64,000 bases of DNA. It comes from a virus (Duplodnaviria; Caudoviricetes). The first letter of the stretch is position 1. Every line of letters starts with the position of its first letter. The notes under the pieces were generated by a model that was not told the DNA's origin, searched no databases, and saw only the letters and a program-made list of their open reading frames with translations. The stretch is taken from IMG/VR virus record IMGVR_UViG_3300032954_000011, positions 1,757-65,756 of that record; one strand, written 5' to 3'. Below are positions 1 through 64,000 of this stretch, in pieces. A program made the position numbers and the translations under genes.

Positions 1-801
1 ACTTCCGGATATGCGCTGGTTCCGCAGAGTTCGAATTGTCTGGCGGCTGGGGGGATTAGCGGCCTGACAACAGGCTATATTCCCAAGGCTTCTGGGCCAG
101 CGACAGTAGTCAACTCGGCAGCCGATGATGGGATCACCAAAGCCAACACATTTACCTATACAGGTTCTGGAGGTATCACGGCGAGCGCGGGGCCGTTGAC
201 ATCCGGGCTTCCTGGGGGCGGTGTAGGCTCAAGCATCTTTCTCCAGCAGGAAGGCACCGCACCGGGAAGTCTATCGGCATCCGGTCAGGATAACTGCTAT
301 GCCGACTCGACGCAGCATGGCCTCCTGTGCAACTTCAACGCGGGCACGACGCTTCCCTTGGTACAGGGACCGGCATCGAGTACCAGCGGTTACATGGCCG
401 TATTTGGGGGAACGAATGGTGGGACAGTAAAGAACGGTGGCTTGATGTCCTGCACCGAAGTCTGGGGCGGTTCGGGAACATCTTTTGCCCTCACCAGTGG
501 TGACGATGCTATCGCGGACAATGCCTGCTACAACGATTCTGGGCTGACGCGGACTATCGTGGCCGTGAAGTGCGCCAGCGACAATGGCAGCAACACGACT
601 ACCGTGAATCCTACGTTCGGCTCTGCGGGAACTGGGACAACGATTCTAAGCGGCGCTCTGACCTGCGGAAACTCGAACGCGATGTCCTCAACTGGAACCG
701 TGAGCAACGCCTCTTGGACAACCGGCGCAGGCATCAACCCTGCCATGAGCGGTACGCTGACCGGCACGCATATCGTGATGATTGTGGAGTACCACTACTA
801 A
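1..801 (+). CDS. Fibre-like Gly/Ser/Thr/Cys-rich virion protein, 5'-truncated
   Basis: Frame open from base 1 (TSGYALVPQ...GLTTGYIPKASGPATVVNS, a fibre-type repeat); stop overlaps the next ATG (TAATG). Confidence 0.6.
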   Translation, partial: TSGYALVPQSSNCLAAGGISGLTTGYIPKASGPATVVNSAADDGITKANTFTYTGSGGITASAGPLTSGLPGGGVGSSIFLQQEGTAPGSLSASGQDNCYADSTQHGLLCNFNAGTTLPLVQGPASSTSGYMAVFGGTNGGTVKNGGLMSCTEVWGGSGTSFALTSGDDAIADNACYNDSGLTRTIVAVKCASDNGSNTTTVNPTFGSAGTGTTILSGALTCGNSNAMSSTGTVSNASWTTGAGINPAMSGTLTGTHIVMIVEYHY

Positions 802-2384
802 TGAAACGCTCACTGCCCATCTATGCGTCCCTGCTGATAATTCTAACTTCGACGTTCTTGTCGGCTTTCTCCTCACAGGAAGTGGTCATTGCGAGGCGCA
901 GGGCGGCAAGTGGTGGAACCGGAACATGGACTGCCGTCCAATATCCCGGCTCCTGCGGAGGCGGCTCGAACTGCACCTGCACAATCACGACAGGAAACAC
1001 CACCTGTGCGATGACGGTTAACTCCACTCCTGCCGCCGGAGACTTGGGAATCGTAATCGGCTACCCGCAAGGAAACTCATCCACAGATGGGGCCACAATT
1101 ACCAGCGTGACGAACCTTGGAGCCACCTTGACCCTCTCGCCAGGTTGTTCGGCGGGCTACAACACCTACCAACCGAACTGCTATTACGCCTTACCCTCAG
1201 CGATGGCAGGGGGTAGTGGAACCACCCTGACCGTGAACATGGGAGGCACAACCTCCAGCGGGAATGACTCCCGTTATTCCTACTGGCAGTTCCATCCAAG
1301 CGCGAACGGGAACAACGCGGCCCTCGATGTGGACACCGGCCTGTACTCCGCGAGCGCCGCGACAAATCCGGGGCCGTCATTCACTCTATCGGGAACGAAC
1401 CCGGTGATTTGCCAGATTTGGCAACCCTACGGTGGTTTCACCGCCATCAGCAGCGTGTCCTCCCCATACAACACGCCGCTCTGGAAGCCGAACAAGATTG
1501 GAGTCTCATGCACACCGACCACCACTGAGCCTGCCACTTGGACGCCGGGAAGTTCCACGGCGGCTATTGCCGGGGCACTGGCGATTTCGTTCAATCCAAC
1601 GGCGATGACCTACGATGGAGGATTCAACGGATTCGAGGCCGGAACTCCCGGCAGCAACGTAGCCTCTGCTGACCTCGGCTCATCCCAACTGGCGACAAAC
1701 GGTGGCGGGGGCTACAACGGCTGCATCTGGACAACGAGCATCACCGCAATGACCGTATTTGACTACGACGCTTCGTCCTCGATGCCTCTGCTTAATTCGG
1801 TTGCGCGGCTATCGGATGGTTCATCTGTATCTTCTGGCGCTGGCTCGCAGGGGATTACATACGTTGGGCTTGGTTCCGGTACGCAGCTTGACGAAGCCAT
1901 CTGCCAGATGAAGAACACGCCTCTGGGAACCGTTACAGCGGAAATCAAGTGGAACACGGACCAAGTATTCGGAACGGATTGCAGTGGGACTGGCTGCAAC
2001 AACGATTGCTTCACGATTCACGGATACACCGACTTTGCCGCCGTGAACTGCTACGGGACAACTGGAGGGTTATATTTCAATCTGGAAACAGCGGAAGGTA
2101 ACGGGGCATCGCACGTTGCCTATACAACCAGCCAATGTCCCTGCACGCTCCAACTGACCTACCAGATAGGAAACGGGACCACGGCTGGAACACATTCCAT
2201 GACCATCCTCGACAGCAGCGGAAACCAAATCGGCTCGACGCAGAGCCACGCCGGGGCGGTAAACACCGACAACGTACAGGCCATTTATATCGGCAAGAAC
2301 AACACTTCAACCATCACCACCGGACGGAACTACCGCGAGGACAGCCTGTTGTTCTGCTTCGGATGCTCGTCGCTACTTCCATGA
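801..2384 (+). CDS. Signal-peptide-bearing Cys-rich beta protein (putative adhesin/lectin-like)
   Basis: ATG at 801 coupled to the upstream stop; N-terminus MKRSLPIYASLLIILTSTFLSAFS; many paired Cys. Confidence 0.65.
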   Translation: MKRSLPIYASLLIILTSTFLSAFSSQEVVIARRRAASGGTGTWTAVQYPGSCGGGSNCTCTITTGNTTCAMTVNSTPAAGDLGIVIGYPQGNSSTDGATITSVTNLGATLTLSPGCSAGYNTYQPNCYYALPSAMAGGSGTTLTVNMGGTTSSGNDSRYSYWQFHPSANGNNAALDVDTGLYSASAATNPGPSFTLSGTNPVICQIWQPYGGFTAISSVSSPYNTPLWKPNKIGVSCTPTTTEPATWTPGSSTAAIAGALAISFNPTAMTYDGGFNGFEAGTPGSNVASADLGSSQLATNGGGGYNGCIWTTSITAMTVFDYDASSSMPLLNSVARLSDGSSVSSGAGSQGITYVGLGSGTQLDEAICQMKNTPLGTVTAEIKWNTDQVFGTDCSGTGCNNDCFTIHGYTDFAAVNCYGTTGGLYFNLETAEGNGASHVAYTTSQCPCTLQLTYQIGNGTTAGTHSMTILDSSGNQIGSTQSHAGAVNTDNVQAIYIGKNNTSTITTGRNYREDSLLFCFGCSSLLP

Positions 2385-4390
2385 GACGCCTCTTTATCCT
2401 CGCGGTGCTGCTGTTCTGTCCTGCGCTCCGCGCCACAACCTGCACCGCGACGACTACCAGTGCGGCGGACGTTCAAACGGCACTGACGGCCTGCGCGGGA
2501 GGCGGGACCGTCGTCATTCCGGCATCGAGTGGCGTAACCGACTGGGGCAGCACACAAGTGACCCTCACAATGACTGGAGCGGTTACCATCCAAGGCGCGT
2601 CGTCCTGCTCCGCCGGATGCTCACCCGGCTCGGGCGGCGTAGGTCTAGCCTTCAACGACAACTCAGGAACCTGCTCGGGTGCGGGAACGTGCATCAAGCT
2701 GTCGTATTCGAGCGGCGGGGAACCGTTTCAGATTACGGGGTGCTCGGCCACGAACTTCCTGACACTTTCCAACATCACGTTCATCGTCAATTCGGCCAAC
2801 ACCAGCGGGTCGCTCAACATCAACTGCGGTAACGCCACCTACAACCAAGTCGGCATCCGCCTGCACCATATCCACTTTCTCAGCAGCGTCGGCTCCTGCG
2901 TGCCGATGAAGATTACTTCGATCTGGGGGCTGATTGACCACTATCTCTACGACGACACGGTAGGCTCGACCAACTCCTGCGCGGCCTTCTCGGTTGAAGG
3001 GGACCACGCCAGCGTAGGAGCAAAGAACTGGGCGCTGGCGTCGAATCCCGTAGGTACGAACAACTGCATCATCGTTGAGGATTTCGCCTTCAACTACACG
3101 AACCCCTCGACGGAAGGCACTTGGGACGCCTACTCAGGAGCCTGTGTAACCGAGCGGTACGGAATCGTCACTGGCAACCAGATTGGCGGAGGACACGGCA
3201 CCGATTCCGGCTACCTGCGTTCAGTCCTTAGTGCCGAGGTCTACAACCTGACCATCAACAGTTGCCCGAAGCTCGGCGGCAGCAACGAAGCGATGATGAA
3301 TACCCGTGGAGGCGTGCTGCTGTTCTACAACAACACCTTCACGTCGAATCTCTGTACCGCCATCCTGCTTCAATATCTCCGGGCCTCCGGGCAGGCATCT
3401 TCACAATCCTGGGGAACGTGGAGCCAGTACATCAACTGGACGCCTGCCTCCACGACCAGCACGAACTCCCTGTCCGATGTGGTGACGGTCAGTGCCGCCG
3501 ACTGGCAGGCATCGCACTCCTATACCTGCTCGGCTTCTTCGCCCTGCATCATCGGCCCTGGCGCGGCTCCGGTTGCGACAGGCTCGGTCAGCGGTTCAAC
3601 CGCGACCTTCACAGGAACCTTTGCAGCCGCGTGGGGTTCACGGACAACCTTCCACGTCCTTGGGTGCAGCGGGTCGAGCTACAACTACAACTCCGGCTCT
3701 GGAACTCCAGTATTCACGGTGAGCACCGCGAACGCTACGACCATTACCGCGACCTTCACCGGCTCGCCCAGCGGGTCCGTCTCAAGCTGCACCCTTACCG
3801 AAACCGGGAACCTCGGGATAGGCTCAAACATCCCCAATTCGGGCGGGTTCAACTATATGTCCACCTCGAACTGCACGAGCAACGGAACGGAGCCAGCATC
3901 GTGGGGACAGACGTTCTATCCACCGAGCACTGTCAGCGACAATACCTGCACATGGACGAACATCGGGGGAGGCGCGTCACCGGCTCCCGGCTCTCCGGGT
4001 ACGAACGCGGGCTTCAAGTCAGGCGCTCCTGATACCTCCTGCTCTACCGGCGTGGATTGCACCTACTACGTGGACGGAGCAGGGACGCATGGAGGGACAT
4101 TCGCCGGGGGTTACCCTCCACGGGACTGCTCGGGCTGCACGGGTGGGCAGGTAGTGTACGGAAGCTACGCCTGGAACAATTCAGGCTCTGGGCTGCCGAA
4201 TCCCATGATTGTGGCTGACTCAAACCTTCCTGCGGGACTGATCACGCTCAATACCGACTTCTTCCTGACCGGACCCCCGGCGGGCTATACACCCTACACC
4301 TACCCTGACCCACTGCAAGGGGCACCGGCACCAGGCACGACCATCCAAGGCGTGACGGGAACCGGCGTGACGATTCACTTGCTACGGTAG
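2381..4390 (+). CDS. Signal-peptide-bearing beta-helix-like protein with a carbohydrate-binding-like segment (putative depolymerase/adhesin)
   Basis: ATGA overlap at 2381; MRRLFILAVLLFCPALRA; Asn-rich beta repeats; WQASHSY...TVSDNTCTW; C-terminal YTPYTYPDPL. Confidence 0.6.
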   Translation: MRRLFILAVLLFCPALRATTCTATTTSAADVQTALTACAGGGTVVIPASSGVTDWGSTQVTLTMTGAVTIQGASSCSAGCSPGSGGVGLAFNDNSGTCSGAGTCIKLSYSSGGEPFQITGCSATNFLTLSNITFIVNSANTSGSLNINCGNATYNQVGIRLHHIHFLSSVGSCVPMKITSIWGLIDHYLYDDTVGSTNSCAAFSVEGDHASVGAKNWALASNPVGTNNCIIVEDFAFNYTNPSTEGTWDAYSGACVTERYGIVTGNQIGGGHGTDSGYLRSVLSAEVYNLTINSCPKLGGSNEAMMNTRGGVLLFYNNTFTSNLCTAILLQYLRASGQASSQSWGTWSQYINWTPASTTSTNSLSDVVTVSAADWQASHSYTCSASSPCIIGPGAAPVATGSVSGSTATFTGTFAAAWGSRTTFHVLGCSGSSYNYNSGSGTPVFTVSTANATTITATFTGSPSGSVSSCTLTETGNLGIGSNIPNSGGFNYMSTSNCTSNGTEPASWGQTFYPPSTVSDNTCTWTNIGGGASPAPGSPGTNAGFKSGAPDTSCSTGVDCTYYVDGAGTHGGTFAGGYPPRDCSGCTGGQVVYGSYAWNNSGSGLPNPMIVADSNLPAGLITLNTDFFLTGPPAGYTPYTYPDPLQGAPAPGTTIQGVTGTGVTIHLLR

Positions 4391-4448
4391 GCATGTGCTG
4401 ATAGATTAACGCTTACGCTGCTGCAGCCTCAAAATGGAGCTCTTCTAA

Positions 4449-6536
4449 ATGGCTGAACTTCCTACGGGCGGGACCACCACACGGCCGAACGACTCCGGAA
4501 TCTACGGGCAGAACGAAACCGAGATTCTTCAGAGCGTCTCTAACGTGCTGATGCGTATGCGGTATTTTAGGCGGCAGCTCGACCCCCGGCGCTCACTTTT
4601 CTATCGCCAATACGTTGGGCAGCGCGACCCGCGGTCGTTCCCCGACAACGTCACCCCGCGCTCCAACACCTTTATTCCGTACGCATTCTCGAACGTCGAG
4701 ACCATTGTCAGCCGCGTACTAGATGCCTACTTCTCGGTTGAGGACTTTTTCGAAACCCGCGGCCGCGCTGGCCGTGACGAACCCAACGCCGAAAAAATGC
4801 AGCTCGTTATGAGCTACATGCTGCACAAGGCGAAGTTCAAGCTGCGCTTCGAGGAATTGATTCGCAACATCGTAATCTACGGCCACGCCGGTATCAAGGT
4901 CGATTGGGACTGGGAATACGATACCATTGTGTATCCGAAGCCTGAATTCAACTATGTCCCACAAATGGACCCCATGACGGGCCAGCCCGCCATCGACCAA
5001 AATGGCCAGCCGGTTATGGGCCCTGAGCTCGACCCGGTTAGCGGCAACCCGAAGATTATTCGCACCGTTCCCACCCCCATGCGCATCCCGCGCATGTGCC
5101 CGAAGTTTATCCCGATAGATATCTTCGACCTAATGGTGGACCCCGACGGCCGCACAGTCTGTCACCTGTGCGACAAAACCTGGGCCGAGATGAAGCGCGA
5201 GTATGAACAGAACAACAATGCCTACCGTGCCGAGGGTATGAAAGAACTCGCCGACCGCCTTTCCATGGAGCCCAACTCCGACGCGATTATCATTCGCCTG
5301 GCGGAACTCTGGGACGTTACCAACAACACCTGGACTATCACCACGTTTGGCGAAGACGCCCGCGACTCCATTACCTGGAAAGACCTCCGCTACGGCTTCC
5401 GCGCCATGAACTACTCCACCTACCAACGCAAAGCCTACGGCGGCCCGAACATTCTACTGTTCCACGACAAAAACCCCTACCTCCACCAGCGCAACCCGAT
5501 TCTCCACACCTCGTTCATCAAGCTCCCGAACGAAATCTACGGTATGGGGGCCATCGAAATCATCAGCGACCTAAACGAATCCATGAACCGGTTCGTCAAC
5601 ATGATTGTCGACAACTGGAACGTCAACATCAACAAGCGCTTCGCCTACGACGTAAACATGGATATTGACCACCGGGCCTTAAACAACTTCAACGTTCCCG
5701 GCGGCAAGGTGGGCGTGAGCGGCGACCCCTCGAAGGCGATTTTCCCCCTACCCCAGTTCACCCCCGCCCAAGGCGACTACCTGCTGCTCGACATCTACAA
5801 GGGCATGATTGAAATGACCTCGGGCGTGTCGGACTTCTACGGCAAGGGCATCGGCACGCCGCAAGGCAATCGCACCGCCACCGGCATCGCCCAGGTGGTT
5901 GGCGAATCGAACTACCGCTTCAAAATGTTCATTCGCAACCTCGAAGAAGACATTTTGGTGCCACTGCTAGAGATGTGCGCGGTGCTCGTTCAGCAGTACG
6001 TCACCGACGTGATGGAGCTTTCGCTCACCGCGAACCCGCCCACGATCCCCAAGTACCCTCTGGTCAACCCCGAAGAACTCATCGGCAACTACCACTTCGA
6101 CATCGTGGCGGCCAACTACGCCACCAACAAAATGTTGAAGCAGCGCAACATGATGGCGCTCGCAAACATTCTAGAGGCCAACCCCTATATCAATCCTCTA
6201 GAGGCCACCAAGGAACTTTTGCTCGCCTTCGATCTGCGTGACCCGCGGCTGCTCAAAACCGAGCAACAGGTCCAAATGGAACAGCAGCAAGCCATGGCCC
6301 AGCAAATCGACATGATGATTCTGGAAACCATGCTTAACGCCGAGTCTAAGGCGCGCATCTCCCAAAGCAAGCCTATGAACTACAAAGACGAACGTGGACG
6401 TCCTCGTCAGGTTCAGCATGAGGGGAAAATCCCCGGTGCCGGCCTCACGGGCATGATTCGTCACTTCGCTCAGGCCCACGGCTCGACCGCACTCGGGCTC
6501 GAAGGCCTGGGCGGCAACGAGCCAGTGGAGGGCTAA
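4449..6536 (+). CDS. Portal protein (podovirus/P22-like)
   Basis: 695 aa; YGHAGIKVDW, IYGMG, RTATGI motifs; Gln-rich C-terminus; lies before scaffold and capsid. Confidence 0.85.
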   Translation: MAELPTGGTTTRPNDSGIYGQNETEILQSVSNVLMRMRYFRRQLDPRRSLFYRQYVGQRDPRSFPDNVTPRSNTFIPYAFSNVETIVSRVLDAYFSVEDFFETRGRAGRDEPNAEKMQLVMSYMLHKAKFKLRFEELIRNIVIYGHAGIKVDWDWEYDTIVYPKPEFNYVPQMDPMTGQPAIDQNGQPVMGPELDPVSGNPKIIRTVPTPMRIPRMCPKFIPIDIFDLMVDPDGRTVCHLCDKTWAEMKREYEQNNNAYRAEGMKELADRLSMEPNSDAIIIRLAELWDVTNNTWTITTFGEDARDSITWKDLRYGFRAMNYSTYQRKAYGGPNILLFHDKNPYLHQRNPILHTSFIKLPNEIYGMGAIEIISDLNESMNRFVNMIVDNWNVNINKRFAYDVNMDIDHRALNNFNVPGGKVGVSGDPSKAIFPLPQFTPAQGDYLLLDIYKGMIEMTSGVSDFYGKGIGTPQGNRTATGIAQVVGESNYRFKMFIRNLEEDILVPLLEMCAVLVQQYVTDVMELSLTANPPTIPKYPLVNPEELIGNYHFDIVAANYATNKMLKQRNMMALANILEANPYINPLEATKELLLAFDLRDPRLLKTEQQVQMEQQQAMAQQIDMMILETMLNAESKARISQSKPMNYKDERGRPRQVQHEGKIPGAGLTGMIRHFAQAHGSTALGLEGLGGNEPVEG

Positions 6537-6907
6537 TGTTTGGACGCAAAGTTGAACCCATAGTCGTGACTAAAGTTCTGGAGGTGGAGCGCCCCGCCGC
6601 CCTCCCCGATATCGACCACGAAACTCTCGCAACCCTTCAGCACCACCCCGGGATGCTCTATCTGCTGGCCAAACTTCGCCTCCAGAAGGCCTATCTCGAC
6701 AACAAGCTTCGCTACGAATGCCAACCCGACCTTCGCTCCTACGATATGTTGCAGGCCGGAATCTTCTGGGCTTCGTGGCTAGAACGTCAGCTCGAACAGG
6801 AACTCACCCTGAAAAAGGCTCCCCCGCGACTGGCGGACCCCTCCGAGCTTGATACTTTCTCGCAAGTTTCCGACCAGCTAACCCTGGTCGGCCGCACTGA
6901 GGGCTAA
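6536..6907 (+). CDS. Hypothetical head-module protein
   Basis: Translationally coupled to portal. Confidence 0.6.
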   Translation: MFGRKVEPIVVTKVLEVERPAALPDIDHETLATLQHHPGMLYLLAKLRLQKAYLDNKLRYECQPDLRSYDMLQAGIFWASWLERQLEQELTLKKAPPRLADPSELDTFSQVSDQLTLVGRTEG

Positions 6908-6945
6908 CTCTCTCAGCGCACTAAATCCCCCACTAGGAGATTCAA

Positions 6946-7860
6946 GTGCCCAATCCTCAAGCGCCCAATCCCGGAACCATGTCAGTTGACAACTCTGGGG
7001 CCCCAGGCGCCGATTTAGACTTTGATTCGTTGTTTCCCCCGGAAGGCACCGAGGGAGCGGCACCACTAGCGCCGCCCGCAGCCGCGGCTACTCCCGCGCC
7101 TGCTGCCCCCCAGCAAGACCAATTCTTTTTGGACGTGAGCGATAAGACTAAATATCGCACACGCGAAGACGCCGCACGCGGCATCGCCGAAAAGGACTCG
7201 GTCATCGAGAAACTCCGCAAAGAGATAATCGATGCAAAAGGCGTTGACCCCCTAACCGGTCAACCGGTTCAGCGGCCCGTTCCACTAGAACAGGTAAGCT
7301 ACACTCAAGACCCGAAGCGCTTTGTCTCGGACTTGAATGCGGCTATTCAAAAAGCTGACCCCTCTGCCTTTTATCAGACCTTCGAGAAGCTCATCAACGA
7401 GAAACTTTCCCCCTATGGGCCAGCCCTCGCCACCGTGTCGCGTTCTGCGGCCGTGGAAATGGTCGGCAACGAGGTAAAGTCTATCCGCGACTTCATCAGC
7501 TCTGAAGATTATCGCTCTACGCTTGCGGCGGTTCCCGGTCTTAAGCGCGCCATCGAAACAGCCGAACTTGACCCCAGGTATTCTGGAGACCTTCCGGAAA
7601 TGTATCGGCTGGCATTCTATGCCGCTCAGGGCCGCAAAGCACTGACAGGGAACGGAGCAACCCCTCAATCAGTTCCTTCTAATCCGGCTCCTCAGACTCC
7701 CGTACGACAGCCCTTGAATGCGGGTTCACTCCCCGCGCCCACCGGCGTTCCTGTACCGACCAGCACCGAAACGATTCTCAACGACCGTGCTTCTCGCCAG
7801 GAATACCTCAAGCGCATGCAAGGGGACCCCTCGAACCCAATCTTCAAGCAAACTTTCTAA
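6946..7860 (+). CDS. Capsid scaffolding protein
   Basis: AGGAG RBS; acidic/Pro-rich termini, helical core; immediately before the major capsid gene. Confidence 0.7.
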   Translation: MPNPQAPNPGTMSVDNSGAPGADLDFDSLFPPEGTEGAAPLAPPAAAATPAPAAPQQDQFFLDVSDKTKYRTREDAARGIAEKDSVIEKLRKEIIDAKGVDPLTGQPVQRPVPLEQVSYTQDPKRFVSDLNAAIQKADPSAFYQTFEKLINEKLSPYGPALATVSRSAAVEMVGNEVKSIRDFISSEDYRSTLAAVPGLKRAIETAELDPRYSGDLPEMYRLAFYAAQGRKALTGNGATPQSVPSNPAPQTPVRQPLNAGSLPAPTGVPVPTSTETILNDRASRQEYLKRMQGDPSNPIFKQTF

Positions 7861-7897
7861 GGGAGCTGGTGGCGGTCAACCCGCCGAGGAAATCTAA

Positions 7898-8908
7898 ATG
7901 CTTCCGAAATATCTTCGGATGGCACTGGCCTTGCTGGGCCTGGGCGCTGACGTTGTGACAGTCGCCGCGGGCACCGCGGGCGTTGCTGGCAGCACGACTG
8001 CGGAACTCATCACCTATATGTCCGCGCGTCTGCTCGAAGTGGCCGAACTCAACACGATTCTCGACCAGTTCGGTGACAAGCACCCGCTCCCCAGCAATGC
8101 GTCCCGTACCATCCGCTTTAACCGCCTTGAGAAGTTCGCCGTCTCGGCTACCCCGTCTCAGTTGGTTGAGGGTATCCCGCCGGACGCCAACGGCCTCACC
8201 ATCAACCAGATTGAAGCCTCGATTGAGCAGTACGGCTTCATCGTTCGTCTGTCGGACTTGGCTGAGCTTACCGCCCGCCACCCGATTATCGAGCGCACGA
8301 TTTACGTGCTGGGGTTGCAGGCTGCCGAAACCTACGACCAGCTTATCTTCAACGTGTTGAATGCGGCCACGAACGTCTATCGCCCCAACGGCCGCGTCGC
8401 CAATACCGGGCTGGTTGCCACCGACCTTGTCGGCTACAACGATTTGATTGAGCTGCAGGCCGCTTTGCTGGACCAGGGCGCTCGCCCGTACGAGTCTGGC
8501 GCTTTCGTGTTTGTTGCGCCCCCGCAGGTTTATGCGGGTATGCTGAAGGACCCGGATTTCAAGGCCAGCAACCAGTTTGCTGCGCCCCAGAAAATCTGGA
8601 ATGGCGAAGTCGCTTCGCTGGGTTCTTTCCGCGTGGTGCAGTCGAACGCGCCGGGATTTGCGCCGGCCACGCAAAGCACCTCGGGTGCGACGAACAAAAT
8701 TTACAGTTCGTTCGCCCTGGGACGCTATGCGTACCAAATCACCGACTTCCAGAACCTGCGACTCTACGTCGTAGCTCCTGGCGGTCAGGTTGACCCCCTG
8801 CAGCAATCCCGCAAAATCGGCTGGAAGTTCGCCTTCAAGTCGGTTATCACCAACCAGGCCTGGTTGAGACTTGTGCTCAGCTCTGGTCTTAATGCCGTAA
8901 ATAACTAA
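7898..8908 (+). CDS. Major capsid protein (N4-gp56-like family)
   Basis: TIRFNR, IEQYG, GEVASLGSFRVVQS, GGQVDPLQQSRKIGWK motifs. Confidence 0.9.
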   Translation: MLPKYLRMALALLGLGADVVTVAAGTAGVAGSTTAELITYMSARLLEVAELNTILDQFGDKHPLPSNASRTIRFNRLEKFAVSATPSQLVEGIPPDANGLTINQIEASIEQYGFIVRLSDLAELTARHPIIERTIYVLGLQAAETYDQLIFNVLNAATNVYRPNGRVANTGLVATDLVGYNDLIELQAALLDQGARPYESGAFVFVAPPQVYAGMLKDPDFKASNQFAAPQKIWNGEVASLGSFRVVQSNAPGFAPATQSTSGATNKIYSSFALGRYAYQITDFQNLRLYVVAPGGQVDPLQQSRKIGWKFAFKSVITNQAWLRLVLSSGLNAVNN

Positions 8909-8927
8909 CGTAGAATCAACAACTTAC

Positions 8928-8955
8928 GGGGGTCTGACTAAGTCTCGGGCCCCCC
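8928..8955 (+). terminator. GC-rich hairpin after the capsid gene (terminator or stabiliser)
   Basis: GGGGGTCTGA...TCGGGCCCCC; no U-tract. Confidence 0.35.
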
Positions 8956-8967
8956 AAGAAGGTTAAA

Positions 8968-9210
8968 ATGAAAGCCAACCCACTAGGCCACCTCGACATG
9001 GAAGTGATCCATAACGGTGTTATGGAGACTCCCGGCAAAACGGGTGGAAACCGATTTATGCGCCAGGCGCACCAAATCGGCCACACCGTCAACGAGGGTG
9101 GTCACGACCGTATGGCTTCCCAGCCGCCCACCTCGCGGCATCCGCTTGAGATGTCGCGTCAGCACGTCGGCAGCGGCGCCGTCGACCACGGCGACAATCA
9201 GGGAAGCTAG
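8968..9210 (+). CDS. Small His/Gly-rich hypothetical protein
   Basis: AAGG RBS; ORF fills the gap after the capsid gene. Confidence 0.5.
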   Translation: MKANPLGHLDMEVIHNGVMETPGKTGGNRFMRQAHQIGHTVNEGGHDRMASQPPTSRHPLEMSRQHVGSGAVDHGDNQGS

Positions 9211-9262
9211 TTTCGACGGCGAGCGGCGCAAGTCGCTCGCCGCAAATTTCTAGGAGAGCAGA

Positions 9263-9598
9263 ATGGCAACGAAGGAAACTGAAGTTCAGGAAGTAAAGGC
9301 CCCCAGCACCCCCTTAGTCGACCCGAACGCCCGGCAACTCGTACAGATGCCCACCGAAGATGTCTACGGCTACGAGGCGCCGACCTTTCGAATTAACGCG
9401 TTCGAATTCAAGCCCGGCCACACGTATTCGCTACGCGCCGAACTCGCCGGGGAGCTGCGCAACCGCATCTCCATCTGGGAGACCCAGCGCAAAAAGCTCG
9501 TCATGGCCCAGAGCGACAAAAAGGCCCAGGCTGCAGTTATGCAGTACGGTGCTGCGGCTGCGTCGGGCACGGCAGGCGAAGTTGAAGTTGTCGGCTAA
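9263..9598 (+). CDS. Hypothetical protein
   Basis: AGGAG RBS. Confidence 0.65.
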   Translation: MATKETEVQEVKAPSTPLVDPNARQLVQMPTEDVYGYEAPTFRINAFEFKPGHTYSLRAELAGELRNRISIWETQRKKLVMAQSDKKAQAAVMQYGAAAASGTAGEVEVVG

Positions 9599-10091
9599 CT
9601 TCGACCCCGAAGTCTATCAGCAGGATGGGGCGTTTCCTGCCGAATGTCTCCCGGTGGTTGAGAAGTTGGATGCGCTGCTCCGAAAGTGTGCGTGGCCAGT
9701 AAATGTGACTTCGGGTTATCGACCGCCCGCGGCCAATGCTGCCGCCCACGGCGTCACCCACAGTCAGCATATTTATTCGGCTTCTGCGGCCGCCGCCGAC
9801 TTCCAACCCGAAGGCGACGTCAGCGAATTGCGCATGCGCCCGCTGTTTGATGCGCTCGCCCAAAGCCAGCTCGACTTCGACCAGATTGGCCTCGAATGGA
9901 ATCCAACGACCAAGCGCTACATAATCCATATCTCGGCGGTCATTGGGACCGGGCGCCACTCGGCCTTTCAGGGCCCGGAGGGCGGCCCCTACCACCCAGT
10001 GACAACGTTCCCAAGCCAGTCGTTTACTTCGTCCGCCACGGCGACACCGCCTGGAACGACGAACGCGAACGCCGGCTCCGCGGGCACGTAG
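9588..10091 (+). CDS. Peptidase M15-family endolysin
   Basis: VTSGYR...HSQH...AADF...IIHIS zinc-peptidase motifs; TTG start approximate. Confidence 0.8.
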   Translation: MSANFDPEVYQQDGAFPAECLPVVEKLDALLRKCAWPVNVTSGYRPPAANAAAHGVTHSQHIYSASAAAADFQPEGDVSELRMRPLFDALAQSQLDFDQIGLEWNPTTKRYIIHISAVIGTGRHSAFQGPEGGPYHPVTTFPSQSFTSSATATPPGTTNANAGSAGT

Positions 10092-20055: not shown

Positions 20056-21195
20056 ATGCCTATTCCCTACGGCGACCCCTTTGCCCAGCTAACCGCCTAC
20101 CTAAGCGGCCAGCAGCAGGACTTTCAGAATCTCGACGAGGCCAACTACCAACCGGGGGCTCCGCGCGACCCCGCAGTACAGGCTATGCGGGGCAGTAGCG
20201 CCCCGATGGGTTCGCGGGGGGCCGCTGCCGCGATGCCCCCCGAGCCAGCCGCCCCCCAAAGCTGGGAGGAGGCCGCCGGGAAAATGCTCAGTCCGTTTGG
20301 GGTGAAGCCGGTTTCGCCCAGTCCGTTTGCACCGATTCCGGAAAGCAACTTTACGCGCGCCCACCCGATGCTGGCGTCGGGCCTATCTAATGCTCTCCTG
20401 GGGCTCGCCGGCATGGGCCCCACCGAGTGGTCGGCGGGCGCGAACATTTCCAATGTGGCCCGCGGACTAATCGGCATCCCGCAAATGCGCCGCCAAGCTC
20501 AGATGCAGCAAATGGCAATGCCTTTTCAGCAGGCCGGACTTTTGTTCGGCCCGCAGGAACAGCAGGCCAAGCTAGAGTTTGAGCGCGCCCAGGCTGAGCA
20601 GGCCCGCGCTATGGCCCACTACCACATGGTGATGCCAGAGACCTACGAAAAAATGTGGACCCAGCGCGGTGTAGGTGCGGCTGAGGTGGCGGCCGGGGCC
20701 CGCCTCGACCCGCAGGCGCTACTCAACAAAAACCCCATGGCCTATTGGGCAATGGGTGCGCAGGGACTAATCCCCGACGTTGACCCGACGATGGCCTCAA
20801 TGATGTATAGTAAACTGTTCCAAGACCAGTTGAGACTAGAACAAACCAAGCACCCCCCGCGCCCCGTGAAGCCCACAGGTCCCACCCCCGCCCAGCAAGC
20901 CGCTGCGGTGCGCACCTGGCAAACCCGTTCCAATGCCAACATCAACCGAGACTTCATGCTCAAAATGCCCAAGCCTGGCTCTGATGAGCAGCGCGCCTGG
21001 AACGCTAAAGCCCAGGCCGCGGGCATTCCCCGCGAACAACGCGGTGCCTGGATAGCCGACCAAATCGGCCACCACAATATGCAGGCCGGCCAGCTTCGCG
21101 ACAAATATCTCTCCGACCCGAACAACCAAAACATCACCCCCCAGGACTTCTACAAGGCGCACGGCTGGGATGAAAAAACCAACTCCTTCCGCTAA
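20056..21195 (+). CDS. Putative internal virion/ejection protein
   Basis: Gln/Ala/Met-rich helical protein; position. Confidence 0.5.
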   Translation: MPIPYGDPFAQLTAYLSGQQQDFQNLDEANYQPGAPRDPAVQAMRGSSAPMGSRGAAAAMPPEPAAPQSWEEAAGKMLSPFGVKPVSPSPFAPIPESNFTRAHPMLASGLSNALLGLAGMGPTEWSAGANISNVARGLIGIPQMRRQAQMQQMAMPFQQAGLLFGPQEQQAKLEFERAQAEQARAMAHYHMVMPETYEKMWTQRGVGAAEVAAGARLDPQALLNKNPMAYWAMGAQGLIPDVDPTMASMMYSKLFQDQLRLEQTKHPPRPVKPTGPTPAQQAAAVRTWQTRSNANINRDFMLKMPKPGSDEQRAWNAKAQAAGIPREQRGAWIADQIGHHNMQAGQLRDKYLSDPNNQNITPQDFYKAHGWDEKTNSFR

Positions 21196-24100
21196 TGCCT
21201 GACGACTTCAACCAATTCGACCCGCAGACCGCTGAGGCTTTTCGGCGCCTAATCAACTACGGCCCTTTGTTCGGGCAGCGCCCCGAACAGCCCCCGACGG
21301 CCCAGATGCCGCGGAAGCCGCTACAGATGCCTTCGAGCGGCAGTCCCTCTACGGGCACGGCCAGCCAGGCCACGGTGCCGAACCCCGCGAACGCCGCTGC
21401 CCAGCCCCAGCACGTTGTCACCGATGACGAGCAGGCCAGCGGCCTAGGTTTCGACCGGCCGGGCATCGATGTTTTGCGCCGCCGCGCAGGCATCCCGGCG
21501 TCCGGAAGCATTCTGCCGGCGGGCCTGGGATTCGCCACCGGTGCCAGCGCCTGGGGCATTCAACCTGAAACCGAACCCGGCAAAGCAACCCTTAGTCCCT
21601 CCACCAACACCCTGCTGGCCCTGCAACGCTATCTCGTCGACCCCTTTGAGCGCATGGCCAAAGCTGGCGGGGAGTTCGGCGCCACTCAGCTCCCCGGCGC
21701 CCTCAGCCGTCTCTCGTACAAGGTGAGCGGCGAACCTCTAGGCCCTGTTGCTAGCGGTGTGGCTGCAGGCATTGGGCGGGTGGCGGGGGGCGCCGCTGCC
21801 GATCCCCGCAACTGGCCGTTCCTGGCTGCGGGTGCGGTCCGTCCCCTGTTAGAGAAGGCTCTCACCGCGGGCTTCACCGCCCAAATGGGCAAGGGCTACT
21901 ACGACGCTCTGGTGCATTTGTCCGCCAACTGGGACAAAATGTCCGCGGAGCAGCGCGCCGAATATGCCACCCAGGCTGGGATTTCGGGGCTTCTGACCGC
22001 GGTTACTGCCAGCCATCTCGGTCCGCAAACCGCCCGCGAGGCTGTGCTTCGCACCGAGGGCGAACGGCAGGCGCTCCGTGCGGAGCCCGCAACCGCAAAC
22101 GTTTTCGCCGGCCTGCCCCCCAACATCACCAAAGCCCTCGACTCCGCCCGCGAGTGGTTTCGCAAAGCCCAGCAGGCCTCCGCCACCCCCGAGCAAGTCG
22201 AAAAGCGCACCCGGTTCGCCGAAAAGATGCGCTCCCAGGCCAAAGAAGAACTCCAAAAGCACCTCGCGGTGGTCTCCCCCGATGACGCCCGCACCATCGT
22301 GGATTCGCTGCGCGGCGAAAAAGAACTCTACGACAAGCAGGCGGTTTTCCTGGAACGCATGCTCCAGAACCCCGAGCAGACCCTCGCGAACGTAAAGGCC
22401 ATGCGCCGCGAAATGCGCGAAGGTTTTGACCCCGAAACTGGCCAGGCCTCGCCCTACGGCAAAATCGAGGAGGTCTCAGCCGAGGGTCTCGGCTACGACC
22501 CGCGCACTGGCAAACTTGTCATGGAGCCCGAATACGGCGACGAAGAGGGCGGCGAACAGCCCGCCAAGGGCGTCTTAAAGCCCAGCCCCTCGAACCTCCC
22601 GCACGGCGTCCGCGAGGCCGTCCACGAAGCTCTCGGCGACACTATGGTGGAGCGCCAAAACGTTTCGCCCCGCGGCTCCTTTGTCTCCAAGAAACCCGGC
22701 TGGATGAGCGCCGAAGACTGGCAGCTCCGCCAGTCCCAGCTCCGCACCGAATACGACAACCTGAAGTCTGATATCCGCGAAATCGTAAAAGATACTCAGG
22801 CCATGCCGCCCGAGGACATGATTTCGCGGATGCGCGAACTTGAGCGCGACCTCGAACAGCCCGAACAAAAGGTGGTCGGGGGGCCTGGGCGCTACCTGGG
22901 TGCTGGCGCCGCAAAGGACATTCATGAGGGTGTGCCAGTGCTTACCAGCGACTTGGCTGGGCGCCTGCTGGGCTGGAAGTCTAAACTTTCCGACACTCTT
23001 ACATTAAAGCAGGCCATGCCACTGCTGGAGCGCCGCCTCGACGACCTGAAACAGTTTTCTAAGCAGGCGGAATTTTTCGCGACCCAGTACGAGAAAAAGG
23101 CCAAGCCCCTCACCCCCGGGCCAGGGATTCTCAGCGCCTACGCTGGCGGGGTGCCAGGCTTCACTGATTGGTGGTCGAAGACTGCCAAGGTGCTGGGCGA
23201 GAAGATTCGCGGCAGAATGTTCATGGCGCAGGACATCAGGAATCTGATTGCCACTGGGCAGCTTCCCAAGGCTGAGGTGCGAGCGATGGGTTTGGATGAT
23301 TGGCTGGCGGCGCATCCTGGGAAGGTGCAGACTGAGGAGCTAAAAAAGTTTCTGGACGAAAATGCGGTTAGGCCGATTGTTAGAGATTCAGCGGCTATTG
23401 ATAAAGAAGCAGGTCTTGCAGAAACCCGAGCTAGGGCTGAGGAAGCTAGAGGGGCCGCAAATCGGCTATATGAAAACGTGCGTACCAGCTTAGAAACAAC
23501 CCTTGGTGTTACCCACGCAAGAGCTGAACATATTATAGACGGCTTCGCACATTTTGGTGGCGGAGGTGGAGAAGAAGAACAAGCTGAGTTTATGTCCCTT
23601 CTTCATGCTAATAATAATACTGGAGTTGGACCAGAAGTTGAGGAGCGTCTTCGCCAAGCTATAGATAGTTATTATAATGCAGATGAAAGAGCAGGTAATG
23701 CCGAGGACCAAGTTGGAGGTTACCGAGGTGCTCCGGCTTACGAACGCTACACCCTCCCCGGCCCCCGCGAGAAGTATCGGGAGGTGTTGTTGCAGCTTCC
23801 TGAGCAACATGGTGGGGATATGCGCAGCGAGGAGCTTGCCCAGAACTATGGAGTCCCCAGCCGCCACTCTTATCTCGAACCCCACTTCGGCGAACCAAAT
23901 GTCTTCGCCCACCTCCGCACCTCCGAGCGGCTCAACTCTGATGGGGTGAGGTCGCTGCACCTTGAGGAGATTCAGAGTCAGTGGGCGACGGACCTCCGGA
24001 AGCAAGCGGAGGGCTCGAAGGTTATTCCACGAGAAGACCTACTTCAATACCAAAACCTTTCTCGTGAATATCACGAGATACGTGGGACAGTCTATGAAAA

Positions 24101-27100
24101 TCCTGAACAACTAGAAAATCTACGCCACCGCGAAAATGAACTCGCTAACGACATCGCAGATTTTCGTGTGCGTTATCCTAATATAGATGACATAATTGAG
24201 GGCCGACTCATAAACCAAGAAGCGCCTCATGTTCCGGAGATGCCCTTCGAAAAAAACTGGCACGAAGTCGCCTTGAAACAAGCTCTCCGCATGGCCATTG
24301 ACGAAGGCTACCAGCGCCTCACCTGGAGCAAAGGCGCCGACGTTTCCAACTACGTCTACCTCGGCATAGAGCACGCCGAAAACCTCTACGACAAAATGAT
24401 TCCCCAGTTCCTCGAAAAGTATGCGCGGAAGTGGGGAGGGGGACCCCCAACAGAAGGCGGCTTGGATTGGGGCCCAGACATTGCCTACCGTAGCCCCGCG
24501 GGCAACCTACAGTATTTTGCCCCCGAACAAGAAGCTGAAATGGAGGCCAAGGGCTGGAAGCCTGAAGATGTTCGTCGCCCAAAGCCCGTCCACTCCCTCG
24601 ACATCCCCTCGAAAATGGCCGACGACATCCGCACCACCGGCCAGTCGCTGTTCTCGTTCGGCGGCATCCCCCCCGTCAAAGAGGTCGTCGACTTCGCCAA
24701 AAAAATCACCGGCGGGGTGCGCCAAATCTACGACCAAGCCGTCGAAGGCTTCGCGCCCAAGTCCGGCGTCGACCCTCGCACCCTCGACGTGATGTTCATG
24801 TACAAGGGCCGCATGGAGAAGGAACAAACCCGCGTCAACGATATGCTGTCGGCGTGGGACGACGCGGCTCGCTCCCTTACCCGCGACCAAGCCGTCGAGT
24901 GGCTCGACCGCCGCAAGACCGGCCACGACCAAGTGACCCCCGAGCTCCAGCAGCTCGACGCGATGACCCGCCAGCTCGACGCCCAAAACTACATTCAAAT
25001 GAACCGCGCCCGCATCGCAGCGGGTGTCGCCGAAGACCTAACCCCCTTCCTCGAAGACCACTTTAGACTATTCTACAAAGAGTCCTTCGGCACCGACCCC
25101 TCGCCGGCGCAGATAAACGCCTTCCTCTCTAAGCGCTCCTCAATGGGCACCAAGGGCTTTCTGTTCGGGCACATTTACGACACCGCCTCCGAAGCACTCG
25201 CGGCCGGCAAAGAGCTCCGCACCAACAACGTTATCGATATGTTCAAGCTCTCGCACGCCGACGTGCAGCGCTATATCTCGGCCCTTAATATGTGGAAGTG
25301 GGCGAAGGACACGGGGCGCGCTGAATTCGTAAAGCGCGGCGAAGACCCCCCGGCCGGCTATGTCCAGCTCGACGACCGCCTCGCTAAGGTCTATTTCAAG
25401 GTCCCCGAAGGCATGGTGCATGCCGGCGAGTACTGGGTCGAAGAGGGTTTTGGGCGGCTGCTCAACAACTATCTCTCCATAGACCGGCTGCGCTCAGGCA
25501 AGTATTCTCCTATTGGGCGCTCTCTACTGTGGCTCAAGAACGCGACTACTCCCTGGGAACTGTTCGGCCCCTACCACGCTATGACCATTGGCAACCAAGC
25601 CATCGCCGCCGAGCTCGCGCTATCCGCCCGCGAAGGCAAGATGCCCTCCTTGCGCCCCATCGCCGACCTACAAGAGCTCGGTATGCAGATGCGCTCCATG
25701 GCTAAGGCCTCCTGGACAGAGGGCTCCTGGAACGATTATGTGCGCTCCGCCGAGGGCCAAGCCTTCCTCAACAAGTTCCCCGACGCCCAAAACCTTCTGC
25801 GCCTCGCCTTCCAAGGCGGCCTCAAACTCGACATCCCCGAGGAGCTCCGCAACCAAGCCGCCAAGCACATGATGGAAGCGTTCGCCGACAAGCGCTATGG
25901 CGGGGCACTCATGCGGCTTGGCCCTGCAATGCTCGAACGTTCGATGTCACGGCTCTTCAACACCGAAATCCCCGCCCTGAAGCGCGGGGTGTTCATGCGC
26001 GACATGGCCCAGACCCTCCGCGAAAACTCTGACGCCATTCAGGCCGGCCAGGTCACCCCCCAAACCCTCGCCCGGCAGGTGGTTCAGCGGGTCGAAAACC
26101 AGTTCGGCGAAATGAACTTCGACAACATGTTTTGGAACCGCACCCTGAAATCCACACTCCAAGTCATCTACCGCTCGGTCACCTGGCGGCTCGGAAACAT
26201 CCTGCAGGTGAGCTCCGCGATAAAGGGCGCCGCCCAAGCCGGCATGAACCTTGCACAGGGCAACGTACCGGCCGCTAAACTCAACGCCCAACGTTCGCTA
26301 GCGCATGCCGCCACCATCATGGGTGACCTCGCCACCACGGTCATGTGGTCGGCGGCGCTACAGTACGCCTTCACCGGCAAAACCCTCCACAGTATCACCG
26401 ACGCCCTTAACCCGCAAATCGGCACCGACGAGCGCGGCAAACCCATGCGCATCAACGTTGCCACCTACTGGTCGCGGGACTTCCACAAAATGTTCAGCGA
26501 CGTACCGGGCGGGGCCATCGACTACCTTACCTCCGGGCAGGCCGCCTGGGTCACCCGCTTCAAGGAAGCCGTTCAAAACAAAGACTTCTACAACGTCAAG
26601 ATTTCAGAAAGCGACAGCAAGTTTGCGCAGTTCTTTCAGCGCGCCGCCCACATCATGCCGCCCATGATTGCCGCCCAAAACGTCCAGCGCATGAAAAACG
26701 AAGCTGGACCCAAGGGCGCGGTGCTTGGTCTGTTCGGTTCGTCGCTCGCCTCCCGCAAGCTCGACCTCGACCCCGGCGAGATAAAAGCCCTCGACCTGAT
26801 GGACCGCTCCACCAAGCCTATGTCTCGCGAAGACTTTGAGCAGCGCCAGCTTATGAACGGCCTGACCGCCCGCATTCGCTCCGGCGACAAAACAGTTACC
26901 GCGGCCGGTGGCGACCTCGACCAGCTCGTAAACTCCGGCAAGCTCTCTGAAGGCGAAGCCGACACAATCATGGAGCGGGCCGACACCGCCTACATTGACG
27001 GGCTCACTCGTCGCATGGGGCTGGTCGATTTGCTAAAGGTCTACAAAGCTGCCCGCGACCCCGACATCAAATCGCGGGTCGCCGACCGCATTCAACATGT

Positions 27101-27200
27101 CGAAGACTACACTTACGCTGCCCTCCGCAAAAAGGGTGAGCGCGGTGAAAAGCGCGCAGCCGAACTCGCCCACCAAGTCGAGGCTCTAGGAATCCCATGA
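21195..27200 (+). CDS. Large (2001 aa) internal virion/polyvalent protein
   Basis: Last large structural gene; block YTLPG..YREVLL..HF.EPNVFAHLR..LEEIQSQW recurs in large phage virion proteins. Confidence 0.65.
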   Translation: MPDDFNQFDPQTAEAFRRLINYGPLFGQRPEQPPTAQMPRKPLQMPSSGSPSTGTASQATVPNPANAAAQPQHVVTDDEQASGLGFDRPGIDVLRRRAGIPASGSILPAGLGFATGASAWGIQPETEPGKATLSPSTNTLLALQRYLVDPFERMAKAGGEFGATQLPGALSRLSYKVSGEPLGPVASGVAAGIGRVAGGAAADPRNWPFLAAGAVRPLLEKALTAGFTAQMGKGYYDALVHLSANWDKMSAEQRAEYATQAGISGLLTAVTASHLGPQTAREAVLRTEGERQALRAEPATANVFAGLPPNITKALDSAREWFRKAQQASATPEQVEKRTRFAEKMRSQAKEELQKHLAVVSPDDARTIVDSLRGEKELYDKQAVFLERMLQNPEQTLANVKAMRREMREGFDPETGQASPYGKIEEVSAEGLGYDPRTGKLVMEPEYGDEEGGEQPAKGVLKPSPSNLPHGVREAVHEALGDTMVERQNVSPRGSFVSKKPGWMSAEDWQLRQSQLRTEYDNLKSDIREIVKDTQAMPPEDMISRMRELERDLEQPEQKVVGGPGRYLGAGAAKDIHEGVPVLTSDLAGRLLGWKSKLSDTLTLKQAMPLLERRLDDLKQFSKQAEFFATQYEKKAKPLTPGPGILSAYAGGVPGFTDWWSKTAKVLGEKIRGRMFMAQDIRNLIATGQLPKAEVRAMGLDDWLAAHPGKVQTEELKKFLDENAVRPIVRDSAAIDKEAGLAETRARAEEARGAANRLYENVRTSLETTLGVTHARAEHIIDGFAHFGGGGGEEEQAEFMSLLHANNNTGVGPEVEERLRQAIDSYYNADERAGNAEDQVGGYRGAPAYERYTLPGPREKYREVLLQLPEQHGGDMRSEELAQNYGVPSRHSYLEPHFGEPNVFAHLRTSERLNSDGVRSLHLEEIQSQWATDLRKQAEGSKVIPREDLLQYQNLSREYHEIRGTVYENPEQLENLRHRENELANDIADFRVRYPNIDDIIEGRLINQEAPHVPEMPFEKNWHEVALKQALRMAIDEGYQRLTWSKGADVSNYVYLGIEHAENLYDKMIPQFLEKYARKWGGGPPTEGGLDWGPDIAYRSPAGNLQYFAPEQEAEMEAKGWKPEDVRRPKPVHSLDIPSKMADDIRTTGQSLFSFGGIPPVKEVVDFAKKITGGVRQIYDQAVEGFAPKSGVDPRTLDVMFMYKGRMEKEQTRVNDMLSAWDDAARSLTRDQAVEWLDRRKTGHDQVTPELQQLDAMTRQLDAQNYIQMNRARIAAGVAEDLTPFLEDHFRLFYKESFGTDPSPAQINAFLSKRSSMGTKGFLFGHIYDTASEALAAGKELRTNNVIDMFKLSHADVQRYISALNMWKWAKDTGRAEFVKRGEDPPAGYVQLDDRLAKVYFKVPEGMVHAGEYWVEEGFGRLLNNYLSIDRLRSGKYSPIGRSLLWLKNATTPWELFGPYHAMTIGNQAIAAELALSAREGKMPSLRPIADLQELGMQMRSMAKASWTEGSWNDYVRSAEGQAFLNKFPDAQNLLRLAFQGGLKLDIPEELRNQAAKHMMEAFADKRYGGALMRLGPAMLERSMSRLFNTEIPALKRGVFMRDMAQTLRENSDAIQAGQVTPQTLARQVVQRVENQFGEMNFDNMFWNRTLKSTLQVIYRSVTWRLGNILQVSSAIKGAAQAGMNLAQGNVPAAKLNAQRSLAHAATIMGDLATTVMWSAALQYAFTGKTLHSITDALNPQIGTDERGKPMRINVATYWSRDFHKMFSDVPGGAIDYLTSGQAAWVTRFKEAVQNKDFYNVKISESDSKFAQFFQRAAHIMPPMIAAQNVQRMKNEAGPKGAVLGLFGSSLASRKLDLDPGEIKALDLMDRSTKPMSREDFEQRQLMNGLTARIRSGDKTVTAAGGDLDQLVNSGKLSEGEADTIMERADTAYIDGLTRRMGLVDLLKVYKAARDPDIKSRVADRIQHVEDYTYAALRKKGERGEKRAAELAHQVEALGIP

Positions 27201-27529
27201 TAAGAGGCGCCCACAACACCCCCACCGGGCTCTGCCCGATGCTTGAACTTCTCGGCAAGTGGCAAGCCGAACTAATCTCGGCAGGACGTGGAGAGACAGC
27301 TATGCGCCACGCGCGGTCCTGGGACCGCGTCCTGGAGCTATATCCGGACACAAAAAAGCCCGGCGACCTGGACTATTTCGATGTCCAAGACTACCGGGCT
27401 TGGCGCCTCAAGAGAGGCATTTCACGCAGAACCGTCTACCAGGAGCTAGTGGCGATTAGACGCTTTTACCGCTGGCTTACGACGCGGGGCCTTCCGTTTG
27501 CGAACCCCGCCATTGGAGTTAGAGTTTAG
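27197..27529 (+). CDS. Stand-alone integrase N-terminal (SAM-like core-binding) domain protein
   Basis: DVQDYRAWRLKRGISRRTVYQELVAIRRFYRWL...NP; no catalytic domain. Confidence 0.7.
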   Translation: MIRGAHNTPTGLCPMLELLGKWQAELISAGRGETAMRHARSWDRVLELYPDTKKPGDLDYFDVQDYRAWRLKRGISRRTVYQELVAIRRFYRWLTTRGLPFANPAIGVRV

Positions 27530-27560
27530 GCGCTTCACAACTTGTTTCTCCGAAACAACC

Positions 27561-27598
27561 GACCCGCAGAGGCCACAAGCCTCGCGGGTCTTTTCTTT
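27561..27598 (+). terminator. Intrinsic terminator at the convergence of the two arms
   Basis: GACCCGC-AGAGGC...GCCTC-GCGGGTC followed by TTTTCTTT. Confidence 0.75.
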
Positions 27599-27638
27599 GC
27601 TGTGAAGTGTTACGCGATAGCACTCCAGGTGACTACAC

Positions 27639-28034
27639 TCAGTTATCCAGGACATAGACCTCCAGGATGGCTAAACCTTCGTAGTGGAACCCGAGCCGGA
27701 AAGCCACGCCCTCACTTACGTCGAGCTGGCGCCCGCGCACATAGGGCCCGCGGTCGGTAACAGTTACTATCACCGTATCTCCCGTGCATGAATTCCGCAG
27801 AAGAAGATGGGTACCAAAGGGGAGGTGACGATGCGCGACAGTCATTCCCCAGCGGTTAAAAATTTCTCCGCTCGCAGTCCGCCGACCGTGAAAAGGTCTG
27901 CCATACCAAGAAGCACGCATCTTAGACGGTTGAGGGTTTTGGGTAGTACCCGCTCCCGCAGGGACAATAGCCAAAGTGAGTAAGAGCCATATGGCAATTC
28001 CAACAAAGCAGCGTAAGTGTTTTTGGGAAATCAC
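27639..28034 (-). CDS. rlpA: RlpA-like (DPBB) lytic transglycosylase with a signal peptide
   Basis: ASWYG..FHGRRTASGE, AHRHLPFGT, VTDRGPY, LDVS; GTG at 28034 with GGAG RBS. Confidence 0.85.
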   Translation of the reverse strand: MISQKHLRCFVGIAIWLLLTLAIVPAGAGTTQNPQPSKMRASWYGRPFHGRRTASGEIFNRWGMTVAHRHLPFGTHLLLRNSCTGDTVIVTVTDRGPYVRGRQLDVSEGVAFRLGFHYEGLAILEVYVLDN

Positions 28035-28380
28035 TACGAATAATCTCCAAATAAAAGTTCTTGTTAGCTTTGTGCAATTGTTTTCTGTGGCGTGTGCCGC
28101 CACCAAAGATATGGTGGATGCTTAAGAATTCTTCTCGTCCTTCTCCGCAACAGCTACAGCGATGCCCATAGGCAGTGAAGATTCTGCATTTAAGCTTTCG
28201 GATATACTCTCGTTGCCGCTGTCGTTTTTGGGCGGCATTTTTTCGGTAATTTGCGCGTTGGATGCTTCGATAACAGGAATTGCAGATAAGGTGTCCGGCG
28301 GCCTCTTGGCCCCAATTTTCCCTAGAGACAAGCCTGGTCCCGCATTCTTTGCAGATTCTTTTCCTCTTACCGCGTACCAT
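27922..28380 (-). CDS. HNH endonuclease
   Basis: CKEC/CNSC; CSCCGE...LSIHHI..GG...LLCWNCH. Confidence 0.8.
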   Translation of the reverse strand: MVRGKRKRICKECGTRLVSRENWGQEAAGHLICNSCYRSIQRANYRKNAAQKRQRQREYIRKLKCRIFTAYGHRCSCCGEGREEFLSIHHIFGGGTRHRKQLHKANKNFYLEIIRSDFPKTLTLLCWNCHMALTHFGYCPCGSGYYPKPSTV

Positions 28381-28449
28381 CGTGCCCTTTCTTCAAAGAA
28401 AGTTTTGTAAAGCTTGTGGTTGGCCTTCTCTAATGCTAGGCTGTCGTGT

Positions 28450-28932
28450 TCAAGTTTTACGATCCAGGCGAGCAGAGCTAAGTCCACTGTCGCTACAATT
28501 TGGTCCCACAAGAGGCCAAGTGACATTTCCATAGGCAGTTCTTTCGGACTGGAGAAAGGCTTCAAGATTGTCGAACTGCGTTATTTTATATCGTTCAGGT
28601 AAAAAGTGAAAAACATTCTCGCGGGGGCCTATGATAATAAGAGGGAGTCCTTTTGCGAGGGCATAGCCAAATTCGACATGCCGCCCCCCGCGCAACGTAG
28701 GCGTTGTCGAACTTTCACTTAAACAGACTACATAATCACTTATGAGAATGTCCTCAAGGTCTCTTACAGCCTCTCCCAACAGAATTTTAGGTTTCCCGTC
28801 GTGGGAACGAATGTCAGGAACTTTGAGCCACTGAGCAGTACAAAGATGCCCAAGCTCGATCTCTATCCTAGCCGCGGCATCGCGTGCATCTTGCTGTCGT
28901 TCCCCGCGGGCAGCGATGTAAAATTTACGCAT
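28450..28932 (-). CDS. Nucleoside 2-deoxyribosyltransferase-like protein
   Basis: KFYIAA...DLEDI..SD...GGRHVEFGYALA. Confidence 0.75.
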   Translation of the reverse strand: MRKFYIAARGERQQDARDAAARIEIELGHLCTAQWLKVPDIRSHDGKPKILLGEAVRDLEDILISDYVVCLSESSTTPTLRGGRHVEFGYALAKGLPLIIIGPRENVFHFLPERYKITQFDNLEAFLQSERTAYGNVTWPLVGPNCSDSGLSSARLDRKT

Positions 28933-29314
28933 TACGCCTCTCTTGAATTTTAGTTAGTGCTTCGGCGACTTTACCCCGTTGGGGCCGGTCGTCATAAAGA
29001 TTCCCAGTTGATTGTGCATCTAAGAGAATCGCGGCGCAGGCAATCGCATGGCCAAGGTGATGTGCCCCACTATCAGCGGCCGTCTCCTCACCCCCATCAA
29101 ACCACAGAGCTACATGGCGCAGTAACGCATCAATGTAAATAGAGGCAATCACATTTTTGTCGCGCCAGTTATAGGGGCCATATTTCTTGGCGCCGTCCAT
29201 CATAGCATCGGCACCGTGGACAACCGCAACAAGCGGAAGTTTGCTTAGGCTGACCTTTTTGACCCCAAGAAGGTCTTTTGGGTTTACCGGGTCTTGGTTA
29301 GTAGACATCGCCAT
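28925..29314 (-). CDS. dATP/dGTP diphosphohydrolase-domain protein (DUF5664-like)
   Basis: GAKKYGPYNWR...ALLRH...DSGAHHLGHA. Confidence 0.8.
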   Translation of the reverse strand: MAMSTNQDPVNPKDLLGVKKVSLSKLPLVAVVHGADAMMDGAKKYGPYNWRDKNVIASIYIDALLRHVALWFDGGEETAADSGAHHLGHAIACAAILLDAQSTGNLYDDRPQRGKVAEALTKIQERRNA

Positions 29315-29555
29315 TTATTTTCGCTTTCTCCTCTTCGTAGGGTACGGCTAGGCGCCGATAAAACTCCTGCTTCACGTTCTCCAGCACCCCGGTGAGCAGC
29401 GCTATCTTCGTGTAGCTTAGCGGCTCCTCAATGTGCATGAGCCGGCAGAGCTGAGTAATGGCGTAGTTGAGTTCCCCGTACTCGCCAATTGAGTTCGACA
29501 GCGCGAACACATAAGGGTCAAGTTGCTGGCGGCGGTCAGGCTTGATGTAGGGCAT
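29298..29555 (-). CDS. Conserved phage hypothetical protein
   Basis: MPYIK...GELNYAIT...EFYRR..PYE..K..NGDV. Confidence 0.7.
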   Translation of the reverse strand: MPYIKPDRRQQLDPYVFALSNSIGEYGELNYAITQLCRLMHIEEPLSYTKIALLTGVLENVKQEFYRRLAVPYEEEKAKINGDVY

Positions 29556-29657
29556 TATTCGTTCCTCCCGTGACAGGGGCACCAGTTTGGCGGAAGCTTT
29601 CTAGAAGCCTCTTCCAACACCACTGGCTTAGGCGGTCGCCCAGCACTATTCCCAGGG

Positions 29658-29924
29658 CTAGGAGTTTTCGTTTTCGTTGGAGGCAGCTTTGGCATTGTCG
29701 AAGGCCCTTAAAATATCGCACTTTGCTTTCTCCCAAATGTAGTCAAGGATGTTGTGTGGGTCCCCGGAGACAATCTCTTCGACCAGGGCATCTGCGATGC
29801 GAATGTTCTTACCGACGTATCTATTCGCATCGCGGAAGTAAATAGCCAGTAAAAAACCAGAGAACGGGTCGATGGCCTCGGCCCCTATGCGTTTGACTGT
29901 AAATGACACGCCGGTTAGGTCCAT
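29658..29924 (-). CDS. Hypothetical protein
   Basis: AAGGAG RBS; coupled start. Confidence 0.55.
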   Translation of the reverse strand: MDLTGVSFTVKRIGAEAIDPFSGFLLAIYFRDANRYVGKNIRIADALVEEIVSGDPHNILDYIWEKAKCDILRAFDNAKAASNENENS

Positions 29925-30622
29925 TAGTTCTCCTTCAGCGCCTGCGTCTCGCGCCCCCAACGCCCGCACTTCTTGCATTGGAACCGCCGGTAGCGCTTGT
30001 TATTTACCAGCGCGGTGCCTCTATACTGCACCCCGCTGCCACATACCCCGCAGTGGTGCCGGTCAAGATAGATGTTGGGGTGGGCGTTGTCGAACGGACG
30101 CAGCGCATTATAGAGTTCTTCGAGCGCCAGCACGTCGCCTTTGCAATATTTAGCCAAGCCCGCCAGCGCCTTCGCGTTCCCCTTCATCACCTCGAACCAC
30201 GCTTGGGGCCAGTTGTTTTCGAGCTTCTGGTGGCGCAGGCCGAGAATCTTGGCGAGATGCTTCAGGCGATTGGAGCTAAAGTTCGCCACTGAGCGCGCAA
30301 TCATACAAGTATCACGCAGCTTGGTGGGTGGGATGGGCTCAAGTTTGTTGATGAGTAGCCGGCCCTGGATGAACCGCCGGTCGAATACGCTGGCAAAGTG
30401 CCCCACCACTATATCGGCTTGGCCGAGCAGCTTCGCCGCCTGCTTCAGCAGCTTGCTGTCGTCGAACCTATGCAGGTGCTTGCGGTCAATCTGAAGGCAG
30501 TGGGCTTCGCGCTCGCCGGCCCATTTCCACCCAAAAAGAATAACGAAACCAAGGTCACTTTTAAGTGCGTTTACGCCTGCACTTTCGATGTCGAAGAAGA
30601 GAATCTTAGGAGCTTTGGACAA
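29924..30622 (-). CDS. DnaQ/RNase H-like 3'-5' exonuclease with a C-terminal zinc ribbon
   Basis: FFDIES, GHFASVFD, YCKGDV; CGVC/CKKC. Confidence 0.8.
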   Translation of the reverse strand: MSKAPKILFFDIESAGVNALKSDLGFVILFGWKWAGEREAHCLQIDRKHLHRFDDSKLLKQAAKLLGQADIVVGHFASVFDRRFIQGRLLINKLEPIPPTKLRDTCMIARSVANFSSNRLKHLAKILGLRHQKLENNWPQAWFEVMKGNAKALAGLAKYCKGDVLALEELYNALRPFDNAHPNIYLDRHHCGVCGSGVQYRGTALVNNKRYRRFQCKKCGRWGRETQALKEN

Positions 30623-30980
30623 GGTACTTCACCGCCTTTTTAAGTAAGGTAGGGTCGTCCTGGAAAAAGCCCAAACCCTGGTTGCAGCGGCGACACAACA
30701 GGCCGCGGACTTTTCCCGTCTTATGGTTATGGTCAACATCTAAGTATCTGAAAGGCTTATACTGCTTGCGGCCACAAATACAACAGACGCCGCCACAATG
30801 CCTGTAAAGCTTGTCGTACTGTGTTCGTGTGACGCCAAAACGGCTTTTGATGGCACGCCAATATTGTTGTGCCCGGTTATGGTCCGACTTGAAATAGCAT
30901 TTGTAACAATATCCCCGGGCGAAATAAGGCATGTGCCCACACAGGGTCTTCGACGTATCCGCTTTAGTGTTGTCTCCCAT
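30606..30980 (-). CDS. Endonuclease VII-family protein
   Basis: CCICG...VDHNH.TGKVRGLLC..CN.GLG. Confidence 0.85.
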   Translation of the reverse strand: MGDNTKADTSKTLCGHMPYFARGYCYKCYFKSDHNRAQQYWRAIKSRFGVTRTQYDKLYRHCGGVCCICGRKQYKPFRYLDVDHNHKTGKVRGLLCRRCNQGLGFFQDDPTLLKKAVKYLVQSS

Positions 30981-30981
30981 A

Positions 30982-31809
30982 CTACAAATCTTTATAGGCG
31001 GCCGGCGCCAGCTCGCGGGTCTGAACCTCCCCGTAGTCTTCGCCAAGGTAGGATATCATGCCGGACTTTAACTTCTTGATGTAGACGGGTTCGAGGGGTT
31101 CGTCGTGGCGGGTCTCGAAGTCGAGCTTGAAGATGGGTTCTTTGGTAGTTGCAGGAGACTGGCGGTCCACCGAAATAATCGTATCAGCGTCACCATAGAC
31201 AGCAGTAGAGCCGCGCAACCTATCACCACCACGGCGAGGGAACTGAGGATTTGGATGACCAGTGTGGTGAACGATGATAACAGCACAGCCGTGCTCCTCT
31301 ATCCAGTGGTCGGCGACCCGCATCACCGCACCCATGTGTTGGGCGGAGTTTTCGTCGCTGAGGTGGAATTTCGCGAGCGGGTCTATGATAACCACCCGCG
31401 GCTTACAGGCGCCAATCTCGGCGTCCAGAAAGTCGCGCCCCTCCGGGGTGTCCATGCGCATCTTGGTGTCGCGCGACTTGAGATATAGTTCCAGTTCGGC
31501 GGCATGGTCGGCGGTGATAAGCGCCCGCAGGCGCTTACGGAGCGAGCTGTCTCCAATTTCCTGCTCCACGTAAAGCACCCGCACCGCGTGCGGCACCGGG
31601 AACACCGGCACCCCAGAGCGATACTTCGCCCCAAAGAGCGGCGTTCCCGACGCAAGACCTAGTGCCACATTCAACACAATGTACGATTTCCCAATCTTCG
31701 GGGCACCACCGATAATCAGTTTGGTGCGCTCTGGCAGGATGCCGCGACCTATTAGTGCTGGGCGGGGTTCGGGCTCGGCCAGCAAAAAGTCGTGAAGAAT
31801 GGTCGGCAT
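30982..31809 (-). CDS. AAA_25/RepA-like helicase
   Basis: GAPKIGKS, VIIDP, IVHH, LRGS. Confidence 0.8.
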   Translation of the reverse strand: MPTILHDFLLAEPEPRPALIGRGILPERTKLIIGGAPKIGKSYIVLNVALGLASGTPLFGAKYRSGVPVFPVPHAVRVLYVEQEIGDSSLRKRLRALITADHAAELELYLKSRDTKMRMDTPEGRDFLDAEIGACKPRVVIIDPLAKFHLSDENSAQHMGAVMRVADHWIEEHGCAVIIVHHTGHPNPQFPRRGGDRLRGSTAVYGDADTIISVDRQSPATTKEPIFKLDFETRHDEPLEPVYIKKLKSGMISYLGEDYGEVQTRELAPAAYKDL

Positions 31810-31818
31810 TGCACGGGG

Positions 31819-32145
31819 TTACTGAACGAGCGGGGTGCTGGACGGGGGCGGCCCGAGGATAGCTTCCATCTCACCGTTGTTCTGCTCGGTGCGGAAGTTG
31901 CTAATCAGTTTGGAGCGCAGCTTGTGTTCCTCGAACTGGCGGCTCATGTTTTCTTCAAGGGTTTCGAGCTCATCAGCGCGAAAGGTCTGAGTTTGATGCT
32001 CGACGCCGTCCTGGGTGATTTGCGGGCGCCGCACCCACACATCCGGGATATCCGAGCCCACAACAGCAACTGCCGACAACACAAACACATTCTCTCCGGT
32101 GGTCTTGATAACCGCGACCATGCCGGGCTTGATTTCAACTGGCAT
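31819..32145 (-). CDS. Hypothetical protein
   Basis: AAGGAG RBS. Confidence 0.6.
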   Translation of the reverse strand: MPVEIKPGMVAVIKTTGENVFVLSAVAVVGSDIPDVWVRRPQITQDGVEHQTQTFRADELETLEENMSRQFEEHKLRSKLISNFRTEQNNGEMEAILGPPPSSTPLVQ

Positions 32146-34587
32146 TTATTCTCCTTTATATTTGGCGAGGTCTTTCCAGTTAGGTCCGACCTCCACAGAG
32201 GCGGGGACGACAAAATTGCCGAGCTGCGCCCAGGGTTGCTCCATAACAGCCCGAAGGCAGCGCACTACCGCGTCGACTAGCGTTGAGGGACACTCCAGCA
32301 CAAGCTGGTCATGAATCGACAAGAGAAGCCGGGCGGGCTCGGGCAGAGGGGCCAATACCGGGCTAACCCGCGCGGCCAGCTCTTCCGGCCACCCGATGCG
32401 CCTGTACATCAGCCCAATGGTGGCCCGAAACAGGACGTCGGCGGCGGTGGACTGTGGCAGAAAGCTCGCCGACTCGGTAACAACCTTCTCGGTGTAGAAG
32501 AAACCTTTTCGCCCAAACGGGTTGGTCAGCTTGCCGTTGGTCTGCGCTTCCGCCCCCACCGCGTTCTGCCACTGAACCGTTTTCGCGTTAATTCGGTCCC
32601 AGATGTCGCAGAGCAGCTTGACCTCCTTTAGCGGAAGGTCGTAGAGGCGCGAAATCTTAACCGGCCCCATGCGGTAGTTCTTGCCATGGTTAATCCGCTT
32701 GCCCTTGTGGTAGGGCGCTTCGTTGTCGTTTGATTTCTCAACCTTCTCGTACGGTATCCCAAAGAACTGACTGGTTACCCACTTGTGCTCATTGAAATCG
32801 GGATTGGTAGCGAATCGCTCAAGGCGCTCAGCGTCTCCTGCAAACCAAGCAGTAAGTCGGTTTTCGATTTGGCTGTAGTCTGCAGAGACAAGCACCCATC
32901 CGGGGTGACTAGGCACGTAGATTCCCCGAACCGAGACTGGAATATTCTGGAGGTTAGGGTCGCTACTTGAGAGTCGTCCAGAAGCGGTTCCGTGAACGTT
33001 AAAGTGAGGGTGCATTCGTTCAACATAAGTCATGCCCTCCTTAGCAAAAGTAGTGAGTGTTTCATCGAGTGAGCGAAGGCGCCGAATCGCATCAATGCTG
33101 CGCAAACCAGTGCGATGGAAAAGTTTCGTAAGCGCCGTTTTATCGGTGGTGAGTTTCTGCGACTTGACGTGGAGCTGTTTTTCGAGCTTGAGCTCGTCAT
33201 AGAGGTAGGCTCCTACCAGCTTGTCGGAGCGCCACGGAACAATGGTCTCCGTGTCGTCGACCATGAGAAACTTGAGGGGCTTCTTGGTCTTAGCGGATAT
33301 CGTTCCGGGCGGAGCCGGCTGACGGCGCCGTATCGCAATCTCTTGCGTCCGCAGGCACGCCGGCAACAGGAGTTCAAGGCTAGCCTGTTCCTTCTCCAGC
33401 TCCTCCCGAACCCTTTCGATGCCCCGCGGGTCGAGCTTAATCCCGGTCCGGTGCATCAGATAGCAAATCTTCGCCAGCGGATACGAGACTAGCTTGTAGG
33501 TATCCTCTAGTTTATGAAAACGAATCAGCGCCAAAAGCTGCTGGAAAATCTGCGCGGTTACGTCTACGTCGCGCGCACAATAGAGCTCCAGAACGTCTTT
33601 GTCGGTTTTCCAGGCCGGCTTATTGGTTAGCTGCGAACCACAAAACCCGAGACTGTGGCCACCTTCAGTTTGGCGCTTTCCGGCATCTTCTTTTCCTGCA
33701 TCGGATTTGCCGAACTGCGGGAAGCACAAATGATGCAGAAGCATGGTGTCCCAGATTTGCGCTTCCGGGGACGGTTCAACATTCTGCGCCGCCAAGATAG
33801 GTAAGTCGAATTGAACACAATTATGTCCTACGAGTTCGCGGGCTTCGCGGAAGATTCGCTTAAGCTCGGGAATGAAAGCTCCCTTAAAAGGGATAACGAT
33901 TGGTTCAAATGGGCGAGCTGCCACGCCAACCATGGTAATGTCAGTGCTACCCCAGGTGGTTTCGATGTCGAAGAAGAGGGTGTCGGCTTTGAAAGCTTGG
34001 ACTTGTGCGAGCGTCGGGAAGCAGACATATTTATCCTCGGGCGGTATGACGAGTGACTTCCGCATGTCCGAAACCGCCACTGGGAACATCAGTTGGTCGC
34101 GCGAAAGATAGCTTGGATGAAGAGTTGGGACAGCCAGGGGCCTCTCAGAGTCTATACAGGGAACAGGGACCGGCGACCCCCGCCACCGAAATATCCCACC
34201 TTCAAGTTCTGCGACGCGCTCTAGTGCTTTTGCGCCAAGTAGGTCGATTCGCTTCCAAGGGCGCGATAGCACTAAGGGCTTTAGGTGGTTCCGCCAGCAC
34301 TGTTCGGTTGCGGCTTGGGCGTCTTCTTCAGATATATAGCTGCGGGCAGCCGCGTCAGTTGGGTAGACATTTTCGGGGGGCCGACAGCTTATGCAGTTAG
34401 TGAGGGTGAGTTCATCGCGGCTTATACCGGCCTTATGGCATACGGCATCGAACGTTCGCCCCGAACCACCTACGAGCGGTTCAAGCAGTATGGCCTCAGT
34501 TTCGCCCGGCGCCTCGGCAATAACAAGCCTCTCCGCCGTGCCCATCTTGGCGGGCACAAAGGCGTTTGTAGGAAACAAACGCCGCAT
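32146..34587 (-). CDS. polA: Family A DNA polymerase with an N-terminal family-4 UDG-like domain and 3'-5' exonuclease
   Basis: AEAPG..E, CRPP, TLHPSY; FFDIET; GTASGRLSSSDPNLQNIP, DYSQIE, HDQ. Confidence 0.9.
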   Translation of the reverse strand: MRRLFPTNAFVPAKMGTAERLVIAEAPGETEAILLEPLVGGSGRTFDAVCHKAGISRDELTLTNCISCRPPENVYPTDAAARSYISEEDAQAATEQCWRNHLKPLVLSRPWKRIDLLGAKALERVAELEGGIFRWRGSPVPVPCIDSERPLAVPTLHPSYLSRDQLMFPVAVSDMRKSLVIPPEDKYVCFPTLAQVQAFKADTLFFDIETTWGSTDITMVGVAARPFEPIVIPFKGAFIPELKRIFREARELVGHNCVQFDLPILAAQNVEPSPEAQIWDTMLLHHLCFPQFGKSDAGKEDAGKRQTEGGHSLGFCGSQLTNKPAWKTDKDVLELYCARDVDVTAQIFQQLLALIRFHKLEDTYKLVSYPLAKICYLMHRTGIKLDPRGIERVREELEKEQASLELLLPACLRTQEIAIRRRQPAPPGTISAKTKKPLKFLMVDDTETIVPWRSDKLVGAYLYDELKLEKQLHVKSQKLTTDKTALTKLFHRTGLRSIDAIRRLRSLDETLTTFAKEGMTYVERMHPHFNVHGTASGRLSSSDPNLQNIPVSVRGIYVPSHPGWVLVSADYSQIENRLTAWFAGDAERLERFATNPDFNEHKWVTSQFFGIPYEKVEKSNDNEAPYHKGKRINHGKNYRMGPVKISRLYDLPLKEVKLLCDIWDRINAKTVQWQNAVGAEAQTNGKLTNPFGRKGFFYTEKVVTESASFLPQSTAADVLFRATIGLMYRRIGWPEELAARVSPVLAPLPEPARLLLSIHDQLVLECPSTLVDAVVRCLRAVMEQPWAQLGNFVVPASVEVGPNWKDLAKYKGE

Positions 34588-34712
34588 AGGACAATTTTCA
34601 CAGCCAGGAGTTTCAGAGACAGTAGCCAGTGTAGAAACCTTGGCCGCCTATTGTTCAGCGGGCGGCCGCGCTGCCAGCGGGGAGGAGGGCCGCCGGTTCT
34701 GGGGGGAACTTT

Positions 34713-34971
34713 ATTCGTGCCGGAGGGGATTCCCGTAGCCACCCCTCACGGTGCCCTGTTGTACCCTTGCGAGTTTGGGCACCAGGATTGTGGGCTTGTT
34801 TGCTCCCACCGCATAAGTAAGCTTTCCGGCGTCTACTTTCTGACGGGTGCTCTCGGCAACATCACTGTACACTGCACGAGTGAGAACAGGTGCGGCTTGT
34901 TGCAGTGTCTCAACCGCGTTTGTTCCTGTGCCACCACACCCACAGCGCGTCTATTCCGCCACGGCACGAAT
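34713..34971 (-). ncRNA. Putative 259-nt tRNA-shaped structured RNA
   Basis: 10-bp terminal stem, D-like and T-like arms, internal pseudoknot; no convincing ORF. Confidence 0.6.
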
Positions 34972-35479
34972 TCCGGCAGACTTACCAAGAAGGTATATGG
35001 ATTCGAGGTGAAGTGCGAGCATCTCCTCATATTTGTGTAGCTCGGCAATCAGCCATGCCTGATGTTCGGCGTCGCCATGCAGCAACGGCGGCACACACAT
35101 CTCATTGACGATGCGTTCAGCCAGCTTTTTGAAGTCCACGTAACACCTCTGCCTTGAGTTCAAGGGGTTCAAACTTCGTCCCACAAATTCTGTTCGTCAC
35201 CCACGCGAGCTTGCCCCAGCCCCAATGGGTGCAGACTTCCACTGGGATGTCCAGCTTGGCAATTCCCGCGATAATGTCGGCGATATCAGACATAAAAATG
35301 TGCCGGGGCTAACGTGTCGCGCTCTGAGAGCCTGCTAGCCCCGGACTTTGCTAACGTTCAGGAGTCACCTCCGAACGAGCGGCGCGAACTATACCCGTTC
35401 GCAGGGAGAGGCTCTATGTAGAGCCTTAAAGGGTGGGGAGTCTTTGCGGCGCTCCCCGTTCCGTCTGGTGGTCCTAACT

Positions 35480-35953
35480 TCAGGCCGCGGGCGCCACGCT
35501 AAAGGGACTCACGTCAATTGCGGTCCGCTCGGTGCCGTCTTTGGCAGTATACTGGCGATGCGTCACCGCGAACTGCACACGGGCCGCGCCGTTCTGCGCC
35601 ACACGATTGATATACTCAATGTGGCGCTCCCCGTCCAGCGGGTCAATCCCGATGTTGAAGGCGAGCTTCCCGAACGCAGCCTTCGACCAAGAAAGCGACT
35701 TCCCGGTCTTGGGGTTCACCTTCGCGGGGTCCGGATACTTCACGTAGGCGCGCTTGCCGGCGTCGTCAGAGTTCTCGTCGACAGCCAGCGCGACTTCGAT
35801 GGCGCCCTCGTCGAACTTAGAGAGGTTCGCCCCAAGGATGCGGAAGGTGTGTTTGCCGGCGCTAAGTGGCGCCTCCACAGCAACTTGGCAGTCCTTGACG
35901 GTCAAATCTTCCCAACCGGTAGGCTGGGTCAAAGCATTCGTGTTATCCAACAT
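35480..35953 (-). CDS. Putative ssDNA-binding protein (DUF669-like)
   Basis: AAGGAG RBS; PLSAGKHTFRI; next to a Sak4-like ATPase. Confidence 0.6.
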   Translation of the reverse strand: MLDNTNALTQPTGWEDLTVKDCQVAVEAPLSAGKHTFRILGANLSKFDEGAIEVALAVDENSDDAGKRAYVKYPDPAKVNPKTGKSLSWSKAAFGKLAFNIGIDPLDGERHIEYINRVAQNGAARVQFAVTHRQYTAKDGTERTAIDVSPFSVAPAA

Positions 35954-35997
35954 TTGTCTCCTTGAGTGATGGGGGTTAGTGGCCCCGGCTTACACTT

Positions 35998-36028
35998 CTT
36001 TAGACGGGCGCCAGAGGGAAAACTTAAG
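35998..36028 (-). promoter_or_regulatory. Phage sigma-dependent promoter candidate
   Basis: CTTAAGTTTTC-N11-CGTCTAAAG, copy 1. Confidence 0.75.
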
Positions 36029-36048
36029 CGGGGTGCGGTAAAAATTTC

Positions 36049-36160
36049 ACGCGCCGGCAGGATTCACCACCTGCATTTGGCCCCTATTCCTACCCGTAGG
36101 TTGATTATTCAGGGCTCTGTCGGTTGTCCCGGACCGTGTCCATCCCACGGCGCGGCGCGT
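36049..36160 (-). ncRNA. Putative 112-nt tRNA-like RNA
   Basis: 8-bp acceptor-like stem, D-like arm, T-like arm GCAGG-TGGTGAAT-CCTGC; 6 nt downstream of tRNA-Asn. Confidence 0.6.
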
Positions 36161-36166
36161 CTAAGC

Positions 36167-36242
36167 TGGCTGGGGCGGTACGAGTCGAACGTACACCCTC
36201 GGCGTTAACAGCGCCGTGTCCTACCAATTGGACCACGCCCCA
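36167..36242 (-). tRNA. tRNA-Asn(GTT)
   Basis: Complete cloverleaf: TGGGGCG/CGCCCCA acceptor, CGGCG-CTGTTAA-CGCCG anticodon arm, TTCGA T-loop, encoded CCA. Confidence 0.95.
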
Positions 36243-36247
36243 GGGGG

Positions 36248-37066
36248 CTACTTTGTAGGCGCTTCCGCCACGAAGCCCGCGGTAATCTTGTTGAGGAAAT
36301 AGGGGAACGTTCCCGCCCCGGTATTCAGGTCGAACACCTCTTCGGGCGCCAACAGCGACTTTTTCGCCCAACTCGGGCGGCACTTGGCGAGCATCCCGCC
36401 CATCGGTTCGCACACAAAGTAGCGCTGAAGGTAGCGCGACTTCGCATCTTTCGGGTCGCGCAGAACGCTTCGGGTTCGCAAAATCACCACAATGTCAAAC
36501 ATCGCGACGGCGCCCAAAAACATCGCCCCTGGCAGGTCCGGCCCAATCATGGTTTCGGCGCTGGGGTTCGCCTCGTTGGGCTCCTTGATGCGAATGCCGG
36601 CGGTGCACACAACGTGCTTGTCGAGTGAGAGAAGCTGCCGCAGATATCGTCTGGTCAGCTCACCCATGGTCCCGTAGTCGTCTTGCTCGGGCACGCCCAT
36701 GCGGCGTTTCTCGCTTTCAAACCCTCGCCGCGGAATCGTCAGTACAAAACTCTGTACATGAGCACGTACCATTTCGGTAAGCGAGTCAACGCCCACGGCG
36801 GGATTTTCTTTGAAAACGCGCCCCGCGCAAAACGCCTCAAACTCATCTTTGTTCCCCGGTTCGACGAAATCGACTTTCGGAATATCCGGGTCACCAAGTG
36901 TAAGTAGACCATTGCCTTCTCCAGTCTCGCAGGCCGCAATACCGATGCCTGGAACGGTGCTGAGAAAGCGGGTTTTGCCGGAGCCGGGCGCCCCGACCAC
37001 TAGAATTTTCGCCTTGTAGGTGGCGGGATTGAGAAGGTCCTTTGTGGACCTAACGACTAGAGACAT
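36248..37066 (-). CDS. AAA_24/Sak4-like recombination ATPase
   Basis: GAPGSGKT, VDSLTE, QDDYG, GPDLPG. Confidence 0.8.
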   Translation of the reverse strand: MSLVVRSTKDLLNPATYKAKILVVGAPGSGKTRFLSTVPGIGIAACETGEGNGLLTLGDPDIPKVDFVEPGNKDEFEAFCAGRVFKENPAVGVDSLTEMVRAHVQSFVLTIPRRGFESEKRRMGVPEQDDYGTMGELTRRYLRQLLSLDKHVVCTAGIRIKEPNEANPSAETMIGPDLPGAMFLGAVAMFDIVVILRTRSVLRDPKDAKSRYLQRYFVCEPMGGMLAKCRPSWAKKSLLAPEEVFDLNTGAGTFPYFLNKITAGFVAEAPTK

Positions 37067-37302
37067 TCAGTTCTCCTTTGGGTTATTCGGTGACAGGTAG
37101 GGCTTCGGCGGCAACTACGTAGACATCAACTTCGGACTGAGGCGCACGCTCCCCAAGATAGTCCCGCAGTTCAGAGGTCAAGTCCTGTACAAGCGCGGTT
37201 GCCTCTTGCTCGGCCTCTTCAGAGCTGTTGGCGTCCAGATGAATCGAGAAAGTTGTTTCGGTGTTAACCTCTACAGCATAAGTTCCGTAGCGAGGTTTCA
37301 TT

Positions 37303-38115
37303 TTACTCCTTGAGGTATTCGTCGGCGGGTTTGTAGAGCTTGAGAAGCTCATCGTTCCAGCCGAACAGGTGGGGATTATAGAAGGCGCAAAGCGTTCCGT
37401 AGGCAGGGTTTACGCAGGCGTCGCGATTCCGGGGCCACGGTTGGTCGGGCCCGAACCTTTCAAGATAATCTTCGATAATGCGAACCGTCTCTAGCGCGTC
37501 CCGCACCGCTTCGTCTATTTGCTCCGGAGAGCGGTCGAGTGTATCGCGAAAGAATAGCGGCGGCTTCTCTCCCTTCGGTGAAGCGCGGGTGACCCGGTTA
37601 AGGACAAAAGAGCCCAGGTCAGCACCATAAATTCGGCTAAGCGCAAACTGATAAAGCGAAAACTGTGCGGAACTGGCGCGGGCTTCAGGGGTGTTGGCTT
37701 TTGAGCTTCGCCCCTCAGTTTTGTGGTCAACGCCAAAAATCGCAAAGTCGTCTTGCGCCACAAGGTCAAGTTTGCCAGTGTAGATGTGTTCGCCAACGTT
37801 TACCTCAAAAACAGTCTCAACAGCCAAAACCCGAAAAGGCTCCACGGGATAATGGCCAAGGTACTCAGCAAAAGTTTTCTGTGCTTCAAGCTCGGTGGGT
37901 TCGTCAAGGCAGGGGGGATACTCCGGGACGGGCAGACCAGCTAGGCGTTTGTAGTGCTGCTCTAAAAGCTGGTGAATTCGCGTGCCGAAATCGGTGCGCG
38001 AGGGTTTACCGGGCGCTAACAAAGCCCAGTCGGGCGCGAGCTTTTTCACGTAGCGTTCGCGATAGAGGTCCGGACAAAGCCGGAAGGCGGAGAGTGCGGA
38101 GTAGTCGAATTTCAT
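37303..38115 (-). CDS. PD-(D/E)XK (Cas4/RecB-like) exonuclease
   Basis: YSALSAF..CP, FGT.IH, GKLD, VDHKT, QFSLY, C-terminal Cys pair. Confidence 0.85.
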   Translation of the reverse strand: MKFDYSALSAFRLCPDLYRERYVKKLAPDWALLAPGKPSRTDFGTRIHQLLEQHYKRLAGLPVPEYPPCLDEPTELEAQKTFAEYLGHYPVEPFRVLAVETVFEVNVGEHIYTGKLDLVAQDDFAIFGVDHKTEGRSSKANTPEARASSAQFSLYQFALSRIYGADLGSFVLNRVTRASPKGEKPPLFFRDTLDRSPEQIDEAVRDALETVRIIEDYLERFGPDQPWPRNRDACVNPAYGTLCAFYNPHLFGWNDELLKLYKPADEYLKE

Positions 38116-38126
38116 TTAGAGGGGGA

Positions 38127-38312
38127 TTAAATCAGGATGTAGGAGATGTCAACGGGGTCGTCGTGTTGGGCGCGCCACGGGACTACGGGCGGGCGAAAGG
38201 GGCGGAAAGGGTCTGGGCAGCGGTGCGCCCCACAATTCCGGCAAACTCCACAGCGCGGACAAATATCCGGGTTGTCGCAACAACAGTTACACTTGTGCTT
38301 TCGGGTTCTCAA
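38127..38312 (-). CDS. Small Cys-rich protein
   Basis: CNCCC...CPRCGVCRNCG. Confidence 0.45.
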   Translation of the reverse strand: MRTRKHKCNCCCDNPDICPRCGVCRNCGAHRCPDPFRPFRPPVVPWRAQHDDPVDISYILI

Positions 38313-38557
38313 TTCAGTCTCGCTTTCTCTTTCTCAGACGGGCGCCGGGGGCCCACATAAAGCACCAGCACCACCTTTGAACTCCCGGGGTCCCAGAAGC
38401 TCCAGATTACCGGGGAGGTGCGCTTCCAGTCGAGGTCTTGCGCGATAATCCCGTCAACGCGGGCCTCAAGCTGATGGAGAGTTTGCTCTGTAAACTTCTT
38501 TAGTCGGAACGAAAATTGCCGCAGTTCCTCGGGTGCCGAGGGTGTGTAGAGAATCAT
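38309..38557 (-). CDS. Hypothetical protein
   Basis: Contiguous ORF. Confidence 0.5.
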   Translation of the reverse strand: MILYTPSAPEELRQFSFRLKKFTEQTLHQLEARVDGIIAQDLDWKRTSPVIWSFWDPGSSKVVLVLYVGPRRPSEKEKARLN

Positions 38558-39232
38558 CTAGGCCTCCATCACCGAAAGCTCGTTTAGGCAGCGGAACTTC
38601 GTGCCTTCCTCGGTCAATACCATGTCAACGTGGTAGTGCCCGAAGAACCATTTCTTGGGCTTGTGCGCATCGAACATCGCCTGAAGCGCCTCGCCGGTGG
38701 CGGTCTTGTGCAGGCCCACCTCCCGCTTATAGCGCAGATAGGCCTCGTCTTTGGTCCGCACGCCGTCGTCGGTCGGGCACGGCTCATGCGTTCCCACCAC
38801 CAGTTGCGACAGCACCTTACCCGCAATCAGATAGGGCGCCTCATGGGTCACCACAATCTCGGGCTTTACCTTGCAGTAAAGCTCATAGGCTGCATTCAGT
38901 TCGCGGAGGTTAAGCTGCTCATCGGGCCACCACGATAGCCCCGGTACGCGATACTTCCAGTCAATGCTCCACCCGCCGGCCACCCAGAACAGTCCCAGGT
39001 TCCCCCGAAAGCCGAAATCCCCGGCGTAGTTCGGGTGCTTTTGGCACACCTGGGGCTTGTCGTGGTTACCACGAAAGAACTGGTGGCGGTCTTCGAGCAC
39101 GGGGAGATAAACCTCCCTGAACCCCAAACCCATGTCACCTAGCTGTAAAGTCTCGGCCTCAGCCGGGAGCGCTACGAGCTTAGACAGGTAGTCGGGGATT
39201 TTTCCGTGCACATCTCCGATGATGTAGAGCAT
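38558..39232 (-). CDS. Metallophosphoesterase
   Basis: IGDVHG, LGDMG, RGNHD, VTHEAP, FGHYH. Confidence 0.9.
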   Translation of the reverse strand: MLYIIGDVHGKIPDYLSKLVALPAEAETLQLGDMGLGFREVYLPVLEDRHQFFRGNHDKPQVCQKHPNYAGDFGFRGNLGLFWVAGGWSIDWKYRVPGLSWWPDEQLNLRELNAAYELYCKVKPEIVVTHEAPYLIAGKVLSQLVVGTHEPCPTDDGVRTKDEAYLRYKREVGLHKTATGEALQAMFDAHKPKKWFFGHYHVDMVLTEEGTKFRCLNELSVMEA

Positions 39233-39489
39233 GGCGTGGCTACAACCTCCTCTAACTCAACAATCGAACCCCAGGGAATCACCAAAGGGTCTAACATGCC
39301 TTCGTTGCTCGGCGAGAAGCTCGTCGAAATAGTGACAAACTCCTCAGTGGCAGCGGCAACGAAACCAATGCTTTGAATTCTGGGGGGCTGATAGTTGTGG
39401 TGGGGGTCGTATTTCCAGCCGTGGCAACTTACTGAATCTAACCAAGTTAGCAGGACGAGCGTACCTCGTTCCAATTCGCGGGCTTGCAC
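39172..39489 (-). CDS. Conserved phage hypothetical protein
   Basis: W.DS...GW...SIGF...IP.G.I pattern; AAGGAG upstream. Confidence 0.6.
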   Translation of the reverse strand: MQARELERGTLVLLTWLDSVSCHGWKYDPHHNYQPPRIQSIGFVAAATEEFVTISTSFSPSNEGMLDPLVIPWGSIVELEEVVATPCSTSSEMCTEKSPTTCLSS

Positions 39490-39508
39490 TTTATGGGGGT
39501 CTCCTTTG

Positions 39509-39539
39509 CTTTAGACGGACGGGAAGGGGAAAACTTAAG
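39509..39539 (-). promoter_or_regulatory. Phage sigma-dependent promoter candidate
   Basis: CTTAAGTTTTC-N11-CGTCTAAAG, copy 2. Confidence 0.75.
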
Positions 39540-40434
39540 GCTTGCGAGAAATAAATCTGCCGCGGCGGTCGCGGCCATAGTAGAGAGGGTGGGCATAGTG
39601 ACGAGTGGCAGCAGGCGTGGGATAAAACGGGGGAAACACCGGCTTTCCGCCTGGTCCGAGGGGTGCAGGAGGCGGGGCAGGGGGCGCAGCCGTCGTCGTC
39701 ACCTCGGCCTCCCGAACCGCCGTCGCAAACTTTGAGGTGGCCAGGGTGGCTCCCTCTTTGCCCACAATGCGATAAAAGTAGCGCGAAATCTCTGAGGCGC
39801 CTAGCTCAATCCAGCCCGAGGTGGGCGGCTCCTCGTTAGGGGCGCAGCGCAGAATACAAAGCGACATGCAGCCCGTTGGGTACTTAAGGTGATGCGCGCG
39901 AAACTTCTCAGCAGACATGATGTGCCCGCAACACCCGGATTGAATGAAGCCAAAGTCTACGTGCGTGCGGCCATTCCAGCCGTCAGCGGTACGCTTAAAG
40001 GGGTCGAGAATCTTTCTGTCGGGGAGTTCGCCCCAGAAGAAGTTGAGTTTGTTGCCGCTGTGGCCCTGATTATGGTTGGGAAAGGTGGTTACGAGGCGCC
40101 AGCCCATTTCGGCGAAGCCCTGCTGTGTAGGGCGGTCGTTGTAGGAGTAGGTGGCGAAGGCGAAGCGCGTCGGGATGAAATCGTTGGTGGCAAGAGGTCT
40201 GACGCTTCTTGCACCGGAGCGCTGATAGTAGTAGCGGAGTTCCCACTCCGAATAATATTGGGGGTCAAGTTCGCGGCGTCTCTCCGGAGGAACCGGCGGC
40301 GGTACGTTGTAGTCCGGATACACATAGCGCCCCCCAAACCAGCCCCCGACATGTACCTCCGCCAAATCCGGGTACCAGAGGTAGGTTGGCAGGTCTAAAA
40401 CTGGCCGAATTTCCTGTGAAACTTCAGCGTCCAC
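39535..40434 (-). CDS. Hypothetical protein, paralog of 40424-41065
   Basis: Shares FAFAT..GW..N..GH.GN...FW..CCG. Confidence 0.55.
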   Translation of the reverse strand: MDAEVSQEIRPVLDLPTYLWYPDLAEVHVGGWFGGRYVYPDYNVPPPVPPERRRELDPQYYSEWELRYYYQRSGARSVRPLATNDFIPTRFAFATYSYNDRPTQQGFAEMGWRLVTTFPNHNQGHSGNKLNFFWGELPDRKILDPFKRTADGWNGRTHVDFGFIQSGCCGHIMSAEKFRAHHLKYPTGCMSLCILRCAPNEEPPTSGWIELGASEISRYFYRIVGKEGATLATSKFATAVREAEVTTTAAPPAPPPAPLGPGGKPVFPPFYPTPAATRHYAHPLYYGRDRRGRFISRKP

Positions 40435-41065
40435 GTTGCACCTTTACGAGCGTCGCAAACGCCGAGGTCGGGGAGGGTTCTTTTTCGCCCCGCGGCGGCG
40501 CCGAAGCCCGCACCCAAAACGAGTTTTTCTTGCCGCGGCCCAAAAGCTGCCAATGCCACCGGGCGAGAATCCGGGTCTTGGGCGGTTGAATCAGCAAGAT
40601 AATTCCTTTGTCGTCGAGGGCTTTTTTGCGGTCGGTGCGGAATCCGCCCCCGCAGCACCAGGTGAAGCGGCCGCCGTGGGCGGGACTACCTTTTTCTGGG
40701 TCCGGCCCCTTTGGGCGGGGCCCGTTCTGCGGAAACGCCTTCCACCAGAACGTTACCGCATTCCCGGTGACGTGTCCGCGCCAGTTGCCGCCGACGATGA
40801 TTTTTTCCCAGCCGAGCGTCTCTAGGGCTTTCGCGGCTCCGCGCTGCTCGGTGTTGGTGGTCGCGAACGCGAAGGGGTGTTTGATTTTCGCTTCGGCCTC
40901 GCGAATGTCGTCGATGAAGAGCTTCTTGCGCTCGGCATAAAGGCCGGTGTTCGGGTTGGGCTTGCCGTTGAAGTCAATTTCCACAAAGCTCTCCCCCATC
41001 CCGTATGCAAAGCTCCCGAACTCCGCAAGCTCGGACGTAACCGCTGCTGTTCGACTGTTGCTCAT
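40424..41065 (-). CDS. Hypothetical protein, GNAT-like motif
   Basis: FAFATTNTEQRGAAKALETLGW. Confidence 0.55.
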   Translation of the reverse strand: MSNSRTAAVTSELAEFGSFAYGMGESFVEIDFNGKPNPNTGLYAERKKLFIDDIREAEAKIKHPFAFATTNTEQRGAAKALETLGWEKIIVGGNWRGHVTGNAVTFWWKAFPQNGPRPKGPDPEKGSPAHGGRFTWCCGGGFRTDRKKALDDKGIILLIQPPKTRILARWHWQLLGRGKKNSFWVRASAPPRGEKEPSPTSAFATLVKVQRGR

Positions 41066-41802
41066 AGCTCCAGAGCCTCCCAACTTTCCCGCAAATCCAC
41101 CCCGGGGTCGCCCTGTAGGCGGCGCCGGCGCTCAAAAATCCTCTCCACCAACCGCCGCGCATCATCGTCGCGGTCGGCGTATCCGCGCGCAAACTCCTCT
41201 AGGTGTCGGAGTTCGAGTTGCGCCGGGAAGTCGTTGAGGCGGGCCGGGCGAAACGCAGCCAGCTTCGCCAACGTCAAGCAAACAAAGGCACTTAGCGGTC
41301 GGAACAACCAACTCGCCATCGCCCGGTACTCGTAATGGTTGTCGGCGCCGGAGGCCCGAACGTCCCCGAAGTGGCCGTAGCGCCCGCCATCGCGCCGGGC
41401 CTTCGATTCCGCTGAGGGGAGAATCTCTAAGTTTTCGAGGCTCAGGGTCAGCTTGTCGAGGGCGCCGGTTACGTGGTTCCGGTTCGCGGTGGCAATCGGC
41501 ATACCGAGGTGAACGTGGCCGCCGAGCGTTAGTCCAGGCCCCGCGACCGCCCCAGCCTTCCAGCGGTATTCGCGGATGGCCTGCGTGGCCTCGCCGTTTA
41601 GCAGCCGCTTCATTTGCCGCACCAGCGAATAGGCCTTGAATTTTGGGGCGGGCCGTAACTCCACAACCCGCCCCCCGTGGTCCGAACCCACCTCACCGTG
41701 GACGTGAGGAAAAAAGCGCTCCACGTTGATGATTCCGTTTCGCGGCCCCAGAGCCACGAACTCCGGGTCACACCCCAGTTGAAATTTGTTCAAGTACGGC
41801 AC
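41062..41802 (-). CDS. phiEco32-like COOH-NH2 ligase (amidoligase)
   Basis: LGCDPEF, VELRP, GGHVHLG, YGHFGDVR, YEYR. Confidence 0.8.
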   Translation of the reverse strand: MPYLNKFQLGCDPEFVALGPRNGIINVERFFPHVHGEVGSDHGGRVVELRPAPKFKAYSLVRQMKRLLNGEATQAIREYRWKAGAVAGPGLTLGGHVHLGMPIATANRNHVTGALDKLTLSLENLEILPSAESKARRDGGRYGHFGDVRASGADNHYEYRAMASWLFRPLSAFVCLTLAKLAAFRPARLNDFPAQLELRHLEEFARGYADRDDDARRLVERIFERRRRLQGDPGVDLRESWEALEL

Positions 41803-42310
41803 GGATTTTCTCCCTCAGCTTTTTTAGGCGTTGGCTGAGCGCCTGTTCGGAAATTTTTAGCTCGGCCGCGAGTTGGCGTTGGCGGCCGTTTTTGCGCGCC
41901 GAACTCCCGGCATGCGCCAGTAACAAACTTTTCACCAGTTGCTGTTCGGCGGGTTCGAGGCGGTCAAGGAGCTTGAGCAAGAGGTCGGAGTCTTCGAGGG
42001 AGACAAACTTTGACTCAACCGCGAAATCTAGATGCTCCAAGGGAACCTCAGCCCGCTGCTGTTGCTCGCGCAGAATATCCATGCAGGCATTGTGGGTGAT
42101 ACGATAGACCCAAGTTGAGAGGCGCGACTTCCCCTTAAAAGTGGGAAGCGCCAAAAGAATCTTCGTGGTGATGTCGGCGGCGATGTCGTCGTCGACGCGG
42201 TGGAGTTCGAACCAAACCCGAGAGCGAACCTTCTGGAAGATTTGATTTCGCAAATCCCAGAGGTTGTCGTCGGTGGGGTTGGCTACCCAGGTTGCGTGCG
42301 CGGTGTTCAT
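41768..42310 (-). CDS. ECF-type RNA polymerase sigma factor
   Basis: Region 2 FKGKSRLSTWVYRITHNACMDILR; region 4 HTH QLAAELKISEQALSQRL. Confidence 0.85.
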   Translation of the reverse strand: MNTAHATWVANPTDDNLWDLRNQIFQKVRSRVWFELHRVDDDIAADITTKILLALPTFKGKSRLSTWVYRITHNACMDILREQQQRAEVPLEHLDFAVESKFVSLEDSDLLLKLLDRLEPAEQQLVKSLLLAHAGSSARKNGRQRQLAAELKISEQALSQRLKKLREKIRAVLEQISTGV

Positions 42311-43083
42311 CGCCAGACCACCCGCCAACCTTGGGGGAGTATGGGTTCGATTATAGGTTGACGTTCGGGTCGCTGCGGGATTGGTTGCGCCGCAGGGGGC
42401 GGAACCTCGGCCGCGCCAGCTGCGGGCATAAAGGCCGCATTCTGAATCACCTCAAAACCCGGGTCCGGAAACTGGGGGTCAACCGCAACGATACCCGGCG
42501 CTGCACCCCGGACAGCCTGTTGGGCTTCTAGGTTATACCAACCGGCCTGCGGCGCGAGCGGTGGTGCCTCGCGTTCGACAGCGGGGCGGGCGTTCGCAAC
42601 TCGCCGTAGCTGTTCAACGGCCTCTTGTACACGGGGGTCTACCGGCAAAGGATTGGGGTCGGGCGGTCGGGGTCGCCGGGGCTGCCAAGCATACATCGCC
42701 ATCTGCGGGACGCGCCGCTGCCGGTTCCCGTTCGCATTCCGCACCCTGTCCGGCGTGTGCCCTATGAACTCTACATACTTATGCCACCAAAGGGAGCGCT
42801 TTAGGCGCACCCCCCGCAGCTCCCGGAACGCGTAAATATGCACCAACTCCCGCAAAACCGGGTGCCGCTGAACCGCATCCAGAACCGCGCGCCAATTCTT
42901 GACCTTTGTTCCCTCTAGTTGGTAGGCGGCGAGAAACTTCTTGATGTCCGACCACCGGGTGTAGACGGCGCGGCGGCGTCGCATTACCACCCGCGCATCC
43001 CCGTTATCATCTCGCTCGATTTGCCGAACCGGGGCCTCCCCCGGATTTTCGGCCAGCAAAATCAACCTCACCCTACTCGCCAT
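42307..43083 (-). CDS. Hypothetical protein with a Pro/Ala-rich C-terminus
   Basis: Coupled between the ATP-grasp and sigma genes. Confidence 0.55.
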   Translation of the reverse strand: MASRVRLILLAENPGEAPVRQIERDDNGDARVVMRRRRAVYTRWSDIKKFLAAYQLEGTKVKNWRAVLDAVQRHPVLRELVHIYAFRELRGVRLKRSLWWHKYVEFIGHTPDRVRNANGNRQRRVPQMAMYAWQPRRPRPPDPNPLPVDPRVQEAVEQLRRVANARPAVEREAPPLAPQAGWYNLEAQQAVRGAAPGIVAVDPQFPDPGFEVIQNAAFMPAAGAAEVPPPAAQPIPQRPERQPIIEPILPQGWRVVWR

Positions 43084-43813
43084 TGTCGCCCTTTCGCTTG
43101 GGGAAGTTGAGCTTCACCCAGTTTGCGATTTTGTCCGCGAGCGCCTGAATCACCTGCCGCCCGGGGCCCTCGACGCCGGGGGCCGAGTTGACCTCCAGCA
43201 CGTAGCAGTGGCCATCGGTGCCGAGTAGCACGTCTACCGCGCCAAAGTCCAGCCCCAAAGCCTCGACAGCGCGACAGGCCAAATCAATGGATTCGCGGTT
43301 GAGGCGTTCGGCCGGGACGAGCTGGAACGCATATCCGTTCCGGTAGCTGCGCCCGAAACGCTTGGTGCCGAACCTCCGCACCTTGACCTTCTCGTAGCTG
43401 CCGAGGTGCCGGCGCCGATAGACGAACACCCGAAATTCGGTGCGGGACGGAACGATTTGGGTGAAGAAATCTTGTGTGGCAAGTCGGGCTGCGGCGAAAT
43501 CTCGACAATAGCGAATATCGCGACCAGCGTGGTGGTGGAAGCGCCGCGACAGCACCGGGGGTCGCAGAGCCTGTAGGGCGCGGCTAAACGGAACGGTCCG
43601 CACCCCTGCCCCCGAAAGCGCCTCAAGTTCCTGAAACTTGTTCCGTCCCCCAACTCGGGCGTTGAGCGCCGGGAGTTTCCCCCCGTAGCGCACCCCATAG
43701 CTCACCACTGCCTGGGGATTCCCGCCGCCGAGCGCCAAACCCCTCTCGCGCAGCAAATCCGCCAACACCCGTCCGGTGGGGCGACTGCCCCGTGCGACCA
43801 AAAGTTGAATCAT
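43073..43813 (-). CDS. ATP-grasp (RimK-like) peptide ligase
   Basis: EFRVFV, ALGLDFGAVD, VLEVNSAPG. Confidence 0.88.
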   Translation of the reverse strand: MIQLLVARGSRPTGRVLADLLRERGLALGGGNPQAVVSYGVRYGGKLPALNARVGGRNKFQELEALSGAGVRTVPFSRALQALRPPVLSRRFHHHAGRDIRYCRDFAAARLATQDFFTQIVPSRTEFRVFVYRRRHLGSYEKVKVRRFGTKRFGRSYRNGYAFQLVPAERLNRESIDLACRAVEALGLDFGAVDVLLGTDGHCYVLEVNSAPGVEGPGRQVIQALADKIANWVKLNFPKRKGDNGE

Positions 43814-43826
43814 CGGCGTTCTCCTG

Positions 43827-44828
43827 TTACTTCTTGCGAATCTTTGAGGCGTTAATCACGCCGGTCGCCAGGTTCGCCCCGCACTTAATACAATACCACC
43901 GATTCAGTGGGGTGTTGCGGTCGGCGAGCTTGAACAGAAACACCACCCGACAATTCGGGTTTGGACAAAGCTGCCGCTCCTGGGGCATGCGTTCCTCGTT
44001 CACCTCAGTGTTGAAGCGGCGCTGACGCTCCTCGTAAAACTCATGCACCCGCGTGTAGGTAGGTTGTGTAAACTGGTATGCGGTTTTGAAATCCGCATAA
44101 TGTTCCAGGCCGTCGGGGCCGAAAATGTAGGCTTGGTCGTTCGCCATGGTGAGGTAGGCGAGGTCGAGTTTCTGTTGCTGAAACGGCAGGCCGTGTTGGT
44201 AAATCCATGGCCGCATGGCCTTGTGAATCAAGTGCTTTTCACTGGCGAACACCAGCTTTTCGCCGTTGTTGTAGGTGGCCATAACCACCGGCGAGCCGGA
44301 GCGCGCCAACAGCACGGTGTCCGGATACTTCTCGGAAATCGCGCACATCGCCACTGAGCCCGAGACGCGATTCAGAGTGCGAACCGCCTTTAGAGTGAGG
44401 CCGTCCTGGGCCACGATGGCCCGCAAAATATCGGAGTCAGTCTCGGCCACCCTCTCTGCGTGCAGCTCCCGAAACAGAGTATCGTCATTGTGAATCACCC
44501 CGTTGTGGACCACCGCGTTGATTTCGTCCCACATTGGGTGGTTGTTGACGTTTTTGCGCGGCGAACCCTTGGTGGCTGCCCGGGTGTGCACCATCGCGAA
44601 CCACGTGTGGTCGTCTAAATTGTCTTCTAGAAACTCGGTGTAGCTGGGCCGATTCACCAGCAGGTTTGCCGGGCAGTCCTCCTTGAGAACCTTGATGCCG
44701 TCGGCCCCATAGAGTGCGATACCGGTGGCGTCGTTTCCGCGATGCTCCAGCCCCAGCAGCAGCCCCCGAATCTGATACTCTTCGATGGGACCGCCTTTAT
44801 ACCGCCTGATTCCTCCAATTCCACACAT
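43827..44828 (-). CDS. Class II glutamine amidotransferase with a C-terminal zinc ribbon
   Basis: MCGIGG, RG.DATG, HTRAAT.G, NNHP, HNGVI, TDSD, FASE. Confidence 0.9.
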   Translation of the reverse strand: MCGIGGIRRYKGGPIEEYQIRGLLLGLEHRGNDATGIALYGADGIKVLKEDCPANLLVNRPSYTEFLEDNLDDHTWFAMVHTRAATKGSPRKNVNNHPMWDEINAVVHNGVIHNDDTLFRELHAERVAETDSDILRAIVAQDGLTLKAVRTLNRVSGSVAMCAISEKYPDTVLLARSGSPVVMATYNNGEKLVFASEKHLIHKAMRPWIYQHGLPFQQQKLDLAYLTMANDQAYIFGPDGLEHYADFKTAYQFTQPTYTRVHEFYEERQRRFNTEVNEERMPQERQLCPNPNCRVVFLFKLADRNTPLNRWYCIKCGANLATGVINASKIRKK

Positions 44829-44841
44829 TGGCCTCACCCCC

Positions 44842-46356
44842 TTAGATTTGAGCGATTATACTCCCATACAACTTTTTCGGCTCGACAGGGGGCTTCTTGG
44901 CCCACTCCGCCGCGGCCGCCTCGGTTTCGCTGCCCGCCTCCCACAACGGCAGCAAACCCGAAGTCAAAACCTTTCTCACCCGCCCCACATACGGCCCTGC
45001 CAAAACCCCCTTGCCGAACAAAATCCCATTATAGTCGCCCCCGCTGCGCACCGCAACCTTCGCATGGTCGGTGAGCGTCTCGCTTAGAGCCTCGGGGAGT
45101 TTCGGGGCGCGCTTTGCCCAATAGGGACTCACGTAGACATAGTCCCCTTCACGTCCCACCGACAGCACCAGCTCCGCCCCCTCTAGGCCCACAATGCTCC
45201 AACACAGCTCTCCGATGCCCGGTTGGACGCGGGTATGGGTGCGGCGCATCAACGGGAAAAAGGGCGGCTTGGTCTGATGATAATACTTCCAGAAGCCCCA
45301 CACGTTCCAGGGATTCGTGGGAATCGGTCGGGCCAATGACAGATAATCAAAGAGTTGTTGGCGCTCGATTTCGCGCCCCGCAATCATATCCGGCACCACC
45401 AAACCTTTTGGGATTGGGGCAGCCACCAAAATCCGCTCCTTGATAGAGCCGGCGCCCCCGATGCCCCAGGGAGTGCGAAAATCATTGGTATATTGGGGCG
45501 GCGGAAACCCATGAAGTTGAAGTCCCCGCAGTGCCAGCGCCGCATCGTCGTCACGGCCCTTGAAGTAGGCCAGCAAATTGAGAATGGTTTGCTGCGCCAC
45601 CCGCTGCGTCGCATCGAGCCGAACGGCCAGCGCCAGGTGCGGCTGCACCACCGCCAGCTTCGAGAGCACCAACGACACGTAGGCAGATAGCGGCGATGCC
45701 AACCAACTCGGGAACGAGCGGTATTCGTAGCCGTGGGCCTGGGCGCGAACGTCACCGCGGCGCCCGTAGGGCGTGGCGGAGGCTCGCGCAGCGGCCTCCT
45801 TTGCGTCGAAAACCCCCGCCGCACACATCAAAATCATCATGTTGTCGAGGGCCCGGACTTCATTGGGTTGGTCGTGTTTGCGCTTTCGCCCAAAGTGAAC
45901 GTGCCCCCCAAGGCCGTCGTGGCCGTCGTAGGCCCCGCACCGCCAGTGAAACTTGAGGCACTCCGGGACAAACTCCGCCATGGCCCGCAGCTCGGCCAAA
46001 ATACTCGCCACAGTATCAAGACAGAAGCGGCTTGCGGTGGGGCGCAGCTCGGCAATCCGCCCGCAGTTGTCGGCCCCAAACGCCAAGCCGGCTTGTAGGC
46101 CGCAGTTTTCAGCGTTTACTTTGTGGCCGTCGCTGTCGAAGAAACTGAACTCTGGGTCGGCCCCCACCGCAAAGTGATTCAGGAGCCTCGGCGCTGCCGG
46201 AATCAGACTAAAGGCTTTGGGCTGCCAGAACTTCGCCTGCCACTCATCGAGCTGCTGACGGGGAACCTCCAACGGAGTTGAGAGCTTCGACCAATGGGGG
46301 ACGCCCTCAACCGCCATGGCGAGGCGAAACGCGGATTTTTGCTCCTTAAAGCTCAT
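44842..46356 (-). CDS. phiEco32-like COOH-NH2 ligase (amidoligase)
   Basis: VGADPEF, AELRP, GGHVHFG, YGRRGDVR, GYEYRS. Confidence 0.82.
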   Translation of the reverse strand: MSFKEQKSAFRLAMAVEGVPHWSKLSTPLEVPRQQLDEWQAKFWQPKAFSLIPAAPRLLNHFAVGADPEFSFFDSDGHKVNAENCGLQAGLAFGADNCGRIAELRPTASRFCLDTVASILAELRAMAEFVPECLKFHWRCGAYDGHDGLGGHVHFGRKRKHDQPNEVRALDNMMILMCAAGVFDAKEAAARASATPYGRRGDVRAQAHGYEYRSFPSWLASPLSAYVSLVLSKLAVVQPHLALAVRLDATQRVAQQTILNLLAYFKGRDDDAALALRGLQLHGFPPPQYTNDFRTPWGIGGAGSIKERILVAAPIPKGLVVPDMIAGREIERQQLFDYLSLARPIPTNPWNVWGFWKYYHQTKPPFFPLMRRTHTRVQPGIGELCWSIVGLEGAELVLSVGREGDYVYVSPYWAKRAPKLPEALSETLTDHAKVAVRSGGDYNGILFGKGVLAGPYVGRVRKVLTSGLLPLWEAGSETEAAAAEWAKKPPVEPKKLYGSIIAQI

Positions 46357-46850
46357 GGATGTGTCTCAATCGGAACAGCTTTATAGTAGGCGAGGTGCGT
46401 CACAGCATCGCGCCCAAACCCGAAACTCGTTTTGAGGCCCCGGGTTGGATAGAGACCATTTAGAAGGCCCCGGTCACTTAAATCCGGGTGATAAATCTCA
46501 CGCAGCGGCCCTATCCACGATTTGTTGGGCAGGCTTCCCGGCAAGCCAAACTGCTTGCCCGACGGAATCCAGCCCAAGCACCGAATGTCGACAAGATTTT
46601 TCCGGTCGATTTCGGCGGCGATGTAGGAGCCAATCCGCCCACGAATACAACGGTCAAGCCCAGAGTAGGCGAGATTTTGGGGCGGTTTGCCAAAGTAGGT
46701 CTGGTATTGGCGAAGTTGGCCTTTTGGCGCAACCTCCCAAATCAATACCAGTCGCGTGGGGTATTTGCCCGGAAAGGGGCAGGGCTCGGGGTCGCGCCGG
46801 TGCGGGCCACAAACAATTTTTAGGGCTTCCTGGAGAGTCCAGTGTTTCAC
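46353..46850 (-). CDS. Hypothetical protein
   Basis: Coupled ORF. Confidence 0.5.
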   Translation of the reverse strand: MKHWTLQEALKIVCGPHRRDPEPCPFPGKYPTRLVLIWEVAPKGQLRQYQTYFGKPPQNLAYSGLDRCIRGRIGSYIAAEIDRKNLVDIRCLGWIPSGKQFGLPGSLPNKSWIGPLREIYHPDLSDRGLLNGLYPTRGLKTSFGFGRDAVTHLAYYKAVPIETHP

Positions 46851-47058
46851 GGCTCAACCTCTACATCATGTCTTTCAAACGACGTGCACGGCGAATTCTC
46901 TATTTCTGGTGGCAAGAACATGGCGCAGGTTAACTTTTTGGTGCAATTTCGACAACGATAGACCTTTAGTCCGCAGTAGCCTAATGGGTGCCCGACATTG
47001 TGGTAGCAGTCCTCGCTAAACCAGTCGTGTTTTCTCGCACTGCCGGCCTTTGGGTCGC

Positions 47059-47652
47059 TCATCGTTCCCCCAACGTCGCCTTCACTCCCGAAACCGCCGC
47101 ATTGAATCGCGCCCGGTGCTGCGAAAACCAATTAAACATCCAGTCTTGCTGGCACTGTTCGCTGCACAGAAGCGCCCCCCACTTTTTGCGCCGGGTATGC
47201 TTACCGCAGACAATACACTCTTGGGTCTTCACGACCGACTTTAGTGCCTTTACCGTCAGTTTCGCGCACAGCGGATTGTTGCGGAAATGTTCGGCACGAA
47301 ACTCCTTTGAGTGACCGTTGCAGCCGCACACTCGGCACTGGCAAAAGGCCGCCCCGGCCTCGTATCGGCTACCCGTCCAGAAGCGATACTCGGCGAACGG
47401 AAGGTAGCCGCGGGGGTTTTCTTTCATTCCCGCGCCTGATGCCGGAGTGTGGACCATTCGTCGCCCCACCCAGCGCCCAGACTCATCCCAACAGCTTTGG
47501 ACCTCCGGGGTGACGCGGGCTGGATAAGCCGGTGGCACCCACGGTTCGACGTATTTGACGAGCTTTTTGTAGCGCCGGCCCGGGGTGCGGGCGAACATGG
47601 TGCGGAAGACCCAGTTTGGGGGCCAGAGTTTCACGGGCGACCCCCACGCCAC
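47059..47652 (-). CDS. Zinc-finger hypothetical protein
   Basis: CRVC, CIVC, CSEQC. Confidence 0.55.
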   Translation of the reverse strand: MAWGSPVKLWPPNWVFRTMFARTPGRRYKKLVKYVEPWVPPAYPARVTPEVQSCWDESGRWVGRRMVHTPASGAGMKENPRGYLPFAEYRFWTGSRYEAGAAFCQCRVCGCNGHSKEFRAEHFRNNPLCAKLTVKALKSVVKTQECIVCGKHTRRKKWGALLCSEQCQQDWMFNWFSQHRARFNAAVSGVKATLGER

Positions 47653-47852
47653 AACGCCTTCCGGCGCCGCCAGATATGTCTCCGACGCGCCTCGACAAGC
47701 TCGTTGACGGCTTGGTCAATAGCAAAGTTCATCGCCTTGCTCGCAAACAGGGGGATTGGTTCCCCCCGCAGAAAGCGCAGCGCATAAAACTTCGCTCGTA
47801 ACAGTTTCCGCATCTCAGCTCCCCCACCCAAACCAACTTTGTTCGTGGTCAT
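47631..47852 (-). CDS. Hypothetical protein
   Basis: Contiguous ORF. Confidence 0.4.
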   Translation of the reverse strand: MTTNKVGLGGGAEMRKLLRAKFYALRFLRGEPIPLFASKAMNFAIDQAVNELVEARRRHIWRRRKALWRGGRP

Positions 47853-48006
47853 GCTGATAGTGTTTCTCCAGCATGTCTAACACTTTCCGGGCGCTCCGGC
47901 AAAGCGCACAATCAGCGCCACATTCGTGTCTCACCACCATCGCGGCGGTCGCAAGAACCTTTACGCGCTTTAGAAACTTCGCTTTGCGCTCAACCTTCTT
48001 CGACAT
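47815..48006 (-). CDS. Small hypothetical protein
   Basis: GGAG RBS; HEC..DC.LC. Confidence 0.5.
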   Translation of the reverse strand: MSKKVERKAKFLKRVKVLATAAMVVRHECGADCALCRSARKVLDMLEKHYQHDHEQSWFGWGS

Positions 48007-48029
48007 TCTCGCGCTCCCCCGCTCAAAAT

Positions 48030-49195
48030 TTTAGGCCGATGTAGGCATCGCCCTACCAGCTCTGCACATCGGCCCACGGGCAGCTTCCTTTATGGAGGCC
48101 CCGGCAGTTGCCTGCCGGGTGCTGCCATCGTCTGACGCTTCGGCCAAGTAAATTGGCGCTGCGCACCCTACCTCCTCTGTGAGCCTACTCGGTCGAACAA
48201 GTCCTTTGGACCCACAAAGCTCTAGAGTTCAAGATTGTAGGCATAAACCCGCCCACAACTCAAACAAACCCAAAAAAGCAGCGGATAATGGCGGCACCAG
48301 CCCCCACACCCGCAGCGGCACCACCCACGCTTCCGGCGGCGCCAGAACTTCAGCGAATTCCAGAGTCGTCGCATAAACTCTAACCTCGGCGAAAACCAAC
48401 CAATCGCAGGTTAGTTTCCAACCACGGGGTCCCAAACGAAGGCGGATACAAAGGCACTTTATGCTTGTTTGAATGGGACTAGCGGCCCCCGACGGACCCC
48501 CACCGGATGGAGGGAGTACGCTGAGTCTAAGTTTGCCACAAGACCCGAAGGCAATGGGCAAACCAATTACCGAACGCTGGTTGACCACTAAAGGTCAAGC
48601 GCCCAGTAAGACTCATAGTAAAAAGGACCCCAATCGCCCACAGAGGCACAAAGTTATGCCAAAGCAGCCCCCTTTGCCTGTTACCCTATCTGATACCCCT
48701 GAGAACCGTTTCCAGCCCCAGGCCCGTCGAGCCAACCAGGGTTATCATGTCACGGTGCGTATCCCCTGTTTGGTGGCTTTCGCCGAGGAACTTTTGTGCG
48801 CGAATGTTCGCGCCGAATTGGTCGGGCGCAGCACAAATAGTTGCCCATTGGCTTGGGTCTAGAAGGCTGCGCCCTAAAAAGCGAGGTTCAAGGTACCAAC
48901 GAGAAAAGTTGGCCCCCGAAGGCCCGCCCAGCGCGAAGGTAGCGACCGGAGGCTTTTCAGGCGACTCGGCCGAACTTCGCGACATCAGAGACATTCGGTG
49001 CGGATTACAGCCGCATCTATGAGCGCACACACGCCCACGGGGCCCTGCCCCTAGCGCGATGTCTTCTGATGTTAGGTGGGCGCGCGTTGTCGCGCCCCAC
49101 CTATCCTGACGTTCAGCCCACTGCGCGGCAGCAGAGCGTCCGCGCATGCGCCCATTACAGACTAGGGCGAACCAGGAGCCCGCAGTGCGAAGGCT
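48030..49195 (-). ncRNA. Putative large (~1.2 kb) structured RNA
   Basis: Dense nested helices; GNRA/UUCG loops on the - strand; no long credible ORF. Confidence 0.55.
48222..48374 (-). CDS. 50-aa Cys-rich basic peptide inside the structured region
   Basis: MRRLWNSLKFWRRRKRGWCRCGCGGWCRHYPLLFWVCLSCGRVYAYNLEL; GAGG upstream. Confidence 0.5.
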   Translation of the reverse strand: MRRLWNSLKFWRRRKRGWCRCGCGGWCRHYPLLFWVCLSCGRVYAYNLEL

Positions 49196-49348
49196 AGCCC
49201 ACCACCCCCGCAGAATCTCCATCGTTCGGCCACATTTCGGCCGTCGCAAACACCTCACACCCGCACATTTGCCAGGCCGCGTGCCAGCACTTACAGCCCG
49301 GGCAGCGCTCCATAGGAATCACCTCACCCCCGGCTGTGTCGTCGCGCT

Positions 49349-49732
49349 CTAGCACATCGCTAGGATATTCAAGCGTCTCCAGTAGTCGGGTGTGTCGAAT
49401 TCCGGCTCCGACTGGTCCGCTTGTGTCTGCTGGCAAGGCGAGCATGTTCGTGTCCCCCTTCGATGGTCAATAATGGTGTAGCCGTCGCGGCGGGTTATGT
49501 TTGTAGGAACCGGCATCGCTGGGGTGCGCGGTGGCATTTTTCGGTGCGCAAAGCACCTTAAGGCCCCCTCACAGACCCACCCGCCCGGGCGCCCACAAAA
49601 ACAGGTTTCCCCCTCTACCACTCGCCCCGAACCCCCGCACACATGACAAACGGGGTCCAGGAGTTGGGCGAGTTCGTTTACGCACTGGCGCCCCCGGCAG
49701 GCCGGGCACAAAGTTAGGTGCAAATCGTCCAT
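49349..49732 (-). CDS. Zinc-finger protein (CxxCxG repeats)
   Basis: CPACRG, CHVCGGSG. Confidence 0.55.
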   Translation of the reverse strand: MDDLHLTLCPACRGRQCVNELAQLLDPVCHVCGGSGRVVEGETCFCGRPGGWVCEGALRCFAHRKMPPRTPAMPVPTNITRRDGYTIIDHRRGTRTCSPCQQTQADQSEPEFDTPDYWRRLNILAMC

Positions 49733-50982
49733 GCGAGTCTCCGCCCTTGGTCACAGTAGAGGTTGTGTGCACCGTAAAGCTGCCAGTTTGTGGCGATGGC
49801 TTTGGGGTCACGCACCACGGTTTCGAGTCCGTAGAGGCCGGTGTTGTAGGCTTTCTCGGCGTGCCGCTCAGTCCATACCGCCGAAGCCTGCCCCATTGTC
49901 CGGACAAACATCCCGTGGTTGCGCTGCAAAATCTCCCGCGCCCTTTTTACGTCGCAGTGGTTGATGGTCTCCACCACCTCCAGGGGCTCGGCTTGCCACA
50001 GCCGCCACAGCTTCGAGGCCCCCAACATCGCACACATCCGGGCCATGTCGAACACACAGTGCGCCAACCAGGGGGCGCGCAGCCAAAAATTCGAGAGCGT
50101 TCGGTATTCCAGGCCGTGGGTGGGGAGGCGGAATTCGCCTGCCCGCCCATAGTATCGCCGCCTCACTGGGGAGTCGAAGTTCGCGGCCGCCCCAACCGCC
50201 CAGACGCTGAGAATCGCATCGAGCGCAAAAACCATATCGTGGCGGGTGCGCACCGGGTGCGCGGTGGCGAGGTGTACGTGGCCCCCCGCGAACCGTTGCA
50301 GAAGCTTCGAGCCGTCCGTAACCGGCTCGCCTGGCATGTCGTAGAGGTTTAGGCTGGGGTCGCACCCCAGCATTTGGAATTCCGGGGGCGCCGACGCCAT
50401 CAATTCCGGGGGAATCTCCACCACGCTGTCCGCCGACAGCGTGGCTGTGGGGTCGAGGTCGCGGGCGGTGGCCAAGATTTCATTCAGCCCATCAGCGATG
50501 TGGCTGACAAGAACCTCATTGCAGCCGAAGCCCGTTTCAGGGGTGTATTCGGCCTGAAAGCCGTCGGCGAAGATGGTTCCGGAATAGAAGCGATAAGGCG
50601 TCTTGTCGATGCGGCGGGGGTTGGCCTTCCCGGGCAGAAACCTCCAAGCCGGCAGCAGGGCGCCGGTCCCGCTGCGCAAAAAGATTTCCGGGTCGGAGCC
50701 GGTGGTGGGGTAGCCCCCTCTGTTCGGCGAGGGCTTTTGAAGCACCGCGCGGAGCGCAACGGCGTCGGCAGTGATTCGTTCGAGGTCCGTTCGGGTTGGT
50801 TCGGCGGGGGTCATTTGGCCGGCGAACTTTTGCGACGGCCATACGTCCCAGCCGCGGGGGGTCTGGGTGAGAAAAGTCCCACAGTCGTTCCCCATTTCGA
50901 TAACCAGGCCCTGTTTGGTCTGTAGCCATTCGTTGTGCACGAAAAGTTCCTCCCCTCTAGTCCACCCACATCGGCCGCGCAA
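49714..50982 (-). CDS. phiEco32-like COOH-NH2 ligase type 2
   Basis: GSDPEIF, DGFQAE, GCDP..N.Y, RFAGGHVH, RR.YYGRAGEFR..HGLEYRTLSNFW; start uncertain. Confidence 0.88.
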   Translation of the reverse strand: MRGRCGWTRGEELFVHNEWLQTKQGLVIEMGNDCGTFLTQTPRGWDVWPSQKFAGQMTPAEPTRTDLERITADAVALRAVLQKPSPNRGGYPTTGSDPEIFLRSGTGALLPAWRFLPGKANPRRIDKTPYRFYSGTIFADGFQAEYTPETGFGCNEVLVSHIADGLNEILATARDLDPTATLSADSVVEIPPELMASAPPEFQMLGCDPSLNLYDMPGEPVTDGSKLLQRFAGGHVHLATAHPVRTRHDMVFALDAILSVWAVGAAANFDSPVRRRYYGRAGEFRLPTHGLEYRTLSNFWLRAPWLAHCVFDMARMCAMLGASKLWRLWQAEPLEVVETINHCDVKRAREILQRNHGMFVRTMGQASAVWTERHAEKAYNTGLYGLETVVRDPKAIATNWQLYGAHNLYCDQGRRLAWTICT

Positions 50983-51208
50983 CCACCGGCAGTTCCTGGG
51001 TATCGTCTTCGCTGGCCGCCTGTAGGCAAGGTTCCTGCTCTATCCCGTGGCACTTCATACAAATCCACATGAACACCGTTTTGCCCCCGCTGTCACCGAA
51101 GCGGCACTGGTGGGTGCCGATTAGCTCCATTTCGCCGCCGCACCCCTGTTTGCTACAGGGTTTGAGCTGGCGAAGGGAGGTTGGGTGCGTAACTGAGTGC
51201 TGGGTCAT
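50957..51208 (-). CDS. Small zinc-ribbon protein
   Basis: C..GCGG...CMKC; GGAG RBS. Confidence 0.5.
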   Translation of the reverse strand: MTQHSVTHPTSLRQLKPCSKQGCGGEMELIGTHQCRFGDSGGKTVFMWICMKCHGIEQEPCLQAASEDDTQELPVVARPMWVD

Positions 51209-51410
51209 TCGTCTTCTCCCACAGCCCGCAAAAACTCAATGGGCCAGCGCCACCGCAAAACCGAGCACGGCCGATAGCCGTAGCCCTTTATGCGATACAG
51301 AAAGCCCCTTTGGGTCATGAAGTCAGCCCCCCGGAACTCCTCTTGGGGGCCGTCGCCAGTCGCAATCATAAAGGGTGGGCGAACTTTTTTCAACTTTTTT
51401 CGACCTTTTG

Positions 51411-51441
51411 CTTAAGTTTTCGTTGCGCCGAACGTCTAAAG
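51411..51441 (+). promoter_or_regulatory. Phage sigma-dependent promoter candidate, antisense to early genes
   Basis: CTTAAGTTTTC-N11-CGTCTAAAG, copy 3. Confidence 0.7.
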
Positions 51442-51691
51442 CCTATGAAGGCTTTAGTCCATGGGGGCGGGTTTTTGGTGCCGCTGTTGATTCTAAAGGG
51501 GTTAGTCGAGCGGATAGCTTGGGGCGTCGGCCGTGCCCTTGTGCATGCGTTCCCAAGCACCAGGTGGACACCTTGGACAAGTCCCTTTGTAGGGCGCCTT
51601 TACGGGGGCGCCGCAGTATGGGCAGCGAAATTTTGTCCGGCGAGGCCGCCGCATGCGCCGCATACCGCCCACAGCCATTAGCATACTCATA

Positions 51692-51910
51692 TCAGTCCTT
51701 GTCGGCCCAGAGATGCAGTTCTGGGCCTTTTTCTTTACTCTGGAGTTCGACCGCCCATAGGGGGCTAGTTCCCCCCACGAAAATCTCTGTGTCGGCAGAA
51801 ATCTGACCCAGGGCTAGCGCCTGTTGGAGCGCGATTAGCACGCGGCCAACGGTGAGTGGGAGGCCGCTGGCAAGGTGCTGGCGCGGTTCGAGTTTGGGGG
51901 TTTCGCTCAC
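51692..51910 (-). CDS. Hypothetical early protein
   Basis: Contiguous ORF. Confidence 0.5.
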   Translation of the reverse strand: MSETPKLEPRQHLASGLPLTVGRVLIALQQALALGQISADTEIFVGGTSPLWAVELQSKEKGPELHLWADKD

Positions 51911-51911
51911 T

Positions 51912-52382
51912 TTAGCTCTCGTCCTCGAGTTTTTCGAGGCGCTGGAGGAAGTCGGGGCAGACTTTTAGGATGAACTCCGCCGTCTCCCCGTAACTGCCCA
52001 CCGTTGAGACTATCCGCGCCGTTAACTCTTTGAGGTCCTCGGTGCGCTTTTGGGTAGCGGCTTCCTGGGCGCGGAAATCGTCGAGTGCTTGAAGGGTACT
52101 CTCCAAAGCTTTTCCTTCCGCATTGACAAAGTGGCCATGTCGGCTGCGAATGTATTTGGCGTATTTTTGGGCAGCCAGAAGTACGGCCTTTTCGAGTTCT
52201 TCGCGTTTGTTCACTTTGGGGGCCTCCTCAACCAAACGTAACGATGTCTCTGCACACAACACTGGGTTCAAGTAATACGAAAATTGCACCCACCACCACG
52301 GCTTTGCGGTCGCACCAGCGTCTACGATACGGCCTTCTCCGAAGCCCGAGTTTGTGTGCCAAACTTTGTCCCCAATCTTCAT
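51912..52382 (-). CDS. Hypothetical early protein (SH3-like N-terminus)
   Basis: MKIGDKVWH..FGEGRIV; GAGG RBS. Confidence 0.6.
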   Translation of the reverse strand: MKIGDKVWHTNSGFGEGRIVDAGATAKPWWWVQFSYYLNPVLCAETSLRLVEEAPKVNKREELEKAVLLAAQKYAKYIRSRHGHFVNAEGKALESTLQALDDFRAQEAATQKRTEDLKELTARIVSTVGSYGETAEFILKVCPDFLQRLEKLEDES

Positions 52383-52466
52383 GTCACCACCTCAGCATCA
52401 GCGCCAACAGAATCCAACACAGCGCCATCAAAAGAGTTTCCCGGGGGTCGTGGAGATGGAATTTCA

Positions 52467-52862
52467 TTAATTCTTCCCGGTGAGTAGGCTCAACAGCCCC
52501 GTAAAGGCGTAGTATTCCGGGTTGAAGAGGCGGAGCGCACCGGCAAACAGTCCGGTGCTCGAAACCAGCACCCCTAGGCCTAGGAAGCAGGACGCAACGA
52601 ACCAAGGTTCGGAGTCCCCGATTGTACTGCTTGGGTACTTGGGGTCGGGCTTCGAAAGTTCCATACCCCGCGAAGCGCAGCAGTACATACAGTAGCCCAG
52701 CACCATCACAAGGGACATGCCCAGCCCCAGAAACACATATCCCTCAGCCCGCGCCTGCCGTATCAGCACCGGCCAGAGGTGCTGGGCAGCCACGCCCAGC
52801 TTCGACGCCAGCATGTCGAGGCGGTCGAGAAGCTCCTTTGGCACATCAACCTGCGTTTGCAT
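52467..52862 (-). CDS. Two-TM membrane protein
   Basis: AAGGAGG RBS; two hydrophobic segments. Confidence 0.65.
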   Translation of the reverse strand: MQTQVDVPKELLDRLDMLASKLGVAAQHLWPVLIRQARAEGYVFLGLGMSLVMVLGYCMYCCASRGMELSKPDPKYPSSTIGDSEPWFVASCFLGLGVLVSSTGLFAGALRLFNPEYYAFTGLLSLLTGKN

Positions 52863-52871
52863 AAAACCTCC

Positions 52872-53096
52872 TTATTCGTCGTCCCTCACCGCCCGCAAGA
52901 GTTCTTCGCCCTCTGGCGGGCAGTAAATCACCTGAAAAAGCGTTTCTTCGGCGCCCTCCGGCGCCCCAGGACTCACCACGCGAAGATTCTTGGTGCGCTT
53001 CGCCACAAACGTGGCGCCCGACAACAGCACCTCGCGGAAGCGCCGTTCGCGCTCCTCTAGGGTGCGGAATTCTTCGCAAACCGAATCAAGGTGCAT
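52872..53096 (-). CDS. Hypothetical protein
   Basis: Contiguous ORF. Confidence 0.5.
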   Translation of the reverse strand: MHLDSVCEEFRTLEERERRFREVLLSGATFVAKRTKNLRVVSPGAPEGAEETLFQVIYCPPEGEELLRAVRDDE

Positions 53097-53329
53097 TTCA
53101 GCCCCCTAGAAGGTCACGCCCCCACAGGAATTTTCGTCAAAGTCGCGTGCCGCCTGCGGATAGAGCTTTTCGAGGCAGCCTTCAGAGCATACCGCCGCCG
53201 ACATCAAAACGTCTATCCAGCGGGTTTTGCGCCCACACGCACACTGGCACTCGGCGATGGTTTTCATCAAACCGGGCCGCCCGGGCATCTCAACGAGCAT
53301 CGGGGCGTGCGGATATTGTTCGTCGAAGG

Positions 53330-53710
53330 TCATATGCGCTTGCCCCACAAAGTGGTGCCGGTTTCGCGTTCGATTAGGCGCACCCAGCCTGCCTTTGTCA
53401 AGATATGCGCCTCGGGTTCGTTGGTGTCGCGCACCGTTGCGAGCAAAAGGTTTATGCCGGCTTCGTGGGCGAGTTCTTCGCGGAGCGCAAGAAACTTCTG
53501 CCCCAGACCCTTTCCGCGGAGCTGTTCGGGTACCACGCTACCGTGGAAGATTGCGATGCGCCGGTTTCCGGGCATAAGGGAGATGCCGAAGCGCACGCCC
53601 TGCGAAGTCTCGACCCGAAACGTATAGGGGCCTTCTTCAGAGAACGTGAGGCCCCGCGACAAGAGTCCGCGACGCAATAGATAACGCGTTTCGGGGAGGC
53701 TTTCGCTCAT
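53330..53710 (-). CDS. GNAT acetyltransferase
   Basis: V.PEQLRGKGLG motif A; ATVRDTNE...KAGW. Confidence 0.8.
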   Translation of the reverse strand: MSESLPETRYLLRRGLLSRGLTFSEEGPYTFRVETSQGVRFGISLMPGNRRIAIFHGSVVPEQLRGKGLGQKFLALREELAHEAGINLLLATVRDTNEPEAHILTKAGWVRLIERETGTTLWGKRI

Positions 53711-53973
53711 AGGGCCTCAAACTCCTTTCGGAGCTTCACCGCACGCATACATTCACGCTCCGAACACCTGTCACAGCACTTTCGGTGTTCGCTGTATTTC
53801 GCCCGCGCCACCAGCCGGGCCGCATCAGCCGACACCTTTGGGTCGAGTACGAGTTTCTGATTCCAGCGAATAATGGCGGCGATGGCCTTTCGCGGGTCGC
53901 AGGCAAGTTCCTTGGAAAACAGCCAATCTACAACCAAGGCGTCGTGGACGGCCTCGCGCCAGGGGTTTTTCAC
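53707..53973 (-). CDS. Hypothetical protein
   Basis: Coupled ORF. Confidence 0.55.
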   Translation of the reverse strand: MKNPWREAVHDALVVDWLFSKELACDPRKAIAAIIRWNQKLVLDPKVSADAARLVARAKYSEHRKCCDRCSERECMRAVKLRKEFEAL

Positions 53974-54374
53974 AGGTTCACAATCTCCACCGGCACCCCC
54001 GCCGATTGGGCGAGCGCGACCATGTTTGCGGTGCCCCGCGACATTCCGTCCCAGAACGCCAGCACCCTGTCGGGCCGGCCTTCGGCGAGCATTTGCTTGT
54101 TACGAATCATGCCGGCAGCTTTGCCGAATTCTTTCCAGTTGGCGGGGAAACGGAGTTCGGAGACACGTGCAATTTCGGGCTGCGCCTCCACCCAGGAGCT
54201 TGCAATCATATCGGCGCCCCGGGCCGCGCCGTGAATGACCACAAATTCGTACTCGACGCCCACAGGGGGCGCCTCTTCAAAGCGGGCGCGGGCCGCCAGC
54301 GACTCCGCATCCAAAGCGTCGTAGATGCGCCGAAAGTCCGCCCAGGTACGCGAACCGCAAACTAGAATTCTCAT
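53970..54374 (-). CDS. SLOG/DUF2493 (YspA-like) protein
   Basis: ILVCGSR, IHGAARGAD, AG.IRN..M, FWDG.SRGT..M. Confidence 0.85.
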   Translation of the reverse strand: MRILVCGSRTWADFRRIYDALDAESLAARARFEEAPPVGVEYEFVVIHGAARGADMIASSWVEAQPEIARVSELRFPANWKEFGKAAGMIRNKQMLAEGRPDRVLAFWDGMSRGTANMVALAQSAGVPVEIVNL

Positions 54375-54739
54375 TTGCCCTTCTCCTTGAGGCGCTTGTC
54401 TAGCCCCGGGCTGCAAACCCGACAGTAGGTGCAGCGTCCCGTGCCCACGAATTCGCCCTGCTCATCAAGCTCAAAGTCATTCTGGTCGGGGCCATGAGAG
54501 TTGTGGGCGAGCGAGTGCCCACAGTGGCCGCAAGTTTCGTCTGCGCGCATCCCAACCCCCTATTTGTGCATGTGGCGCAGGAAGTAAAGCACCACCAGCG
54601 CCGCATCCACTATCCGATGAATAAGTTCCATTTCAGTCTCCCTTCAAGAGTTCTCGAATTCGGGCCGCCTCCCGCGACACACCTAGTCGGCGGTCGAGGC
54701 GGTTTGCGAGCTTCCGGAGAAAGCGGCGCTGTTTGCGGC

Positions 54740-55084
54740 TCACTCCTGCACCGCCTGGTCAATGGTCACGTTGGGCCACGGACCAAACCGCGGTTGGTCC
54801 TGGTAGCCGTGGTCGGTTACCAGTATGCGCCCATGAAAGCCCTTCCACACCGGCAGTGGCCCATAAACATCGTAGGTCCACCACATGGGGCCGTGGTCCT
54901 GGTGGAACAGAAACGAATAACAGGGGCCAACCCTCCCCCATTGGCTGTCGCACCGGAGGTCGAATTGTACGTCGAGCACCGTGCCGCGGGCGCCCCAATG
55001 TGTGGGTTTCGCGGGGGGCGGGTCGCACGCGAGGGCCAGCGCCGCCAATGCTGCGAGAATTGCTGCGGAAAGTTTGCGTTTCAC
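54740..55084 (-). CDS. Putative lipoprotein
   Basis: GGAGG RBS; MKRKLSAAILAALAALALA|C lipobox. Confidence 0.65.
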   Translation of the reverse strand: MKRKLSAAILAALAALALACDPPPAKPTHWGARGTVLDVQFDLRCDSQWGRVGPCYSFLFHQDHGPMWWTYDVYGPLPVWKGFHGRILVTDHGYQDQPRFGPWPNVTIDQAVQE

Positions 55085-55319
55085 AGGAATTTCACCTCCA
55101 CCAGAATTGAGCGTCGCACGGTCACAGGTACAAGTTCGCCCTGATTCGGCCCTTCGTGGCCCGCATTGAGGCGCCGCGCCACAGTTACAAATCTGCCCCG
55201 CGGAAAACACCCCCGCGAACAGTGCCACGTTCCGAGATTCGAGCCGGATTTGCGCGCCGGTGCCCCGCAGTGCCCACAACGGTATTCGCGTGGGCGGGCG
55301 CGGCCGTAGAATTTGTCGC

Positions 55320-55694
55320 TCATTTTGCCGCCCTCAAAGCCTTCAGTTTCCCCGGCCCCACGCGGGCCTGCATCAGAAAAGAGTTCCAGATTGCGCGGCG
55401 AGCCTCAGCTTGTTCGCGCCCCCCGGCAAACATCAACCGCACGGCCTTCGCAAAGGCAATCTTCCGGCCCTTCCAGCGCACAAACTGGTCGCGCGCCGAA
55501 CAATAGCTGTGGGCGCCCACCGAGGCACCAATCGGCAGGAACACCGGCTTCGACTGCTCGGTGCGAGGCGCCACCTCCACCAGCTCACAAAACACCATCC
55601 CCAACACTGGGTGCCCGTTAATCTCGAAGGGTTGGCCCGGACGATAGCGGAAATACGCCTGAATTGTGCGTCCCTGAGAATCTTTGAGAATCAT
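55320..55694 (-). CDS. Conserved phage hypothetical protein
   Basis: CS..DQF....GRKIA..KA; GGAGG RBS. Confidence 0.65.
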   Translation of the reverse strand: MILKDSQGRTIQAYFRYRPGQPFEINGHPVLGMVFCELVEVAPRTEQSKPVFLPIGASVGAHSYCSARDQFVRWKGRKIAFAKAVRLMFAGGREQAEARRAIWNSFLMQARVGPGKLKALRAAK

Positions 55695-55877
55695 TCGCGC
55701 CTCCCTCGGCTCAGAATCCACAGCCAAATCAACGAAAAGGTTGCGAGCATCGCGCCAGCCGAGCGTACCGCCGGCCTGGGCGCACACACCATCGCCATGC
55801 CGATAGCCGCTGCGACACAGGCCGCGGTCATCAGCCAAATCACCGAGTCGTCTTCGAGTTTGATGGCCATTTAGAGG

Positions 55878-56444
55878 CTAACCTCCCACGGTCGCCGCTT
55901 TCGCCGCCTTCTCAGCCCGGCGGCGCTGACAAAGTTCCTGCCACGCCCTTAGCTCCTCCCCTTCTAATACATCGTCGGGGTCGCTTTGTGTCGCGTAGCT
56001 GCTTTCTGCGAACGCATCCGAACTGGCGCTCTTTATCGCCCGGAACGCAAAGAAAACCCTGCTGTTGGCCTGCTTGATGCGGGGCCGGTCAGGGGGCGCG
56101 GTTGCCTTGGCGTCGCGCTGCTCTTTCTTGGCCTCACCCAAATCCTGCATAAGCTGGGCGGTGCGAAGCAATTTCCCCTTGCAGGTGCCCCGCAGCCTCT
56201 CGATGAACTGTTGGAGTTTAAGCGCCCGGAACCCACGCCCCGGAACCGCCGCAATTAGGCGCAGTTCCTGTAAAAGTTTCTGTTCGCGCTCCGGGTGGAG
56301 TTGAATGTGCGCAATCAGATATTCCAGCGCATCAATCGGGGCGCGCTCGATTAGGCTGCCCGCCACCATGCGACTCACCGCCGAATCAATCGTGTCGAGA
56401 ATAAACTTGCATTTCGTCAGCTCGTTGCGATTAAAGAGTGGCAC
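55878..56444 (-). CDS. Hypothetical early protein
   Basis: GGGGGA RBS. Confidence 0.55.
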   Translation of the reverse strand: MPLFNRNELTKCKFILDTIDSAVSRMVAGSLIERAPIDALEYLIAHIQLHPEREQKLLQELRLIAAVPGRGFRALKLQQFIERLRGTCKGKLLRTAQLMQDLGEAKKEQRDAKATAPPDRPRIKQANSRVFFAFRAIKSASSDAFAESSYATQSDPDDVLEGEELRAWQELCQRRRAEKAAKAATVGG

Positions 56445-56596
56445 TTTGTCCCCCTTTCATCGAAAGGTGAGCGCAGCGTACAGCGGTGGGATGCGCCGCG
56501 AATGTTAGTGTGCGCTGTGTGCGACCCGGAATCGCCTTGGGCGCCGCGTTCGCTTTGCTTTGCCGCTGCCAGTCCATGCGCTCACCTCTCGCAGTT

Positions 56597-56619
56597 CCAG
56601 AACTCGCCGGGTTCTCGCG
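56597..56619 (-). promoter_or_regulatory. Early-region 23-bp repeat, copy 1
   Basis: CGCGA-GAA-CCCGG-CGA-GTTCTGG. Confidence 0.6.
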
Positions 56620-58110
56620 TGCCTAACCCTTTACCGCCTTGAGTCCCGACCGCGGGATGTCGAGAATGATGTCGCGGCCCCCATTGGCGGCTCCGTAGGC
56701 GCCGCGCAGCCGTTCGCGCTCCTGGCGGTCTTCGGGCTTGTCGCTGAAATAGAGTTCCTGATAACGGTCAAGCATCTCCTGCCTGGTCATAGGCTTTCGC
56801 CTCCTTTGATTGGTTGATGCATTCGTGGGTAAGCGACTACCCACAGAATATCGCTTCCTTCGCCGTGGTCGGTGAAGCGCACCACATGCTTGATGCCCTG
56901 GGCACGCAACGCCTTCCACCGGGCATCTCGTTCGGCACGCCGCAAAAAGGTTTCTCGAATCATAGAATTGGAAGCCGATTGTCGATGGCTCTGTCCGCTA
57001 CGTTTTCGTTCGGCCCGCCAGCAGGCCGAAATCCCATAACCCGGCCATCCGCCCCGATAAGCAAAGTCCCCAACACCCCGCTCGGTAGCGGTTCCCCATT
57101 CGCATCAAAACAGCGAAGGCGAATTTCACGTTCGCTGTGGCGCTGTAACTTCACCACGATGTCGGCGCCTGGCTGCCGCGGTCTTTCCATCGCAAGTCGA
57201 ATTGCCATGAACTTTTCTCCTCCAGAGCCGCCAAGCCGCCGGGGCGAACGCTTTGGAGGCATTCGCCCTGGGGCTTCGTTGCTCTGCGAAACGCCTGTCC
57301 ACCATCGTGGGGGTCATCGCCCCATCGCGATGCGGCGTTAGGCAAGTTTAGTCGGCGTCGCCTTCGCGACCCTGGCCCTCAATGGGTTCCGCCCCCACGG
57401 GCGCCTCGCCGTCGGGACCGCCTTCGTCTTCGCCCAGAAACGCCAGCCACGGTTTGTTCAGCATCTGTGCTCTCCTTGTTGAGATTAGGCGAACGTAGCC
57501 TCACATTCGCCCCCAACAACTACGGGTGCCCTAGGTCTATACCAGCCCCTGTGCCGTCGGAACGGCCATTGAGCGGAAAGCCGCCCAAATCACCGATGAG
57601 CACCCAAACTCTTAGACCAGCCCCCCGGAAATCTCCCCCCGAGAGCGGGCCAAACTCTCCCGCCACGCATTATGGGCGGCGCGGAAACTCTCAAACTGCC
57701 TTACGATGTTAACTAAGTCCGTACACATGAGGCAAACTTTGTTGGTGCCCACGATACCAATGCCACAGAAAAAGCACTGTCTGTCGGCGCTGGCCTGTTG
57801 GAGGTCTGCCTCCACGCAGTTGCGTCGTATCATCTCCCGAACACGGCGCTGTTGGGCGCTAGGGGACAGCGCATTGAATTCGCACTGTGCCTCATAGGTG
57901 GAGAATCGCACTATCATGCGTCACCCACCCCATAAATCCCTACGGCCCGAAACTCAGCCCCACACTCGCGCCCATTGGCGGCCGTCCACATAATCTTTAG
58001 GTCGCCCCTGGCGGTAAGCACAGCGCGACAAGAGCCGATTACCGCCGGAAGCATATGCCCTTTCGCCGCGATTTCAGCGACCAATGTGCTGAGGTCTGAG
58101 TGCTTGTCCC

Positions 58111-58470
58111 TCATGCGAATTCCCCCAAGCGCATAATCGCCGCATCAATGGCGTCCGGGTAGAACGCCGGCAGCACCTTGTATGCCTGAAACATTGTCCG
58201 CATCGCCACAGTGTCCAGCACCGTTGCGATAACGTGTTGGCGGAGTTCCCGTTGTTCGCGCACCGTCCACACAATGCCGGGACGCTGCGCGACGAATCTG
58301 TCCCGTATCACCGTAACGCACCTGCGTCCCATGCGGCGTGCGTACCCTTGTTGGGTTTTGGCGGTGGCTCTCGCCAAGCGCGCTTGCCACTGGTGGCGCC
58401 TCTCCACTACAGGCGACCTGTCGGCATCGCGCAGCGGGACCACTCGACACCTGCTGTCGGTCATAGCCAA
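58111..58470 (-). CDS. Hypothetical early protein
   Basis: Contiguous ORF with RBS. Confidence 0.5.
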   Translation of the reverse strand: MAMTDSRCRVVPLRDADRSPVVERRHQWQARLARATAKTQQGYARRMGRRCVTVIRDRFVAQRPGIVWTVREQRELRQHVIATVLDTVAMRTMFQAYKVLPAFYPDAIDAAIMRLGEFA

Positions 58471-58514
58471 CCTACCTTTCTCGCCGCGAACGGCGATGGT
58501 TTGTGCAGCGCCAA

Positions 58515-58537
58515 CCAGAACTGACCGGGCTGTCGCG
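58515..58537 (-). promoter_or_regulatory. Early-region 23-bp repeat, copy 2
   Basis: CGCGA-CAG-CCCGG-TCA-GTTCTGG, just after a hairpin. Confidence 0.6.
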
Positions 58538-58586
58538 CGTCTTAAAGAGTAGGGAGAGGGGCGAGCCGCCCCCCTCCCCGTGGAGG

Positions 58587-58961
58587 TTACTTCGTGGCCT
58601 GCATCGCCGTGGCCTTTGCCCCGGCAATCTTTTCCGCCTCAGCCTGAGAGTAGCCCACGGCCATCAGACTCTCGACCGCGGTGTTCTGGCGGACTTCCAC
58701 GTACTCCTCCGCCGGAACGATGTAGTTGTCGTTGAACGAGATGCTCACCGAACGGTTGGCCTTGGCGGGCTTCCCATTGAGCACCGTGTCCACCCCGGTC
58801 AGTGTGAACCCAATGGCGTGGGTGGTCGCCGTCGGATTCCCCTTCTCCGAAGTCTTGAAGTGGAAGTCCTCCACCTTCAAAGCCTTCGACATTTGCTGCA
58901 CCAGACTCAACAGAGTCGCCTTCGACGCTGCCGAAATCCGATGGTTCGTCGGATTTGCCAC
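58587..58961 (-). CDS. Hypothetical early protein
   Basis: GAGGAG RBS; GTG start; followed by a GC hairpin (58552-58579). Confidence 0.7.
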   Translation of the reverse strand: MANPTNHRISAASKATLLSLVQQMSKALKVEDFHFKTSEKGNPTATTHAIGFTLTGVDTVLNGKPAKANRSVSISFNDNYIVPAEEYVEVRQNTAVESLMAVGYSQAEAEKIAGAKATAMQATK

Positions 58962-59028
58962 TGTTGTCTCCTCTTCCAGTGTCCTGCCGCTCTTGGCCTC
59001 CGGTGTTCGGTGGCTGTTGCGGCGCTCA

Positions 59029-59051
59029 CCAGAACTTGCCAGGGTCTCGCG
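59029..59051 (-). promoter_or_regulatory. Early-region 23-bp repeat, copy 3
   Basis: CGCGA-GAC-CCTGG-CAA-GTTCTGG, just after hairpin 59064-59090. Confidence 0.6.
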
Positions 59052-59094
59052 CGTTTTAAGAGAAGGGGGACAGTGTGGCTGTCCCCCCTTGGTG

Positions 59095-59328
59095 CTAGGC
59101 AATCTCCAGAGCCGCTTCGGTCAGCACCAGCGTGTTGAACGTCCCGGCCAGATGCTGGTACATCCACTCCACAGGATTATCCTCCTGCCCGGGGTCAAGG
59201 TCTGTGCGCTGTAAGCGCCTCAGAATCCTCACACCCAACCGAGCGCCTTCGATTTGCTCGTCCCATTCGTTTTCCGGCATTGTGCCCTCCACGCCGACCA
59301 GAACCTTCCGGGTGGTCGCGCGCCTCAT
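59095..59328 (-). CDS. Hypothetical early protein
   Basis: ORF ends at a terminator-like hairpin; start may be internal (MPENE). Confidence 0.5.
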   Translation of the reverse strand: MRRATTRKVLVGVEGTMPENEWDEQIEGARLGVRILRRLQRTDLDPGQEDNPVEWMYQHLAGTFNTLVLTEAALEIA

Positions 59329-59366
59329 AGGTATCAGGGGAGGGTGTAACCCGCTCCCCTTCCGTG

Positions 59367-59531
59367 CTACTGCTTGTCACTCCGCTGCGAACAGAATACC
59401 CGCAAGTCGTTGGCACGCTTGATGGTAGCAGAACCCATCGCCACCGTGCCAGCGTCCCAATGGGGACAATGCTTGAGATGAAAGCCAGTCTGTAGGCACT
59501 GCCTACAGGGGGCTTCCGGGGTGCTTTGCAT
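59367..59531 (-). CDS. First early gene, 54-aa Cys/His peptide
   Basis: GGAGG RBS; MQSTPEAPCRQCLQTGFHLKHCPHW. Confidence 0.55.
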   Translation of the reverse strand: MQSTPEAPCRQCLQTGFHLKHCPHWDAGTVAMGSATIKRANDLRVFCSQRSDKQ

Positions 59532-59549
59532 GGCCGTTACCTCCGCCCA

Positions 59550-59572
59550 CCAGAACCCGCCGGGCCATCGCG
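59550..59572 (-). promoter_or_regulatory. Early-region 23-bp repeat, copy 4
   Basis: CGCGA-TGG-CCCGG-CGG-GTTCTGG. Confidence 0.6.
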
Positions 59573-59825
59573 CGCATTGTAAGCGTAACCTAGCATTACA
59601 GTTAGGATACTGGCTGTTAACTCTGCTAAGGCGTTTAATTTAAGCTTCCCCCCGGGGGGTGGGGTGTGATCGAGTTCTCGGGTCCGCGCCCACAGATGTA
59701 TATATTTTGAAATAGGGCACATAAAGTGTGTTTCTGCGCGGCTAAGTGCTTGCAGGAGACTCACTTACGGGTCCCATCTGAGCCGGGGCCCCCTGATCGG
59801 CGGCGAAAATATTTTTTCAAATCTG

Positions 59826-59856
59826 CTTAAGTTTTCCCTTTTTCAACCGTCTAAAG
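59826..59856 (+). promoter_or_regulatory. Phage sigma-dependent (late) promoter candidate
   Basis: CTTAAGTTTTC-N11-CGTCTAAAG, copy 4, upstream of the terminase genes. Confidence 0.75.
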
Positions 59857-60053
59857 CTTATGAAGACATAAGCTTCATAAGGAGGGGTGTCGCTTGCGTC
59901 TGAGACCCGAAAAAACCTATTTGGGCCCCCTTTTCGCGCCCCCAGAGAAGGCTATGCGGATAACAGAAGAGAATGTTCTTTTGGGTATGCTGGCGGGGGA
60001 CCCCACAGCGCGAGTCTACTTCTTAGAGAACGGTGTTGTAATGGAGTCTCGGC

Positions 60054-60491
60054 TTGTCAAAAGAGCGTAAAGGCGAACTTTCCTGGTATCAGGCGGTCGC
60101 GGAGCGTATCGCCCGCGAGGGGATGACGCCCCGGGAGGCTGCGGCGGCCGAATACGTCCAGCTCAGCACCCAGGAGCTAGAGAATACCGTTCGCTCTAAG
60201 AGCTTCCAGAGGGTCCTGTGGCAGGCCCGGCAGCGGTTTTACCGGGAACTCGCCAACGATCCGGAACGCTCCAAGAACACTTTGATCGGTTTGATGCTGC
60301 TTTCACTCGACAGGTTGGCCGACGAGGGCGCCTGGGACAAGGTGGCGGACGCCGCGCTAAAGCTGGCGCGCGTAGAAGGATGGCTCAGTGGAGAGACTAA
60401 CGTCAATGTATTCGGAAGCCTATCAGCCCGAGAGCTCGCCGACATCAAGGCCAGCGTCAAGGCCCGGTCGGAGACTGTCGGACCGAACTAG
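60054..60491 (+). CDS. Putative terminase small subunit
   Basis: HTH-like N-terminus; ALKLARVEGW; upstream of TerL. Confidence 0.55.
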   Translation: MSKERKGELSWYQAVAERIAREGMTPREAAAAEYVQLSTQELENTVRSKSFQRVLWQARQRFYRELANDPERSKNTLIGLMLLSLDRLADEGAWDKVADAALKLARVEGWLSGETNVNVFGSLSARELADIKASVKARSETVGPN

Positions 60492-60610
60492 GGCACGGAT
60501 TTTGGTGTACAGTTCACTGGCTTTGAACCTTTATTTGCTCTGCCAGGTGGTTTATCAGAGCTACGTGATCGCTCAGCAGCATGAAGCGATTCAGTTCCTG
60601 CTAAAGTTCT

Positions 60611-62122
60611 GTGGACAACTTAACCAAAGCTAAGCAACAGCTCTCCCAGCTTGATGCCAACGAGGCCCTGGCGGTGCTGGAGGCGCTCGAAAACAAGCGC
60701 CAAAAGCAGAGCTTTATCCGCTACTGGCAGCCCTACGACAAGCAGGCCGCGCTGGTCCCCAAGTTCACCGACAAGGTGAAGGTTTTTGGGATTCTGGGCG
60801 GCAACCGCAGCGGCAAGACCGAGCTCGGAGCAGCGCTCACCGTCGCGTGGTTCCTCGGCAAAGACTACTTTCGGGACGAGCCGGCCTGGAGTTGGGTGAA
60901 GGATTTGCCCATTCCCAGCACCCCCCGCAACATCTGGGTGGTGGGGCTGGACTTCCAGGTGCTGAAGAATGTTATTTGGCACGAAAAGCTGATTACGGGC
61001 AGGCTGCATCCGCCGTTTCTGCCCTCCGACCCCCAGAAGATTACTAAGCGCTCGGATGCGGACTTTCAGATTTTCGGCGCCGACGGCAGCATTCTCACCT
61101 GCAAGTCGGCCGATTCGGGCCGTGAGAAGTTCCAGGGCGCCAGTTGCGACTTTATCTGGATTGACGAGGAGCCCGAGGAAGACATCTACAATGAGTGTTT
61201 CCAGCGAACCGCTGACTGCGCAGGAAGAATTCTGGTCACACTTACTCCCCTGGTCGACGTGGCTTCGGGGGTACGCACCCCTTGGGTCTTTAACCTTTAC
61301 GAAGATTTTAAGTCTGGCGCAAAAGACATCCACTTCGAACAACTCTCGGTCCTAGATAATCCTTTTGTGCCGGCGCTTGAGAAAGACCGTCTAAAGGAAA
61401 AGTGGGCAGGCCACTTCGAAGAAGATGCTAGACTTTATGGAAAGTTTGTCCGACGTTCTGGGCTTGTATACCCCATGTGGGACCGAGAGCGTCATCTGGT
61501 TAAGCCAGCCCGATTCCCCTCTTGGTGGCGCAAGGTGGTATCGATCGATCCCGCCGCCACCGGGGTTACTGCCGTTCTGTGGTGCGCCATCGACCCCCGC
61601 GGAAACCTCTATTTCTACCGCGAATACTACGAGCGCGACAAGGTAGTTTCGGAGCACTGTAAAGACATTCTGGCGATGACGGGCGGCGAAACCATTGATG
61701 CGTGGTTCATCGACCCGAAGTGGGGGGCTAGCCGCAACGCCGAAACCCACAAAACCGGCGCCCAGCTCTACCGGGAGTCGGGAATTCCAGTTAGGTTGGC
61801 GTCGCCGGGCGAAGACTACGGACAGTTTGAATCGCGCGAATACTTGAACGCGGCTCTCGATCCCGCGCCGCGGCACCCCTTTGCTAAGTTCACCAGCGAT
61901 CTCGAACACTTCCAGGACGAAATCAAACACTACACCTGGGATATCTTCGGCAAGGGCGACAAAAAGGGTTTAAGCAAAGAAAAGCCCATCAAGCGCAACG
62001 ACCACTTGATGAACGCTTTTCAATACATTTGTGGAATGCGTCCGGGCGGGCGGCCCCAGCGCCAAGAAGACTTAACCAAGGACGAGCTGCGCGACCGCGC
62101 GAAGCTCGATTCCTACACCTAA
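60611..62122 (+). CDS. terL: Terminase large subunit
   Basis: GGNRSGKT, IWIDEE, TLTP, SIDP, NDHLMNA. Confidence 0.92.
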   Translation: MDNLTKAKQQLSQLDANEALAVLEALENKRQKQSFIRYWQPYDKQAALVPKFTDKVKVFGILGGNRSGKTELGAALTVAWFLGKDYFRDEPAWSWVKDLPIPSTPRNIWVVGLDFQVLKNVIWHEKLITGRLHPPFLPSDPQKITKRSDADFQIFGADGSILTCKSADSGREKFQGASCDFIWIDEEPEEDIYNECFQRTADCAGRILVTLTPLVDVASGVRTPWVFNLYEDFKSGAKDIHFEQLSVLDNPFVPALEKDRLKEKWAGHFEEDARLYGKFVRRSGLVYPMWDRERHLVKPARFPSWWRKVVSIDPAATGVTAVLWCAIDPRGNLYFYREYYERDKVVSEHCKDILAMTGGETIDAWFIDPKWGASRNAETHKTGAQLYRESGIPVRLASPGEDYGQFESREYLNAALDPAPRHPFAKFTSDLEHFQDEIKHYTWDIFGKGDKKGLSKEKPIKRNDHLMNAFQYICGMRPGGRPQRQEDLTKDELRDRAKLDSYT

Positions 62123-62134
62123 AAGGAGAAATAA

Positions 62135-62338
62135 ATGGCTCTTCCCGCTGCCCCCACGAACATCACGTTCTCCAGTAACTCGAACTCGGGTGTCAAGGCG
62201 ACGATTGGTCAGGTTGTGCCCGGAGGTACCGTGGCCACGACCGACTCGATTATCTATCGCGCCGACAACGCTGTTTGGGACGACACGATTGGCGCCTTCA
62301 TTGACCCCAATCTGTCTAACCTGACCCGGATCTACTAA
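62135..62338 (+). CDS. Small putative virion protein (paralog A)
   Basis: AAGGAG RBS; MALPAAPTNIT...RADNAVWDDT. Confidence 0.65.
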   Translation: MALPAAPTNITFSSNSNSGVKATIGQVVPGGTVATTDSIIYRADNAVWDDTIGAFIDPNLSNLTRIY

Positions 62339-62529
62339 TGGCTTTACCGGCGGCACCCGCAAACATCACCTATTCGAGCGTTACGCAGAACACCTCCGGA
62401 GTCCAGATAACTGGTTCCGCCCACACTGTGATTCTGCGTGGCGACATGGCGGTTTGGGACGACACCTCTGCGAAGTTCGTCCTGCCCGAAACAACCAATT
62501 TAGCTGCGAAACTCACAAACGCTGGCTAA
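62338..62529 (+). CDS. Small putative virion protein (paralog B)
   Basis: MALPAAPANIT...RGDMAVWDDT. Confidence 0.65.
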   Translation: MALPAAPANITYSSVTQNTSGVQITGSAHTVILRGDMAVWDDTSAKFVLPETTNLAAKLTNAG

Positions 62530-62547
62530 CACAAAGGATAAAAAAGA

Positions 62548-62901
62548 ATGGCTATTTCAGCTCAGAACGTAACCTACCAGGGAAACGGACCGACCGCGAG
62601 CTCTCAGATTCTTGCTGCGAACCTCAGCGCCCCCTCTGACCAGAACCTAGTTGGGTCTGCAACCTTTACGCTTGATGGCTCGGCGACCTCCGCGACGCTG
62701 AACTTCATCGACGGTACGGCCGCGCTGCCCTTTACGCCGACCGCGGTTTTGTGCAACGTGACCGGCGGAAACCAGGGCGCCACTGCGTTCGTTTCCGCGA
62801 TTGCGGACGCCCCGGCCAACGGTGTGTCCACGACCGTGCGGTTTTCGGCGGCCGGCACCAACGCGAAGACCCTTCAGGTCAGCTTTCTTATCATCAAGTA
62901 A
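62548..62901 (+). CDS. Ala/Thr-rich beta protein (decoration-like)
   Basis: AAGGA RBS; composition. Confidence 0.55.
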   Translation: MAISAQNVTYQGNGPTASSQILAANLSAPSDQNLVGSATFTLDGSATSATLNFIDGTAALPFTPTAVLCNVTGGNQGATAFVSAIADAPANGVSTTVRFSAAGTNAKTLQVSFLIIK

Positions 62902-62924
62902 GCGTTTCTAAAGGAGACTAGCGA

Positions 62925-63605
62925 ATGTCCTATACCTTTAGAAGCGAAAACGTCCCGGCTGGCGCTATCGTATTCCAGCCCCAGGGTGTGGCGACGCCGC
63001 AAGGCATCGACGACCCTGGAACGCTGCGACTCGACGCCAGCCAGAATGCGCTCTTCTTCCGCCTGAACGGTATCACCTATCAGCCGGCGATGGGCGCAAT
63101 CACCAACATCACCCCGGTTACCGCCACCAACCCGTCCGCGGCCGCGAACCTAATGACGTTTGCGTTCCCAGCGGGGTCGCTCAACAACCTTGGGCGCACG
63201 CTGTCCTTGTATGCCTATGGGCTGTACACGACCGCCAGCGGCCAAACCCCCACCCTGAACCTCACCGTCATCATGAACGACGGTACGAACACCCGAACCC
63301 TGCTGTCTTGGACCTCGGGGGCGACCACCGCCTCCTCGTCCAACTTCCCGTGGAACTTCGATTGCACGATTGTGACCACGGCTGCTGGCAGCTCCGGGAC
63401 GTTTGAGGGCCACGGCACCGCAAACGTCACCCTAGGTGCGTCCGCGGGTGGTGCGCTAACCAGCTACAACGACGTGATTACCGGAGCCAGCTCCGCGCTA
63501 GACCTCACTAAGGTCAACACCATGACCGTACAGTGTCTGTTTAGCTCTTCGAACGCCGGCAACTCGGTGACCGAACGCGTTTTGTGCGCTGACATCTACA
63601 ACTAA
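62925..63605 (+). CDS. Beta-sandwich virion protein (decoration/fibre-like)
   Basis: AAGGAG RBS; Thr/Ser-rich. Confidence 0.55.
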   Translation: MSYTFRSENVPAGAIVFQPQGVATPQGIDDPGTLRLDASQNALFFRLNGITYQPAMGAITNITPVTATNPSAAANLMTFAFPAGSLNNLGRTLSLYAYGLYTTASGQTPTLNLTVIMNDGTNTRTLLSWTSGATTASSSNFPWNFDCTIVTTAAGSSGTFEGHGTANVTLGASAGGALTSYNDVITGASSALDLTKVNTMTVQCLFSSSNAGNSVTERVLCADIYN

Positions 63606-63651
63606 CCGCTTTGAGGGCCGAGCGATATCGGCCCCAAATTTCGGAGGCCTT

Positions 63652-63867
63652 GTGGACAAACGCTGTTTAGGTGGGCACCGCTTCTTCGTGGCCGACACGT
63701 ATGCGGTTCCGGGCGAAGGTAAGGTGGGCGCGATTATAATTTGTACTGCCTGTGGGGAGGGGCGCAGCCAAAGCTTTACCGTTGCGGCCCCCAGTTCCCA
63801 CATTCAGCTCCTCAAAGGAAAAGAAAATGGACGAGACCTACCGCAGGATAGAGAAGTCGACGCCTGA
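63652..63867 (+). CDS. Small Cys/His protein
   Basis: GGAGG RBS; C...H...CTAC. Confidence 0.5.
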   Translation: MDKRCLGGHRFFVADTYAVPGEGKVGAIIICTACGEGRSQSFTVAAPSSHIQLLKGKENGRDLPQDREVDA

Positions 63868-64000
63868 GTTTCCCATGGTAAAGGATGTCTACGAGAAGTC
63901 GAACGTAGATAATCCGCACGCCGACGGCACGCCGAGCTCGATTAGCTTTCAGCATGCCCGAAAGGCCGGCCAGGAATGGGGGGTGGGAACGCTCCCCGTG
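63827..64000 (+). CDS. Hypothetical protein, 3'-truncated
   Basis: AAGGA RBS; MDETYRRIEK... open to the window end. Confidence 0.5.
   Translation, partial: MDETYRRIEKSTPEFPMVKDVYEKSNVDNPHADGTPSSISFQHARKAGQEWGVGTLPV

Follow-up and report, generated by a model that had tools for sequence, protein, structure and literature searches.

What is encoded in positions 48030-49195 of this phage genome? A sequence-only reading had seen there no long credible open reading frame (ORF) and many nested helices, and had proposed a new large phage noncoding RNA of about 1.2 kb, comparable in scale to GOLLD and ROOL. The window, by which we mean the whole 64,000-nt stretch of DNA that was analysed, is nearly all of a 65,756-bp IMG/VR virus record in which direct terminal repeats are present. 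The phage encodes an SU10-type portal, a terminase and a family-A DNA polymerase that carries a fused UDG domain, and it has phiEco32-type genes for COOH-NH2 ligase and amidotransferase; the cluster to which these ligases belong has stayed unexplained since its first description in phiEco32-like phages. Close relatives of the phage were found neither by blastn against a phage collection nor by searching viral contigs with two neighbouring proteins.

Results

Gene neighbourhood and coding content

The structured stretch is part of the minus-strand arm, with the following genes around it.

49714-50982, minus strand: COOH-NH2 ligase, 422 aa, on the upstream side of the stretch
49349-49732, minus strand: cysteine-rich (zinc-finger) protein, 127 aa, on the upstream side
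49194-49313: 39-aa CxxC ORF with a good SD, at the edge of the stretch
47815-48006, minus strand: small gene, 63 aa, on the downstream side
47631-47852, minus strand: small gene, on the downstream side
Between the small genes and the second ligase: 197-aa protein (p197), on the downstream side
44842-46356, minus strand: second ligase, on the downstream side
43827-44837, minus strand: amidotransferase, on the downstream side

The longest minus-strand ORF of the stretch (48686-49258, 190 aa) overlaps the conserved RNA described below; it gave zero Pfam or PHROG matches, and a search of 5.8 billion predicted proteins returned neither a relative nor an entry for the ORF itself. GC content by codon position is nearly flat across 47980-49480 (spread mostly ≤0.15), whereas the ligase gene at 49714-50982 has a spread of 0.25-0.45. 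With an ORF lacking homologues and a flat codon-position signal, the claim that the stretch holds no long credible ORF stands. A naive map of ORF gaps fails to flag 48030-49195, since spurious G+C-rich ORFs cover the region.

Folding of the stretch

The minus strand of 48030-49195 reaches a minimum free energy of −570.7 kcal/mol and the plus strand one of −459.5 kcal/mol, which against 40 dinucleotide shuffles corresponds to z-scores of −7.3 and −5.1, so that the dense structure read from the letters comes with a clear excess of stability on the minus strand. We divide the stretch into three parts.

48795-49193, minus strand: 5′ flank D1, about 400 nt, folding into stable hairpins and a multi-branched structure (z −4.26)
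48384-48788, minus strand: conserved structured RNA domain D2, 405 nt, a "type 1" member by profile and covariance-model matches (z −7.08)
48030-48383, minus strand: 3′ flank D3, about 350 nt (z −4.14)

Each part was compared with 100 shuffles, and for all three parts no shuffle folds as well. A sliding scan of 38000-53000 (100 segments of 300 nt, 15 shuffles each) yields ten consecutive segments from 47600 to 48950 that all have z between −1.2 and −4.6, forming a contiguous over-structured block of about 47600-49250; the coding background scatters around 0, and seven isolated segments in it reach z ≤ −3. The nine helices named in the sequence-only reading fared unequally, six having a pair probability of at least 0.6 and three being left unused by the ensemble. 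The GCAA, GAAA and UUCG loops described for the minus strand are present.

48034-42/48066-74, 48100-07/48112-19, 48522-28/48609-15: named helices in the high-probability set
48581-86/48593-98, 48982-94/49059-72, 49073-80/49096-103: the rest of that set
48174-81/48639-46, 48426-32/48625-31, 48664-69/48865-70: named helices unused by the ensemble, simply complementary stretches

A family of relatives

Eighty viral loci were gathered through alignment of ligase homologues, and 20 of them keep the gene order ligase ... p197, second ligase, amidotransferase. Plain nhmmer and blastn searches of the 80 loci with a 1.26-kb query found nothing significant, and when the regions that follow the ligase were compared all-versus-all by blastn, none matched the window. 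In one locus (L030) the gap after the ligase is gene-poor with a z of about −3 and, when used as an nhmmer --max query, it reveals an element of about 400 nt in five others (L021, L015, L036, L044, L011). A profile of these six relatives, built without the window, matches window positions 48793-48633 with an E-value of 9.1e-07, the match beginning exactly at the P1 helix of D2, and the same profile also matches L019, L016, L032, L038 and L031. A covariance model (R1) of 16 relatives, likewise without the window, matches 48631-48774 with 43 bits (E 1.4e-07) over its full length (1-162), the best of four matches in 746 kb; R1 is nearly a sequence model, RNAalifold having given only seven pairs on its MAFFT alignment, and MAFFT misaligns the 3′ half of full-length members.

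Members measure 276-429 nt, the shortest being that of L031 with 276 nt. A motif pattern returned five loci from 2.9 million viral contigs, all already known, and 29 stretches from metagenome contigs, 13 of which pass the profile at E ≤0.01 (nine strong); its 19 stretches in 185,579 species genomes include no genuine member. Core anatomy and the covariance model identify two further divergent members, L089 and L099. Three candidates (L121, L112, L115) were rejected as they look like coding sequence. The family is detected only in uncultured phage or metagenome contigs, from soil and sediment.

A second group of loci (L002, L003, L005, L006/L007, L012, L013, L037), which we call type 2, has the outer plan of type 1 with the central motifs absent. 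The plan consists of an S1 that reads AACGC.., a hairpin 27-30 nt later, a GGACACA that follows S1 by 199-245 nt, and a closing duplex; the hairpin is present in six of the seven loci examined, among which the duplicate L007 is not counted, and the pattern found none in L037. Elements occur in 19 of the 20 syntenic viral loci (11 of type 1 and 8 of type 2), the sole exception being L039, where none was seen.

Anatomy of D2

From the outside in, D2 is built of a 14-bp closing helix, P1, followed by two helices around a near-symmetric loop (GANAC / G[CG]ANAC), an inner three-way junction that holds the GGCYC...GGGCC hairpin and a hairpin with a GNRA cap, and innermost a coaxial stack Py-Pw-Px, in which the CCUCUGUGGGC and CC..UAAACAAG strands flank a variable insert. 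The parts are as follows.

48788-48793, minus strand: AAGUUC at the 5′ edge of P1, A-AGUU(C/U) in relatives, read by eye
48775-48788, minus strand: P1 5′ strand CCUCGGCGAAAGCC, pairing with 48384-48397 in a 14-bp helix (pair probability 1.00)
48755-48763, minus strand: S1 motif GAUACGCAC, consensus GANAC-RSRC; forms the 5′ side of a conserved internal loop, from alignments
48691-48747, minus strand: three-way junction containing H2
48721-48733, minus strand: H2 hairpin GGCUC-GAC-GGGCC, almost invariant among the family members, from alignment columns and pair probabilities
48647-48653, minus strand: Py 5′ strand
48636-48646, minus strand: M1 motif CCUCUGUGGGC, directly after the Py 5′ strand
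48631-48635, minus strand: Px 5′ strand GAUUG
48482-48630, minus strand: variable insert within Px, 149 nt with several hairpins, 9-158 nt in relatives
48477-48481, minus strand: Px 3′ strand UAGUC, then CC
48464-48474, minus strand: M2 motif AUUCAAACAAG, whose ACA pairs with the UGU of M1
48457-48463, minus strand: Py 3′ strand CAUAAAG
48403-48419, minus strand: S5 motif GGAAAC, then CCUGCGAU; consensus G[CG]ANAC ... CUGCGAU, partly from by-eye comparison with relatives
48384-48397, minus strand: P1 3′ strand GGUUUUCGCCGAGG, pairing with 48775-48788

All elements of the type-1 plan are thus located in the window, namely P1, S1, the GGCYC..GGGCC hairpin, the series Py-CCUCUGUGGGC-Px...Px′-CC..UAAACAAG-Py′, and S5. 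The invariant alignment columns of H2 are G56, C58, G65, G66 and C68. Judging from the letters, the AAGUUC at the edge of P1 is a possible processing or start signal. A pairing of AAGUU with an AACUU before Py was considered and dropped, as by eye it is lost in L044 and L036.

One of the three unused helices, 48174-81/48639-46, would engage the conserved CCUCUGUG motif, and the relatives lend it no support, so that this part of the sequence-only reading falls. The pairing of M1 with 48174-48184, in which 11 of 11 pairs form, we attribute to chance: if G-U pairs are admitted, the window has about nine equally good sites, their totals are of the same order as those for shuffled motifs, and the relatives have no matching site.

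Pairing and covariation among members

Is the fold maintained when the sequence changes? In all of the 12 members compared, the ends meet in a helix of 11-16 bp that has a different sequence each time and encloses 276-429 nt. The outer duplex of P1 and Pv has a mean energy of −38.9 kcal/mol with a member's own partner strand and −21.7 kcal/mol (sd 4.7) with swapped partners, and none of 240 swaps reaches the own mean. Here Pv denotes the pairing of the bases that directly precede GANAC with those that directly follow G[CG]ANAC, and Pz the helix CUUYGYU/GGCRRAG; these two helices are more weakly supported, by RNAalifold on the profile alignment and by a lenient swap test, which allowed the strands to slide widely (P1 itself scores 9.94 against 8.58 of 10 in it). 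For the closing duplex of type 2, the corresponding energies are −34.0 kcal/mol (own) and −17.4 kcal/mol (swapped), with one of 42 swaps reaching the weakest own value.

The core gives the clearest picture. The order Py(7)-CCUCUGUGGGC-Px(5)...insert of 9-158 nt...Px′(5)-CC..UAAACAAG-Py′(7) is found in 21 of 21 sequences, 17 of them distinct. At fixed positions a core forms 14.18 of 15 pairs with its own partner, compared with 9.71 (sd 1.81) with that of another member. When the 17 distinct cores are aligned with MAFFT, 94.8% of the cells for 17 pairs are paired, a count that uses the majority Px columns and scores the window as mispaired there; with the window's own Px columns the figure is 81%, and 47.8% for helix 4, MAFFT having put the window's Px 3′ strand elsewhere. 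Both-sided changes are seen at 14 of the 17 pairs. The covariation score is 0.697 against 0.218 (sd 0.025) for shuffled alignments, none of 500 being as high, and is at most 0.132 when the partners are slid. The pair between M1 and M2 switches jointly, from UGU/ACA to UAG/CUA in L021, L114, L015, L031 and the divergent L099, and to UGG/CCA in L019. Since G-U pairs occur at several core positions, the RNA strand can be assigned to the gene strand.

With covariation among the relatives this strong, we have little doubt that D2 is a real conserved structured RNA. One could nevertheless suppose that there is no RNA gene at all, and that the stretch consists of tiny protein genes or decayed coding sequence with hairpins arising from G+C-rich composition; phage early regions are rich in tiny genes, and two small ORFs lie at the edges (39 aa with CxxC at 49194-49313, 37 aa at 48053-48166). 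However, covariation preserves the pairing while the sequence changes, the insert lengths between conserved blocks (9-158 nt) are not restricted to multiples of three, no ORF is common to the members, and no protein homologue is found. For D2 the supposition is already contradicted, and we find it hardly credible.

Genomic position

On the strand that also carries the COOH-NH2 ligase and zinc-finger genes, the element comes after these two and before the second ligase and the amidotransferase. Synteny counts from viral contigs are biased, the family having been gathered partly via the ligase gene, and the unbiased part consists of seven metagenome contigs. All seven metagenome contigs with enough flank have a ligase homologue upstream of the element, on its strand; p197 follows in all five of the seven whose downstream reach is adequate, and in four of those five the second ligase, the amidotransferase and p246 follow as well.

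Directly upstream, a gene for a small cysteine-rich protein is present in 12 of 12 loci examined, of both types. This zinc-finger protein has ten invariant columns, seven of them cysteines (CPxC...CxxCxG...C.R...C...C), and is called the eight-cysteine protein; six of ten sequences give sub-threshold matches to the DnaJ CXXCXGXG domain. In relatives the upstream gene has its own stop codon, by eye 0-10 nt before the element. Right after the element come short ORFs that vary from phage to phage and do not resemble those of the window. Genes for tRNA stand immediately after the element in L038 and L089 only, two of 30 loci scanned.

In cultured phiEco32-like phages the ligase is distant, at most 31% identical (302 records), and a gap of this kind was not found; the cultured phage ECBP2 has none at the corresponding place. 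A 650-nt gap in MW202615 was rejected as a member, being A+T-rich and without a match. The element is under selection at the level of RNA, on the gene strand, at a fixed place after the ligase and zinc-finger genes.

The flanks and the extent of the RNA

Does the conserved RNA extend over the full 1.2 kb? Relatives of D1 and D3 were not found by nhmmer --max over about 2 Mb of related phage DNA (D1 gave only its self-match). D3 contains the following features.

48272-48316, minus strand: terminator-like two-tier hairpin GCUGCGGGU...AUCCGCUGC, then UUUUUU (pair probability 0.98-1.00)
48234-48263, minus strand: sigma-70-like promoter match TTGAGT-18-TACAAT, a consensus match at 9/12 positions
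48030-48233, minus strand: 3′-most part, with hairpins 48100-48119 and 48033-48075, leading into the 63-aa gene
48053-48166, minus strand: possible 37-aa ORF behind GAGGAGG, in the 3′-most part

The terminator-like hairpin is absent from the consensus scan, since its loop exceeds 8 nt, and was found by a separate scan. Because D3 carries both this hairpin and a promoter-like site, the stretch looks composite rather than like one molecule of GOLLD/ROOL scale, and the flanks are probably lineage-specific accessory hairpins, a terminator, and the promoter and leader of the next gene. One could instead imagine a single RNA of 1.2 kb, with D1-D3 as domains, that has grown in this phage from an ancestral core of about 400 nt. 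Each of the three parts folds better than its shuffles, the over-structured block is contiguous in the scan, no credible gene separates D1 from D2, and the element of L003 also lies within a gene-poor stretch, of 793 nt with z of −3.4 to −3.7. Yet neither flank has relatives, P1 closes D2 on itself just as in the complete elements of relatives without such flanks, and the terminator-like hairpin with its six U and the promoter-like site fall inside D3; we therefore hold the single long molecule to be quite unlikely. Of the "new large phage ncRNA" that had been proposed, what survives is that it is new, noncoding, structured, on the minus strand, covarying and outside Rfam. What is not supported is the extent: the unit for which conservation is seen measures 405 nt here and 276-429 nt in relatives.

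Comparison with RNA databases and the literature

A whole-window cmscan at Rfam gathering thresholds reports only a tRNA. Over 47500-49700, Rfam 15 gives, at E up to 10, three unrelated chance-level matches (E 1.7-5.2) far below their gathering scores, and the loci of six relatives give nothing at E up to 1, so that the region is without a match to any Rfam family. Models for GOLLD, ROOL, OLE, HEARO and raiA match neither the window nor 47500-49700 (we take ROOL to be Rfam RF03087 and GOLLD to be RF01998). Signatures of group I or II introns or of RNase P, which had not been found by reading the letters, are not found by the Rfam models either; a group I or II intron was rejected on this ground and also because the upstream gene has its own stop and the downstream ORFs are unrelated. 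RNase P RNA, tmRNA and 6S RNA have no Rfam match at E up to 10, and ARAGORN finds no tmRNA. In the literature we found no paper linking phiEco32 with noncoding RNA; the available portions of the COOH-NH2 ligase papers mention no RNA, and titles and abstracts of GOLLD/ROOL papers and of structured-RNA surveys contain nothing alike. D2 is a member of a previously uncatalogued RNA family.

Discussion

Our analysis suggests that the locus encodes a 405-nt folded noncoding RNA, belonging to an uncatalogued family in a clade of uncultured phiEco32-like short-tailed phages, and that this RNA acts in trans; for the statement as a whole we consider the chances evenly balanced. How might such an RNA work? 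It would be transcribed together with the upstream genes, and the end-to-end helix P1 would let it be cut out or stabilised, so that the released element could act as a stable trans-acting RNA. Its adjacency to the gene for the zinc-finger protein suggests that the two probably form a particle, which would serve the peptide-ligase module of the phage. We favour such a trans-acting RNA or particle because of the end-joining helix, the many conserved loops and the variable periphery, and because the downstream ORFs are not conserved and, in the window and in L036, the element is followed by a terminator. The size of the element and the tRNA genes directly after it in L038 and L089 were also counted toward a stable or trans role. 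Against it, a terminator-like hairpin follows the element in only two to three of 16 members. No dedicated promoter was found ahead of the element. Its position inside the operon would fit a cis-regulator too.

The main rival is indeed a cis-acting regulator, an unusually large riboswitch-like or protein-binding leader within the ligase operon, in which P1 would mask a ribosome-binding site or gate the small ORFs, p197, the second ligase and the amidotransferase in response to a pathway product or to the zinc-finger protein. The constant operon position, the gene strand and the failure to find an own promoter all agree with this, as do the last four bases of P1 (GAGG, 48384-48387), which sit 9 nt before an ATG at 48374, and the GGAGG-type sites that several relatives have in or just past the P1 3′ strand. 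Of 16 members, four have near the end of P1 an SD and start that open an ORF of 25 aa or more, compared with 11% of random positions, some P1 ends being misplaced in this count. However, with 276-429 nt and at least ten helices the element is larger than any riboswitch we know of; moreover, it is followed by short ORFs that are not the same from phage to phage and are unlike those of the window, where an ORF of 50 aa with many W, C and R crosses the terminator hairpin. On balance we regard cis regulation as possible but somewhat unlikely.

A ribozyme would read the same architecture differently, with the internal loops as an active site and either self-cleavage or processing at the AAGUU junction or a reaction in the ligase pathway. 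Covarying helices do hold conserved unpaired strands in place, GNRA-capped hairpins occur at one position in several members (by eye), and conserved sequence stands exactly at the 5′ boundary. No Rfam ribozyme family is similar, though, and binding of a protein or ligand would explain the conserved loops equally well, which makes catalysis very unlikely in our estimation.

Returning to the trans-acting RNA, we can ask how closely it is tied to its neighbours. The RNA may be a working part of the peptide-ligase machinery, as scaffold, substrate or sensor, or else a new class of riboswitch that responds to the product of the ligase pathway, a more specific proposal that we rate as unlikely though worth stating; in its machinery version the COOH-NH2 ligases, an ATP-grasp protein and the amidotransferase could act on the RNA or be organised by it, together with the zinc-finger protein. 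If either version is true, it would amount to a new class of RNA-protein system and give an experimental handle on the phiEco32-type amidoligase cluster. To our knowledge, large, conserved and intricately folded RNAs are rare, and to date every new class has opened up new biochemistry, be it ribozymes, riboswitches or RNA cages. For so few sequences, the covariation in the present family is unusually clean; a core of conserved unpaired strands is defined, and the genomic partners are fixed (an amidotransferase, a zinc-finger protein and two or three COOH-NH2 ligases), so that the role of the RNA and that of the ligase cluster gain a common testable entry point. The shortest member, L031 with 276 nt, is of a size that suits in vitro work and cryo-EM.

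How does the family compare with known systems? Like RNase P RNA, 6S RNA and tmRNA, its members have ends joined by a long helix, conserved core loops and variable peripheral inserts. As far as we know, its motifs (CCUCUGUGGGC, UAAACAAG, GGCYC...GGGCC) are not those of any of these three. In source and in kind of evidence it resembles the 8,495 structured RNA candidates of DNA viruses that Fremin, Bhatt and Kyrpides (2023; PMC10690425) drew from IMG/VR, which likewise come from intergenic regions of uncultured phages and show covariation. Since the candidates there are 29-151 nt long, the whole family of about 400 nt is not described among them; fragments of it could be present among the supplementary candidates. 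It also resembles ROOL and GOLLD, which are large, ornate, structured RNAs, carried mostly by phages or prophages, with many conserved helices and loops, sometimes beside tRNA genes, and which are reported to multimerise (10.1101/2024.12.08.627333). The new family differs from both in being smaller (276-429 nt), in its restriction to contigs of uncultured soil and sediment phages among those searched, in having no sequence or structure match to them, and in being tied to one operon position by COOH-NH2 ligase and zinc-finger genes.

Genes and small reading frames beside the RNA

The gene immediately 5' of the RNA, in the window and in 11 other loci, is always that of a small zinc-finger protein, and because of this constant position directly upstream we regard the protein as a candidate partner of the RNA. 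Ten columns are invariant between the window protein and its 11 counterparts, seven of them cysteines, and the protein gives sub-threshold matches to DnaJ CXXCXGXG and to Anti-TRAP-like. The reading frames considered here are:

49349-49732, minus strand: small conserved zinc-finger protein gene, whose counterparts immediately precede the RNA in the 11 other loci
49194-49313, minus strand: 39-aa ORF (MERCPGCKCWH...) with two CxxC/CxC pairs
48053-48166, minus strand: 37-aa ORF with a GTG start 6 nt past GAGGAGG

The 39-aa ORF has a strong GGTGAGGTGA site 6-7 nt upstream of its ATG. The listed 83-aa ORF that starts at 49445 (minus strand) shares 97 nt with the zinc-finger gene; the shorter, 39-aa frame is probably the real gene behind the listed one. 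The putative 37-aa ORF, which lies 3' of the sigma-70-like promoter match and overlaps two very stable hairpins, may be a gene or a leader.

Structure within and around the gene-free stretch

The genes of 63 aa and 73 aa that adjoin the RNA (47600-48030, minus strand) fall within scan windows at z of about -3.1 to -3.6 relative to shuffled sequence, and therefore the over-structured block continues into these annotated small ORFs. Elsewhere in the same arm, isolated folding windows with z <= -4 occur at 39200-39500, 50300-50600 and 52700-53150 (minus strand). Repeated within the 1.2-kb gene-free stretch are:

48999-49015 and 49149-49169, minus strand: two hairpins with loop CUGUAAU in D1, the structured 5' flank, both stems lying within the predicted fold
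48975, 48793 and 48350, minus strand: three copies of the sequence AAGUUC

Since the minus strand of the whole window carries 28 copies of AAGUUC and the plus strand 27, its number here is not by itself unusual. One copy marks the 5' edge of P1, the 14-bp helix joining both ends of the window's element, and there the relatives keep A-AGUU(C/U).

Loci of the relatives

Structured or tRNA-bearing sequence is seen beside the element in three relatives' loci:

L003, 11438-12230: gene-poor stretch of 793 nt, z -3.4 to -3.7
L038, 11901-11971: one tRNA gene, no isotype assigned, directly 3' of the element
L089, 4754-4938: tRNA-Leu and tRNA-Tyr directly 3' of the element

The L003 stretch holds an element of the related second group (type 2, ~316 nt) and about 400 nt more of structured sequence, a parallel to the extra flanks in the window.
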